NCBI GenBank assembly: GCA_014905635.1
Contig: JABVCE010000004.1
Coordinates: forward strand, 1 to 64,000
Reading direction: 5' to 3'
Source of the DNA: Scenedesmus sp. PABB004
Taxonomy: Eukaryota
Length of the DNA stretch: 64,000 nt
Shown: positions 1-64,000 of the stretch, in pieces
Numbering within the stretch: position 1 is the first letter of the stretch
Layout of the letters: every line of letters starts with the position of its first letter
Translations under genes and position numbers: made by a program
Notes under the pieces: model-generated
Seen by the model: the letters and a program-made list of their open reading frames with translations, nothing else
The model's database searches: none
Told to the model about the DNA's origin: nothing

Positions 1-455
1 AAGCCGTACTGCCACCAGACCGACCTGCTGCCGCGGCAACTCGGACCCAGCTTTTGCTCCGACAACCCCTTTGTCCCCAGCCGCGACCTGGACGTCTCCA
101 TTGCCAAGAGCGGCCCCACCGATCCGCAGCTGGTCGGTACCGAGTTTGACTTCACGCTCACGGTGCGCGTGAGAAGGGCAGCAGCGGCGCCAACGACGTC
201 AACGTCACCGACGCGCTGCCCGCGGGGCTAGTGCTGGTGTCCGCCAAGCCGACAAGGGCAACTGCTTCTCCTCGGGCGCCACGATCACCTGCAACATCGG
301 CGCCATGTCGCTGGCGGAGACGGTGTTTGTCAGCGTGCGCGTCAAGGGCACCGCCGCGGGCTCGTGGACCAACGTCGCCACGGTCAACGCGACCGGCGAC
401 ACCAACCCGAGCAACGACCAGGCCAACAGCACCGTGCAGGTTGCCTGCCTGTCAT
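1..455 (+). repeat. Internal domain duplication, near-identical to 2378-2833
   Basis: Direct nucleotide identity apart from about 3 single-base indels. Confidence 0.9.
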
Positions 456-3400
456 GCACAACTTACGCTGAGCTGTGCGGCACCTTCAGCGACGGCTGCG
501 GCGGCACCATCAATTGCACCTGCCCGGCGAGCGCGCCGTACTGTCACCAAACAACCAAGCTGCTGCGTGCAGGGCTGTCGGGCTATTGCTCGGACCAGCC
601 TATTAACCCCACAAACCTGGCGGACGTCGCGATCTACAAAACAGGGCCCGGCTATGACCCGGTGCAAGGCCATGAGTTCAACTTCCTGTTGACAGTGCGC
701 GTGGTGGACGGCCTCGCGGGCGCCAAGAACGTTGTGGTCAAGGACACGCTGCCCGCCGGCCTCGAGCTGGTTGCGGTCATACCAGGTGCGCGCCGTGCGC
801 GGCCGTGTGGCAGCCCGTCACACGGGCTGCCGCAGGCGCACGCACCGCCTGGGTGGCCAGGCCACCTGACCCAGGCTGCTGGCGGCCAGCGACAAAGACA
901 AAGACAAAGATGGTTACATCTCAGGCTCGCGCCCATTGATCCCGCGCCCCTTCAGGGGGTGTCCCGCATCTTGTAGATATCCATTACATAATCGCCACCG
1001 AGTGCACTGCAGCGCCCTCCAGATCTGAGGCCTTGCTTGTCGCCCGCCCGCCCGCGCGTCGCAGACACGGGCTGCACCGTGCAGTTCCCGCTCATCACTT
1101 GCCCTCTTGGCTCAATGAGCCTCGCTGAGACACGCTACGTCAACATCCGCGTGAAAGGCAACGGGTACGGGACTTACACCAACCAGGCAGAGGTGTCAGC
1201 AACCAACGACCGCAATCCCGGCAACAACAAGAGCAACGCAACAGTCACTATCATTCAGGTGTGAGGGCACATCGGAACCCATGCGCAGCGTGGCAGTCTG
1301 CCGCGCTGCGCAGAGGAGGCCGCTTGCACGCCGCTGCAGTGCAGCATGCACACATGTGTGCAACTGCCCTCTTGCGCTCAATGCCCCAACCATGATGCCC
1401 ACAGAGTACGCCTTTCAGAGGCTCCGACATGTCGATCGCCAAGAGCGTGTCGTCGCCGTCGGTGCTGATCAGCAGCCAGGTCAACTACACCATCACCGCC
1501 ACCAACGTGGGCGCCGGCACCGCCACGGGCGTGATCGTGAACGACACGCTGCCGGCCGGTCTTGCGTTTGCCACGCCCCTGCCAGCAGGTGCGTCGGGTG
1601 GGGCGGGGGGCTCAGGCTTGTAATCCAGCCGCTGGCTGGGCCGCGCAGCGGCTGGGCGCGCGCGGCTGCCCGCCCGCCCCCCCCCCCCCCCCCCCCCCCC
1701 CCCACCCCACCCCTCAGCGCGCAGCTTGCTGGCGCCAACCACCTGGCTGCCGGCGCTTACGGCGTGGCGCGCGCTGCTCGCGCACGCAGGCTGCTCCCAA
1801 CGCACGCAGGTGCTCACGTGTGGTCCCAGCAGCGTGGCCGCTGGCGACAAGCTCACGTACCTGGTGCCGGTCAAGGCCGTTGCAGTGGGCAGCTGGAACA
1901 ACTCTGCGCGTGTGTCTGCCGACAACGATGTCAACCCATACAACAACGGCCCCGTGGTTGCGCCCGTCACAGTCACCCGCACGTGCGCGCAGTACTATGC
2001 AGACGGCAGCCGCTACGCCTGCAGCCCCGGCTCCAAGTACAACCCAAGCCAGGCGTCCAACCCCAACCCCAGCCAGCAGGCGTGCTGCGTGAGTGGCGGC
2101 CGGGCGCAGCTGCATTGTGCTGCTGCGGTCTGCTGCTGCGGTCGGCAGCTGCTGCGGCTGAGAGCTGCTGCGGCTGAGAGCTGTTGCGGCTGGCAGGACA
2201 GCCTGCTAGCGCGCCTGCACAACCAGCGCTCGTGCCGGCCCTGAGCTCACGCGCGTGTGTTGCTGCCGCCCTGCCGCGCCGCAGACGGACTGCAAAACGT
2301 GCTACGACTTCCCCGACCTGTGCGGCTCCTACGACAACGGCTGCGGCACCATCATCACCTGCACGTGCCCGCCCGACAAGCCGTACTGCCACCAGACCGA
2401 CCTGCTGCGCGGCAACTCGGACCCAGGCTTTTGCTCCGACAACCCCTTTGTCCCCAGCCGCGACCTGGACGTCTCCATTGCCAAGAGCGGCCCCACCGAT
2501 CCGCAGCTGGTCGGTACCGAGTTTGACTTCACGCTCACGGTGCGCGTGGAGAAGGGCAGCAGCGGCGCCAACGACGTCAACGTCACCGACGCGCTGCCCG
2601 CGGGGCTAGTGCTGGTGTCCGCCAAGCCCGACAAGGGCAACTGCTTCTCCTCGGGCGCCACGATCACCTGCAACATCGGCGCCATGTCGCTGGCGGAGAC
2701 GGTGTTTGTCAGCGTGCGCGTCAAGGGCACCGCCGCGGGCTCGTGGACCAACGTCGCCACGGTCAACGCGACCGGCGACACCAACCCGAGCAACGACCAG
2801 GCCAACAGCACCGTGCAGGTTGCCTGCCTGTCGTGCAACTCGTCCTACGTCGGACTTTGCGGCACCTTCAGCGACGGCTGCGGCGGCTTCATCACCTGCA
2901 CGTGCCTGCTCAGCAAGCCGGTCTGCAACAAGTTGCCGGGAGCACCATCGGGCGTGTGCGCGGACCGGCCCATTGACCCCACCGCACTTGCAGACATTGC
3001 CATCACCGAAACTGGCCCCACCACCACCCAGGTGATCGGCCAGGTCTTTGACTTCAAGCTCACCGCCACCGTGGTCGACGGACTCGACGGCGCCAAAAAC
3101 GTGGTCATCACAGACCGCCTGCCGGGCGGCCTCGAGCTTGTTGCCGTCAGGCCGGGTGCGCGCGCCGCGCGCCTGCGGGGCGCGGGCCGTGCAGCCAAGC
3201 CCTGGCCTTTGAGCACGGCCCTGGCAGCGCGCCACGCCTGGTCGCCCGCTGCCCCGGCGCCCGGCGGCGCGGCGCCTGCCGCCAATTGCCTCCGCTGCAA
3301 CTGTGCTGTGCTGCCGCCGCCGTTGCTGCGCAGACACTGGGTGCACTATTCGCTATCCTGTGATCACCTGTGCGGTCGGGGACCTAGCCTTTGCTGGGAC

Positions 3401-5253
3401 CTACTCGCTGGCAGTCACGGTCAAGGCGGCGCGTGCGGGCAGCTTCAACAACCGTGCCTCGGCCAACGCAACCAACGACCGCAACCAGGGCAACAGCAAA
3501 GCGGAAGCGCGTGTCACCGTGGTGCGCTGACCCGCGCGGGCGCGCGTGTGGCCGCGGCCAGTGGCTGGCGGACAGCCGCCCCAACTGTGTTGCTGGGGCG
3601 GGCGCGGCGCGGCGCGGCGCGGCGCAGCGCACCCTTGCTTGCTGCCCGGTCCATGCGCGCGCGCGCTGCTGCCGCTCACCCGCGGCGCCCGCCTGCCCCG
3701 CTCGTGCGTCCACAGGTTGGCGGCGCGTGCTGCACCAGCAGCGGGCGCTGCCTGGTGGTGTCCGAGTCGGCTTGCGTGGACGGCGTGTACAACCCTGGCC
3801 AGAACTGCGGGAGCGTGACGTGCGCGCGCAAGCCCACCATCGGCTCGTGCTGCGTGGGACAGGACTGCCGCAACAACTACACGCTCAACGCCTGCACCCA
3901 GGACGCGGGCAACTTTTACGCCAACCAGACCTGCAACTCAAAGACATGTGGCAGCGACCCGCCAGTGGCCCCGCGCGGCGCGTGCTGCCAGCCGGCTCAG
4001 AGCAAGTGCACGCCTAACGCCACGGCAACCTGGTGCCAGGCGCAGGGCGGTCAGTGGGCAAAGGACGAGGCCTGCACGGTCGCCGCCTGCCCTGCCGCCA
4101 TTGGCGCGTGCTGCGTGGGACAGGACTGCCGCAACAACTACACGCTCAACGCCTGCATCCAGGACGCGGGCAACTTTTACGCCAACCAGACCTGCAACTC
4201 AAAGACATGTGGCAGCGACCCGCCAGTGGCCCCGCGCGGCGCGTGCTGCCTGCCGGCTCAGAGCAAGTGCACGCCTAACGCCACGGCGGCCTGGTGCCAG
4301 GCGCAGGGCGGTCAGTGGGCAAAGGACGAGGCCTGCACGGTCGCCGCCTGCCCTGCTGCCATTGGCGCGTGCTGCCTCGCCAGCGGCGCGTGCGCGGAGG
4401 GCACTGCCAGAGTGTGCCGCGCCGACGACGGCACCTGGAACCGCGGCTTGACCTGCAGCCAGGTTGCCTGCCCCATCCTACCGGCGGCCACGGGCGCGTG
4501 CTGTGACTCAATCGCACGCAAGTGCACAGCGCCCGTGCGCGAGTCGGCTTGCGTCAACGGCACGTGGACGCAGAACGCGAACTGCACGGTGGACGTCTGC
4601 CCGGCGGCGGTGAGCGTCGGCGGCCTGCCGCGGGCTGCGCGCGCGCGCCGCCTCCCCAGCGCAGGTCGCGCGTGCCCGCCGCCGCTCGAGAACGCGCGCG
4701 CGCCGGCCCCCTACCGCTGCGCCGGCCCCCACCAGCGCTCACTTGCCCCGCCGCGCCGCCGACGCGGCCGCAGTTCTGCGTTCCCACCTGGCGGATGTGC
4801 GAGCCCTGCACGCTCCCCGGCTGCAACCCCTGCTGCGACAGCACGAGCGCGTGCAAGCCCGTCTACGGCATCCACACGTCGTGGTCCGCGTGCAAGCCGG
4901 GCGAGGGCTGCCGCCCCGAGGGCCAGCCCTGCGGCGAGTGCGGCGGCGGCGGCGTCTGCTGCGACGGCCTCACTTGCAAGTGGGACCACTACGGCAAGCG
5001 CGGCGTGTGCACCAAGCCGTTTGCGTGCAAGCAGATCGGCCAGGCGTGCGCCGCGCCGCGCGACTGCTGCCCCGGCTCCACCTGCGGCACGGACGGCAAG
5101 TGCCGTCCGTGCGACTGCAAGCGCAAGTGCCGCAAGCACGACCAGCGCTGCGCCGCGCAGCGTGAGGCGGAGTGCCAGATGCTCTCGGCCGCGGCCGCAA
5201 GCGCCGTGCTGACTGGGCCGAGCGGCGCGCTCATCCAGGTCGGCGGGCGCTGA
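1..5253 (+). CDS. Large multi-exon Cys-rich surface/cell-wall protein: several DUF11-like (OmcB-type) domains, GACC-type Cys repeats and C-terminal knottin-like modules; 5' end lies outside the window
   Basis: Repeated 'DLDVSIAKSGP...FDFTLTVRV...A.NV.VTD.LPAGL.LV...ITC.IG.MS..ET..V.VRVK....GSWTN.A.V.AT.D.NP.ND' units; 'GACC...C...C...G.W....C' repeats at 3717-4609; GT-AG introns. The first copy (1-250) has single-base indels relative to its twin at 2378-2630. Confidence 0.75.
3847..4368 (+). repeat. 261-bp tandem duplication of Cys-rich coding modules
   Basis: 'CCVGQDCRNNYTLNAC...AACPAAIGAC' occurs twice with few substitutions. Confidence 0.9.
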
Positions 5254-5404
5254 GCGCGCCAGTTGATCTTTGGGGGCGAGCGAGACGCGTCTGGGAACTG
5301 TCTATTTCAGATGCGTGCGAGCGGCGGATGCTCAGCAGCCAGGCAGGCGGGCCGCGGTCAAGGCTATCACGCGGCCCGCCTGCAGCTGGCGCACACGCAC
5401 GTGA

Positions 5405-5489
5405 AGTTGTTGTTGTTACAGGGGGTTTGAGTAGGCCAGGGAATAAGCACTGCTAGTGCCAGGGGAGTACGCGCGAGTACGAGGCCCCC
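5405..5489 (-). mobile_element. Short (about 85 bp) retroposed insertion with TGTAA(CAA)n tail
   Basis: Minus strand ends in TGTAACAACAACAAC; flanked by direct repeat CACGTGA at 5398-5404 and 5490-5496. Confidence 0.55.
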
Positions 5490-5716
5490 CACGTGAGAGG
5501 GGTGCGGCTGCTGCACCTGGGTGCGAGTGCAGCTCGCCGTGCCCAGCACTTTGGGCTGGGACCTGCACGTGCCTGGGCCCTGGTGGGAGTGTGCGGCGCG
5601 CGCATCGCGGCGCCTCGCGGCCGCCGCCGCGACGTCAGCCCGGGAGGCAGTCGGAGCAGAGTGACGCTGCCTCATGTTGCGCACGCGTCAGGTAAAGGCG
5701 ATCCTGGGCCTTAGCC

Positions 5717-6320
5717 TTAGGGACACTCCCAGCACCAGCACCAGCACGTGGGCTTGACCCTGGTGCTGGAGAGGTCGGTGTCGTTGGCGTCGCCGTTGGC
5801 GACGGCGTCCGACACGTGTGCCACAGCAGCGCCCAGCAGCGCGCGCCGCCAGCCGGCGCTGGCGGCGACCTCGCCCTGGAAGTCGTCCACCTCGGACTTC
5901 AGGCTGGCCAAGTCCGCGGCGCTGTCGGCCGTGTGGCGCCCGCCCTGCTGGGCAAGCCGGCGGCCGTTCCTGTTGGCCAGGGAGGCCTTGGCCTCGGCGA
6001 CCTCCGCCTTCAGCGCCGCCATCGACGGCATGTTGTCGTCGTCGCCAGCGTTGGCGGACGAGGCGCTCAGGGCGCGGCCTGCGCGCAGGAGAGTGCGCAC
6101 GGCAGCAGCAGCGGCGGCGGCGAGTGAGTGAAGGTGCCTGGATCCAGATCCAGGCGCGCGCTCAGAGCCCGAGCGCCACCGGCTGCGGCCGCTGGCGGCG
6201 GTCGGCACGCTGACCGCCCAGCCTCCCTGCCAGCCGCGCACCTTGCGCGCCGCGTGCGGCGGCCAGGAGGAGCAACAGGCTCATTGCCAGGGCGGTGGGC
6301 GCCTTGCGGGGGGAAGCCAT
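5717..6320 (-). CDS. Small secreted precursor-like protein (two exons: 6320-6242 and 6078-5717)
   Basis: Signal-peptide-like MASPRKAPTALAMSLLLLLAAARGAQG; phase-1 GT-AG intron joins in frame; RRLA and RRALL motifs; ends VKPTCWCWCWECP*. Confidence 0.7.
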
Positions 6321-6827
6321 GGTCACTGCCGGCGCGTGGGTGGACGACGCAGGGCGCGGGTGTGTGTGGCCCGGGGGAGCGCACCCGCCGTGCTTATCAA
6401 GAGCAGGCGGGTGGAGTGACGTGGGAGAGTGAGTAGGGGCCTTGAGAGTCGCCCGTGTGCGACAGTCGCACACGGTCGCCAGGCGAGGACTCCCGCCACT
6501 CTTTTGCGCGAGACGAAGCCGCCGACGCGGCGACCTCGGGGGCTGATCGGAAGCGGCCCGGCGCGTCGGCGGCCAGCGGGCGGGTGGCTGGGGCGAGCGA
6601 GTCACCGGCCGCCGCGAGTGAGCGCTGCTGTGATGGGTGGGGCCATCGCCGCCATCAAAAGCCGCGCAAACGATCGCGCGCCAACGTTACACGAGACGTC
6701 CCGCAGCAAATCAACAGCAACTGCCTCACTCACCGGCGCGCGCCGCGCACCGTCGCTGCTGCGCGCAAGCCACGCACGCAGCGCGCGAAGCTGCCTGCTC
6801 GCGCGTGGCTGCCCGCGCGCGCGCAGC

Positions 6828-7099
6828 TCACAGCTCCATGGCGGTGGCGGCGTCGCTGCCCCCGCCGCCCTCCCCCGCCACCGCGGCAGCGGCCGGCGCC
6901 GGCGCCGCGGGTGCCGCGTCGGCGTCGACGGGCATGGACGCCTCGCCGCCGCCGCTGGGCGGCACGCCCGATGCCGTGGGCTCCGCCTGCGAGCCGCCGG
7001 CTGCCGCGGCCGCCACGGACGACGACGGCGGCCGCCGCCCGCGCGCGGGCGCGAGCGGCCACGCGCGGGGGCTGCAGTTGAAGAGCAGCGCCTTGGTGA

Positions 7100-7138
<39 letters not shown>

Positions 7139-7327
7139 GAGGCAGGGCGGGTGCCCGAGGGCCGCGGGCCGCGCCCGCTGGCTGGCGGCGGGGTGGCTAG
7201 GCGGCGGCGCGCCGACGGCGCGGCCGCCTGGCAGCCAGCCAGCCAGCCGCGCCTGGTTGCTGAGGCGCTTGATCTGCTCCGTCAACAGCTTGGTCGTGTC
7301 ACGGCAGATCTTGAGCAGCGGCCCCTC
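6828..7327 (-). pseudogene. CSN5: 3' fragment of a COP9 signalosome subunit 5-like gene
   Basis: EGPLLKICRDTTKLLTEQIKRLSNQ|VTKALLFN resembles the plant CSN5 C-terminus (LAKITRD..K.T.EQ..GL.SQV.K..LFN). No AG precedes VTK (reads CCG), and the fragment is cut upstream by telomere-like repeats. Confidence 0.55.
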
Positions 7328-7349
7328 CTAGCCCTTCTAGCGCTTAAAG

Positions 7350-7416
7350 CCAAAACCCTAAACCTAAAACCTAAAAACCTAAAAACCTAAAAAACTAAAC
7401 CCTAAAACCTAAAACC
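7350..7416 (+). repeat. Degenerate interstitial telomere-like (CCCTAAA/CCTAAAA) tract
   Basis: aaaaccctaaacctaaaacctaaaaacctaaaaacct... embedded in GC-rich DNA. Confidence 0.85.
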
Positions 7417-7764
7417 GTAGCGCACGGGCCCCGCCCGCGCGGCGCAGCGAGCATCGCGGGCTCCCCTCGTGGGCCAGCCCAGCGGGTGGAGAGGCGTACG
7501 CGTGTAGGCTCTCAGCAGGGGTGCACACTTACATTACAGCTCGCGCCCTCACGCACGCGCGGCATGTACCACTGATCGCCACACGCCGCACAAGCGTTGC
7601 GCGGCACACGGCAGCACATCTTGTGGCCCCTTGCTCAGCCGCGGCGGGGCGGCAGGGCCGCCCGCGTCAGCCGCACGACGCCAGCACGCGCGCGATGAAC
7701 TCCACCGCCGGCGCGTCGGCGAGCGGTGGAGGCGCCCGCGCTAAGCGAAGCCGCCCCCGGCCGC

Positions 7765-8926
7765 TCACACGAGCGTCCGCTGAATGAAGTTGGCAAACTT
7801 GGACGTGCTGCTATAGCTATACGCCACGTCCTGCTCCTGCAGCAACGCCTCCAGCCGCGCGCGCAGCGCCTCGGGCTTGTCCTGCGGCGGGCGCATGACG
7901 CAGCGGCGGCCCCGGGCTGACTCAGCGGTCGGTCATGGCATGACAGGGCAGTGCCCGCAGCCACGCGCACCGTCTCCGCCTCGAGCTCGTAGAGGGTGCC
8001 CCACTCATAGCGCGTGGCGTCCAGCTCGAGCGTGAAGCCCTCCCACGCGACCTCCTGCCGCGTGTTCTCAAAGCCGCCCAACGAAACCAGCGCAGTCAGG
8101 CCGTACTGCCTGCGCGACGGCGGCGGCGGCAGGGCAAATCCAGAGCGAATCAGGCCGCCGCTCTGCCGCTGACTGGTGCGGGGTTGCGCACGCCGCGGCG
8201 GGCGACGCGAGCCCGCGGGCACGTCACGCCACGCCCGTCGGCGCGGGACGCCCCCGCCACTAGCTGAGCTAGCTGAGCTGCCTGCCGCACGCGCCGGCGC
8301 CGCGCCGGCGCCGCGCCAGGCGCACGCACCTCGCGAGGCGGCGTATGATGTCGCTGTCGAGGTCCAGCAGCGCCGAGGGCTGCACCAGGTACGCGCGCGC
8401 CGCGGCGGCGTCCGGCAGCGTCTCCTCCTCCTCGCTCGCGCGCGCAATGCCGTCCACAAGCACCTGCTCACCCTTGAGCGTCAACACGGCGCGCCTGTCG
8501 GCGTCGTAGAAGCGCAGCCGCAGCACCACGCGCCGGCTGTTGAGCTCGCCGCCCGGGCCGTCAAAGAAGTAGTTCTCCTGCGGGGCGCAGGGTTCAGGGC
8601 CGCTTCCGCAACCCCCGCCGCAGCCGCCGCGGTGGTCGCACAGAGCATGTGCAGCGCCCGCCGCACCGCCCGCAAACCTGCTGGTGCGTCGCGACCAAGC
8701 CCGGCGCCAGCAGCTGCTCCAGCTTGCTGTGGGCCTCCGGCCCCGGCAAGCGCAGCTTCACCTCAACCTGGGCCGTGGCGCGCGGCAGCCGCGCGACGGG
8801 CGGCGAGGCAATGAATGAGCGTGTCCCTCCAGCCGCCCGACGTGCACGCGCGCGCCCCTGCGCCTGAGCGGCCCCGCGCCCCTGCGAGCGCGCCTGCCGC
8901 CGGCGCTGCGTGCGGCGCACCTCCAT
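7765..8926 (-). CDS. TTM3: CYTH-domain triphosphate tunnel metalloenzyme 3
   Basis: Spliced ME|VEVKLRLP (ExExK motif)...QENYFFDG...LRLRFY...TLKG...LELDATRYEWGTLYELEAET...SYSSTSKFANF. Confidence 0.9.
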
Positions 8927-8955
8927 CGCGCCGCTGCCGGCCGCGGCCCCGGCCG

Positions 8956-9312
8956 CTACTTGCACAGGCCGATGCGCGCGTCCCGCGCCGCCTTGCTGCC
9001 CTGTGGCTTCTGCTGGCGGGGGCGCGCGCGGCGGTGCGCGCCTGACGACGCCGCTGCAAGGGCCGCCGCGCGCACCGCAGCGGCGCTGCCGCGGCCGCGC
9101 ACCTGCGGGTCGCCCTGCACTGCGCCGCCTGGCTGCTGCTGCGCCAGGGCTTGCTGCCGCGTGAGCGCCTCGTACTGCGGCGGCGCGCAGCGGAGCAGAC
9201 AGTTGGCAGCGAGCAGCGGACCCGCCATCCGCCTAGCCGGCTGGAGGCGCTGGCGCACCTCCTCCTTGTCCTCTGGCTTGAGCTCGATGCGGGTGGGCTT
9301 GCGTGGCAGCAT
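8956..9312 (-). CDS. CDC26: Anaphase-promoting complex subunit CDC26 (APC12)
   Basis: MLPRKPTRIELKPEDKEE|YE... N-terminal signature and C-terminal 'RIGL' as in plant CDC26; intron 9258-9175. Confidence 0.88.
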   Translation of the reverse strand: MLPRKPTRIELKPEDKEEVRQRLQPARRMAGPLLAANCLLRCAPPQYEALTRQQALAQQQPGGAVQGDPQVRGRGSAAAVRAAALAAASSGAHRRARPRQQKPQGSKAARDARIGLCK

Positions 9313-9590
9313 CAGACAGCCGCATCAACCGGGTTGCCAGCGCGAGCAGCGGCGGCAGCAGCGGCGGCAGGAGCGGCGGCAGCGACGGCGGCGCAGCGGC
9401 GAGCGCCCGGCGCTGCGGCGGGGGCTAACCGAGACGCGGCGCAGCGCGCGGTAGGCCGGCGGCTAGCCACAGGCTGTGGCCCACAGCATTGGCGCCAGAG
9501 AACCGCCGCCGGTTGACGAGCGGCGGCGCGGAGCACAGCCCGCAGCGCGGGTGTTTTTGACTGTGCGCCCGCGGAAGAAGTCCCGCCAAC

Positions 9591-10857
9591 ATGGAGGCTG
9601 ATCGCCTGCTCGCGGCGGCCCTGCAGGTGCCGCGCGGCGGTTGGCAGCGGCACCGCCGCTGCCGGCGGCAGCGGCAGGCGGTGTCAGGCGGCAGCGCTGC
9701 CGCTTGGCGGCGGTGCGCGCCCCGGCGGCGGTGCTCGTGCCCCAGACACCGCCTGCCCCTGCCCCTGCCCCCGCAGGCCGAGGAGGACGCAGCGGCGGCG
9801 CGGGAGGCGGGCCGGCCGCCGGACGAGCAGGCACGGCTCGTGGCGGAGCTCAACGCCGGCGTGGCCAAGGCGCTGTCTGTGCGTGCGGCCGCTGCGCGCA
9901 GCCGGCTGGCGCTGCCGGCGGCCCGCGCGCTGAGCGCCCCAACACCGGCGGCCTCCGCGCGCCAGGTGGAGGATGCGTCGGCGCGCGCAGCCGCGCTCGA
10001 GCTGATGCAGCTGGCAGAACTGCGCGCCGAGGCGGCGGCCACGGCGGCGCTGCATGCCCGCCTGGGCGAGCCGCTGCGCTGCGGCGAGGGCGACCTGGCG
10101 GTGCAGGGGCTGGCCGCGTGGTTCAAGGCCTCTTTCTTCACCTGGGTGCGCGGGCGGGGGCCGGACCACGGCGCGCGGGCCACAGTGGGGGCCTCCTGCT
10201 GGGGGGGGGGGGGGGGGCGCCGCCGAACCGCCGCCCCCAACGTCAGGTCGACCAGCCGCCGTGCGAGGTGTGCGGCGGCGGCACCACGCACGCCGGCATG
10301 GCGGCGCCCACGCCGCAAGAGGCGGCGCACGGCGCGGGGCGCGTGGAGACCTACCGCTGCACCGTCTGCTCCCAGGCAAGGCCCAGCCACCGCTGCCGCC
10401 CCGCCGGCGCGCCGTGCCGCTGCGGGCTGCGGCGCCTCTCGCTGGCTAACGCGCCGGCGCTGTGCGGCGCGCTGCCCGCAGGTGACGCGCTTCCCGCGCT
10501 ACACACACGCCGTCAAGCTGCTCAGCACGCGCCGCGGCAGGTGCGCGCGGCGTGGCGGCGCGGAGCTGCTGAACGCGCAGGGACCCTCGCGGTTCAGCTG
10601 CCGCGCCGCGCAGGTGCGGCGAATGGGCGCACACGTTCCTGTTGCTGCTGCGCGCGGCGGACTTTGAGGCGCGGCACGTCTCGGACTGCGCCGACCACGT
10701 GTGGTGTGAGTACTGGAGCGACGGGCTCGGGCGCTGGGTGCACGTGGACGCGTGCGAGCGCTCGTGGGATCAGCCGCTGCTCTATGAGGCGGGCTGGGGC
10801 AAGCGCATCGCGCACGCCTTTGCCGCGGGCAGGCACGGCGTCGCGGACGTCACGCGG
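9591..10857 (+). CDS. PNG1: Peptide:N-glycanase (transglutaminase-like core), apparently 3'-truncated
   Basis: WFKASFFTW, CxxC zinc pairs (CEVC, CTVC), RFPRY...TRRGRCGEWA, DHVWCEYWS...WVHVDACE...PLLYEAGWGK, DVTR followed by a GT donor with no evident next exon. Confidence 0.85.
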
Positions 10858-11021
10858 TGCGCGCCGGCTGCCAGGGGGCGCGGCTGGGATGCAGCGTGGC
10901 GGCGGCACAACCGCCGAAGAGCCTAGCAGGTGTCTCCATGTGCCCTGTGGTAGCCTTGCCCTTAGCCTTGTTTGCGTCCATAGAGAGCAAAACGGAAAAC
11001 GTCCCAGTGCTCAGCAAGTAT

Positions 11022-14000
11022 TCAAGGGGTTGCTGCTTGACAAGCATTGTTGACGCATGAAAAGGTTGCGCACTCAGTGGTATACGTGCAGACGTCGCCA
11101 GTCGCCTTGATACCCTACGTAGCAAGAAGAACACGGCATGTTGAGCGATTGGCACAACATACATAAGCTTGCGCAAATGTGACAGCAGCCAACGCGCCTG
11201 TTTACACAAGTAAGAGTTGTCAACTTGGACGTCGCAGTTTTGGCTTGCACAATCGGCATCGTCTTGGCATATCTCATTCAGAGCAGCTAAGCCCTGCGTG
11301 AGGAGCAACTTAGCGGTGGTTTGATGATGCTATTTTGAAACCAACATTATAAACCCTAATCGCAAGTAACCGATGCCCCAAACCGCAGTTATCTAACTAG
11401 CTCAACTTTGTCGAACCCCAAACCCTTAGGGCCTAAACTCATAACCACCCCATAGCAACGCACCGACGCGACGCACTGCGCGTCTGCACAATTTGTAGAG
11501 GTGCAGTTGGCGTTGTCTGTGCAGCTGCCGCCGACGTCCACAACGCCCTGCGCGCGGAGCGGCAGCGGGCGGCATAAGTGCAGTGTGGTGAGGTCGGCGC
11601 ACGTGCACGCCGCATGCCGCGCGCCGGATATGCTGCCGCCCGCAAGGCGCGCGCACTCACCGTCGCATAGCACTTGCCGGCGATGCAGTTGGTGGTGGTG
11701 CAGTTGGCGTTGTCTGTGCAGCTGCCGCCGACGTCCACAACGCCCTGCGCGCGGAGCGGCAGCGGGCGGCATAAGTGCAGTGTGGTGAGGTCGGCGCACG
11801 TGCACGCCGCATGCCGCGCGCCGGATATGCTGCCGCCCGCAAGGCGCGCGCACTCACCGTCGCATAGCACTTGCCGGCGATGCAGTTGGTGGTGGTGCAG
11901 TTGGCGTTGTCTGTGCAGCTGCCGCCGACGTCCACAACGCCCTGCGCGCGGAGCGGCAGCGGGCGGCATAAGTGCAGTGTGGTGAGGTCGGCGCACGTGC
12001 ACGCCGCATGCCGCGCGCCGGATATGCTGCCGCCCGCAAGGCGCGCGCACTCACCGTCGCATAGCACTTGCCGGCGATGCAGTTGGTGGTGGTGCAGTTG
12101 GCGTTGTCTGTGCAGCTGCCGCCGACGTCCACAACGCCCTGCGCGCGGAGCGGCAGCGGGCGGCATAAGTGCAGTGTGGTGAGGTCGGCGCACGTGCACG
12201 CCGCATGCCGCGCGCCGGATATGCTGCCGCCCGCAAGGCGCGCGCACTCACCGTCGCATAGCACTTGCCGGCGATGCAGTTGGTGGTGGTGCAGTTGGCG
12301 TTGTCTGTGCAGCTGCCGCCGACGTCCACAACGCCCTGCGCGCGGAGCGGCAGCGGGCGGCATAAGTGCAGTGTGGTGAGGTCGGCGCACGTGCACGCCG
12401 CATGCCGCGCGCCGGATATGCTGCCGCCCGCAAGGCGCGCGCACTCACCGTCGCATAGCACTTGCCGGCGATGCAGTTGGTGGTGGTGCAGTTGGCGTTG
12501 TCTGTGCAGCTGCCGCCGACGTCCACAACGCCCTGCGCGCGGAGCGGCAGCGGGCGGCATAAGTGCAGTGTGGTGAGGTCGGCGCACGTGCACGCCGCAT
12601 GCCGCGCGCCGGATATGCTGCCGCCCGCAAGGCGCGCGCACTCACCGTCGCATAGCACTTGCCGGCGATGCAGTTGGTGGTGGTGCAGTTGGCGTTGTCT
12701 GTGCAGCTGCCGCCGACGTCCACAACGCCCTGCGCGCGGAGCGGCAGCGGGCGGCATAAGTGCAGTGTGGTGAGGTCGGCGCACGTGCACGCCGCATGCC
12801 GCGCGCCGGATATGCTGCCGCCCGCAAGGCGCGCGCACTCACCGTCGCATAGCACTTGCCGGCGATGCAGTTGGTGGTGGTGCAGTTGGCGTTGTCTGTG
12901 CAGCTGCCGCCGACGTCCACAACGCCCTGCGCGCGGAGCGGCAGCGGGCGGCATAAGTGCAGTGTGGTGAGGTCGGCGCACGTGCACGCCGCATGCCGCG
13001 CGCCGGATATGCTGCCGCCCGCAAGGCGCGCGCACTCACCGTCGCATAGCACTTGCCGGCGATGCAGTTGGTGTTGTTGTTGTTACGCGCAGGCTCAGTC
13101 GGGATTCCCGACTCGGGGCAGGGCAAGAACGAAGGCGTTCTTGGGCGGTACGCTTGGTTAGTTGGTGGTGGTGCAGTTGGCGTTGTCTGTGCAGCTGCCG
13201 CCGACGTCCACAACGCCCTGCGCGCGGAGCGGCAGCGGGCGGCATAAGTGCAGTGTGGTGAGGTCGGCGCACGTGCACGCCGCATGCCGCGCGCCGGATA
13301 TGCTGCCGCCCGCAAGGCGCGCGCACTCACCGTCGCATAGCACTTGCCGGCGATGCAGTTGGTGGTGGTGCAGTTGGCGTTGTCTGTGCAGCTGCCGCCG
13401 ACGTCCACAACGCCCTGCGCGCGGAGCGGCAGCGGGCGGCATAAGTGCAGTGTGGTGAGGTCGGCGCACGTGCACGCCGCATGCCGCGCGCCGGATATGC
13501 TGCCGCCCGCAAGGCGCGCGCACTCACCGTCGCATAGCACTTGCCGGCGATGCAGTTGGTGGTGGTGCAGTTGGCGTTGTCTGTGCAGCTGCCGCCGACG
13601 TCCACAACGCCCTGCGCGCGGAGCGGCAGCGGGCGGCATAAGTGCAGTGTGGTGAGGTCGGCGCACGTGCACGCCGCATGCCGCGCGCCGGATATGCTGC
13701 CGCCCGCAAGGCGCGCGCACTCACCGTCGCATAGCACTTGCCGGCGATGCAGTTGGTGGTGGTGCAGTTGGCGTTGTCTGTGCAGCTGCCGCCGACGTCC
13801 ACAACGCCCTGCGCGCGGAGCGGCAGCGGGCGGCATAAGTGCAGTGTGGTGAGGTCGGCGCACGTGCACGCCGCATGCCGCGCGCCGGATATGCTGCCGC
13901 CCGCAAGGCGCGCGCACTCACCGTCGCATAGCACTTGCCGGCGATGCAGTTGGTGGTGGTGCAGTTGGCGTTGTCTGTGCAGCTGCCGCCGACGTCCACA

Positions 14001-17000
14001 ACGCCCTGCGCGCGGAGCGGCAGCGGGCGGCATAAGTGCAGTGTGGTGAGGTCGGCGCACGTGCACGCCGCATGCCGCGCGCCGGATATGCTGCCGCCCG
14101 CAAGGCGCGCGCACTCACCGTCGCATAGCACTTGCCGGCGATGCAGTTGGTGGTGGTGCAGTTGGCGTTGTCTGTGCAGCTGCCGCCGACGTCCACAACG
14201 CCCTGCGCGCGGAGCGGCAGCGGGCGGCATAAGTGCAGTGTGGTGAGGTCGGCGCACGTGCACGCCGCATGCCGCGCGCCGGATATGCTGCCGCCCGCAA
14301 GGCGCGCGCACTCACCGTCGCATAGCACTTGCCGGCGATGCAGTTGGTGGTGGTGCAGTTGGCGTTGTCTGTGCAGCTGCCGCCGACGTCCACAACGCCC
14401 TGCGCGCGGAGCGGCAGCGGGCGGCATAAGTGCAGTGTGGTGAGGTCGGCGCACGTGCACGCCGCATGCCGCGCGCCGGATATGCTGCCGCCCGCAAGGC
14501 GCGCGCACTCACCGTCGCATAGCACTTGCCGGCGATGCAGTTGGTGGTGGTGCAGTTGGCGTTGTCTGTGCAGCTGCCGCCGACGTCCACAACGCCCTGC
14601 GCGCGGAGCGGCAGCGGGCGGCATAAGTGCAGTGTGGTGAGGTCGGCGCACGTGCACGCCGCATGCCGCGCGCCGGATATGCTGCCGCCCGCAAGGCGCG
14701 CGCACTCACCGTCGCATAGCACTTGCCGGCGATGCAGTTGGTGGTGGTGCAGTTGGCGTTGTCTGTGCAGCTGCCGCCGACGTCCACAACGCCCTGCGCG
14801 CGGAGCGGCAGCGGGCGGCATAAGTGCAGTGTGGTGAGGTCGGCGCACGTGCACGCCGCATGCCGCGCGCCGGATATGCTGCCGCCCGCAAGGCGCGCGC
14901 ACTCACCGTCGCATAGCACTTGCCGGCGATGCAGTTGGTGGTGGTGCAGTTGGCGTTGTCTGTGCAGCTGCCGCCGACGTCCACAACGCCCTGCGCGCGG
15001 AGCGGCAGCGGGCGGCATAAGTGCAGTGTGGTGAGGTCGGCGCACGTGCACGCCGCATGCCGCGCGCCGGATATGCTGCCGCCCGCAAGGCGCGCGCACT
15101 CACCGTCGCATAGCACTTGCCGGCGATGCAGTTGGTGGTGGTGCAGTTGGCGTTGTCTGTGCAGCTGCCGCCGACGTCCACAACGCCCTGCGCGCGGAGC
15201 GGCAGCGGGCGGCATAAGTGCAGTGTGGTGAGGTCGGCGCACGTGCACGCCGCATGCCGCGCGCCGGATATGCTGCCGCCCGCAAGGCGCGCGCACTCAC
15301 CGTCGCATAGCACTTGCCGGCGATGCAGTTGGTGGTGGTGCAGTTGGCGTTGTCTGTGCAGCTGCCGCCGACGTCCACAACGCCCTGCGCGCGGAGCGGC
15401 AGCGGGCGGCATAAGTGCAGTGTGGTGAGGTCGGCGCACGTGCACGCCGCATGCCGCGCGCCGGATATGCTGCCGCCCGCAAGGCGCGCGCACTCACCGT
15501 CGCATAGCACTTGCCGGCGATGCAGTTGGTGGTGGTGCAGTTGGCGTTGTCTGTGCAGCTGCCGCCGACGTCCACAACGCCCTGCGCGCGGAGCGGCAGC
15601 GGGCGGCATAAGCGCGGTGTGGTGAGGTCGGCGCACGTGCACGCCGCATGCCCCGCGCCGGATATGCTGCCGCCCGCAAGGCACGCGCACTCACCGTCGC
15701 ATAGCACTTGCCGGCGATGCAGTTGGTGTTGTTGTTGTTACGCGCAGGCTCAGTCGGGATTCCCGACTCGGGGCAGGGCAAGAACGAAGGCGTTCTTGGG
15801 CGGTACGCTTGGTTAGTTGGTGGTGGTGCAGTTGGCGTTGTCTGTGCAGCTGCCGCCGACGTCCACAACGCCCTGCGCGCGGAGCGGCAGCGGGCGGCAT
15901 AAGTGCAGTGTGGTGAGGTCGGCGCACGTGCACGCCGCATGCCGCGCGCCGGATATGCTGCCGCCCGCAAGGCGCGCGCACTCACCGTCGCATAGCACTT
16001 GCCGGCGATGCAGTTGGTGGTGGTGCAGTTGGCGTTGTCTGTGCAGCTGCCGCCGACGTCCACAACGCCCTGCGCGCGGAGCGGCAGCGGGCGGCATAAG
16101 TGCAGTGTGGTGAGGTCGGCGCACGTGCACGCCGCATGCCGCGCGCCGGATATGCTGCCGCCCGCAAGGCGCGCGCACTCACCGTCGCATAGCACTTGCC
16201 GGCGATGCAGTTGGTGGTGGTGCAGTTGGCGTTGTCTGTGCAGCTGCCGCCGACGTCCACAACGCCCTGCGCGCGGAGCGGCAGCGGGCGGCATAAGTGC
16301 AGTGTGGTGAGGTCGGCGCACGTGCACGCCGCATGCCGCGCGCCGGATATGCTGCCGCCCGCAAGGCGCGCGCACTCACCGTCGCATAGCACTTGCCGGC
16401 GATGCAGTTGGTGGTGGTGCAGTTGGCGTTGTCTGTGCAGCTGCCGCCGACGTCCACAACGCCCTGCGCGCGGAGCGGCAGCGGGCGGCATAAGTGCAGT
16501 GTGGTGAGGTCGGCGCACGTGCACGCCGCATGCCGCGCGCCGGATATGCTGCCGCCCGCAAGGCGCGCGCACTCACCGTCGCATAGCACTTGCCGGCGAT
16601 GCAGTTGGTGGTGGTGCAGTTGGCGTTGTCTGTGCAGCTGCCGCCGACGTCCACAACGCCCTGCGCGCGGAGCGGCAGCGGGCGGCATAAGTGCAGTGTG
16701 GTGAGGTCGGCGCACGTGCACGCCGCATGCCGCGCGCCGGATATGCTGCCGCCCGCAAGGCGCGCGCACTCACCGTCGCATAGCACTTGCCGGCGATGCA
16801 GTTGGTGGTGGTGCAGTTGGCGTTGTCTGTGCAGCTGCCGCCGACGTCCACAACGCCCTGCGCGCGGAGCGGCAGCGGGCGGCATAAGTGCAGTGTGGTG
16901 AGGTCGGCGCACGTGCACGCCGCATGCCGCGCGCCGGATATGCTGCCGCCCGCAAGGCGCGCGCACTCACCGTCGCATAGCACTTGCCGGCGATGCAGTT

Positions 17001-20000
17001 GGTGGTGGTGCAGTTGGCGTTGTCTGTGCAGCTGCCGCCGACGTCCACAACGCCCTGCGCGCGGAGCGGCAGCGGGCGGCATAAGTGCAGTGTGGTGAGG
17101 TCGGCGCACGTGCACGCCGCATGCCGCGCGCCGGATATGCTGCCGCCCGCAAGGCGCGCGCACTCACCGTCGCATAGCACTTGCCGGCGATGCAGTTGGT
17201 GTTGTTGTTGTTACGCGCAGGCTCAGTCGGGATTCCCGACTCGGGGCAGGGCAAGAACGAAGGCGTTCTTGGGCGGTACGCTTGGTTAGTTGGTGGTGGT
17301 GCAGTTGGCGTTGTCTGTGCAGCTGCCGCCGACGTCCACAACGCCCTGCGCGCGGAGCGGCAGCGGGCGGCATAAGTGCAGTGTGGTGAGGTCGGCGCAC
17401 GTGCACGCCGCATGCCGCGCGCCGGATATGCTGCCGCCCGCAAGGCGCGCGCACTCACCGTCGCATAGCACTTGCCGGCGATGCAGTTGGTGGTGGTGCA
17501 GTTGGCGTTGTCTGTGCAGCTGCCGCCGACGTCCACAACGCCCTGCGCGCGGAGCGGCAGCGGGCGGCATAAGTGCAGTGTGGTGAGGTCGGCGCACGTG
17601 CACGCCGCATGCCGCGCGCCGGATATGCTGCCGCCCGCAAGGCGCGCGCACTCACCGTCGCATAGCACTTGCCGGCGATGCAGTTGGTGGTGGTGCAGTT
17701 GGCGTTGTCTGTGCAGCTGCCGCCGACGTCCACAACGCCCTGCGCGCGGAGCGGCAGCGGGCGGCATAAGTGCAGTGTGGTGAGGTCGGCGCACGTGCAC
17801 GCCGCATGCCGCGCGCCGGATATGCTGCCGCCCGCAAGGCGCGCGCACTCACCGTCGCATAGCACTTGCCGGCGATGCAGTTGGTGGTGGTGCAGTTGGC
17901 GTTGTCTGTGCAGCTGCCGCCGACGTCCACAACGCCCTGCGCGCGGAGCGGCAGCGGGCGGCATAAGTGCAGTGTGGTGAGGTCGGCGCACGTGCACGCC
18001 GCATGCCGCGCGCCGGATATGCTGCCGCCCGCAAGGCGCGCGCACTCACCGTCGCATAGCACTTGCCGGCGATGCAGTTGGTGGTGGTGCAGTTGGCGTT
18101 GTCTGTGCAGCTGCCGCCGACGTCCACAACGCCCTGCGCGCGGAGCGGCAGCGGGCGGCATAAGTGCAGTGTGGTGAGGTCGGCGCACGTGCACGCCGCA
18201 TGCCGCGCGCCGGATATGCTGCCGCCCGCAAGGCGCGCGCACTCACCGTCGCATAGCACTTGCCGGCGATGCAGTTGGTGGTGGTGCAGTTGGCGTTGTC
18301 TGTGCAGCTGCCGCCGACGTCCACAACGCCCTGCGCGCGGAGCGGCAGCGGGCGGCATAAGTGCAGTGTGGTGAGGTCGGCGCACGTGCACGCCGCATGC
18401 CGCGCGCCGGATATGCTGCCGCCCGCAAGGCGCGCGCACTCACCGTCGCATAGCACTTGCCGGCGATGCAGTTGGTGGTGGTGCAGTTGGCGTTGTCTGT
18501 GCAGCTGCCGCCGACGTCCACAACGCCCTGCGCGTGGAGCGGCAGCGGGCGGCATAAGCGCGGTGTGGTGAGGTCGGCGCACGTGCACGCCGCATGCCCC
18601 GCGCCGGATATGCTGCCGCCCGCAAGGCGCGCGCACTCACCGTCGCATAGCACTTGCCGGCGATGCAGTTGGTGTTGTTGTTGTTACGCGCAGGCTCAGT
18701 CGGGATTCCCGACTCGGGGCAGGGCAAGAACGAAGGCGTTCTTGGGCGGTACGCTTGGTTAGTTGGTGGTGGTGCAGTTGGCGTTGTCTGTGCAGCTGCC
18801 GCCGACGTCCACAACGCCCTGCGCGCGGAGCGGCAGCGGGCGGCATAAGTGCAGTGTGGTGAGGTCGGCGCACGTGCACGCCGCATGCCGCGCGCCGGAT
18901 ATGCTGCCGCCCGCAAGGCGCGCGCACTCACCGTCGCATAGCACTTGCCGGCGATGCAGTTGGTGGTGGTGCAGTTGGCGTTGTCTGTGCAGCTGCCGCC
19001 GACGTCCACAACGCCCTGCGCGCGGAGCGGCAGCGGGCGGCATAAGTGCAGTGTGGTGAGGTCGGCGCACGTGCACGCCGCATGCCGCGCGCCGGATATG
19101 CTGCCGCCCGCAAGGCGCGCGCACTCACCGTCGCATAGCACTTGCCGGCGATGCAGTTGGTGGTGGTGCAGTTGGCGTTGTCTGTGCAGCTGCCGCCGAC
19201 GTCCACAACGCCCTGCGCGCGGAGCGGCAGCGGGCGGCATAAGTGCAGTGTGGTGAGGTCGGCGCACGTGCACGCCGCATGCCGCGCGCCGGATATGCTG
19301 CCGCCCGCAAGGCGCGCGCACTCACCGTCGCATAGCACTTGCCGGCGATGCAGTTGGTGGTGGTGCAGTTGGCGTTGTCTGTGCAGCTGCCGCCGACGTC
19401 CACAACGCCCTGCGCGCGGAGCGGCAGCGGGCGGCATAAGTGCAGTGTGGTGAGGTCGGCGCACGTGCACGCCGCATGCCGCGCGCCGGATATGCTGCCG
19501 CCCGCAAGGCGCGCGCACTCACCGTCGCATAGCACTTGCCGGCGATGCAGTTGGTGGTGGTGCAGTTGGCGTTGTCTGTGCAGCTGCCGCCGACGTCCAC
19601 AACGCCCTGCGCGCGGAGCGGCAGCGGGCGGCATAAGTGCAGTGTGGTGAGGTCGGCGCACGTGCACGCCGCATGCCGCGCGCCGGATATGCTGCCGCCC
19701 GCAAGGCGCGCGCACTCACCGTCGCATAGCACTTGCCGGCGATGCAGTTGGTGGTGGTGCAGTTGGCGTTGTCTGTGCAGCTGCCGCCGACGTCCACAAC
19801 GCCCTGCGCGCGGAGCGGCAGCGGGCGGCATAAGTGCAGTGTGGTGAGGTCGGCGCACGTGCACGCCGCATGCCGCGCGCCGGATATGCTGCCGCCCGCA
19901 AGGCGCGCGCACTCACCGTCGCATAGCACTTGCCGGCGATGCAGTTGGTGGTGGTGCAGTTGGCGTTGTCTGTGCAGCTGCCGCCGACGTCCACAACGCC

Positions 20001-23000
20001 CTGCGCGCGGAGCGGCAGCGGGCGGCATAAGTGCAGTGTGGTGAGGTCGGCGCACGTGCACGCCGCATGCCGCGCGCCGGATATGCTGCCGCCCGCAAGG
20101 CGCGCGCACTCACCGTCGCATAGCACTTGCCGGCGATGCAGTTGGTGGTGGTGCAGTTGGCGTTGTCTGTGCAGCTGCCGCCGACGTCCACAACGCCCTG
20201 CGCGCGGAGCGGCAGCGGGCGGCATAAGCGCGGTGTGGTGAGGTCGGCGCACGTGCACGCCGCATGCCCCGCGCCGGATATGCTGCCGCCCGCAAGGCAC
20301 GCGCACTCACCGTCGCATAGCACTTGCCGGCGATGCAGTTGGTGTTGTTGTTGTTACGCGCAGGCTCAGTCGGGATTCCCGACTCGGGGCAGGGCAAGAA
20401 CGAAGGCGTTCTTGGGCGGTACGCTTGGTTAGTTGGTGGTGGTGCAGTTGGCGTTGTCTGTGCAGCTGCCGCCGACGTCCACAACGCCCTGCGCGCGGAG
20501 CGGCAGCGGGCGGCATAAGTGCAGTGTGGTGAGGTCGGCGCACGTGCACGCCGCATGCCGCGCGCCGGATATGCTGCCGCCCGCAAGGCGCGCGCACTCA
20601 CCGTCGCATAGCACTTGCCGGCGATGCAGTTGGTGGTGGTGCAGTTGGCGTTGTCTGTGCAGCTGCCGCCGACGTCCACAACGCCCTGCGCGCGGAGCGG
20701 CAGCGGGCGGCATAAGTGCAGTGTGGTGAGGTCGGCGCACGTGCACGCCGCATGCCGCGCGCCGGATATGCTGCCGCCCGCAAGGCGCGCGCACTCACCG
20801 TCGCATAGCACTTGCCGGCGATGCAGTTGGTGGTGGTGCAGTTGGCGTTGTCTGTGCAGCTGCCGCCGACGTCCACAACGCCCTGCGCGCGGAGCGGCAG
20901 CGGGCGGCATAAGTGCAGTGTGGTGAGGTCGGCGCACGTGCACGCCGCATGCCGCGCGCCGGATATGCTGCCGCCCGCAAGGCGCGCGCACTCACCGTCG
21001 CATAGCACTTGCCGGCGATGCAGTTGGTGGTGGTGCAGTTGGCGTTGTCTGTGCAGCTGCCGCCGACGTCCACAACGCCCTGCGCGCGGAGCGGCAGCGG
21101 GCGGCATAAGTGCAGTGTGGTGAGGTCGGCGCACGTGCACGCCGCATGCCGCGCGCCGGATATGCTGCCGCCCGCAAGGCGCGCGCACTCACCGTCGCAT
21201 AGCACTTGCCGGCGATGCAGTTGGTGGTGGTGCAGTTGGCGTTGTCTGTGCAGCTGCCGCCGACGTCCACAACGCCCTGCGCGCGGAGCGGCAGCGGGCG
21301 GCATAAGCGCGGTGTGGTGAGGTCGGCGCACGTGCACGCCGCATGCCCCGCGCCGGATATGCTGCCGCCCGCAAGGCACGCGCACTCACCGTCGCATAGC
21401 ACTTGCCGGCGATGCAGTTGGTGTTGTTGTTGTTACGCGCAGGCTCAGTCGGGATTCCCGACTCGGGGCAGGGCAAGAACGAAGGCGTTCTTGGGCGGTA
21501 CGCTTGGTTAGTTGGTGGTGGTGCAGTTGGCGTTGTCTGTGCAGCTGCCGCCGACGTCCACAACGCCCTGCGCGCGGAGCGGCAGCGGGCGGCATAAGTG
21601 CAGTGTGGTGAGGTCGGCGCACGTGCACGCCGCATGCCGCGCGCCGGATATGCTGCCGCCCGCAAGGCGCGCGCACTCACCGTCGCATAGCACTTGCCGG
21701 CGATGCAGTTGGTGGTGGTGCAGTTGGCGTTGTCTGTGCAGCTGCCGCCGACGTCCACAACGCCCTGCGCGCGGAGCGGCAGCGGGCGGCATAAGTGCAG
21801 TGTGGTGAGGTCGGCGCACGTGCACGCCGCATGCCGCGCGCCGGATATGCTGCCGCCCGCAAGGCGCGCGCACTCACCGTCGCATAGCACTTGCCGGCGA
21901 TGCAGTTGGTGGTGGTGCAGTTGGCGTTGTCTGTGCAGCTGCCGCCGACGTCCACAACGCCCTGCGCGCGGAGCGGCAGCGGGCGGCATAAGTGCAGTGT
22001 GGTGAGGTCGGCGCACGTGCACGCCGCATGCCGCGCGCCGGATATGCTGCCGCCCGCAAGGCGCGCGCACTCACCGTCGCATAGCACTTGCCGGCGATGC
22101 AGTTGGTGGTGGTGCAGTTGGCGTTGTCTGTGCAGCTGCCGCCGACGTCCACAACGCCCTGCGCGCGGAGCGGCAGCGGGCGGCATAAGTGCAGTGTGGT
22201 GAGGTCGGCGCACGTGCACGCCGCATGCCGCGCGCCGGATATGCTGCCGCCCGCAAGGCGCGCGCACTCACCGTCGCATAGCACTTGCCGGCGATGCAGT
22301 TGGTGGTGGTGCAGTTGGCGTTGTCTGTGCAGCTGCCGCCGACGTCCACAACGCCCTGCGCGCGGAGCGGCAGCGGGCGGCATAAGTGCAGTGTGGTGAG
22401 GTCGGCGCACGTGCACGCCGCATGCCGCGCGCCGGATATGCTGCCGCCCGCAAGGCGCGCGCACTCACCGTCGCATAGCACTTGCCGGCGATGCAGTTGG
22501 TGGTGGTGCAGTTGGCGTTGTCTGTGCAGCTGCCGCCGACGTCCACAACGCCCTGCGCGCGGAGCGGCAGCGGGCGGCATAAGCGCGGTGTGGTGAGGTC
22601 GGCGCACGTGCACGCCGCATGCCGCGCGCCGGATATGCTGCCGCCCGCAAGGCACGCGCACTCACCGTCGCATAGCACTTGCCGGCGATGCAGTTGGTGT
22701 TGTTGTTGTTACGCGCAGGCTCAGTCGGGATTCCCGACTCGGGGCAGGGCAAGAACGAAGGCGTTCTTGGGCGGTACGCTTGGTTAGTTGGTGGTGGTGC
22801 AGTTGGCGTTGTCTGTGCAGCTGCCGCCGACGTCCACAACGCCCTGCGCGCGGAGCGGCAGCGGGCGGCATAAGTGCAGTGTGGTGAGGTCGGCGCACGT
22901 GCACGCCGCATGCCGCGCGCCGGATATGCTGCCGCCCGCAAGGCGCGCGCACTCACCGTCGCATAGCACTTGCCGGCGATGCAGTTGGTGGTGGTGCAGT

Positions 23001-26000
23001 TGGCGTTGTCTGTGCAGCTGCCGCCGACGTCCACAACGCCCTGCGCGCGGAGCGGCAGCGGGCGGCATAAGTTCAGTGTGGTGAGGTCGGCGCACGTGCA
23101 CGCCGCATGCCGCGCGCCGGATATGCTGCCGCCCGCAAGGCGCGCGCACTCACCGTCGCATAGCACTTGCCGGCGATGCAGTTGGTGGTGGTGCAGTTGG
23201 CGTTGTCTGTGCAGCTGCCGCCGACGTCCACAACGCCCTGCGCGCGGAGCGGCAGCGGGCGGCATAAGTGCAGTGTGGTGAGGTCGGCGCACGTGCACGC
23301 CGCATGCCGCGCGCCGGATATGCTGCCGCCCGCAAGGCGCGCGCACTCACCGTCGCATAGCACTTGCCGGCGATGCAGTTGGTGTTGTTGTTGTTACGCG
23401 CAGGCTCAGTCGGGATTCCCGACTCGGGGCAGGGCAAGAACGAAGGCGTTCTTGGCGGTACGCTTGGTTAGTTGGTGGTGGTGCAGTTGGCGTTGTCTGT
23501 GCAGCTGCCGCCGACGTCCACAACGCCCTGCGCGCGGAGCGGCAGCGGGCGGCATAAGTGCAGTGTGGTGAGGTCGGCGCACGTGCACGCCGCATGCCGC
23601 GCGCCGGATATGCTGCCGCCCGCAAGGCGCGCGCACTCACCGTCGCATAGCACTTGCCGGCGATGCAGTTGGTGGTGGTGCAGTTGGCGTTGTCTGTGCA
23701 GCTGCCGCCGACGTCCACAACGCCCTGCGCGCGGAGCGGCAGCGGGCGGCATAAGTGCAGTGTGGTGAGGTCGGCGCACGTGCACGCCGCATGCCGCGCG
23801 CCGGATATGCTGCCGCCCGCAAGGCGCGCGCACTCACCGTCGCATAGCACTTGCCGGCGATGCAGTTGGTGGTGGTGCAGTTGGCGTTGTCTGTGCAGCT
23901 GCCGCCGACGTCCACAACGCCCTGCGCGCGGAGCGGCAGCGGGCGGCATAAGTGCAGTGTGGTGAGGTCGGCGCACGTGCACGCCGCATGCCGCGCGCCG
24001 GATATGCTGCCGCCCGCAAGGCGCGCGCACTCACCGTCGCATAGCACTTGCCGGCGATGCAGTTGGTGGTGGTGCAGTTGGCGTTGTCTGTGCAGCTGCC
24101 GCCGACGTCCACAACGCCCTGCGCGCGGAGCGGCAGCGGGCGGCATAAGCGCGGTGTGGTGAGGTCGGCGCACGTGCACGCCGCATGCCGCGCGCCGGAT
24201 ATGCTGCCGCCCGCAAGGCACGCGCACTCACCGTCGCATAGCACTTGCCGGCGATGCAGTTGGTGTTGTTGTTGTTACGCGCAGGCTCAGTCGGGATTCC
24301 CGACTCGGGGCAGGGCAAGAACGAAGGCGTTCTTGGGCGGTACGCTTGGTTAGTTGGTGGTGGTGCAGTTGGCGTTGTCTGTGCAGCTGCCGCCGACGTC
24401 CACAACGCCCTGCGCGCGGAGCGGCAGCGGGCGGCATAAGTGCAGTGTGGTGAGGTCGGCGCACGTGCACGCCGCATGCCGCGCGCCGGATATGCTGCCG
24501 CCCGCAAGGCGCGCGCACTCACCGTCGCATAGCACTTGCCGGCGATGCAGTTGGTGGTGGTGCAGTTGGCGTTGTCTGTGCAGCTGCCGCCGACGTCCAC
24601 AACGCCCTGCGCGCGGAGCGGCAGCGGGCGGCATAAGTTCAGTGTGGTGAGGTCGGCGCACGTGCACGCCGCATGCCGCGCGCCGGATATGCTGCCGCCC
24701 GCAAGGCGCGCGCACTCACCGTCGCATAGCACTTGCCGGCGATGCAGTTGGTGGTGGTGCAGTTGGCGTTGTCTGTGCAGCTGCCGCCGACGTCCACAAC
24801 GCCCTGCGCGCGGAGCGGCAGCGGGCGGCATAAGTGCAGTGTGGTGAGGTCGGCGCACGTGCACGCCGCATGCCGCGCGCCGGATATGCTGCCGCCCGCA
24901 AGGCGCGCGCACTCACCGTCGCATAGCACTTGCCGGCGATGCAGTTGGTGGTGGTGCAGTTGGCGTTGTCTGTGCAGCTGCCGCCGACGTCCACAACGCC
25001 CTGCGCGCGGAGCGGCAGCGGGCGGCATAAGTGCAGTGTGGTGAGGTCGGCGCACGTGCACGCCGCATGCCGCGCGCCGGATATGCTGCCGCCCGCAAGG
25101 CGCGCGCACTCACCGTCGCATAGCACTTGCCGGCGATGCAGTTGGTGGTGGTGCAGTTGGCGTTGTCTGTGCAGCTGCCGCCGACGTCCACAACGCCCTG
25201 CGCGCGGAGCGGCAGCGGGCGGCATAAGCGCGGTGTGGTGAGGTCGGCGCACGTGCACGCCGCATGCCCCGCGCCGGATATGCTGCCGCCCGCAAGGCAC
25301 GCGCACTCACCGTCGCATAGCACTTGCCGGCGATGCAGTTGGTGTTGTTGTTGTTACGCGCAGGCTCAGTCGGGATTCCCGACTCGGGGCAGGGCAAGAA
25401 CGAAGGCGTTCTTGGGCGGTACGCTTGGTTAGTTGGTGGTGGTGCAGTTGGCGTTGTCTGTGCAGCTGCCGCCGACGTCCACAACGCCCTGCGCGCGGAG
25501 CGGCAGCGGGCGGCATAAGTGCAGTGTGGTGAGGTCGGCGCACGTGCACGCCGCATGCCGCGCGCCGGATATGCTGCCGCCCGCAAGGCGCGCGCACTCA
25601 CCGTCGCATAGCACTTGCCGGCGATGCAGTTGGTGGTGGTGCAGTTGGCGTTGTCTGTGCAGCTGCCGCCGACGTCCACAACGCCCTGCGCGCGGAGCGG
25701 CAGCGGGCGGCATAAGTGCAGTGTGGTGAGGTCGGCGCACGTGCACGCCGCATGCCGCGCGCCGGATATGCTGCCGCCCGCAAGGCGCGCGCACTCACCG
25801 TCGCATAGCACTTGCCGGCGATGCAGTTGGTGGTGGTGCAGTTGGCGTTGTCTGTGCAGCTGCCGCCGACGTCCACAACGCCCTGCGCGCGGAGCGGCAG
25901 CGGGCGGCATAAGTGCAGTGTGGTGAGGTCGGCGCACGTGCACGCCGCATGCCGCGCGCCGGATATGCTGCCGCCCGCAAGGCGCGCGCACTCACCGTCG

Positions 26001-27233
26001 CATAGCACTTGCCGGCGATGCAGTTGGTGGTGGTGCAGTTGGCGTTGTCTGTGCAGCTGCCGCCGACGTCCACAACGCCCTGCGCGCGGAGCGGCAGCGG
26101 GCGGCATAAGTGCAGTGTGGTGAGGTCGGCGCACGTGCACGCCGCATGCCGCGCGCCGGATATGCTGCCGCCCGCAAGGCGCGCGCACTCACCGTCGCAT
26201 AGCACTTGCCGGCGATGCAGTTGGTGGTGGTGCAGTTGGCGTTGTCTGTGCAGCTGCCGCCGACGTCCACAACGCCCTGCGCGCGGAGCGGCAGCGGGCG
26301 GCATAAGCGCGGTGTGGTGAGGTCGGCGCACGTGCACGCCGCATGCCCCGCGCCGGATATGCTGCCGCCCGCAAGGCACGCGCACTCACCGTCGCATAGC
26401 ACTTGCCGGCGATGCAGTTGGTGTTGTTGTTGTTACGCGCAGGCTCAGTCGGGATTCCCGACTCGGGGCAGGGCAAGAACGAAGGCGTTCTTGGGCGGTA
26501 CGCTTGGTTAGTTGGTGGTGGTGCAGTTGGCGTTGTCTGTGCAGCTGCCGCCGACGTCCACAACGCCCTGCGCGCGGAGCGGCAGCGGGCGGCATAAGTG
26601 CAGTGTGGTGAGGTCGGCGCACGTGCACGCCGCATGCCGCGCGCCGGATATGCTGCCGCCCGCAAGGCGCGCGCACTCACCGTCGCATAGCACTTGCCGG
26701 CGATGCAGTTGGTGGTGGTGCAGTTGGCGTTGTCTGTGCAGCTGCCGCCGACGTCCACAACGCCCTGCGCGCGGAGCGGCAGCGGGCGGCATAAGCGCGG
26801 TGTGGTGAGGTCGGCGCACGTGCACGCCGCATGCCCCGCGCCGGATATGCTGCCGCCCGCAAGGCACGCGCACTCACCGTCGCATAGCACTTGCCGGCGA
26901 TGCAGTTGGTGTTGTTGTTGTTACGCGCAGGCTCAGTCGGGATTCCCGACTCGGGGCAGGGCAAGAACGAAGGCGTTCTTGGGCGGTACGCTTGGTTAGT
27001 TGGTGGTGGTGCAGTTGGCGTTGTCTGTGCAGCTGCCGCCGACGTCCACAACGCCCTGCGCGCGGAGCGGCAGCGGGCGGCATAAGTGCAGTGTGGTGAG
27101 GTCGGCGCACGTGCACGCCGCATGCCGCGCGCCGGATATGCTGCCGCCCGCAAGGCGCGCGCACTCACCGTCGCATAGCACTTGCCGGCGATGCAGTTGG
27201 TGGTGGTGCAGTTGGCGTTGTCTGTGCAGCTGC
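11022..27233 (-). CDS. One-module-per-exon Cys-rich repeat protein gene; 5' end missing and several exons disrupted
   Basis: Repeated 84-bp phase-0 exon GVVDVGGSCTDNANCTTTNCIAGKCYAT (CAG|...|GTGAGT). It is followed by divergent exons 11547-11464, 11293-11198 (GLAALNEICQDDADCASQNC...C) and 11114-11022 (GIKATGDVCTYTTECATFSCVNNACQAATP*). Confidence 0.75.
11500..27233. repeat. Tandem array of 197-bp units (84-bp exon + 113-bp intron): 73 complete repeated exons plus one partial, 12 of them in 291-bp insertion-bearing units
   Basis: Periodicity 197; 27169-11661 = 73x197 + 11x94 + 93. Confidence 0.97.
13074..13159 (-). mobile_element. 86-bp retroposed insertion with (CAA)n tail and 8-bp TSD; same insertion repeated at about 15729, 17202, 18675, 20345, 21424, 22700, 23385, 24266, 25345, 26424 and 26912
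   Basis: TSD AGTTGGTG at 13066-13073 and 13160-13167; minus-strand 3' end CGTAACAACAACAA; two 8-bp inverted repeats inside. Confidence 0.8.
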
Positions 27234-27316
27234 CCTAAACCTAAAACTAAAAACCGAAAAAACCTAAAACCCTACAACCTAAAACCTATAAAACCTAAAA
27301 TCCAAAACCTAACCCC
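27233..27316 (+). repeat. Degenerate interstitial telomere-like tract terminating the array mid-exon
   Basis: ...cagctg|ccctaaacctaaaactaaaaaccgaaaaaacctaaaaccct... Confidence 0.85.
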
Positions 27317-27709
27317 TTCGCTGACGGCCGCGCTGACCCGGCTTTCCGCGCTCAAGGCGCTCTGCCCAACGCCGCACCGCCCGGCGCGACCAGCTCTCTA
27401 CTACGTTTCCCATGGCGGGCAGCACGGCCGACGCCACGCAGGCCGCACGACGCACGCGGCGGTCGCCGCGGCGCTGGCCGAGGTGCGCGGGCCCGCCGGC
27501 GCACGCTGGCGCGTGCGCGGGGGACTCGTGTGGCCTTGGAACTGCATTGCCGTGGAGCTGCATTCCCTACGCTGACTTCCCTCCCGGTGCGCACCAAGGG
27601 CGCCGCTCCGTGTCGGCGGAGGCGCGCCACCGTAGCACTACAAACACGCGCCCTGCGGCGCGACGCCGCCGGCGTCGGCGACCGGCCCCCGAGGCTTTGC
27701 GCCCAGCGC

Positions 27710-30700
27710 CTACACCGCTCCGCCGCCGCCGCCGCCGCTGCTCCCGTCCACGCCGCCCTCTCGCGCGCCGCCGCGCGCAGCCGCTGCCACGCCCGCGGCC
27801 GCGGCGGCGGCGCTCAGGCCGAGCAGCAGGTCAGCGTCGCCGCTGCTGCTGCTGCCCGCGGCGCCGCCCGGCGGTGCGGCGCTGCCGCCGCCCGCCGCCG
27901 CCGCGAGCAGCTCCGCGGCGAGCGCCGCGCCCTCTGGCATGCCCACCATGCCCAGCATGTCGGCCAGCTCCGCGGCGCGCTCCGCCGGCGACGCGAGGTG
28001 CCGGAAGCTGGTCGCCACGCGCCCGTCCACGCCGGTGGCCTTCACGACCTGGACGTGGTGCCACGCGGCCGCCGCCACCTGCGAGCCGCGCCAGCGCGGC
28101 GGCGGCGCTGGTCACGGTGCGCACGGGTGGCCCCCGAGCCCGAAGAGCCCCACGCCCGCGCCCCCGCGCCCCCGCGCCCGCGCGCCCGCGCGCCCGCGCC
28201 CCCGCGCCCGCGCCCCGGGCGCAGAGAGCAGCAGGCCCACCTGCGGCGTGTGCGTGACCGCCAGCACCTGGCACGCGGCCGCGCCCGCGTCGCCCCGCCC
28301 CGCGCCGCCGACGAGGCTGCGCAGCAGCCGGCCCACAGGCTCGCCGAGGCGGCTGCCGATGCCGGCGTCGAGCTCGTCCAGCACCAGCACGGGCGGGCCC
28401 AGCCGCAGAGCGCCGTGCGCCGTGCCGCCGTCGGCGTTGCTGCTGCCGGCGCCCCGGGCCGCCTCCGCCGCTGCGAGGGGCGCTGCCTTGAGCGCGAGCA
28501 TGACGCGCGCCGCCTCGCCGCCGGACGCCGTGTCGGCGAGCGGGCGCAGCGGCTCGGCGGGGCCGGGCGCGAGCAGGAACGTGACGGCGTCCAGGCCACG
28601 CGCGCCGAGCCGGAAGAGGCCGCGCTCCTCGCCGGCCGCGCCGCTGCTGCCGCCTGCCTCGCCCTCGCCCGCCGCGCCATCGGCGTCGCCGCCCCGCGCG
28701 CCCGCCAAGACCAGCCGCGGCTGCGCAGACGTGGGCACGCTCACTGCGCGCGAGGAGGGGCCCACCTGGCGCACGTGCGGGGCGGGTCGCAGGACGTGTG
28801 AGCCAGGCCGCACGGGGTTACGGGACCAAGCGTCGGGCGCTGCCGGCACGCCGCCGGGCGCGCGACAGGTGGCCGCAGTGCTCTGCCGCGCGAGCGCCGC
28901 CTGTCGCCGGTCGCCTGCCTGCCCGCCAGCCCTGCGCGCTGCGGCCACCACGGCCCGCCCCACCTGCTCCTCCTTGGGTCCCGCGCGGCTCCACGACAGC
29001 TGCACGGCAAACTTGCTGGCACCCATGGCGAGCGACCCCAGCACGCCCTGCACGGCGTCGGCCAGCGCCGCGCCCGCCGCGGTGCGGGCCGCCGACAGCT
29101 GCAGCGCGACGTCGGTCGCCTCGGCCAGCAGCGCGGCCGCCTCCGCGCGCCAGCCCTTCGCCTGACCTGCGGGCAGCGCGGGCGGCAGCGCGGGTTGAAG
29201 CGGTGCTGGCGGAGAGGGCGCACGGGGCGCACGTGTGCGCCGCCCCATGCACCGCCGGCGCCACCGCAGCCCCGCCGCTGTCGCCCCGCCGCGTCGGCCC
29301 GCGCGGCGCACCCAGGTTGTCATGGAAGGCCTCCAGCGCGGCAGCCCAGCCGCAGCACGCCTCAAGCAGCTCCGCGGTGCCGCGCACGCGGAAGCGCCGG
29401 CACAGCTTTTCCAGCAGCTCCAGCCGCGCCGCGGCCTCGGCCGCCTCGGCGGGGGAGAAGCCGGCCACGCCGGCGTATGCAGAAAGCTGCGGCGGCGACG
29501 GCGAGCGTGTCAGCGCCGCGCGCGCGGTCGAGCAGCAGGGCGCCGCGCGCGCCGCGGCAGGAGCAGGCGATGCCGCGCCCTGCACACCTGCGCCGCTGCT
29601 TCGGTCAGGCCCTCGCCCACGCCGTCCAGCTCGTTCAGAGCGGCTTGCAGCGCAGCCACGGCGCGCGCGCCGCTCGCCGCCTCGCCACCGTCCTCCTCGT
29701 CCTCCTCCTCGTCCTCCTCGCCGCCTGCCTCGTCCTCCTCCTGCTCGCCCTCGTCTGCGGCGGCGCTCCGCCACCGCTGCCGCGCCGCTGCGCGCTCCTG
29801 CGCCAGCAAGCGCTGCTGCTGCTCCTCCGCCGCGAGCACGCCCCGCAGCTGCCCGACAACCAAGCGCAGCCCCTCAAGCAGCCCCGCGCCGCCGCCGCTG
29901 CCGGCCGCTGCGCCGCTGCCATCGCCCGAGATGCCTGCGCTGGCCGCAGCCGCCGCCTCGAGGCAGCCGCGCCGTGATTCGAGCGCTGCCAGACGGCGCC
30001 GCAGGGTCACCTCCTCGCCCGCAGTGATGCCGGCGCGAGTGATGAGCTCGACGCGACGCTGCAGCGCGGCGCGCTCGGCCTCGTCGCCCAGCGCATCCAC
30101 GTCGGCCAGCGCCGCCTCCAGACGTGCCAGGCGTGCCACCAGGCCGGACAGGTGCGCCGCGAGGTCGCTGGTGCCTGCGCCGGCGTGGCAGAGGCCCTTG
30201 GTGCGGGGACTGCCCGCACGCCGCGTGCCGCGCGACGCGCAGCTGCTGCGCGCGGCGCGCCGCGCAGCAGGCGCGACCCCGGCGGCGCACCGGCGACCCT
30301 GTCCAGCAGGTCGAGCTGCGCGGCGCCGTCCCTGAGCGCCAGGCTCGCGTGCTGGCCATTGACGTCGACGAGCAGCGCCCCCAGGCTGCGCAGCACGCGC
30401 AGGCTGCTGGGCACGCCGTTTATGCTCACGCGGCTGCGCGTGCCAGCGCCGCCCGGCGAGCTGCTCGCGTCGGACGCCGGCGCCGGCACGCGGCATATCT
30501 GCGGGCGGCGGCGTCAGGCGCGCAGGCAGGCGGGCGCACGGCCGCCTGTGAGCTGCGAGTGCACACGCGCGCGCCTTGAAGCTCGGGCGCTGCGCGCCCG
30601 GCGGCCGGCCCACCTCCCGCCGGATGGTCAGCTGCTGGCCGCCACCAGACCCGCCGCCGCCCGGCAGCGCCCGCGCCGGCAGGCCCAGGTCGGCCAGCAG

Positions 30701-31360
30701 CGCGGCCGCGGCCTCCGCGGTGGTAGGGTCCAGCCACCACGTGCCCTGAACCAGCGCCGCGTCGGCGGGGGCGCGCACGCAGGCCGCGTCTGCGGGCGCG
30801 CCGAGCAGCTGGCCGAGGCCGTCGAGCAGGACGCTCTTGCCCGCGCCGCTGCTGCCGCTGACGACGTTCAGCCCTGGCGCAAAGCGCGCCGTCGCAGAGT
30901 CGAATACCACAAAGCCCTGCAGCGCCACCTCCTGCGCGCGAGCGGGCGGCGCCGGCTCAGCGCGCCGCGCGCACGCCCCGCCCCCGCGCGCCCCGCCTTC
31001 CCTCTCCGCCCTCGGCGCGCCTGCAGGAAGGTCAGGCTCTGGTGCTCAGGCGGCGGGGGCGGCGGCGGCTCCGCGCACGCGGCTGGCGCGCCGGCGCTGC
31101 CGCCGGCGACCGACGGCGCCGCTGCCGGGCCAGCGCACGCCGCCCTGCTGCCGCGGCGCACCCATCGCTGCCGCGCGGCGAGCGCGAGCCGGGCGCCACC
31201 TGCGTCGCAGCAAGGGCGCTGCGTCAGGCTCCTCGGCAGGCGCTCGCCGCCCGCGCTCCGGGGGCGCCGGCGCCAGCGCCGCCGCCGCTGCACCGCGCGC
31301 ACCTCCGCTGCTGCCGGCCGCGGCGCGTCCAGCTGAGCCCGCTGGCCTGCCCACCAGCAT
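27710..31360 (-). CDS. RECN: RecN-like SMC-family DNA repair ATPase, probably organelle-targeted
   Basis: Walker A GSSGAGKS, 'INGVP...LVDVNGQH', signature ASGGEAARVMLALK, Walker B LVLDELDAGIG, 'QVLAVTHTPQVAA', ER..ELA.MLG; multiple introns; N-terminal extension. Confidence 0.9.
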
Positions 31361-31674
31361 CAGCCGCGGCGGCGGGGCAGCGTGTAAGCAGCCAGGGCCA
31401 GAAGTTGGGATCGGCGGCGTGGCTGCGCTCGAAACGCTGCCGTTTGCTCGCTGCCGGTCGAGCGCTGGGCGCTGGGAGGCGGGGTGCGGGCCGCAGTGCG
31501 CGATAAGACAGCCCAGCGTGCCGCACGCCGCCGAGTGTGCCTTGTTGCAAACGGAACCGCAGACCGCCGCAACGCTGCTGCCGCCGCTGCCGACGCCGCT
31601 GCCGCCGCGCCCACAACCCCCCCCCCCTCCGGCAAAGCCACGCCCACGCGGCGCCCTTGAAACGGGCGCGGCAG

Positions 31675-32309
31675 ATGGCCAACGAGGCCGCAGCAGCAGA
31701 GGCGGCGCGCAGCGGCGGCGCTGAGCTGCCGTCTGCGCCGCCGCCGCCGGCGCTGCTGCCAGCGCCCGGTCGCGCGGTCTGTGCCGGCTGCAGGTGGGCC
31801 GGGATACAGCGGCGTGAGGGCTGCTTCCTGCGCAGCGAGCGTGGCGCCACGCTCACCGCCGGCCGCCGCCGCCGCAGCCGGCCCGCGCGCGTGTGCCTGT
31901 GCGCGGCGATGCCGGAGCCGCCCGTCCGGCTGGCGGGGCGATGCGTGGTGCTGCAGCACCCGTCGGAGGCCAAGGTGAAGATGGCCACCGTGCGGCTGCT
32001 GGCGCGCGCGGTGTCGCCGGACTCCCTCGCAGTGCTGGTGGGGAGGCGGCTGCGTCCGGGTGCGTTCCCTGTGTTTGACGGCCTGCTGACGCTCTGTGAC
32101 CAGCACGCCGCGCCGCTGCTGGTGCTGTGGCCCGGAGCAGGTGTTCGAAGCATCGCAGACGTGGTGCTCACGCAGCCAGCAGCGCGGCAGGAGGGGCAGC
32201 AGGCGCCGGAGGCGGCAGCGCCAGCGCTGCCGCCGCTGCGGCCGGCGCCGGAGCAGCAGCCGGCGCCAGACCAGCTGGCACAGACACAGGAGCCGCAGCA
32301 GCAGCAGCC

Positions 32310-32360
<51 letters not shown>

Positions 32361-32989
32361 GCTTCAGACGCAGCAGGAGCGCCTGCTGTCGGGCCCCGCC
32401 CCCGCGTACGTGCTGCTGGTCGTGGACGGCACGTGGCGGCACGCGCGCGAGATGTTTGACGCCCTCAAGCCCTGGCTGCTCAACAGCGGCGGGCCAGGAA
32501 CGCAGGTGCAGCTGCCGCTCCCGCCGCCACTGGAGCACGGAGCACGGCAGGGCCAGGAGGCGCAGCCTGGCAGCGCCCTGACGACGCTGGCAGAGCAGCT
32601 CGGCGCGGCACTGTGTCGCGACGAGGCGTGCCGGCTGCGCGTCGAGCCGCACGAGGGCTGCTGCACCACCTACGAGGCCACGACGCAAGCGTTGGCCCTG
32701 CTGGAGCGCGGCGCGCAGCCGGGGCTGCTGGAGCGCCTCATGCGGCCCCTTCGGCTCATGACGGCGCACCAGGTTCGTCGCGACTGCTCCCAACGGCGGC
32801 GAGCCCAGCAGCAGCGCGCGCCGGCCGCCGCGCTCTGACGCCGCCGCTGGCCTGCACCGTGCCCCGCAGGCAGCCTTCGATCCAGCCATTCGCGCGCGCA
32901 CGTCTGGCCCCGGCAGCAGCTGCGTGGTGGCATCGCGGAGCAAGCTGGGGCTGCGCGGGCGGCTGCCCTCGCCGGCGGAGCCGCTGTGA
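31675..32989 (+). CDS. DTW-domain tRNA-uridine aminocarboxypropyltransferase (DTWD2-like)
   Basis: CAGC.RPARVCLC, VVLQHPSE, LVVDGTWRHAREMF, R.EP..GC.TTYEA; polyQ insert. Confidence 0.88.
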
Positions 32990-33074
32990 TGGCGCGTGCG
33001 GTGCGCAGCCACGCGCAGTAACGCCGTCAGTTTACAACGCGGCGGGAGCCCGCGACTCGAATCAAGTGCGGCGC

Positions 33075-36000
33075 TCAAATGCTGCCGTCGTCAGTGTCAG
33101 CGGCGGCGACGGAGCTCGGCTCCAGCACACCACTCACGTGCTGCACCGCAGCACCAGCAGGCTGCTCTGCCACCGCGCCAGCGGGCTGCTCCTCCACCGT
33201 ACCAGCGGGCTGCTCCGCCACTGCACCGACGGGCTGCTCAGACGCCCCGCCAGCGGGCTGCTCAGGCGCCGCGCCGGCAGGCTGCTCCTCCACCATGTCA
33301 GCGGTCTGCTCCACCACTGCGCCAACGGGCTGCTCAGGCGCCCCACCAGCAAGGCTGCTTTGCCACCGCGCCAGCGGGCTTCTCAGGCGCCGCGCCGGCG
33401 GGCTCCTCCACCGCGTCAGCGGGCTGCTCCGCCGCCGCGCCGGCGGGCTCCTCCGCCGCGCCAGCAGGCTTCTCTGCAGCCGCACCGGAGGGCTCTGCCG
33501 TCGTGCCAGCAGGCTGCTGCGCGGCGGCACTGGCGGGCTGCCCTGCTGGCTCCTCTCCACGCAGCTGCTCGGACTGCACGCCGTCAGCCTCTGCCGCTGT
33601 GCTTCCGCCCCGGCTGGCTGGCGGCGGCGCGGAGACCTGCTCGGCTTGAGCCGTGCCCCCGCTGGCAGCGGCCTGCGTTGGCAGCTGCTCGCTGTCAGCC
33701 TCGCTGACGCCATCTGCCTCTGGCTGCTCAGGCTGGGCCATGCCAGTGCTGGTGGCGTCAAGGGGCTCAGCATCTGCCGGCGCCGCCGCTGGCGCCGGGG
33801 ATTCAGCTGCTGCCGAGCTGGGCGCGCGCGGCTGCTCTCCGGTGATGGCCACCAGCACGGTGCCCAGCTGCGCCAGCGTGCTGCGGTCCTTGAGCACCTC
33901 CAGGTGGCCGTAGTCGCCCAGCTCCGTGATGTTGGCACTGTCGGTGATCCTGCAAGGCGCGTGCGCACGGGCGCAGGAGTCGGCGCGCGCCGCGCGCGTG
34001 GTCCGCACGCCCACGCGCGCCGGCCAGCCCCCAGCCTCGAGCGTGGCGAGCCCGTCCGCACCGGTAGCACTGCTTGAGGCTCTGCATGCTGACGGTGCCG
34101 TCGCCGCCGGTGGTGACGAGCGTGGCGCTGGTGAGCAGGGCGCGGTTCTTGTTGATGTTGGGAAAGTCCCACGTGAGCGCGGTGTCCTTGCCCACGGCTG
34201 CGGCAGCGCGCAGCGTGCAGGCCCGCAGGGCGGGGCGTGAGGGCGGCGTCCCTCGCGGTTGGCGCGCGCGTGCGCCGAGGCGCCCTGCAGCCCCCCCCCC
34301 CCCCCCCCCCCCGCCCCCCGGCCGAGCGCCGCGCCCACCGTAGATGCAGTGCGTCGGCACGCCCGGCACGCGCCCCTTGGCGAGCAGCGCGTCCAGCTCG
34401 TGCACCTGGCGCCACGCCCGCACGGTGACGTCGTCGCCGATGTCCTCCATGAGCTGGTCCATCATGCTCGCCGTGTAGGTCTGCCGCGCGGTCACCACGA
34501 TGCGGCGGTTCAGGCCGTACGCGCTCGCGTACGGCAGCAGCATGGAGAGCCCCGGCAGGCCCATGGTGGCCTTGAAGAAGATGGAGGAGATGTAGTTGGA
34601 CACGATGCGGTCGAGGTTGAACAGCGACGCGGTGCCCACGCCGCCGCCGCTGCCGCCACCGCTGATGCCGGCGCCAACGGCCGCCGTGGCCACGCCACCG
34701 CCGCCGCTGCTGCCCTTGCCGCTGCCGCTGTTGCTGCTGCTGCCTCCGCCGACGGTCACGCCGCTGCCGCCACCGCCGCCGCTGCGCTTGGGCCGCATGG
34801 CCGCTGCGCCCAGCAGGCTGCGCTCGCGGCGCAGGAGCTGGCCGCCCCGTGCGAGCAGGCGGCCGCCACTGGCCAGCAGGCGTGTGGTGACAGGCACGGG
34901 CACCTCCACCATCTCTGGCACCTCCACGATGCCCTCCTGCTCGTCCTCCTCCGAGCCTGCAGCCGCAGCTGCGGCGCCGCTCGCAGGGGGTGCGGTGTCG
35001 TCGGCGCCCTCGGCCTGCGCGGCCATGGCCTCGGCCTCGATGCTGGCCACCGCGACCGCCACGTCCGCGCTGTGATTGGCCTTGACGTCCGCCGCCGCGC
35101 GCGCCATGGGCATCTTGACCCAGTCGTTGATGTTGAAGTCCACCGAGCCCATGCGCACGGCGATGGCCTGGTCCGAGGTGCCGCCCCAGGGCGCAGAGAC
35201 GCTGATGAAGCCAGCAACGTAGCTCGACCTGCGCGCGCAGCGGGCACAGCGGGCGCAGCTGCACTGAGCGGCCCTGCGCGCGCGGCAGCAGCCCGCGCCC
35301 TGCCGCACGCAGCCTGCGCGCGCTGCACGGTGCAGCACAGCGCGCGACCGGCCGGCGCCGGGCGAGGCGCACGCACGTCCAGCGCGGGTCGCGGTGCAGC
35401 AGCGCCAGGGAGACCAGGCCGCCCATGCTGTGCCCGATGAGCACCGCCTTCTTGCCGCAGTTTGCGTCCACCGCCGCCTGCACCTTGGCCGCCAGCGCGC
35501 CCATCCCGCCCGAGCGCTCCAGGCCGGCCAGGTGCAGGCGCCAGTCAAAGGGCGCGCCAAACATGTCAACGCCGAGCGTGTAGCCAAACGCGTCGCTGAG
35601 ATACGAGGTGAGGTTGGTGTACGACGACTGCCACAGCCCATACGACGTGCCGGTTGGGCCGCCGGGCTCCACGACCACCCGCACGCCGGCGTTGCTGCCA
35701 AACCTGCGCACCGCGGTGGCCGCGCCCACGGCGTCGGCCGCCGCGGCTGGCAGCCGCCGCTGCCCTCCCGCGCCGCCACAGCACGCGCTGCCGCGGCAGC
35801 TGCCAGCGCCTCTGCACCGTCGCGGCTCAGCGTGAGCCTTTCAGCGGCGCGACGCACCTGCGCAGGCGCGGGCTGAACCTGTTCTGGACCATGTAGAGCC
35901 AGCAGCCGAGGCCGGTCGGCAGGATGTGCTTCGCCGTGGGCGGCCAGATCGTCTGCATCGACCGCCGCCCCACGCAGGGCGAACCGGCAGCAAATCCACT

Positions 36001-36349
36001 GTAACTGGCGTTGATCTGGCTCGCCATGATGCCTGGCGGCGGCGGCGGCGGCGGCGTGCGGTCTGGGCAGCAGCGGCGGCGCGCCGTACTGCGCGCGGCG
36101 CAGTACGCATGCCAGCACGGCTCCGCAGCTCTCTCCACGGTGCCAGGTGGCTGAAAACGTCCCGGAACTGCGCGGAGGGTGCTGCCAGCGCGTGCGCGGG
36201 CTGGGCCGCGGCGCACCAGGGAGAATGATGACCGGGTGCTTCGCCTCCGCGCACCGCGCGTCCGCCGTGCCCGCCGCGCCCGCTACCGCGCTGGCGCACA
36301 GCAGCGCCAGCGCCAACACCGTCAGCGCCACGCCCACGCGGCGCGCCAT
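33075..36349 (-). CDS. Lecithin:cholesterol acyltransferase / phospholipase-like protein with EQPAGA-repeat tail (probable 1-nt indel near 33345)
   Basis: Signal peptide, HPVIILPG|IMASQI, GAPFDWR, lipase box LIGHSMGG, SAPWGG, GDGTVS, HLEVL. Confidence 0.88.
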
Positions 36350-36374
36350 CGCGCCGCGCTGTTGCTGCGGGGGC

Positions 36375-37155
36375 GTGCGGCCAGGCGCGCCAGGCGCGCG
36401 CCAGGGTGGTCGGCACGAGTTGCCCTGCGTGCGCAGCAATCAGGCGCGACCAGGAGGCAGCAGCCACGCGGCGCCGCGCATGCAGGGCTCCCGCGCAAAC
36501 GCGCTTTGCGCGGGAAGCTGAATCTTGCGCCACGCACACCCGCCCAGCAGTTCGGCGCCTCAGGCGGCGGCTCCAGCGTCAGAGCGAGCGAGACGCTGCC
36601 GCCGCCACCGCCGCCGCCGCAGCGCGCGACGAAGCCGCGGCCGCAGCCAGCGCGCCGACGTGCGCGAGTCGACGGCGCGGCCCGTGGGCGGCAGGGCACG
36701 CAAGTGCTCGCAAGTGGCCGCCTGCACCAGCGGCAGGGCGGCCAGCCGGCGGCGGCGGCGCGGTGCGGCGTCGCCGCCGCCGGCTGTGACGGCTCGCCGC
36801 CAGCAGTGCCGCGGCGGCCGCGGCGGTGTGGTCACAAGCAGCGTGAGATGCTCCAAACGCGAGTGCCGCAAGCGACTCGTGACTCAGCCGCCCGGGGCTG
36901 CGCACCCGCGGTAGCGATGACGCTGCAGGGCTCCGCTGCGCGCGGCCCAGACTGGCGACCAGCAACGGCGCTCGCCGTCCGTGACGGCCCTCCTCGCCGC
37001 AGCAGCAGCTCGGCGAGCTGCGTCCCTCCAGCACCGCGAGTGACACGGTCCGGCGCCATGCCGCAGCTCGCCGGCCGGGGGCGCACGCCGCACGCAACAC
37101 GGCGGCGGCTCGGCGGCGATCCCGCCGGCCATCGCGCCGGTCATCAGCCCGGCTC
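36375..37155 (+). repeat. 781-bp direct repeat, copy 1 (LCAT upstream region)
   Basis: Matches 41056-41836 at offset 4681 with about 3 substitutions seen. Confidence 0.95.
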
Positions 37156-37250
37156 CGGAGGCCGGCCCCACGCGCCCCTCCGGACCTCTGGAGATTGCGA
37201 GCGGCCCTTGCAGCTCATTTCCCGCTCCGGCAGCGACAAAAATGGACGGT

Positions 37251-37347
37251 TGGGCTCTGCCAGGCTCGAACTGGCGACCTTAGGATTTCTCACGAGTCGT
37301 GAGTCATGTTATGAGACCTACGCGCTAACCAGCTGCGCCAAGAACCC
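37251..37347 (-). tRNA. tRNA-Met (CAT), elongator type, with intron
   Basis: GGGTTCT/AGAGCCC acceptor stem, GCGC D-stem, CTCATA anticodon loop, about 23-nt intron, GCCAG-TTCGAGC-CTGGC T-arm, T5 terminator downstream. Confidence 0.93.
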
Positions 37348-37529
37348 CTTTCAGAGGAGAGCACCGCTTGGATGCCATTGCCACACCAGCTGCGGCGCGG
37401 CGGGTGCGAGGGGGAGGGCGGGGTGAAGGGCGCAGGGCGGCGGGTGAGCCGGCGCCGGCCGGCGCATCGCCGCACCGCCGCGCCGCCGTCGCAGCCGCCG
37501 CGCGGCCGGCGAGCAGCGGCGCCGCACCT

Positions 37530-38591
37530 GCTTCTCCGGCTCCGAGCTCAGCGCGCAGGCCTGCCGGATGCGCTCCACCTCCAGCGTCGGCTCGTAGCCG
37601 GGCCCACCCTCAGCGGCGGCGGGCGCCAGCCTCTGCGGCACGGCGCGGGGGCGCGGCGGGGCAGAACATTCGCCTCCCCTGCCCGCGGCGCGTGGCGGGC
37701 CGCGCCCCCGCCGCGCCCGCGCCGCCGCACCTCGCCCTCGAAGCTGAACAGCAGGCTGGCGGTGCTCAGCGCCCCGCTGGACGCGGGCTGCGGCCTGCTG
37801 GCCATCGCGCCGTCCGTCGCGCCCGCGGCGTGCGCCTCCGGGAGCCGCGCCATGGCCGGCCGCACGGCCGCCGCACGCTCTGGCTGCCAATTCGCAGCGC
37901 CAGCGCGCTGTCCCACAGCGCTCAGCACATTCTGGCTGGGTGCGGCAGCAGCAGGTCGGCACGCCGCGTGCGAGGCCCAGCTGCGCGAGGCGGCGGGTCG
38001 GGCGCTCCCGTGAGAGGCAGCGGCGTGTGCGGCGCTTGTCACGCGCGTGCTTGTGCCGCGAGCTGAGCCCGCGCGCCCTACCTCTTGTGCAGCCGCGCCA
38101 CTCGGGCCCCTGCGAGCCTCAAGGCCACCTGATGCACGCGCTTGAGCGGCAAGCAGGAGCACCAGCCGCAGCACGTGCGCGCACACGCGGCACCGCGCGC
38201 GGCGTCGCCGCTGACCATGCGCCGCCTCGACGCCGCGCGCGCCACGCGCGCTGTGCTGCTGGGCGTCCTGTGCAGGCTGCCAGCGGCGTCGGGCGCCGCA
38301 CGCCAGCGCCGCGAGCGCTGCGCCGCCGCCGGCAGCGCGCGCGGCGCCGGGAGCGGTGCTGCCGCCGCCGGCGCCAGTGCCGCCAGCGCCGCCAGCGCGA
38401 CCCGCGCGCGCCAGCCAGGTCGGCGACAGCGGGGCCGGCTGTGCGCCGCCGCGCTGCAGCGCCGCGCGCGAGCAGCTGTGCCAGCTGCTGCCCTTCGTGA
38501 CGGTCAGGCGCGGCCGGGACAGCGCCGGCAGCAGGCCCCGCGACCCAGCTGCCCCGGCGGCGCAGCGCGGGAGCGCCGCCGCTGCTGCCAT
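37530..38591 (-). CDS. Hypothetical chimeric gene or pseudogene starting with a copy of the FAX/TMEM14 transit-peptide region
   Basis: [17 protein letters not shown]...PLSPTWLAR is shared with the 59808 gene, then unrelated sequence with exon-like pieces ([27 protein letters not shown]). Confidence 0.35.
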
Positions 38592-38890
38592 CGTGCGCAC
38601 GCCGCTGCTGCTCCTGGCTGGGCTTGGCGGCCGCGGGCGAGCGAGCGCAGCAGGTGTCTCACTGGGCTGCACTGTCGCGGTCGAGTGGATGAGGCCGCGC
38701 GCTCTGCGGTTCGGCCTGGCCGGCGCTTGGGCTGCCCGCGCCCTGAAGCGCGGCCTCGCAGCGCGCGTGCCGCCCCGTCTGGCCCCACAACCCCGCGACG
38801 CGACGGCCACGTCGACGGAGCTCTGCTTGGCAGCCGGCACGCAGAGCCAATCCGCTCGCCCGCGCCTGCGCCGCGCCGCCGCCGCTGCTG
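38372..38890. repeat. About 500-bp diverged duplicate of 59586-60092
   Basis: Colinear nucleotide match with scattered substitutions and small indels. Confidence 0.9.
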
Positions 38891-39075
38891 CCGCCGCAGC
38901 ACCTGCCAGCGAGCAGCAATCACCCGCTAGCCGGGTGAGCGGTGCGCGTAATCGAGCTCCAGGGGTGATCGCAGCCCGGGCCGCAGCGGCGGCGCTTGCC
39001 GCCGCTCGGCGCTGCCGGCAGCGCGCCGTCGGCAGCGCGGCGCGTCGCGCCGGCAGCGCGCGGCGCCACGCCACG

Positions 39076-39566
39076 ATGGTGTTTGGCCAGCTGGTCATCG
39101 GGCCGCCCGGCAGCGGCAAGACCACGTACTGCCGCGGCGTGAGCGAGTTCCTCGCGGGCCTGGGGCGGCGCGTGGCGGTCGTCAACCTCGACCCCGCCAA
39201 CGACGGCCTGCCCTACACGCCCGACGTGGACGTCGGCGACCTGGTGAGCGTGGAGCGCGTCATGGAGGAGTTGCGCCTTGGGCCAAACGGCGGTGCGGCG
39301 CGCCCGGGCTTGGGGGGCACGGTGGGGGCACTGACGCCGCGGCGCCCGCGGCCGAGGCGGTCGGGGCTGCGGCGGCGCCGGCGTGGCGCCTGCCCCTCCC
39401 TCGACCACCCGTCCCCCTGCCCCCCGCCCCAGCCATGCTGTACGCCATGGAGCACCTCGCCGCCAACCTGGACTGGCTCAAGGAGCAGCTGGAGCCGCTG
39501 GAGAAGAGTGAGCGTGCCGCGCCCACTCGGACGCGTCACGCGGCGCCGCCCGCTGCGCGCGCTTAC

Positions 39567-39597
<31 letters not shown>

Positions 39598-40747
39598 CCG
39601 CCGTCGCCGCCGCCACCGCCGCCGCCGCCGCGACGCCCCCGGCGGCGCAGGCAACGCGTACGTGCTGTTTGACTGCCCCGGCCAGGTCGAGCTGTTCACG
39701 CAGCACCGCGGCTTCAAGGCCGTGCTGGCCGCGCTGACGGAGGCCTGGGGCCACCGCCTCGCCGCGGTGCACCTCGTCGACGCGCACCTCGCGACAGACG
39801 CGCCCAAGTCAGCGCGGCGGCGCGCCGCGCGCGCGCACGCGCGCGCGCGCCGTGGGGCGGCGCTGCGGCGCGCCGCTGTGGCGCGCCGCTGCGGCGCAGC
39901 GCTCCCCCGCCCGGCCCCGCGCCCCGACCTGCGCCGCGCCGCGCCGCCGCGGCCGCCGCGGCCAGGTACATCTCGGCGCTGCTGCTGAGCCTGTCCACGA
40001 TGCTGCACCTGGAGCTGCCCCAGGTGAACGTGCTGTCAAAGGTCGACCTCGTCAAGCAGTACGGCGACCTGGGTGCGCCGCGCCGCGGCGCGGCGGTGCC
40101 AGCGGCGCGAGCGCGCGCGCTCGTGCTGCTGTCGCGCGCGGCCGCGCCGACACCACGTTGCCGCCGCCGCCGCCCCGCGCGCGCCCAACCAGCGTTCAAC
40201 CTCGACTTTTACACGGAGGTGCACGACCTGAGCCGCCTCGTGGCGGCCATGGGGGGCGGGCCCTTCAGCCAGCGCTTCAGGAAGCTCAGCGCAGGGCTCT
40301 GCGACGTCGTGGAGGGCTACGGCCTCGTCGCGTTCACGCCCCTTGCGATACAGGCGCGCCGCGGCGCGGCGGCGCGGCGTGCCGCGCGCGACGGCGCCGA
40401 GCGGGGGGCGCGCGCCCTCACCGCTCGCGCCGCCGCGCCGTGCGCCGCCGCGCCGCCGACGCCAGGACGCGCGCAGCGTGCGCCGCCTGGTGGGGCTTGT
40501 CGACAAGGCAAGCGGCGCCGCGTACGCGCGGCTCGACGGCGACGCGCCCCCTGGCGTGCCTGCGCAGCTGCTCGCGGCGAGCGGGCACAGCGCGGACGAC
40601 GACGACCTCGCGGCGGCGCTGCAGGAGGCGTTCATCGACGACGCCCCGCCGCCCCCCGCAGCGGTAGCAGACGGGCTCGCGGGGCCCGTGCGCGAGCGCG
40701 CGCCGCCGGCGATGCGGGGGCGCCCCCACGACGCCTCGCCCGGCTAG
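39076..40747 (+). CDS. GPN2: GPN-loop GTPase 2
   Basis: [67 protein letters not shown]. Confidence 0.93.
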
Positions 40748-41055
40748 CAGCGTCGTGTCTGAGCGTCGTGCCGGCGGCGCTCGCGCTGTCAACAACCCTG
40801 CCAACCCTGCTTCGCCGCCGCCGCCCGCCGCCCGCGAGCGCACACCCGCGGCGGCAGGCACCTCGGCGGCCAGCGCCACGCGCCCTGCCCGCTGCGCCAG
40901 CGACACTACCACCGCCGCAAGCCAGCACGCGTCGCAGCCGCAGCCGCCAGAGCGCCGCCGCGAGCTCGCCTCGTGCAGCCCCGGTGCTGCGCAGCCCGAG
41001 CTCCGCCGGCGCGCTCACAGTCGCTGCCTTGCCTGCCTCGCCTCCGCGCACCGCG

Positions 41056-41836
41056 GTGCGGCCAGGCGCGCCAGGCGCGCGCCAGGGTGGTCGGCACGAG
41101 TTGCCCTGCGTGCGCAGCAATCAGGCGCGACCAGGCGGCAGCAGCCACGCGGCACCGCGCATGCAGGGCTCCCGCGCAAACGCGCTTTGCGCGGGAAGCT
41201 GAATCTTGCGCCACGCACACCCGCCCAGCAGTTCGGCGCCTCAGGCGGCGGCTCCAGCGTCAGAGCGAGCGAGACGCTGCCGCCGCCACCGCCGCCGCCG
41301 CAGCGCGCGACGAAGCCGCGGCCGCAGCCAGCGCGCCGACGTGCGCGAGTCGACGGCGCGGCCCGTGGGCGGCAGGGCACGCAAGTGCTCGCAAGTGGCC
41401 GCCTGCACCAGCGGCAGGGCGGCCAGCCGGCGGCGGCGGCGCGGTGCGGCGTCGCCGCCGCCGGCTGTGACGGCTCGCCGCCAGCAGTGCCGCGGCGGCC
41501 GCGGCGGTGTGGTCACAAGCAGCGTGAGATGCTCCAAACGCGAGTGCCGCAAGCGACTCGTGACTCAGCCGCCCGGGGCTGCGCACCCGCGGTAGCGATG
41601 ACGCTGCAGGGCTCCGCTGCGCGCGGCCCAGACTGGCGACCAGCAACGGCGCTCGCCGTCCGTGACGGCCCTCCTCGCCGCAGCAGCAGCTCGGCGAGCT
41701 GCGTCCCTCCAGCACCGCGAGTGACACGGTCCGGCGCCATGCCGCAGCTCGCCGGCCGGGGGCGCACGCCGCACGCAACACGGCGGCGGCTCGGCGGCGA
41801 TCCCGGCGGCCATCGCGCCGGTCATCAGCCCGGCTC
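41056..41836 (+). repeat. 781-bp direct repeat, copy 2
   Basis: Near-identical to 36375-37155. Confidence 0.95.
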
Positions 41837-42498
41837 ATGCTCACGCCTCGACCCGGCAAACGGCCGGGTCTGCGAGGCGCGCGAGGTCGTTGGGCGATGC
41901 TGCGAGCTGCAGGCGCATTGCGGGGGCTCGTCCGGCCTGTTGGAGCTCGCGGAGCGTCGCGGCGGTTGGCGGGAACTGGGGGCCGGCGCGCGGGACGGGC
42001 TGGTGCTGGCTGCGCGGGTTGTTGGGGCGGGGGGTTGCAGCCCGGGTCTATGCCTAGGTCAGGCTGCTGCACAAAAGCAGGACCGCGCGCGTGCGGCGGG
42101 GCGAACCCCGGCGCCAGCAGCCGCAGCCTCGTCCGACGCGAGTGACGTGGCCAAGCGCGAGCGCACTGTTTGTGTGCGCATGCTCCACTCGGACTGGTGC
42201 CGTGCGCCGCTCGAGCGCACGCGGCGGCAGACCTCGGCGGACAGCGTCTCACGCCTGCCCGTGTTGGCGCCCTGCGCGTGCCCGCCGCTGCCGAGCCTGA
42301 GCACCACGACCACCTCGCGCGCCAAAGGGGCGCATCAGAGCGCGGTGGCACTGGCCAATGGTACGCTGCTGCAGCAGCACACACTGCGCCGCAGCACGCA
42401 AGCACGACGCGGCCCTCCCCGCCACGCCAGGCGACGCTGGCCACCGCCGCCGCGCAGCGCGCCGCAGCCGCCAGCGCCCCGACGCGTGCTTGCCTAGC

Positions 42499-46916
<4,418 letters not shown>

Positions 46917-47403
46917 GGCGCAGACCGCCGCTGCAGCGAGCGGCGGGCAGAGAGCGGGCGTCGTTCGTCGCACATCTGCGGTGTGCGGGGCTTCAGGCGC
47001 TGCTGCCCGGCCCGCCCGCGCCTGCCCGGCCCGCCCGCGGCTGCCCCGCCAACCTGCGTGTGCGACAGCGGGCCCCAAGTGCAGGCTGGGGCCGTCCGCG
47101 CAGGCTGGGCCGCGGCGGCTCTGAGAGCCGCTGCTCTGAGAGCGCCGCTGCTCCGCTGGAGTCAGCGCTTGAGGCGGCGGTCGCCAGCGCCGCGCAGTTG
47201 TGCCCGCCAGCCAGCGTCTTTTGCTTGGCAAGCGTGGCGAGAGGTGGGGATCGAGAGGGCGTGCATCCGCTCGTGACGTTCAACCGCCGCATCGCCGCTT
47301 CGTGCCAGCCGGCGGGGCCGAGAAGATGCGGGGGGCCGTGCCGTGCCGTCAGCCTGCGCCCCACTCGCCCTGCACGCCGCCGCCCAGCGCCCGGCGTGGC
47401 TCA

Positions 47404-47485
47404 CAGCCGCCGCGCGGCGGCCGAACGCCAGCCGCCGCGGCTGGCGCCAGCCGCGGCGGCTGGCGTTCGGCCGCCGCGGCGGCTG
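47404..47485. repeat. Perfect 66-bp palindrome (47413-47478), extendable to about 82 bp, with nested hairpins
   Basis: cgcggcggccgaacgccagccgccgcggctggc|gccagccgcggcggctggcgttcggccgccgcg. Confidence 0.9.
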
Positions 47486-47573
47486 GCACTCAGCGGCTGG
47501 CGCTCAGCGGCGGCTGAGCGCACAGCCCCAGCACCGCGGCGCTCTTGATGGGCCCAGCCCCAAAAACAATTCG

Positions 47574-47670
47574 TGGGCCCGGCCAGGCTCGAACTGGCGT
47601 CCTTAGGATTTCTCACGAGTCGTGAGTCATGTTATGAGACCTACGCGCTAACCAACTGCGCCACGAACCC
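47574..47670 (-). tRNA. tRNA-Met (CAT), elongator type, with intron
   Basis: GGGTTCG/CGGGCCC acceptor stem; anticodon arm, intron and T-arm as in 37251-37347; T-run terminator downstream. Confidence 0.93.
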
Positions 47671-47799
47671 CGATGGAGATGCCACCAGCCTCCCCCTACA
47701 TATTATATACTTAAAACCGCAAAAGCCGTCAGTGGCCGGCGGGCCCCGGGGCCGCGCCTCGCCGCGCTGGGCTGAGCGATGCGCCGGGCAGCCCTAGCG

Positions 47800-49595
47800 G
47801 CCCGCCCGGCGCGACCGCCGTCCAGGCGCTGCTGGCTGCGGTGCCTGCGGGGTGGGTGGAGGCGGCGCGCGCTGCGCCCCTGCCGCCGCTGCCCCCGCGC
47901 GGCACGCGCATGATGCCGGCACACCCGCCAGACCCAGCCGCCCTGTGGGCCGAGGCGGACCTGGTGCCGAGCCTGGGCTGGCGGCTGTACCAAGGGTCAC
48001 GGGCGGTGCCCGTGCTGCTGACCAAGCTCACCGTCAAGCAGGCGACGCTGCTCCAGCTCGCCATGCCGGGCGGCGTCGACACGCAGCGGCGCGACAAGCA
48101 CATCGCGTTTGCGGGCCTGGCGCTGGGGCTGGCGCCGCCGACGCCGCGCGCGCTGCCCCCGGCCGCGGGGCAGCAGCCGGCGGCGGCCCAGCCGGCCCCG
48201 GCGGCGGCCGCGCCGGACCCGGCGGCTGCCGCGGCGGCAGCCGCGGCGGCGGCGCCGCGGCTGCAGCAGCCGCGCTGGCCGGCCTGGACGGGGCCGCCGT
48301 CGACGCCGCGCCTCCCCCGGGAGCTCGCCCTCACCGCGTCGGTCAGGGTCGCCCTGCGCAAGCTGTGGCGGCTGCGCTGGGACAACGCGGTGAAGGAGGT
48401 GTACTGGCGACTCGCGCTCAACGGTCTCGCGACCGCTGAGCGCATGTCCCAGCCCGAGGCTGTCTGCCTCTGCGGCGTCGCCTGCCCCGGCCGCGCGCAC
48501 CACTACTGGGAGTGTCCCATCGCGCAGGCAGTGGTGCGAGCCATGCTCGACTCGCTGCCCGCCGAGTGGTGCGCGCGCCCGGCCGATGGCGCGCCGCGCC
48601 TGCGCCGCGAGCACGTTTGGCTCATGTTCGCGCCGCCGCCGGCGGCGCGGCGCGCCGGCGCGCGGCGGCTGCACTCGGGCGTGTGGCGCGTGGTGTGCCT
48701 GGCCGCGCTCGCGGCCATGGACACCGGCCGGCGCGCCGCCAACCTCGCGGCCCTCCAGGCCAAGAGCGAGGCGGACGCCCGGACGGCTGCGCATGCCCGG
48801 CGTGCTGAGCGCGCCGCGGCTGCGGGCCAGCGCCTCATCTCCAGCATGCTGCCCGCTGCGCCTCCCACCGAGGCGCAGCAGCAGCGACAAGCGGCGGCGG
48901 CCGAGCGCGAGCGCGCGCAGCGGCTGCAGCAGGCCCAGCAAGCGGCGGTGGCGTCGTTCTGGGCCTGGTTGGCAGACTTTGTTGCGTGCCGCGCGGCCCT
49001 GCGACAGTGGTCTGCGCAGGTCCCTACGCAGCACCCCTTCCTCTGCACCGTGCCGGACGACGCCGACCCACGGGCGGCGCCGCGCATCTGGCTGCAGGCC
49101 GGTGCATGAGGCTCTTTGTGTGTGTGCGGGCGTGTGTGTTTGGTGCTGCCCCGCTGCCAGTTCTGTAGGCCGGTGTGTGTGGAGTCCCGGGGCACCGCCG
49201 GGCTGGGTGTGCGTTCGACCGGGGTGGGGGGAGAAGGCGGCGTCGGTCGCGGGGGGCGGCGGCGGGGCGGGGGGCAGGCGGGGGTTGGTCCTCGCGGCGG
49301 CTCTTCTGCCTTGTGCCACGGTCTGGCGCGCGATCGAGACCAGAGGGCGGCATGCAGGTGGGTTTGCTGGTGCGTTGCGCGCGCCTGGGCCGCGCCATGC
49401 TCGCTACACGCCCTGCGCCGGCTTGCCAGCATGCGATCCCGCTTGCGGGCTGCTCGGTTGGTCGCACTTGGAGGACACAGACACGTGCGGTGGCGGGGAG
49501 GGAGTTGGTCAGGCCCGCCAGGTGTTCCGATGTGGGACGCTCAACCGCCCGGAGCGTACCGGGCCCCGCCGTGTAACCAACAACAACAACAACAA
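47800..49595 (+). mobile_element. 5'-truncated non-LTR (L1/Tx1-like) retrotransposon: ORF2 C-terminus plus 3' UTR
   Basis: zf-RVT-like LWRLRWDNAVKEVYWRLALNGLATAERM...CLCG...HHYWECPIAQAV; ORF stops at 49109; ends TGTAAC(CAA)n; no RT or endonuclease domain present. Confidence 0.8.
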
Positions 49596-49604
49596 TGGGC
49601 GCCC

Positions 49605-49710
49605 ATAGCGCGGTGGCGGGGAAGGAGTTGGTCAGGCCCGCAAGGCGTTCCGATGTGGGATGCTCAACCGCCCGGAGCGTACCGGGCCCCGCCGTGTAAC
49701 CAACAACAAC
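49605..49710 (+). mobile_element. Second, about 105-bp 3'-end-only copy of the same LINE
   Basis: Matches 49486-49590 with about 5 substitutions; flanked by GGCGCCC at 49598-49604 and 49711-49717. Confidence 0.8.
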
Positions 49711-50035
49711 GGCGCCCCTACGCAGACGACAGGGAGAGCGATGGCGGCGTCGCGGGGGTCGGCGGGGAGCCCGCGGGGGCGGGGGCGGTCTGCCCCGTAG
49801 GAGCCTAGGGCGCGGTGGCCTGCCGTGGCCGCGCTCCGGCGCGTGATCGAGACCGGCAGGCGGCGCGTTTGCAGGCAGTTCACGGCCCGACTCGCGCGCG
49901 CCGCTTGCTCAGCGACCGCGGGCGACGCACAGAGCTCTCTCAGCGCACACAGCCCTCGTCCCCCGCGCTCGGTCGTTGCCGCTGACCGCCCCGCCCCATC
50001 ACCGGCCTCACGCGCCGCGAGCCGCGGGCTTGAGC

Positions 50036-51747
50036 TCACGGGCGCACAGCGTCAAAGAGCTCCGCGATGCTGCGCTGCGGCGCGCCGCGCTGCGCCACCA
50101 CCTCGACGCACTTGTCGACCGCGGCGGGGCAGACCAGCGCCTCCACGCACACGTCCGCGACCTGCGAGCGCAGGATGGAGCCCGAGCGCCGCGGCGGGAA
50201 GCCAAACGCGCCGGGGCCCTCCATCACGATCGCGCCCGGCTCCTCGCCCGGGGGCAGGCTGTCGCGCAGCCCGCCGGGGCGCACGATGACCGCGGGCAGC
50301 CCGCTGCGCTGCAGCTCCTCCTCCGCGCGCTTCTTCCAAAACAGGATCTGCGCGTGCGCGGGCACGCGCACGCACGGCGGGCAGCGGGCGGCGGGGGCTC
50401 GGCGGCGCACCGCGTGGCGCGGCCCGGCGCGCCCCGCCGTGACCGGCGGCGGCAGCGCGGCCGCGGCGGCGGCGGCGCCGCACCCCGAAGAAGAGGTTGA
50501 GCGGGTTGAGCGGGTCGTCGGCGCCGATGCTGGTCACAAACACAAAGCGCTTCACGCCCGCGCGCCGCGCCGCGGCGATGAGGTTCAGCGTGCCCTGCGC
50601 CCCGCGCGCGCCGGTTTGGTGGTGGTGTGTGTGAGGGGGGATGCGTGTGTGTTGTTTGGAGGGAGGGGGGGGGGCTGCAGGGCGGCGCCGCGCCGCGCGC
50701 GCCGCGACGTCGCGAGCCCCCCTCCCCTCCCTGCCCCCGCGCGCGCCTGGAAGTCGGTGTTGAACGGCCCAAACGGGTCGGCCTTGTTGTTTGCGGCGCT
50801 CGCGACGACCACGGCGTTGACGCCCTTGAACGCGGGCGGCAGGCTGGCGTACTGGTACACGTCGCCCACGGCCACCTCAAACGCCGGCGGGCCCCCCTCC
50901 GCGCCGGCCGCGGGCGTGGGCGCCGGCAGCAGCTTGGCCGCGCGCGCGGCGTCGCGCACGAGCGCGCGCGTGGGCACGCCCTTGGCGCGCAGCGCCTCGA
51001 CCACGCGCCTGCGCGGGCGGGCGCCCGGCGGCGCGGCGCCGGGCAGGCGGCATCGGCGCCGCCGCCGGTGCGCGGCAGCTGCACGCCGTGCTCTGCTGGC
51101 TGCGGCCGCCGCGCGCACGCCCACGCCGCGCCGCACCGTCCCACGCCGCCCGTGGCGCCGGTGACGAGCACGTTTAGTCCAACAAACCGCGGGTCCCCCG
51201 CCCCGCCCGCCGCCGCGGCGCCCCAGTCGATGCCCGGCGCGGCGCCGCTGACGCTCGCAGCCACCGTGCCCTGCAGCGCCGCGGCCGCCGCCGCCGCGTC
51301 GCCGACCGCGGCCGTGGCCACGTCACTCGCGTCGGACACGGCCGCCGACGCCGCCGCGGCGGCGCGGTCCACCGCGGCCGCGGCCGCGTCGGCCGCGCCC
51401 GACACCGCGTCGGCCGCGTCCGCGGCGAGGCCGTCGATCGCCGCCACCGGCTCGGGCGCCGCGTCGACGGGCTCTGCGTCGCCGTCGGGCGCCGCCGCGC
51501 GCGGCGCCCAGCGCGGGCGCGCCGCGGAGGCGCGGCCTGCGGGCACGCGCGGGCGGCGTGTGAGTGGAGTGTGTTGGCGCGTGAGGCGCGGGCAGCGGGG
51601 CGCTGGCAGGGCGGCGGTGCCAGCGGAGCGCCGGCGGCGCTCCGCACCGTGCGGCGCGCTCGCAGCCACGCGGCGCGGCGGGGCGGCGCGGCTGGCGCGC
51701 GCGGCGTGCGCGGCGCGCGTCGTCGCGTGCATGGTGGTGGCCAGCAT
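50036..51747 (-). CDS. Plastid NAD(P)-binding Rossmann-fold protein (atypical SDR, TIC62/NmrA-like)
   Basis: VLVTGATGGVGR, RALVRD, KRFVFVTSIG, WKKRAEEELQRSGL..VIVRPGGL, RSQVADVCV; transit-peptide-like N-terminus. Confidence 0.88.
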
Positions 51748-52370
51748 GGCGGGAGGCCGGCGGCGCTGGGCGACCAGGCAGAGCGCTGTGGAGGCGCTGG
51801 TCGCAGATGCCCGACGCTGCGTGCGCACAAAGCGTGCGTGCGTGCGCGGGCGGCGGCGCAAAGGTTGACGCCTGGGCGGGCGCGTTCGGGGGACGTGGCA
51901 GCCGCGCGCGCCGCGCGGCGTGCGTGGGGCGGCGGTTCAGACCCGGCGCTGCGTCGCTGACGCCACCGCGATCGCCGCCCGCGCTCGTCGAGAGAGCGAG
52001 ACGCACGACCCCGCGCGCACCGCCGGCGCCAGCGCGCGCGCGCTGTCTCGCAGCAGCTGCTGCTGCTGCCGGGGTGCTCAGCCCGCTCGCCATGCCCAGG
52101 GATGGCGAGTAGGGCCTTCAACGTCGCAAGCCTGCCCTCCCAGGCCGCGGGCGGGCGCGGGGAGCGGCGGGGCGAGCATTGTAGCCCGAGGTGCGCGGCC
52201 CGCCGCGGCATGCGGCCGATCTCGGCTCGGGGGCGTTGGAAATGGCGGTGGGAGGGTGCTGGCGCGCGCGCGGTGGCCTGGGCGCGGCGCTGGGGCTGAA
52301 CCATCGGACGCCGACTGCTGCTCGCCTCGCGCAGGCTCACCAGCGCCCCCCACGGCGGCCAGTGGGCTCC

Positions 52371-52972
52371 ATGCGTCTGCGCGGAGCAGAGGAGCGGCAG
52401 ATCCTCGACCGGCTACCGCGCGCTCGTCGCGCAGGTGCGCCGCCGCCGCAGCAGCAGCCGCCGCTCGCGCGCGGCGGCTGCGGTAGGGGGGCCGGGGGCC
52501 GCCGCGGCACTGACGTTGAGAGCGGGCGGCGGCGCTGCACGCGCTCCACGCTGCCAAGCGCCGCCGCTGCCGCGCGCTCGCCCTCCCACGCGCGCGCCCG
52601 CTCGCGCACACAGCTGGTTCCGGTCAGCCCGGGCGCGGCCAGCGTGCAGCCGGGCTGCACGTGGCCACGCTGCGTGCTGCCGCCGCTGTATGGCGCCGCT
52701 GCCGGCGGCCATGGGCGGGCCGCGCCGCGCAGCCAAGCAGTGCGGCACACGCAGGCGGAGCCGGTGAGCGGCGCGCCGGGAAGCCCCGGGGAGGGCGCTG
52801 AGCCGCGGCGCTCACGGCGCGCACGGCACTCGCAGCGCTCGCAGCGCTGACGCGCGGCGCCGCCGCTGCCCTTGCCTGCTCGCGCGCAGGCTGTGACTGA
52901 GCTGCGGCAGCGCGAGGCTGCGCCCAGCCAGCTGTGCGTGATCAGCAGCCAACAGGCGCCGCCGAGCCTGCA

Positions 52973-53040
<68 letters not shown>

Positions 53041-55526
53041 CGCCCTCGCGGCAGCAAGCGGCGCCGTCACCGCAGCGGCAGCGGCAGCAGCGGCTGCCGC
53101 AGCAGCGGCAGCAGCAGCAGCGGGGGCAGCAGCCGCAGCAGCAGCAGCGGGGCGGCGCCGGCCCGCCGGCGCCCGCGTGCGAGCTGCTGCGCGCCATCAC
53201 GTCGGCGCGGGGGTACGACCAGCTCGCGTCCGTCGTGCGGGCGCGCGGCCGGCAGTTCCAGGCGCACCACACCGCGGCGGCGCTGCAGCGGCTCGCGGTC
53301 ATCGTGTGCGGCAGGGAGGCCCCGCCACCGCGCCGCGACGGCGCCGGCGCGTGGCCCGGTGACGACGCGCTGGACGGCGAGCAGGACTGGGCGGGCCCGC
53401 AGCTGGTGAGCATGGACGGCGCGGGGGACAGCCCCGGCGCCGCGAGCCGAGACGAGACCGCGTGGGCCGGCGGCGGCGGCGACGGCATTGCGGGGCGGCG
53501 CAGCCGGCTGACCGGCCTGGCGGGCCTCATCGCCGTGCCGGGCAGCGAGCCGGCGGGCGGCGCCGACGGCGCGGCCCTGGAGGGCGAGGGCGGCGCGCCG
53601 CGCGCGGGCGGCGTGGACGGCAGCTTCCTGTCCAGCGCCACCATGGCCGCCCGCATGGCGCGCGCCAAGCAGCTGCAGCTGGAGCAGCAGCTGGAGCAGC
53701 AGCTGCTGCGCCAGCAGGCGTGGGGCGTGGGCGGGGCGCGGCTGGCGCAGCTGCAGGAGCAGCTCGCGCCCGGCGCGGCGCCGGCGGGCGGCGCGGTGCA
53801 GGTCGTCGCGTACGACAGCACGCTGCACGCGCTGCTGCGCCTCGCGGCGCGCCAGGCGCCGCGCATGTCGGCGTCGAGCGGCCTGGCGGTGCTCACGTCG
53901 CTGCGGCTGCTGCGCCACGCGCCGCCGCCGCCGCTGCTGGACGCGCTGCTGGCGCACCCGCTGGCGCGCGGCGCCCTCGCGCGGCTGCGGCCGGCGGGGC
54001 TCGTGGCCGTGGCGGCGCGGCTCGTGGCGCTGCGCAGCGCCCCGGGGCAGCGCTGGCTGGCGCGCTACTTCAGCCTCCTGGCGGCGCACCTCGACGCCGC
54101 GGCGTCGGGCCCGGGCGCGCCGGCGGCGTCGCCGGAGCCGGCCGCCGCGGCGCAGCAGGGCCTGAGCGGGCCGCAGCTCGCGGCCGCGGTGTGCAGCCTC
54201 GCGCAGCTCGGCTGGCGCTCCTGGCCGGAGGGCTGGGGCGCCGCGCTCGCGGCGAGCTGGGGCCCGCAGCTCGGCAGCATGGCCGGCCCGGAGCTGCTGC
54301 GCGTGGCGCAGGCGCTGGTGGCCGTGGGCGGCTTCACGCCCGACCAGGCGTGGGGCGACTCGCTTCTGGCGAGCAGCCGGCCGCAGCTGGCGTCCATGCC
54401 GCCCGTGCAGCTCGTCGACCTGCTGGCGGCGCTCGCGGCGCTGGGCGTGCGCCCCAGCGAGGCGTGGCTGCGCTCCTTCTTCGCCGCCTGCCCCGCGCGC
54501 GGCCTGCGCTGCCTGCCGCCGGCCGCGTGGCCGCGCCTGCTGGGCGCGCTCGCGGGCCTGGACGTGCGCCCCGACGCGGCGTGGGCGCGCGAGATGTTTG
54601 CCGCCGCGGCGCCGGCGCTGCCGCGCATGGACCCGCAGCAGCTGGCCGACACCGCCGCCGCGGCGGCGGCGCTCGGCCGCACGCCGCCCGAGCCGTGGCT
54701 CGCGGCGCTGGCGGGCAGCAGCATGTGGAAGCTCGGCGTCGCCAGCCCGGGGCAGCTCGCGGGCATCGCCGAGGCGCTGGCGGCGCTGCGCGCGCACCCG
54801 GGGCCCGTGTGGCTGTCGCAGTACGCGGCGGCCACCGACGCGGCGCTGCTCTGGTGCAGCGGCGAGGAGCTCGCGCGCCTGGTCGCCGCCGCGGCGGCGC
54901 TGCGTCACACCCCCGGCGAGGGCTGGCTCGCGCGCGTCGAGGCGGCCAGCCACGGCCAGCTCGACGCGCTGTCGCCGGGCGGGCTGGCGTCTCTGGCCGC
55001 CGCGATGCAGGCGCTGGACGCGACCCCCGCGCCGAGCTGGCTCTACGCCGTTGTCGCGGCGGCGTACCCGCAGCTCGACGCCTTTGACGCGCGCCAGCTC
55101 GCGGGCCTGCTCGACGCGCTGCCCGCGCTCGCGGGCGCGCCCGGCGGCGCGTCGGGCGCGGGCGGGCGCTGGCTGGACGAGCTGGTGCAGATCTGCGTGC
55201 ACGAGCTGCCCGCGCGCCAGCGCCAGCGCGCCGAGCTCGCAGCCGCAAAGCAGGCGGCGGAGGCCGCGGCGGCGGCGGCGACGCAGCAGCGCGCCGCCGC
55301 CACGGCGTCGGCCGCCAGGCGCCAGCGGCGCAAGCCCCTGGGCAGCGCGCCCGCAGAGGGCGCCGCGGCGGCGGCGACGCCGCCGTTTGCGCAGTTTCAG
55401 TGCCCCGCGGCGCCCCAGAACGGCGCCGCCAAGCGCAGCGGGGGCGGGGAGCAGCGGGCCGCAGCCGTGGAGATGGTGGCAGCCGCGGCCGGCCCGGTGG
55501 GCGGCGGCGGCGGCAGCGGCGCCTGA
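52371..55526 (+). CDS. Helical-repeat (octotricopeptide/OPR-like) organellar protein
   Basis: Roughly 38-aa repeats 'PQQLA....A.A.LG..P...WL' in a long exon; 5' exons tentative. Confidence 0.65.
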
Positions 55527-55818
55527 TGCGCCGGCCATGCAGCGTGAACTCAAGTTGTGCGAGCGTCGTAGGGGCGAGCGGCTTGGCGGCGGCGCCGCCG
55601 CATTGGCGGCCTGGTGTGACGGAGAGGTTGGTTACTTCCTGCACGGGTGACGCCCCGCGCCAGCACCAGCGCAGCCCGCCTTCCCCGCGCAGCACTCGCG
55701 CCCGTCATGCAGCGCTCTGCTGCTCCTCCCCGGCCGCCGCCGTCGCTCCGCGTTGCCGCCGCACCAGCTGCCGGCACTGCCCCGCGCGCTGCACCCGCCG
55801 CCGCCCTGCCGCCGCCGC

Positions 55819-57961
55819 TCAGCACATCTTGCCGCGGAACTTGGGCTTGGCCGCCCCCCCGCCCGCGAGCGCGTCGGCGCCGTCGCCGCCCGGCGCGTCG
55901 CCCGGGCGCGGGAGCGCCGCGTACACGGCGTCGCGCACCGCGTCGATGGCCATGGTGAACCCCGCCCGCGACGCCGCCCAGGCGGCGGCCATGTGCGCGT
56001 CGTAGGGCGCGTCCTTGGCCATGGTCACGAGGCGCCGGCTGTAGCGCGTGGTGAGCAGCTGCTCGCTGTTGGCCACCAGGCGCAGCGACGGGTGCGCCGG
56101 CAGCTCGTCCTCGCGGTACGTCTCGGGCGTGGCGGGCATGAAGAACACCAGCCGCCCGCCTGCGAGGGGGGGGGGGAGGGGGAGGCGAGGAGGAGGGGCG
56201 TTCGCAGGGGATGGGGGGGGGGGGGGCTGGGGGGCGGCGCGCGCGCGCGCGCGCGCGCGGGGTCGCAGCCGCAGCGCCGGCGGCGCGCCCGCGCCCGCGC
56301 GGCGCGCGCACCGACGACGAGCGTCTGCGCGGCGAGCTCCAGCAGGTCTGTGAGGCACTCGGTGAGCGTGTAGGGCGCGGTGCTGGGGATGTGCGTCGCG
56401 GGGTGCCGCACCTCCACCTCCCGCGCGCACGACTTGCGCCCGCCCGCACGCACGCCGTACGGCGGGTCGCCCAGGATGGCATCAAACACCTGCCAGGGTT
56501 CAGGGCGTGCGGGCGGCCCGCGGGTGGGCGAGAGGGCGGGGCGTGGGCGGGCAATCGGCAGGGCGGGCGCCCGGGCGGGCCGCGCGGCGGCGCGCACCTC
56601 TGTGAGCCCCGCGCGGAAGGGGTGGCGGTGCACGTCGAGGCGCACCAGGCCCACGGGGCGCGGCAGGCCGTACTGGTCAAAGTTGGACCACACGTCCACA
56701 CGCCCCCCGCCCCGCCCCGGCGCGGGCTTGCCCAGCTTGATCACGCGCACGTCGATGTCGCACCCCAGCGTGTGCGCGCCGCGCGCCGCCGCCGCGAGCA
56801 GCACGCTGGCGGTGCCGACGTAGGGGTCGCACACAAGCTGGCCCCGCCGCACCTGGCCGGGCGCGCGGCGCGCGCGGGGGCGCGGGGCGCGCGGGGCGCG
56901 TGGGGCGCGCGGGGAGGCTGCCCGCTCTCGCCTCCCCTGCCGCCACTGTCGCGCGCCCTCTGCGCGCCCCCGTGCGCCGCGCTGCACCTGCGCCATGTTG
57001 GCCATGAGGAAGGCCAGCTCCGTGTCCATGGACGTGGGCCCGATGTAGGCACGCTTGTTCAGCGCGTAGCTCTGAACCCACGACCTGGCCGGCGTCGCGC
57101 CCGGCGGCGCGCACGCGCGCGTGAGCGCGCCGCCGGCGCCCCCGCGCGCGCCGCCGCCCCGCGCGCCCGGTCCCCTGCGCGCCCCGCCGCACCTGTCTGC
57201 CACCGCGACCTGGCGCCCAAAGTACCACCGCTCCGGCACCGCGGGCAGGCCGTTGTGGGCCGCGCCGCCGCCGATGCAGCAGAGCCAGAAGACGTGCGCC
57301 GGCGCGGCGAGGTCGACGCGGCCCTCAAACGGCAGCACGCGCTCCAGCCCCGCAAACAGGCGCGCCTGCTGCTCGGGCGTCCAGGTGAAGCCCCAGGCGT
57401 CGAGCAGCACCCGGAAGGTCACGCCACGCCCCAGGTACGGCGCCTTGGCCGCGGCCGGGTGCGCCGCGATGGCGTCGGCCAGCTCCTCAAAGCTGCCGCC
57501 CTCGCCCCAGAGCTCCAGCATCGCCTGCGCGCGGCGCGGGCGCGGCGGGTGCGGCCGGCGCGCGCCGTGCGCCCGCACCGCGCCGCCCCGCGCACCGCGC
57601 CGCCACCCTGCCGCGCGCGCACCCGGATGAGCACCGCGCGCTCCACGATGCGCCGCGCCGCGTCGTCGCCGGGCAGCGTGACGTACCAAAACGGCGACAC
57701 GCTGTCGGCGCCCGCCGCCGGCGGCTCGACGGCCAGCGGCGCCGGCACGCCCGCGAGGTCCGCGAGCGCATGCAGCTCGGGCAGCCGGAAGTCGAGCAGG
57801 CGGTGCAGGAAGTAGCAGCAGTAGCGCACGCCAGCCCCCGCGCCGGGCGCGCTGCGCTCCTCCGCCGGCCGCCCGCTCGTGCTGGCGGCGCCGTCGCCGG
57901 CGTCGGGCGCCGGCAGGCCGGCGGTCTGGCGCGACGTGAAGACGCCCCGCGTCCTGCCCAT
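55819..57961 (-). CDS. TRM11: tRNA (guanine-10-N2)-methyltransferase
   Basis: LDFRLPEL, KRAYIGPTSMDTELAFLMAN, DPYVGTAS, FDAILGDPPYGVRAGGRKS, GGRLVFF. Confidence 0.92.
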
Positions 57962-58460
57962 GCTTGCCGCCGCCGCCGCGCTCTGCTGCCGCCGCCGCGG
58001 CCGCCGCGGCCGCTGCTGCCGCTGCCGGCGGCCGGCCGACGGGTCGCTCTCCACCGACGCGCCGGCGCGAGTGCACCCCGCTCAAGGCGCGGCGCGGCGC
58101 TTGGCGGGGAGCCGGAGAGGCGGCGGCGCTCGGCGCTCGGCGGCGGCGGCTGCGCTGCTGTGCTCGGTCGCGGCGGCGCTGCTGTCGGCTGCCGCACCCG
58201 CCCCGTGAGACGCTCTGTGCAGCGCGCCAAGCCCGACGCGCCAAGCGCGCGCGAGCCAGCTGAAGAGGCAGCAGAACCACGCCGCCGGCGCGCAAACGAG
58301 CGACGCGCGTCTGTCGGCGCCGCCTGCTCAGCGCAGAGCCGCGCACCTCTCCCTCCACCGCTTCCACGCGACCCGCCGGCGCCAGCGCCGAACACCAGCC
58401 GCAACAGCGCAGCCGCAGCAGCGGCCAGGCGCTCGCGCAGTCCTGACACCGCTGGGACCG

Positions 58461-58904
58461 ATGGCGCTGCTGGCCTGGCTGCGGGCGCTCTTCAGCGGCG
58501 GCGGCGGCTGCATCGCCGCTGGCGGCCGCGCGGCGCCCACGCTCTCGCCGCCGCCGCTCGAGCAGCGCGCGCGGCCGGCGAGCGGCAGCGCGCCGCCGGC
58601 GGCGCCCTGCGCCGCTGGAGCAGCCGCCGACACGCCGGGCGGCGAGCGCACGCCCGCGTCGGCGGCGGACGCCGGGCGGAGCGGCGGCGCGCGCGCGCCG
58701 GACCAGCATCGCTTCATGTTTGCGGACGGACGGCCGGTGGGCGTCGCCAACACGTGCAGCAGGTTCAGCGAAACCCGGCCGCTCGCGACCACGGTGACGC
58801 CGTTTGAGGCGCGGCTCGCGGCCAAGATGGCGGAGGAGTCGGCGGCCGCGGCGCTCGCGCGGGGCGGGGCGGGGCCGGGCCCGCAGCAGCAGCTGCGCTT
58901 TTGA
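58461..58904 (+). CDS. Hypothetical small protein (147 aa)
   Basis: Single ATG-initiated ORF between TRM11 and FAX genes with a non-repetitive core (RFMFADGRPVG...TVTPFEARL); no family recognised. Confidence 0.45.
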   Translation: MALLAWLRALFSGGGGCIAAGGRAAPTLSPPPLEQRARPASGSAPPAAPCAAGAAADTPGGERTPASAADAGRSGGARAPDQHRFMFADGRPVGVANTCSRFSETRPLATTVTPFEARLAAKMAEESAAAALARGGAGPGPQQQLRF

Positions 58905-59226
58905 CGCTTTTGACGAGCCACCGGCGGCAGCGGCGGCGCCGGCGGCCGCAGCACCATGTTCGAGCGGCTGTGCAGCGTGCGGGGGCGCTAGGCGGTAGGC
59001 AGCGGTGTGGGATCGGCGGCGGCGCAGAGAGGCAGCAGCAGGCTTGCGGGGGCGCGCAGAGGGGCAGGAGGCGGGCGCCGCGACCGGGCGGCGCGGCGGA
59101 CGGCGATCAACGCGATGTGAGCGGCGGCGGCGGCGGGGCTCGTTGCAATCGCTGCGATGGCCTCACGCGCGCCCCCGGGGGCGGTCTCAATCTCAAAAGC
59201 AGACTCATGAGTCTGAGCTGATCAGC

Positions 59227-59808
59227 TCACGCGAAGAGGCTGCCGAGGTAGGCGGCGCTCATCGCCAGGCTCGCGCCGGCGGTGAGGCCGGCGGGCATGA
59301 GCTTGCGCGTGCGGGTGTAGCGGTTGACCATGACCACGCTCAGCAGCAGGGCGACGGCCAGGCACACCGCCACGCTCGCGCGCGCCTGCGCCCCCACCAT
59401 GCTGCGCGCCGACAGCGCCAGGATCAGCGCCGCGCCGCACGCAGAGCTGAGGCTCTTGGTGCTGCCCTTCTTCACATAGCCCATCACGCCCCCGGCGGCG
59501 AGCAGCGCGGCATAGAGCAGCGTCCACAGCCGCATCGGGTGCCCCGCGTCGCCGCCGCCGCCGCTGCCACCGCCGCCGCCAGTGCCGCCAGTGCCGCCAG
59601 CGCCGCCAGCGCCGCCACCCCCGCGCGCCAGCCAGGTCGGCGACAGCGGGGCCGGCCGTGCGCCGCCGCGCTGCAGCGCCACGCCCCGGCAGCCGCGCCA
59701 GCTGCTGCCCTGCGTGACGGTCAGGCGCGGCCGGGGCAGCGCCGGCAGCAGGCTCCGCGACCCAGCTGCCCCGGCGGCGCAGCGCGGGAGCGCCGCCGCT
59801 GCTGCCAT
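59227..59808 (-). CDS. TMEM14 / fatty-acid-export (FAX)-like plastid membrane protein
   Basis: Transit peptide, Gly linker, YAALLAAGGVMGYVKKGSTKSL...RY..T.KLMPAGL. Confidence 0.88.
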   Translation of the reverse strand: MAAAAALPRCAAGAAGSRSLLPALPRPRLTVTQGSSWRGCRGVALQRGGARPAPLSPTWLARGGGGAGGAGGTGGTGGGGGSGGGGDAGHPMRLWTLLYAALLAAGGVMGYVKKGSTKSLSSACGAALILALSARSMVGAQARASVAVCLAVALLLSVVMVNRYTRTRKLMPAGLTAGASLAMSAAYLGSLFA

Positions 59809-60239
59809 CGTGCCCGCGCTGCTGCTGGTCCTGGCTGGGCTTGGCAGCCGCGGGCGAGCGCGCGCAGCAGGTGTCGCACTGGGCTGAACTGTCCTGTGTT
59901 GCATGAGGCCGAGCTCTGCGGTTCGGCCCGGCCGGCGCTGCCCGCGCCCTGAAGCGCGGCCTCGCAGCGCGCGTGCCGCCCCGTCTGGCCCCACAACCCC
60001 GCGACGGCCACGTAGACGGAGCTCTGCTTGGCAGCCGGCACGCAGAGCCAACGCGCTCGCCCGCGCCTGCGTTGCGGCCGCCGCCGCTGCTGTCGAGCCG
60101 TCGCGGCCGTCGGCGCCCCGGCAAGCCCGCTGCTCAGGGCCATCTGAGCGCCCGCGCCTAGGCCACCTGAAAGCGCCCCGCAGCCGCCCTCTCCCCGCCG
60201 GGCCAGCCCGCCGGGGCGCCAGCCAGCCGCCGCGGCAGG

Positions 60240-61819
60240 ATGAGCGCGGCCGGCCACACCTCGCCCTTTGAGCGCTTCAACACGCACTGGAGCACCGTGG
60301 TGGAGCAGGAGGTGCTGGGCGTCAACCTGCGCCTCGCGCAGGACCCGAGCAGCGAGCACCTGGGGACCACGGTGCGGCGGGGCGCCGCCGTCCGCGCCGG
60401 CCGCGCTTCCGCCGCCGCGCCGCCGTCATGCGCGGCGCCCTCGCCTCGTGCGGCGTGTGCAGGTGTGGGACGCGAGCATCGTGCTGGCCAAGTACTTTGA
60501 GCGCAACATGCGCAAGGGCGAGTTCAGCCGGCCGAAAGTCAGCGGCAAGCGCGCCATCGAGCTCGGCGCGGGCATGGGCCTGGGCGGCCTCGCGCTGGCG
60601 CTGCTGGGTGCGCGCGCCGCGTGGACCGACGCGCGCTGCGCGCCGAGCGCTGGCGCCGCCGTCGCCGCGCGTACGCGCGAGCTGCCGGCATCGCTGACGG
60701 CGCTGGCGCGGCGCGCGCGCAGGCGCGGAGGTGCTGCTGACTGACGTGAAGGAGGTGCTGCCGCTGCTGACGCGCAATTACGAGCAAAACGTCAGCCGAG
60801 CGGCGCTGCGCGGTGCGCCACGCCCCGCGCGCCCCCGCCGCGCGCCCGCCCGCCGCATGCCCGCCCGCGCGCGGCCTCTCGCGCTCACGCCCGGCCGGCA
60901 CTCCGCCGCCGCCGCCGCGCAGCCGCGGGGCACGAGTCGCACGCGTCGACCTGCGGCCGCGTGCGCGTCGCGGAGCTGGACTGGCTGCAGCCGGAGACGT
61001 GGCGCGGCCTGTGCCCGCCGCCGTTTGACTACGTGCTCGCCTCGGACTGCATCTACCACGAGCACCTCCTGCGCGCCCTCTACCGCGTGCTGCTCGCCAT
61101 CACCGGCGAGCGGTCGACCAGTGAGTCGCGACGCCGGCCGCGCCGCGCCGCCGCCGGCCGCCTCGCCTCCCCCGCGCGCGCGCGCGCATGCCCGCCCCCG
61201 AGCCGCTGCGCCGCGCCGCGCCGCCGCCGCGCCGCGCCCGCCGCCACGCCGCGCCCGCCGCCGCGCCGCGCCCGCCGCCAGTCATCATCGCCAACGAGCG
61301 GCGCAGCGAGAGCGTGCAGGCCGCGTTCACGGGGCTGTTCAGCGGGAGCTTCAGCATGAAGCGCGTGCCCGCGGCGAAGCAGGACCCTGGCTTCTGCCAC
61401 CCCGCGATCGAGCTGTGGCTGCTCAAGCGCCGCAAGGGCGCCAGCGACGCTAACCTCGCCGCGCTCGAGGCGGAGGAGGCCGCGGCGGTCGCCGAGGTCG
61501 CGGAGAGCATGGCGGCGCTCGCGGCGGGGCCCCCGCGGCCGCGGCGGCGGCGGCGGCTGCGCCGGCGCCGGCGGCGGCGGCGGAGCAGCCAGAGCAGCAG
61601 CAGCAGCAGCAGCCAGAGCAGCCGCAGCCAGAGCAGCAGCAGGCGGAGCAGCAGCCGCCCCCGCCGGGCGACGACGGCGGCACGGCAGACGCCGCGGACG
61701 CCGCCGACGGCGACAGCGTGCCGCGGCTGGGCGCGCCGACGGGCGCGTGCGCGTCGTGGCGCGCTCGGCGGGCGGGCGCGGAGGCGGCGCGCCTGCTCGC
61801 GGGCGTCGAGGTGCCGTGA
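60240..61819 (+). CDS. METTL21/Methyltransf_16-family protein-lysine methyltransferase (C-terminus has a probable indel near 61530)
   Basis: GTT|VWDASIVL, IELGAGMGLGG, LTD, ELDW, FDYVLASDCIY. Confidence 0.88.
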
Positions 61820-62340
61820 GTGCCGGCGCTGCTGCTGCTGCGGGTGGAAAAACTCGGTGCCACCGCCCGCGGCGAGCGCTGTCGTCGCCGTGACGCTCTG
61901 TCGCGCCGCGTCGTCGCGCGTGGCGGCACGACGGCAACGCCCCCGCCCTCCCGCGCCACGCCGCTGACGCAGCGCGCCGTCGCGCCGCGCTACGACCGCC
62001 GGGATGGCGACGCGGGGCCGCGCCGCTCCAAGCGCGCGCGCAGGGGACGCCAGGCCGCGCGTGAGCATGCAGTGTGCGTGGGGGCGTGGCGAGCATCCCT
62101 CGGCGCCCGCGGTGGAGCTGCGAAGGTGGCGAGGCAGGTGGTGGAAGCTGCCGAGCGAGTGACAATTGTGGCAGTTTCGTGACCCGCCAGGCCAAAACCA
62201 ACGCTCCTGGCTGCGCCAGCCACACACGACGAGCCCGGCACGCCATCTCACGTGCTCGCCGGCCCACACACGCGCACGCGCAGCGCGACCGCGCCCTCAG
62301 CAGCAGCTCCGCGCGACCGCGGCGCAGCTCGCGCACTTGC

Positions 62341-64000
62341 ATGACTGAGACCCGCTTCATCGGCGTGGGCTCCTGCGACGACGCGCAGCAGCCCCTGGAG
62401 GCCGCCAGGTGCGCGTTCGACGTGCCAGCGTCGCATCCATCGAGAAGCGCCCGCTCCTCGCCGCGCCGCCGCCCGCGTGCCGCGCCCTCACACGCCCCTC
62501 CCTCCCCCCGCACAGGTGCGCCCGCAAGGCCAGCACCGCGAGCATCCTCGACCACGAGCTGAAGGCCTTCTTGCTGGAATCGACCGGTGCGCGCGCCGCG
62601 CCCGGAGCAGCCGCCAGCGCCGCGATCGAGCCGGCGCGGCGCCATGCCGCCCGGCGCCGGGGCCCCGCGATGCCGCGCCGCGCCGCTGGCGCATGCTGCT
62701 GCTGCCGCTCACCCCGCCGCGCCGCCCGCCCCTCCCGCGCCCGCAGGCCTGCTCGATTCGTTCGAGGAGGACCCCAGCCTCGCGGAGCTGCTGCGCGCCG
62801 GCTCCGGCGGCGGCCGCCTGCTTGGCGCGGACGAGCCGCCGCTGCTGGCGCTGCCGGCGGCGTCGTCGCACGCCCAGCAGACGCTGCAGCAGCTGCTGCT
62901 GCAGCAGCAGCAGCACCTGGCCGCGCCGCTGTGCTCTGAGAGCGCGACGCGGCTGACGGCGCTCTCGGCGCCGTCGACGCCGCCAGCGAGCGCCGCGGCC
63001 GGCGCGGCGTCCCCGACCGCCTCGCCGCCGCGGGCGCTGGCGCACCGCGCGGTCACGACCGCGATGCCCATGCCGCCCACGACCACGCGCGCCGCCGCGG
63101 CGGCGGCGCGCGGCGACGGCGACGACGACACGAGCTCCGTGGCGACGCTGCCGATGCCGAGCAAGCGGCGCCGCATCGACGACGACGAGGCGACGTCGTC
63201 GCCGCACGACCTGGTCGAGGTGCCCAGCACGGTCGTGACGACCGCGTCGGGCACCGCCGGCACCGCGACCGCGGCGCGCACCGCGTCGGCCGCGGCGGCC
63301 GCCGCCGACGCGGCGCGCGCGCGCGACCAGGGCGGCGGCGCGGGCGGCGTGGCCGCGGCCGAGGCGGGCGTGGTCAAGGCGATCCTGGTGGCCAAGGTGC
63401 TGACCAAGAGCGACGCGAGCAGCAAGCGCGTCATCCTGCCGCGCATCGCGGTCGAGGCCAACCTGCCGCAGCTCGAGCGCGCCCAGGTCTTCACGCTCAC
63501 CGCGACCGACCCGTCCGGCGCGCGCTGGCCGCTCGTGATCAAGGCCTGGGCCAACGGCTCCAACCCCAAGCCCGTGTACGTGCTGGAGCAGGTCGGCGAG
63601 CTGCTCAAGGGCCACCGCCTCGGCGTCGGCGACGCGCTCGCGCTGCTCGCGAGCGAGGACGGCCGCTTCTGGCTCGAGTGGAACACGCCCGCGGCGCGCG
63701 CCGCCGCGGCGCGGCCGACCTACAGCAAGTTCACCTTCAAGCAGCAGCAGGCCACCGCAAAGGCCGCCGCCGCGGCCGGCGCGGCCGCGGGCGACGCGGC
63801 GCCGGCCGGTGGCGCGCCCGCGGCCGCGGCCGCGGCCGCGCCGCGCGGCGGCCGCGCCCGCGGGCGCGGCGGGCCGACGCCGGTGATGACGGCGGTGCCG
63901 GTGAACAGCGCGCCCGCCGTCACGGGCGCGTTCTTCCCCACCAGCCCCTGCCAGCTGCTCGTGCTCGGCGACGCGCGCGCGCCGTCGCTCTGCCTCGACG
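62341..64000 (+). CDS. B3-domain transcription factor, runs off the window
   Basis: KVLTKSDASSKRVILPR...DPSGARWPLVIKAWANGSNPKPVYVLEQVGELL...LGVGD at about 63390-63685. Confidence 0.85.

Follow-up and report, generated by a model that had tools for sequence, protein, structure and literature searches.

A putative dead gene turning into a subtelomeric exon-intron satellite in Scenedesmus sp. PABB004

Introduction

The first 64,000 nucleotides of contig JABVCE010000004.1 (the window; contig C35 below) contain a long tandem array of short repeats, each of which reads as an intron joined to an exon for a small cysteine-rich module. The question raised by this locus is whether such an array belongs to a working gene for a length-variable extracellular protein, as the original prediction held, or whether it has become something else. 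The evidence described below points to a pseudogene that has lost its front end, is interrupted by stop codons and had one exon-intron cassette amplified into a young subtelomeric satellite. We assign this reading a probability of roughly 0.7.

Array architecture

The array consists of one truncated exon, 73 full intron-plus-exon units, a final intron and a hybrid exon (Table 1). The basic unit of 197 bp comprises a 113-nt GT-AG intron and an 84-nt phase-0 exon, with one protein module per exon, and the sequence thus bears out the proposal that the repeat is a cassette of a four-cysteine exon and a GTGAGT intron. The exon translates as GVVDVGGSCTDNANCTTTNCIAGKCYAT. In the example intron a CTCAC motif, which may serve as the branch point, precedes the acceptor by about 45 nt. 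The further claim that each unit measures 197 bp does not hold, as 12 of the 73 full units are 290-291 bp long owing to a 94-bp insertion in the exon; the exon is intact in the other 61.

The array had also been described as running into three divergent four-cysteine exons that end in a stop. The tail and its TGA are present as described, but the middle exon has the altered spacing C-x5-C-x4-C-x9-C and must be spliced from a GC donor. G1 and the four cysteines are common to all four exon types, and the hybrid exon marks the edge of homogenisation. No decay is visible in the 61 intact exons, in both tail exons or in their splice sites, a point that counts against the pseudogene reading. TGTAA is absent after the stop at 11022; we considered this as a sign of decay and dropped it, since no more than 15 TGTAA occur in the window, both strands counted, and the neighbouring gene upstream has none either.

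Table 1. Features of the array and its surroundings (window coordinates)
Feature	Position	Strand	Remarks
Second degenerate telomere tract	7352..7416	.	Near other edge of C21-derived block
C21-end-derived block	7533..10888	+	Ends in 3'-truncated peptide:N-glycanase (PNGase)-like gene
Last exon	11022..11114	-	TGA stop; gene end
GC-AG intron	11115..11197	-	3' of middle tail exon; GC donor required
Diverged (middle) tail exon	11198..11293	-	C-x5-C-x4-C-x9-C; ~47% GC
Tandem array	11464..27234	-	15.8 kb; 75 exon copies in total
Hybrid exon	11464..11547	-	Array-like for first 48 nt, remainder diverged
Intron (example)	11548..11660	-	113 nt; donor GTGAGT, acceptor GCAG
Intact exon (example)	11661..11744	-	84 nt, phase 0; 28-aa module, C-x5-C-x4-C-x4-C, NCT sequon
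Insertion in first full exon	26908..27001	-	94 bp; 3' end of (AAC)n-tailed dispersed element; 7-bp target duplication; in-frame TAA
Other 11 insertion copies	Starts: 26420, 25341, 24262, 23381, 22696, 21420, 20341, 18671, 17198, 15725, 13070		
Truncated first exon	27169..27234	-	66 nt, first 18 nt missing; preceding AG supplied by telomere-like tract, by chance in phase 0
Degenerate telomere-repeat tract	27235..27312	.	Oriented like true left telomere; 5' breakpoint of gene
Spacer common to C34	27313..27636	.	Three minus-strand ATGs, none opening a signal-peptide-like frame
Upstream neighbour, presumably RecN-like SMC ATPase gene	27710..30920	-	Start approximate; last exon without Pfam match

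The full units comprise 50 identical copies, 11 with SNPs in the intron and the 12 with the insertion. Seven unit types with linked variants follow one another in irregular order, and blocks of several units recur in the same unit order. All six variable single-base sites are intronic (naive P = 0.034), but this bias is weak evidence of selection because four of the six travel as one linked variant. The statement that exons are invariant and the few SNPs fall in introns is therefore correct for single-base sites and fails for the 12 exons that carry the insertion. Private variants among the 73 units amount to one SNP and one indel, where about 20 SNPs would be expected were each copy as old as the split between C34 and C35, although consensus polishing may have evened out the units and masked SNPs.

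The four-cysteine module

Used as a profile, the four exons match 16 natural repeat proteins at E <= 0.001, all with tandem G-x2-C-x5-C-x4-C-x4-C repeats; eight of them match EB (PF01683) and three match DUF7107 (PF23416) at E <= 0.01. The module is thus probably a member of a widespread class of extracellular four-cysteine repeats, EB/DUF7107-like in type, and it has its cysteine spacing in common with the tandem EB/DUF7107/Dickkopf_N-like repeats. Against EB itself two of the window exons score 19 and 16.5 bits, below the cut-off of 24.3 and with half the model covered, and the other two of the four give no match. A weak, word-based comparison of one exon and 12 intron-read codons with known proteins returned no close relative among its ten best candidates. 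Seven matches to solved structures were found, none of them significant (best E 0.16), and the best score in the Atlas comparison, 0.86, is a lead only. A pattern of acceptor, glycine and four spaced cysteines occurs 196 times genome-wide compared with ten times in a reversed control; among the 100 of these 196 matches that were listed, those outside the locus are by eye (TGC)n runs or unrelated sequence. The profile matches and the diverged tail exons together uphold descent of the unit from an exon-intron cassette for a four-cysteine module of extracellular type.

Insertion and in-frame stops

The inserted sequence has five dispersed matches on four other contigs, which differ in 5' length, end in an AAC tail and have 70-190 bp in common. 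A simple-repeat 3' tail, a target-site duplication and dispersed copies with variable 5' ends are the marks of a 5'-truncated non-LTR insertion, and we infer that the element is the end of a retroelement of this type; none of the five loci fetched contained a longer copy. The stop-carrying exons are numbers 1, 3, 8, 13, 17, 20, 26, 31, 39, 46, 53 and 66 of the full units. Under default splicing the array therefore has no continuous reading frame, the longest stop-free run being 12 exons. Introns that precede an insertion exon match the reference intron exactly, with splice sites unchanged. Two in-phase AG sites are found inside the insertion, both of them GAG, a rare type of acceptor. All 12 insertions in the window have one base in common that distinguishes them from the C34 and dispersed copies, and therefore descend from a single copy. 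The poly(A)-signal-like TGTAA that is kept in the C34 and dispersed copies is absent from the window insertions through one base change.

The 5' end

The first exon is cut at the telomere tract, where it shares a 2-nt microhomology with the repeat, and no exon with a start codon and signal peptide was found before it. By a crude test over 500 bp of upstream sequence in the window and 1200 bp of C34, none of eight ATG frames is hydrophobic; their maximum is at most 0.92, compared with 2.5-3.3 in seven homologues picked by eye as secreted. An ATG at 27413 and an in-phase GT at 27377 could form a chimeric first exon with the in-phase AG of the tract. The original prediction had suggested that a missing 5' exon might be sought elsewhere in the genome. 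Own-genome searches with unit DNA, tail DNA, three exon proteins, the EB family and a homologue returned neither this exon nor a parent gene or 5' half, only array copies; as these searches score best candidates only and the assembly may be incomplete, a parent gene could escape them. Two weak extra matches, on C24 and C2, are distant four-cysteine modules in other genes.

Chromosomal setting and sister locus

The upstream neighbour, which we take from its Walker motifs to encode a RecN-like SMC ATPase, ends in a stop that lies 476 bp away from the first copy of the exon. On the other side the PNGase-like gene, which faces the cysteine-module gene tail to tail, breaks off within an intron (position 10888); its intact counterpart is on C21. 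Degenerate telomere tracts were confined to the two junctions of the block and to true chromosome ends, both in the window and in 127 kb retrieved from 13 loci. The locus is surrounded by a patchwork of captured pieces. Contig C52 opens with telomere repeats and then repeats the left part of the window and the start of the array (the first seven intact units, one with the insertion and eight or more further units), which it reaches at ~31.3 kb; the array therefore lies about 31 kb from a chromosome end.

A second copy of the locus is found on C34, where the flank in common with the window is 99.1% identical over 11.7 kb. It has the same telomere junction, assembled separately with about 400 bp of common upstream sequence and variants of its own, and one insertion exon; its first full exon likewise carries the stop. 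In the tail region five of the six differences from the window are intronic. The possibility that C34 is an allelic haplotig was rejected, as the sequence beyond the shared block is single-copy both there and on C35; the two arms hold a common block. Matches to the repeat occur on at least three of 80 contigs, which is not a repeat shared by many chromosome ends, and it probably occupies two arms. C34 has only four exon copies compared with 75 in the window. Since junction and insertion are the same at both loci, the expansion to 75 followed the damage to the gene.

The predicted instability of copy number is evident from these paralogous loci. In public contigs the units fall together into one closed 197-bp loop, without differences, which was found in three of four public DNA runs. 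Its depth is 40.1 in run X2 (flank contigs, 2.2-2.6) and 4.1 in run X1, not above that of two read-length flank pieces (5), and is suggestive only, being no measure of copy number. The gene tail is present in two of the four runs; much of the stretch was uncovered, and the part compared lay outside the insertion and the 5' junction.

Interpretation and alternatives

A gene that has lost its front end and carries a stop-bearing retroelement is most likely a dead gene becoming a satellite. The proposed working protein of variable length is not supported, given the stop in the first full exon and in 11 others, the 5' break at telomere-like repeats and the upstream frames, none of them signal-peptide-like. 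Presumably no extracellular protein is made, and a transcript spliced by default would meet a stop in the first full exon. The history may have begun with a gene built of phase-0, one-module exons, an anatomy still seen in the locus, for a protein that was secreted if its homologues are a guide. The 3' part of this gene would have been joined to a former chromosome end and a non-LTR-type end inserted into one exon, in either order. The block was then copied between the arms of C34 and C35, and on C35 unequal exchange or slippage among a few cassettes could have raised their number to 75 by duplicating units one at a time and in blocks, those with the stop among them.

A live, length-variable gene would require an upstream start, a telomere-derived acceptor and the skipping of 12 stop exons, or their bypass through cryptic acceptors, to give up to ~65 modules. 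Such a gene would account for the symmetric phase-0 exons, the intact tail and stop, the intron-biased SNPs, the upstream ATG, donor and acceptor that are in phase and the in-phase AG sites of the insertion, and selection for read-through would predict the one-base loss of TGTAA from the amplified insertion. We consider it unlikely: splice sites are the same around insertion exons as around intact ones, both internal acceptors are GAG, the first full exon on C34 carries a stop too, and the candidate first exons, lacking a signal peptide, would leave a disulfide module in the cytosol. It is quite improbable that the telomere scar in particular rebuilt the gene, with the tract as acceptor, the spacer as new first exon and transcripts that skip the stop exons. 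If it did, the loss of TGTAA would let transcription cross the array, and the outcome would be either a decay switch built in by design or a protein reaching ~1,800 residues, with splicing determining its length; skipping exons identical in splice sites to 61 that are kept would be a striking splicing problem.

Two readings place the fault in the assembly. Simple repeats are common mis-join points, the region was assembled redundantly (C52 overlaps the window), and the gene could be intact in the cell with its 5' half missing or mis-joined at the telomere-like tract. We hold this to be very unlikely, given the independently assembled junction on C34, and the stop-carrying exons would still be a problem. 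That the true array has few units, as on C34, and was over-expanded in assembly is similarly doubtful. The identity of 50 units and the loop depth in run X1 would fit, but the irregular order of linked unit types, the same run of units on C52, the recurrence of the loop and, suggestively, its depth in run X2 argue for a long array. An array dead as a protein gene may instead be kept for a non-coding role, in subtelomeric heterochromatin or as spliced non-coding RNA. Chlamydomonas subtelomeric arrays are methylated and bordered by spliced non-coding transcripts, and the Sultan arrays there lie on 27 of 34 ends (PMC8287924). The present repeat, by contrast, probably occupies two arms and is long on only one, and we regard such a role as scarcely probable. 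Lastly, an ordinary satellite might resemble exon and intron by chance, the unit being GC-rich with long open frames in several readings. This is hardly credible and was in substance refuted by the diverged tail exons: four different exons keep acceptor, phase, glycine and cysteine spacing and end in a stop, and the module matches natural repeat proteins.

If the pseudogene reading is correct, the locus gives a clear view of how a protein-coding exon-intron cassette becomes a satellite. The diverged gene tail and the sister locus with four copies are still visible, together with a retroelement marker by which the expansion can be placed after the damage. A young array could then show flawless exons and splice sites without this being evidence of function, which is a trap for annotation, and the marked array could be used to measure unit turnover at an algal subtelomere.

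Comparison with known systems

There are precedents both for exon-intron arrays and for algal subtelomeric repeats. In the SmPoMuc genes of Schistosoma mansoni an exon and its flanking introns form up to 20 tandem, near-identical units of ~1 kb, homogenised by concerted evolution, and truncated and pseudogene members exist (PMC2576457). The genomic organisation is like that of the window, but SmPoMuc is expressed, with repeat-number variation in cDNA, whereas here a 197-bp unit is present in 75 copies with no 5' end and 12 stops. The 90-bp-exon LRR genes of Tetrahymena are arrays of exon-intron units of the same length and phase with one protein repeat per exon; the youngest lie near subtelomeres, and the arrays are associated with a non-LTR element's 3' tail (PMC6564038). 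The window resembles them in these respects; they differ in numbering thousands of genes, many functional, in phase 2 and with the element beside the units, compared with one locus pair, phase 0 and an element end inside the exon. In human LPA kringle IV-2, too, coding copy-number variation is built from entire exon-intron units, there of 5.6 kb and numbering 1-40 per allele, but in a complete, expressed gene and with a unit ~28 times longer (PMC11462820, PMC6314250).

Among green algae, Sultan, Subtile, Suber and Subrecs are species-specific tandem arrays near chromosome ends that duplicate en bloc, move between arms and adjoin non-terminal or degenerate telomere tracts; Subtile (~190 bp) has variants with an unrelated 146-nt insert, and Suber has coding-derived (HNH) homology (PMC8287924). 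The window array is like the Sultan, Subtile and Suber arrays in this organisation, and no relation in sequence is expected. In the part of that account available, none of these units is described as a spliceosomal exon and intron. The present repeat further differs from the Sultan type in occupying about two arms and not many, and in that the tail of its parent gene and a four-copy sister state can still be seen.

Organization of the array and gene tail

Tandem Repeats Finder reports the 197 bp array (from about 11500 to 27234) as five separate rows. When the minus strand is split at the splice donor, it resolves into 74 introns and 73 full intron-plus-exon units, the standard unit consisting of a 113-nucleotide intron (GTGAGT...GCAG) followed by an 84-nucleotide exon, GVVDVGGSCTDNANCTTTNCIAGKCYAT. 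Fifty units are identical, 11 have one to four intronic SNPs and 12 measure 290-291 bp. The original prediction of an exon-intron cassette joined to a real gene tail is borne out by the diverged tail exons and their terminal TGA; G1 and the four cysteines are kept across all four exon types. The exons had also been described as invariant in a 197 bp unit, which holds for 61 of the 73 but not for the 12 longer units, whose exons contain an insertion. All six SNP sites of the array are indeed intronic (naive P = 0.034), but this is weak evidence of selection because four of them form one linked variant. The tail has 47-53% GC compared with 78-79% in the flanks. We note scattered telomere-like words in the first intron of the tail (11022-11463).

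Features of the array and its surroundings in the window
Feature	Position	Strand	Remarks
Large Cys-rich gene, 3' part	1-5252	+	DUF11 domains (E 8e-28); 261 bp coding repeat at 3837-4375
(AAC)n-tailed sequence	5406-5420		TGTAA ahead
Second degenerate telomere tract	7352-7416		
Copy of C21 contig end	7533-10888		86-92% match
Truncated peptide:N-glycanase-like duplicate	9591-10888	+	Intact copy at C21 497756-501120
Last exon	TGA stop at 11022	minus	
96-nt exon, then GC-AG intron	3' of hybrid exon	minus	
Hybrid exon	11464-11547	minus	3' end of array
Degenerate TTTAGGG-type tract	27235-27312		Fused to first exon copy
RecN-like gene (presumed)	Stop at 27710		
(CCG)180 run	42951-43491		Nearly perfect
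(AAC)n-tailed sequence	49487-49710		TGTAA ahead; in 123 bp near-tandem pair

Insertion in 12 exons

The insertion, 94 bp long and AAC-tailed, comes with a 7 bp target duplication and puts a TAA in frame after 19 codons. It lies in units 1, 3, 8, 13, 17, 20, 26, 31, 39, 46, 53 and 66 of 73, the longest insertion-free stretch being 12 exons. Because unit 1 carries it, translation of a transcript spliced in the ordinary way would end within the first full exon. The inserted sequence has five dispersed matches in the assembly, on contigs C77, C27 (two), C14 and C4, with 70-190 bp of the 3' end in common. Its anatomy fits a 5'-truncated non-LTR retroelement, which is the class that we infer. The two C27 copies (30113 and 38637; loci L035 and L036) sit in an 8.5 kb near-identical tandem duplication. 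The two further (AAC)n-tailed sequences of the window are possibly more families of short retroelement ends.

The 5' end and the four-cysteine module

The first exon copy lacks 18 nucleotides and joins the telomere-like tract through two bases of microhomology. Upstream of the tract, a 324 bp spacer precedes the stop of a gene that we take, from its motifs, to be RecN-like. The tract ends in a phase-0 AG, and there are GT sites in phase with an ATG at 27413, such that a chimeric first exon would be possible on paper. The eight upstream ATG frames (three in the window, five on contig C34) contain no hydrophobic stretch, with a maximum of 0.92 against 2.5-3.3 in the seven of 16 homologues chosen by eye as secreted. 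Assembly searches with unit and tail sequence, three exon proteins, one homologue and the EB family, scoring best candidates only, found neither a parent gene nor a 5' half. The assembly also contains two remote four-Cys modules belonging to different Cys-rich genes (L085, C24:1695589-1695885; L086, C2:309629-309742).

Among 1.84 billion proteins, a profile of the four exons matched 16 at E <= 0.001. All 16 have tandem G-x2-C-x5-C-x4-C-x4-C-like repeats, in several cases preceded by a hydrophobic N-terminus, and at E <= 0.01 eight match EB and three DUF7107; the window exon scores 19 bits on EB (cut-off 24.3). Atlas clusters of EB, Dickkopf_N and DUF7107 reach 0.86 or less and serve as a lead only. 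From these homologues we infer, as the most likely ancestor, a protein of small two-disulfide repeats that was secreted or located at the surface.

Subtelomeric setting

The locus is present on the window contig, C52 and C34. C52 (34.9 kb; L033, L032, L029 and L030) starts with AAACCCT repeats, followed by a 14.4 kb tandem duplication of a subtelomeric block. It matches window positions 1-11700 at 99.8%, and it breaks off within the array after seven intact units, one insertion unit and at least eight more units, as ordered in the window. On the simplest view, C52 probably represents the left end of the chromosome that carries the window, not joined up in the assembly, and the array would then lie ~31 kb from a telomere. 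C34 shares with the window an 11.7 kb flank (99.1%), the telomere junction and ~400 bp upstream, but has only four exon copies: one truncated, one with the insertion, one intact and one hybrid. Past the shared block the two contigs run on in single-copy sequence, which rules out alleles and points to two chromosome arms. The large Cys-rich gene also has copies on C34 and, twice, on C52.

The block copied from the end of C21 breaks within an intron of the peptide:N-glycanase-like gene, which runs on intact on C21 ~3 kb from the telomere. Across the window and 127 kb in 13 loci, degenerate telomere tracts occur only at these block junctions and true ends. Our reading is that they are former chromosome ends, or scars of repair, to which fragments became attached; the two in the window are oriented like the true left telomere and may record successive former ends. 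Insertion of telomere repeats at repaired breaks is known in mammals (PMC7215372), and non-terminal telomere arrays adjoin subtelomeric repeats in Chlamydomonas schloesseri (PMC8287924). Telomere type, base composition and intron style suggest that the host is probably a GC-rich green alga.

Reality of the array

A closed 197 bp loop with zero differences is found in contigs of three of four public DNA runs, and a 159 bp piece in the fourth. Loop depth is 40.1 in run X2 against 2.2-2.6 in flank contigs, and 4.1 in X1 against 5 in two flank pieces of read length, so that X1 lends no support; depth in the runs does not measure copy number, and independence of the runs from the assembled sample is not assured. 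Gross over-expansion by assembly looks unlikely.

Origin and status of the locus

In our view, the locus is a headless pseudogene whose cassette has turned into a young subtelomeric satellite (probability about 0.72). The cassette and tail of the original prediction stand, but its working protein is not supported, as 12 of 73 exons carry a stop and the 5' end is cut. The insertion is older than the C34/window duplication, since both have it, and its 12 window copies descend from one, because they agree at one base at which C34 and the dispersed copies differ from them. Private changes in the array amount to one SNP and one indel, a count that polishing could have lowered; were every unit to date from the C34/window split, ~20 SNPs would be anticipated. 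In the simplest history, the gene was truncated and interrupted first and the copies then grew from ~4 to 75; blocks of several units that recur along the array fit expansion by unequal exchange.

Alternatively, a live gene rescued by the telomere might skip the 12 stop exons. No damage is seen in the intact exons, the tail exons or the splice sites, and of the six C34/window differences in the tail region five fall in introns and one alters an amino acid. The amplified insertion has lost a TGTAA kept on C34, which is the principal poly(A) signal in Chlamydomonas (PMC4025486), and two in-phase AG sites within the insertion could bypass the stop. Both are GAG, however, the upstream introns and donor sites do not differ between stop-carrying and intact exons, and the upstream ATG frames offer no hydrophobic stretch. 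Selection is not needed to explain the undamaged exons, intronic differences or TGTAA loss in so young an array, although these features leave a small probability for a live gene.

Comparison with known systems

Tandem exon-intron units that evolve in concert also build Schistosoma SmPoMuc (PMC2576457, which cites spider silk and Coccidioides SOWgp as further cases), Tetrahymena LRR genes (PMC6564038) and LPA KIV-2 (PMC11462820, PMC6314250). The window locus is alike in build but shows neither an open frame nor a 5' exon. In the literature partially covered, we found no subtelomeric satellite built of a dead gene's exon and intron, which is no proof of novelty. In its behaviour the array resembles subtelomeric repeats of green algae, among them Subtile and Suber (PMC8287924), differing from them in being limited to about two arms.
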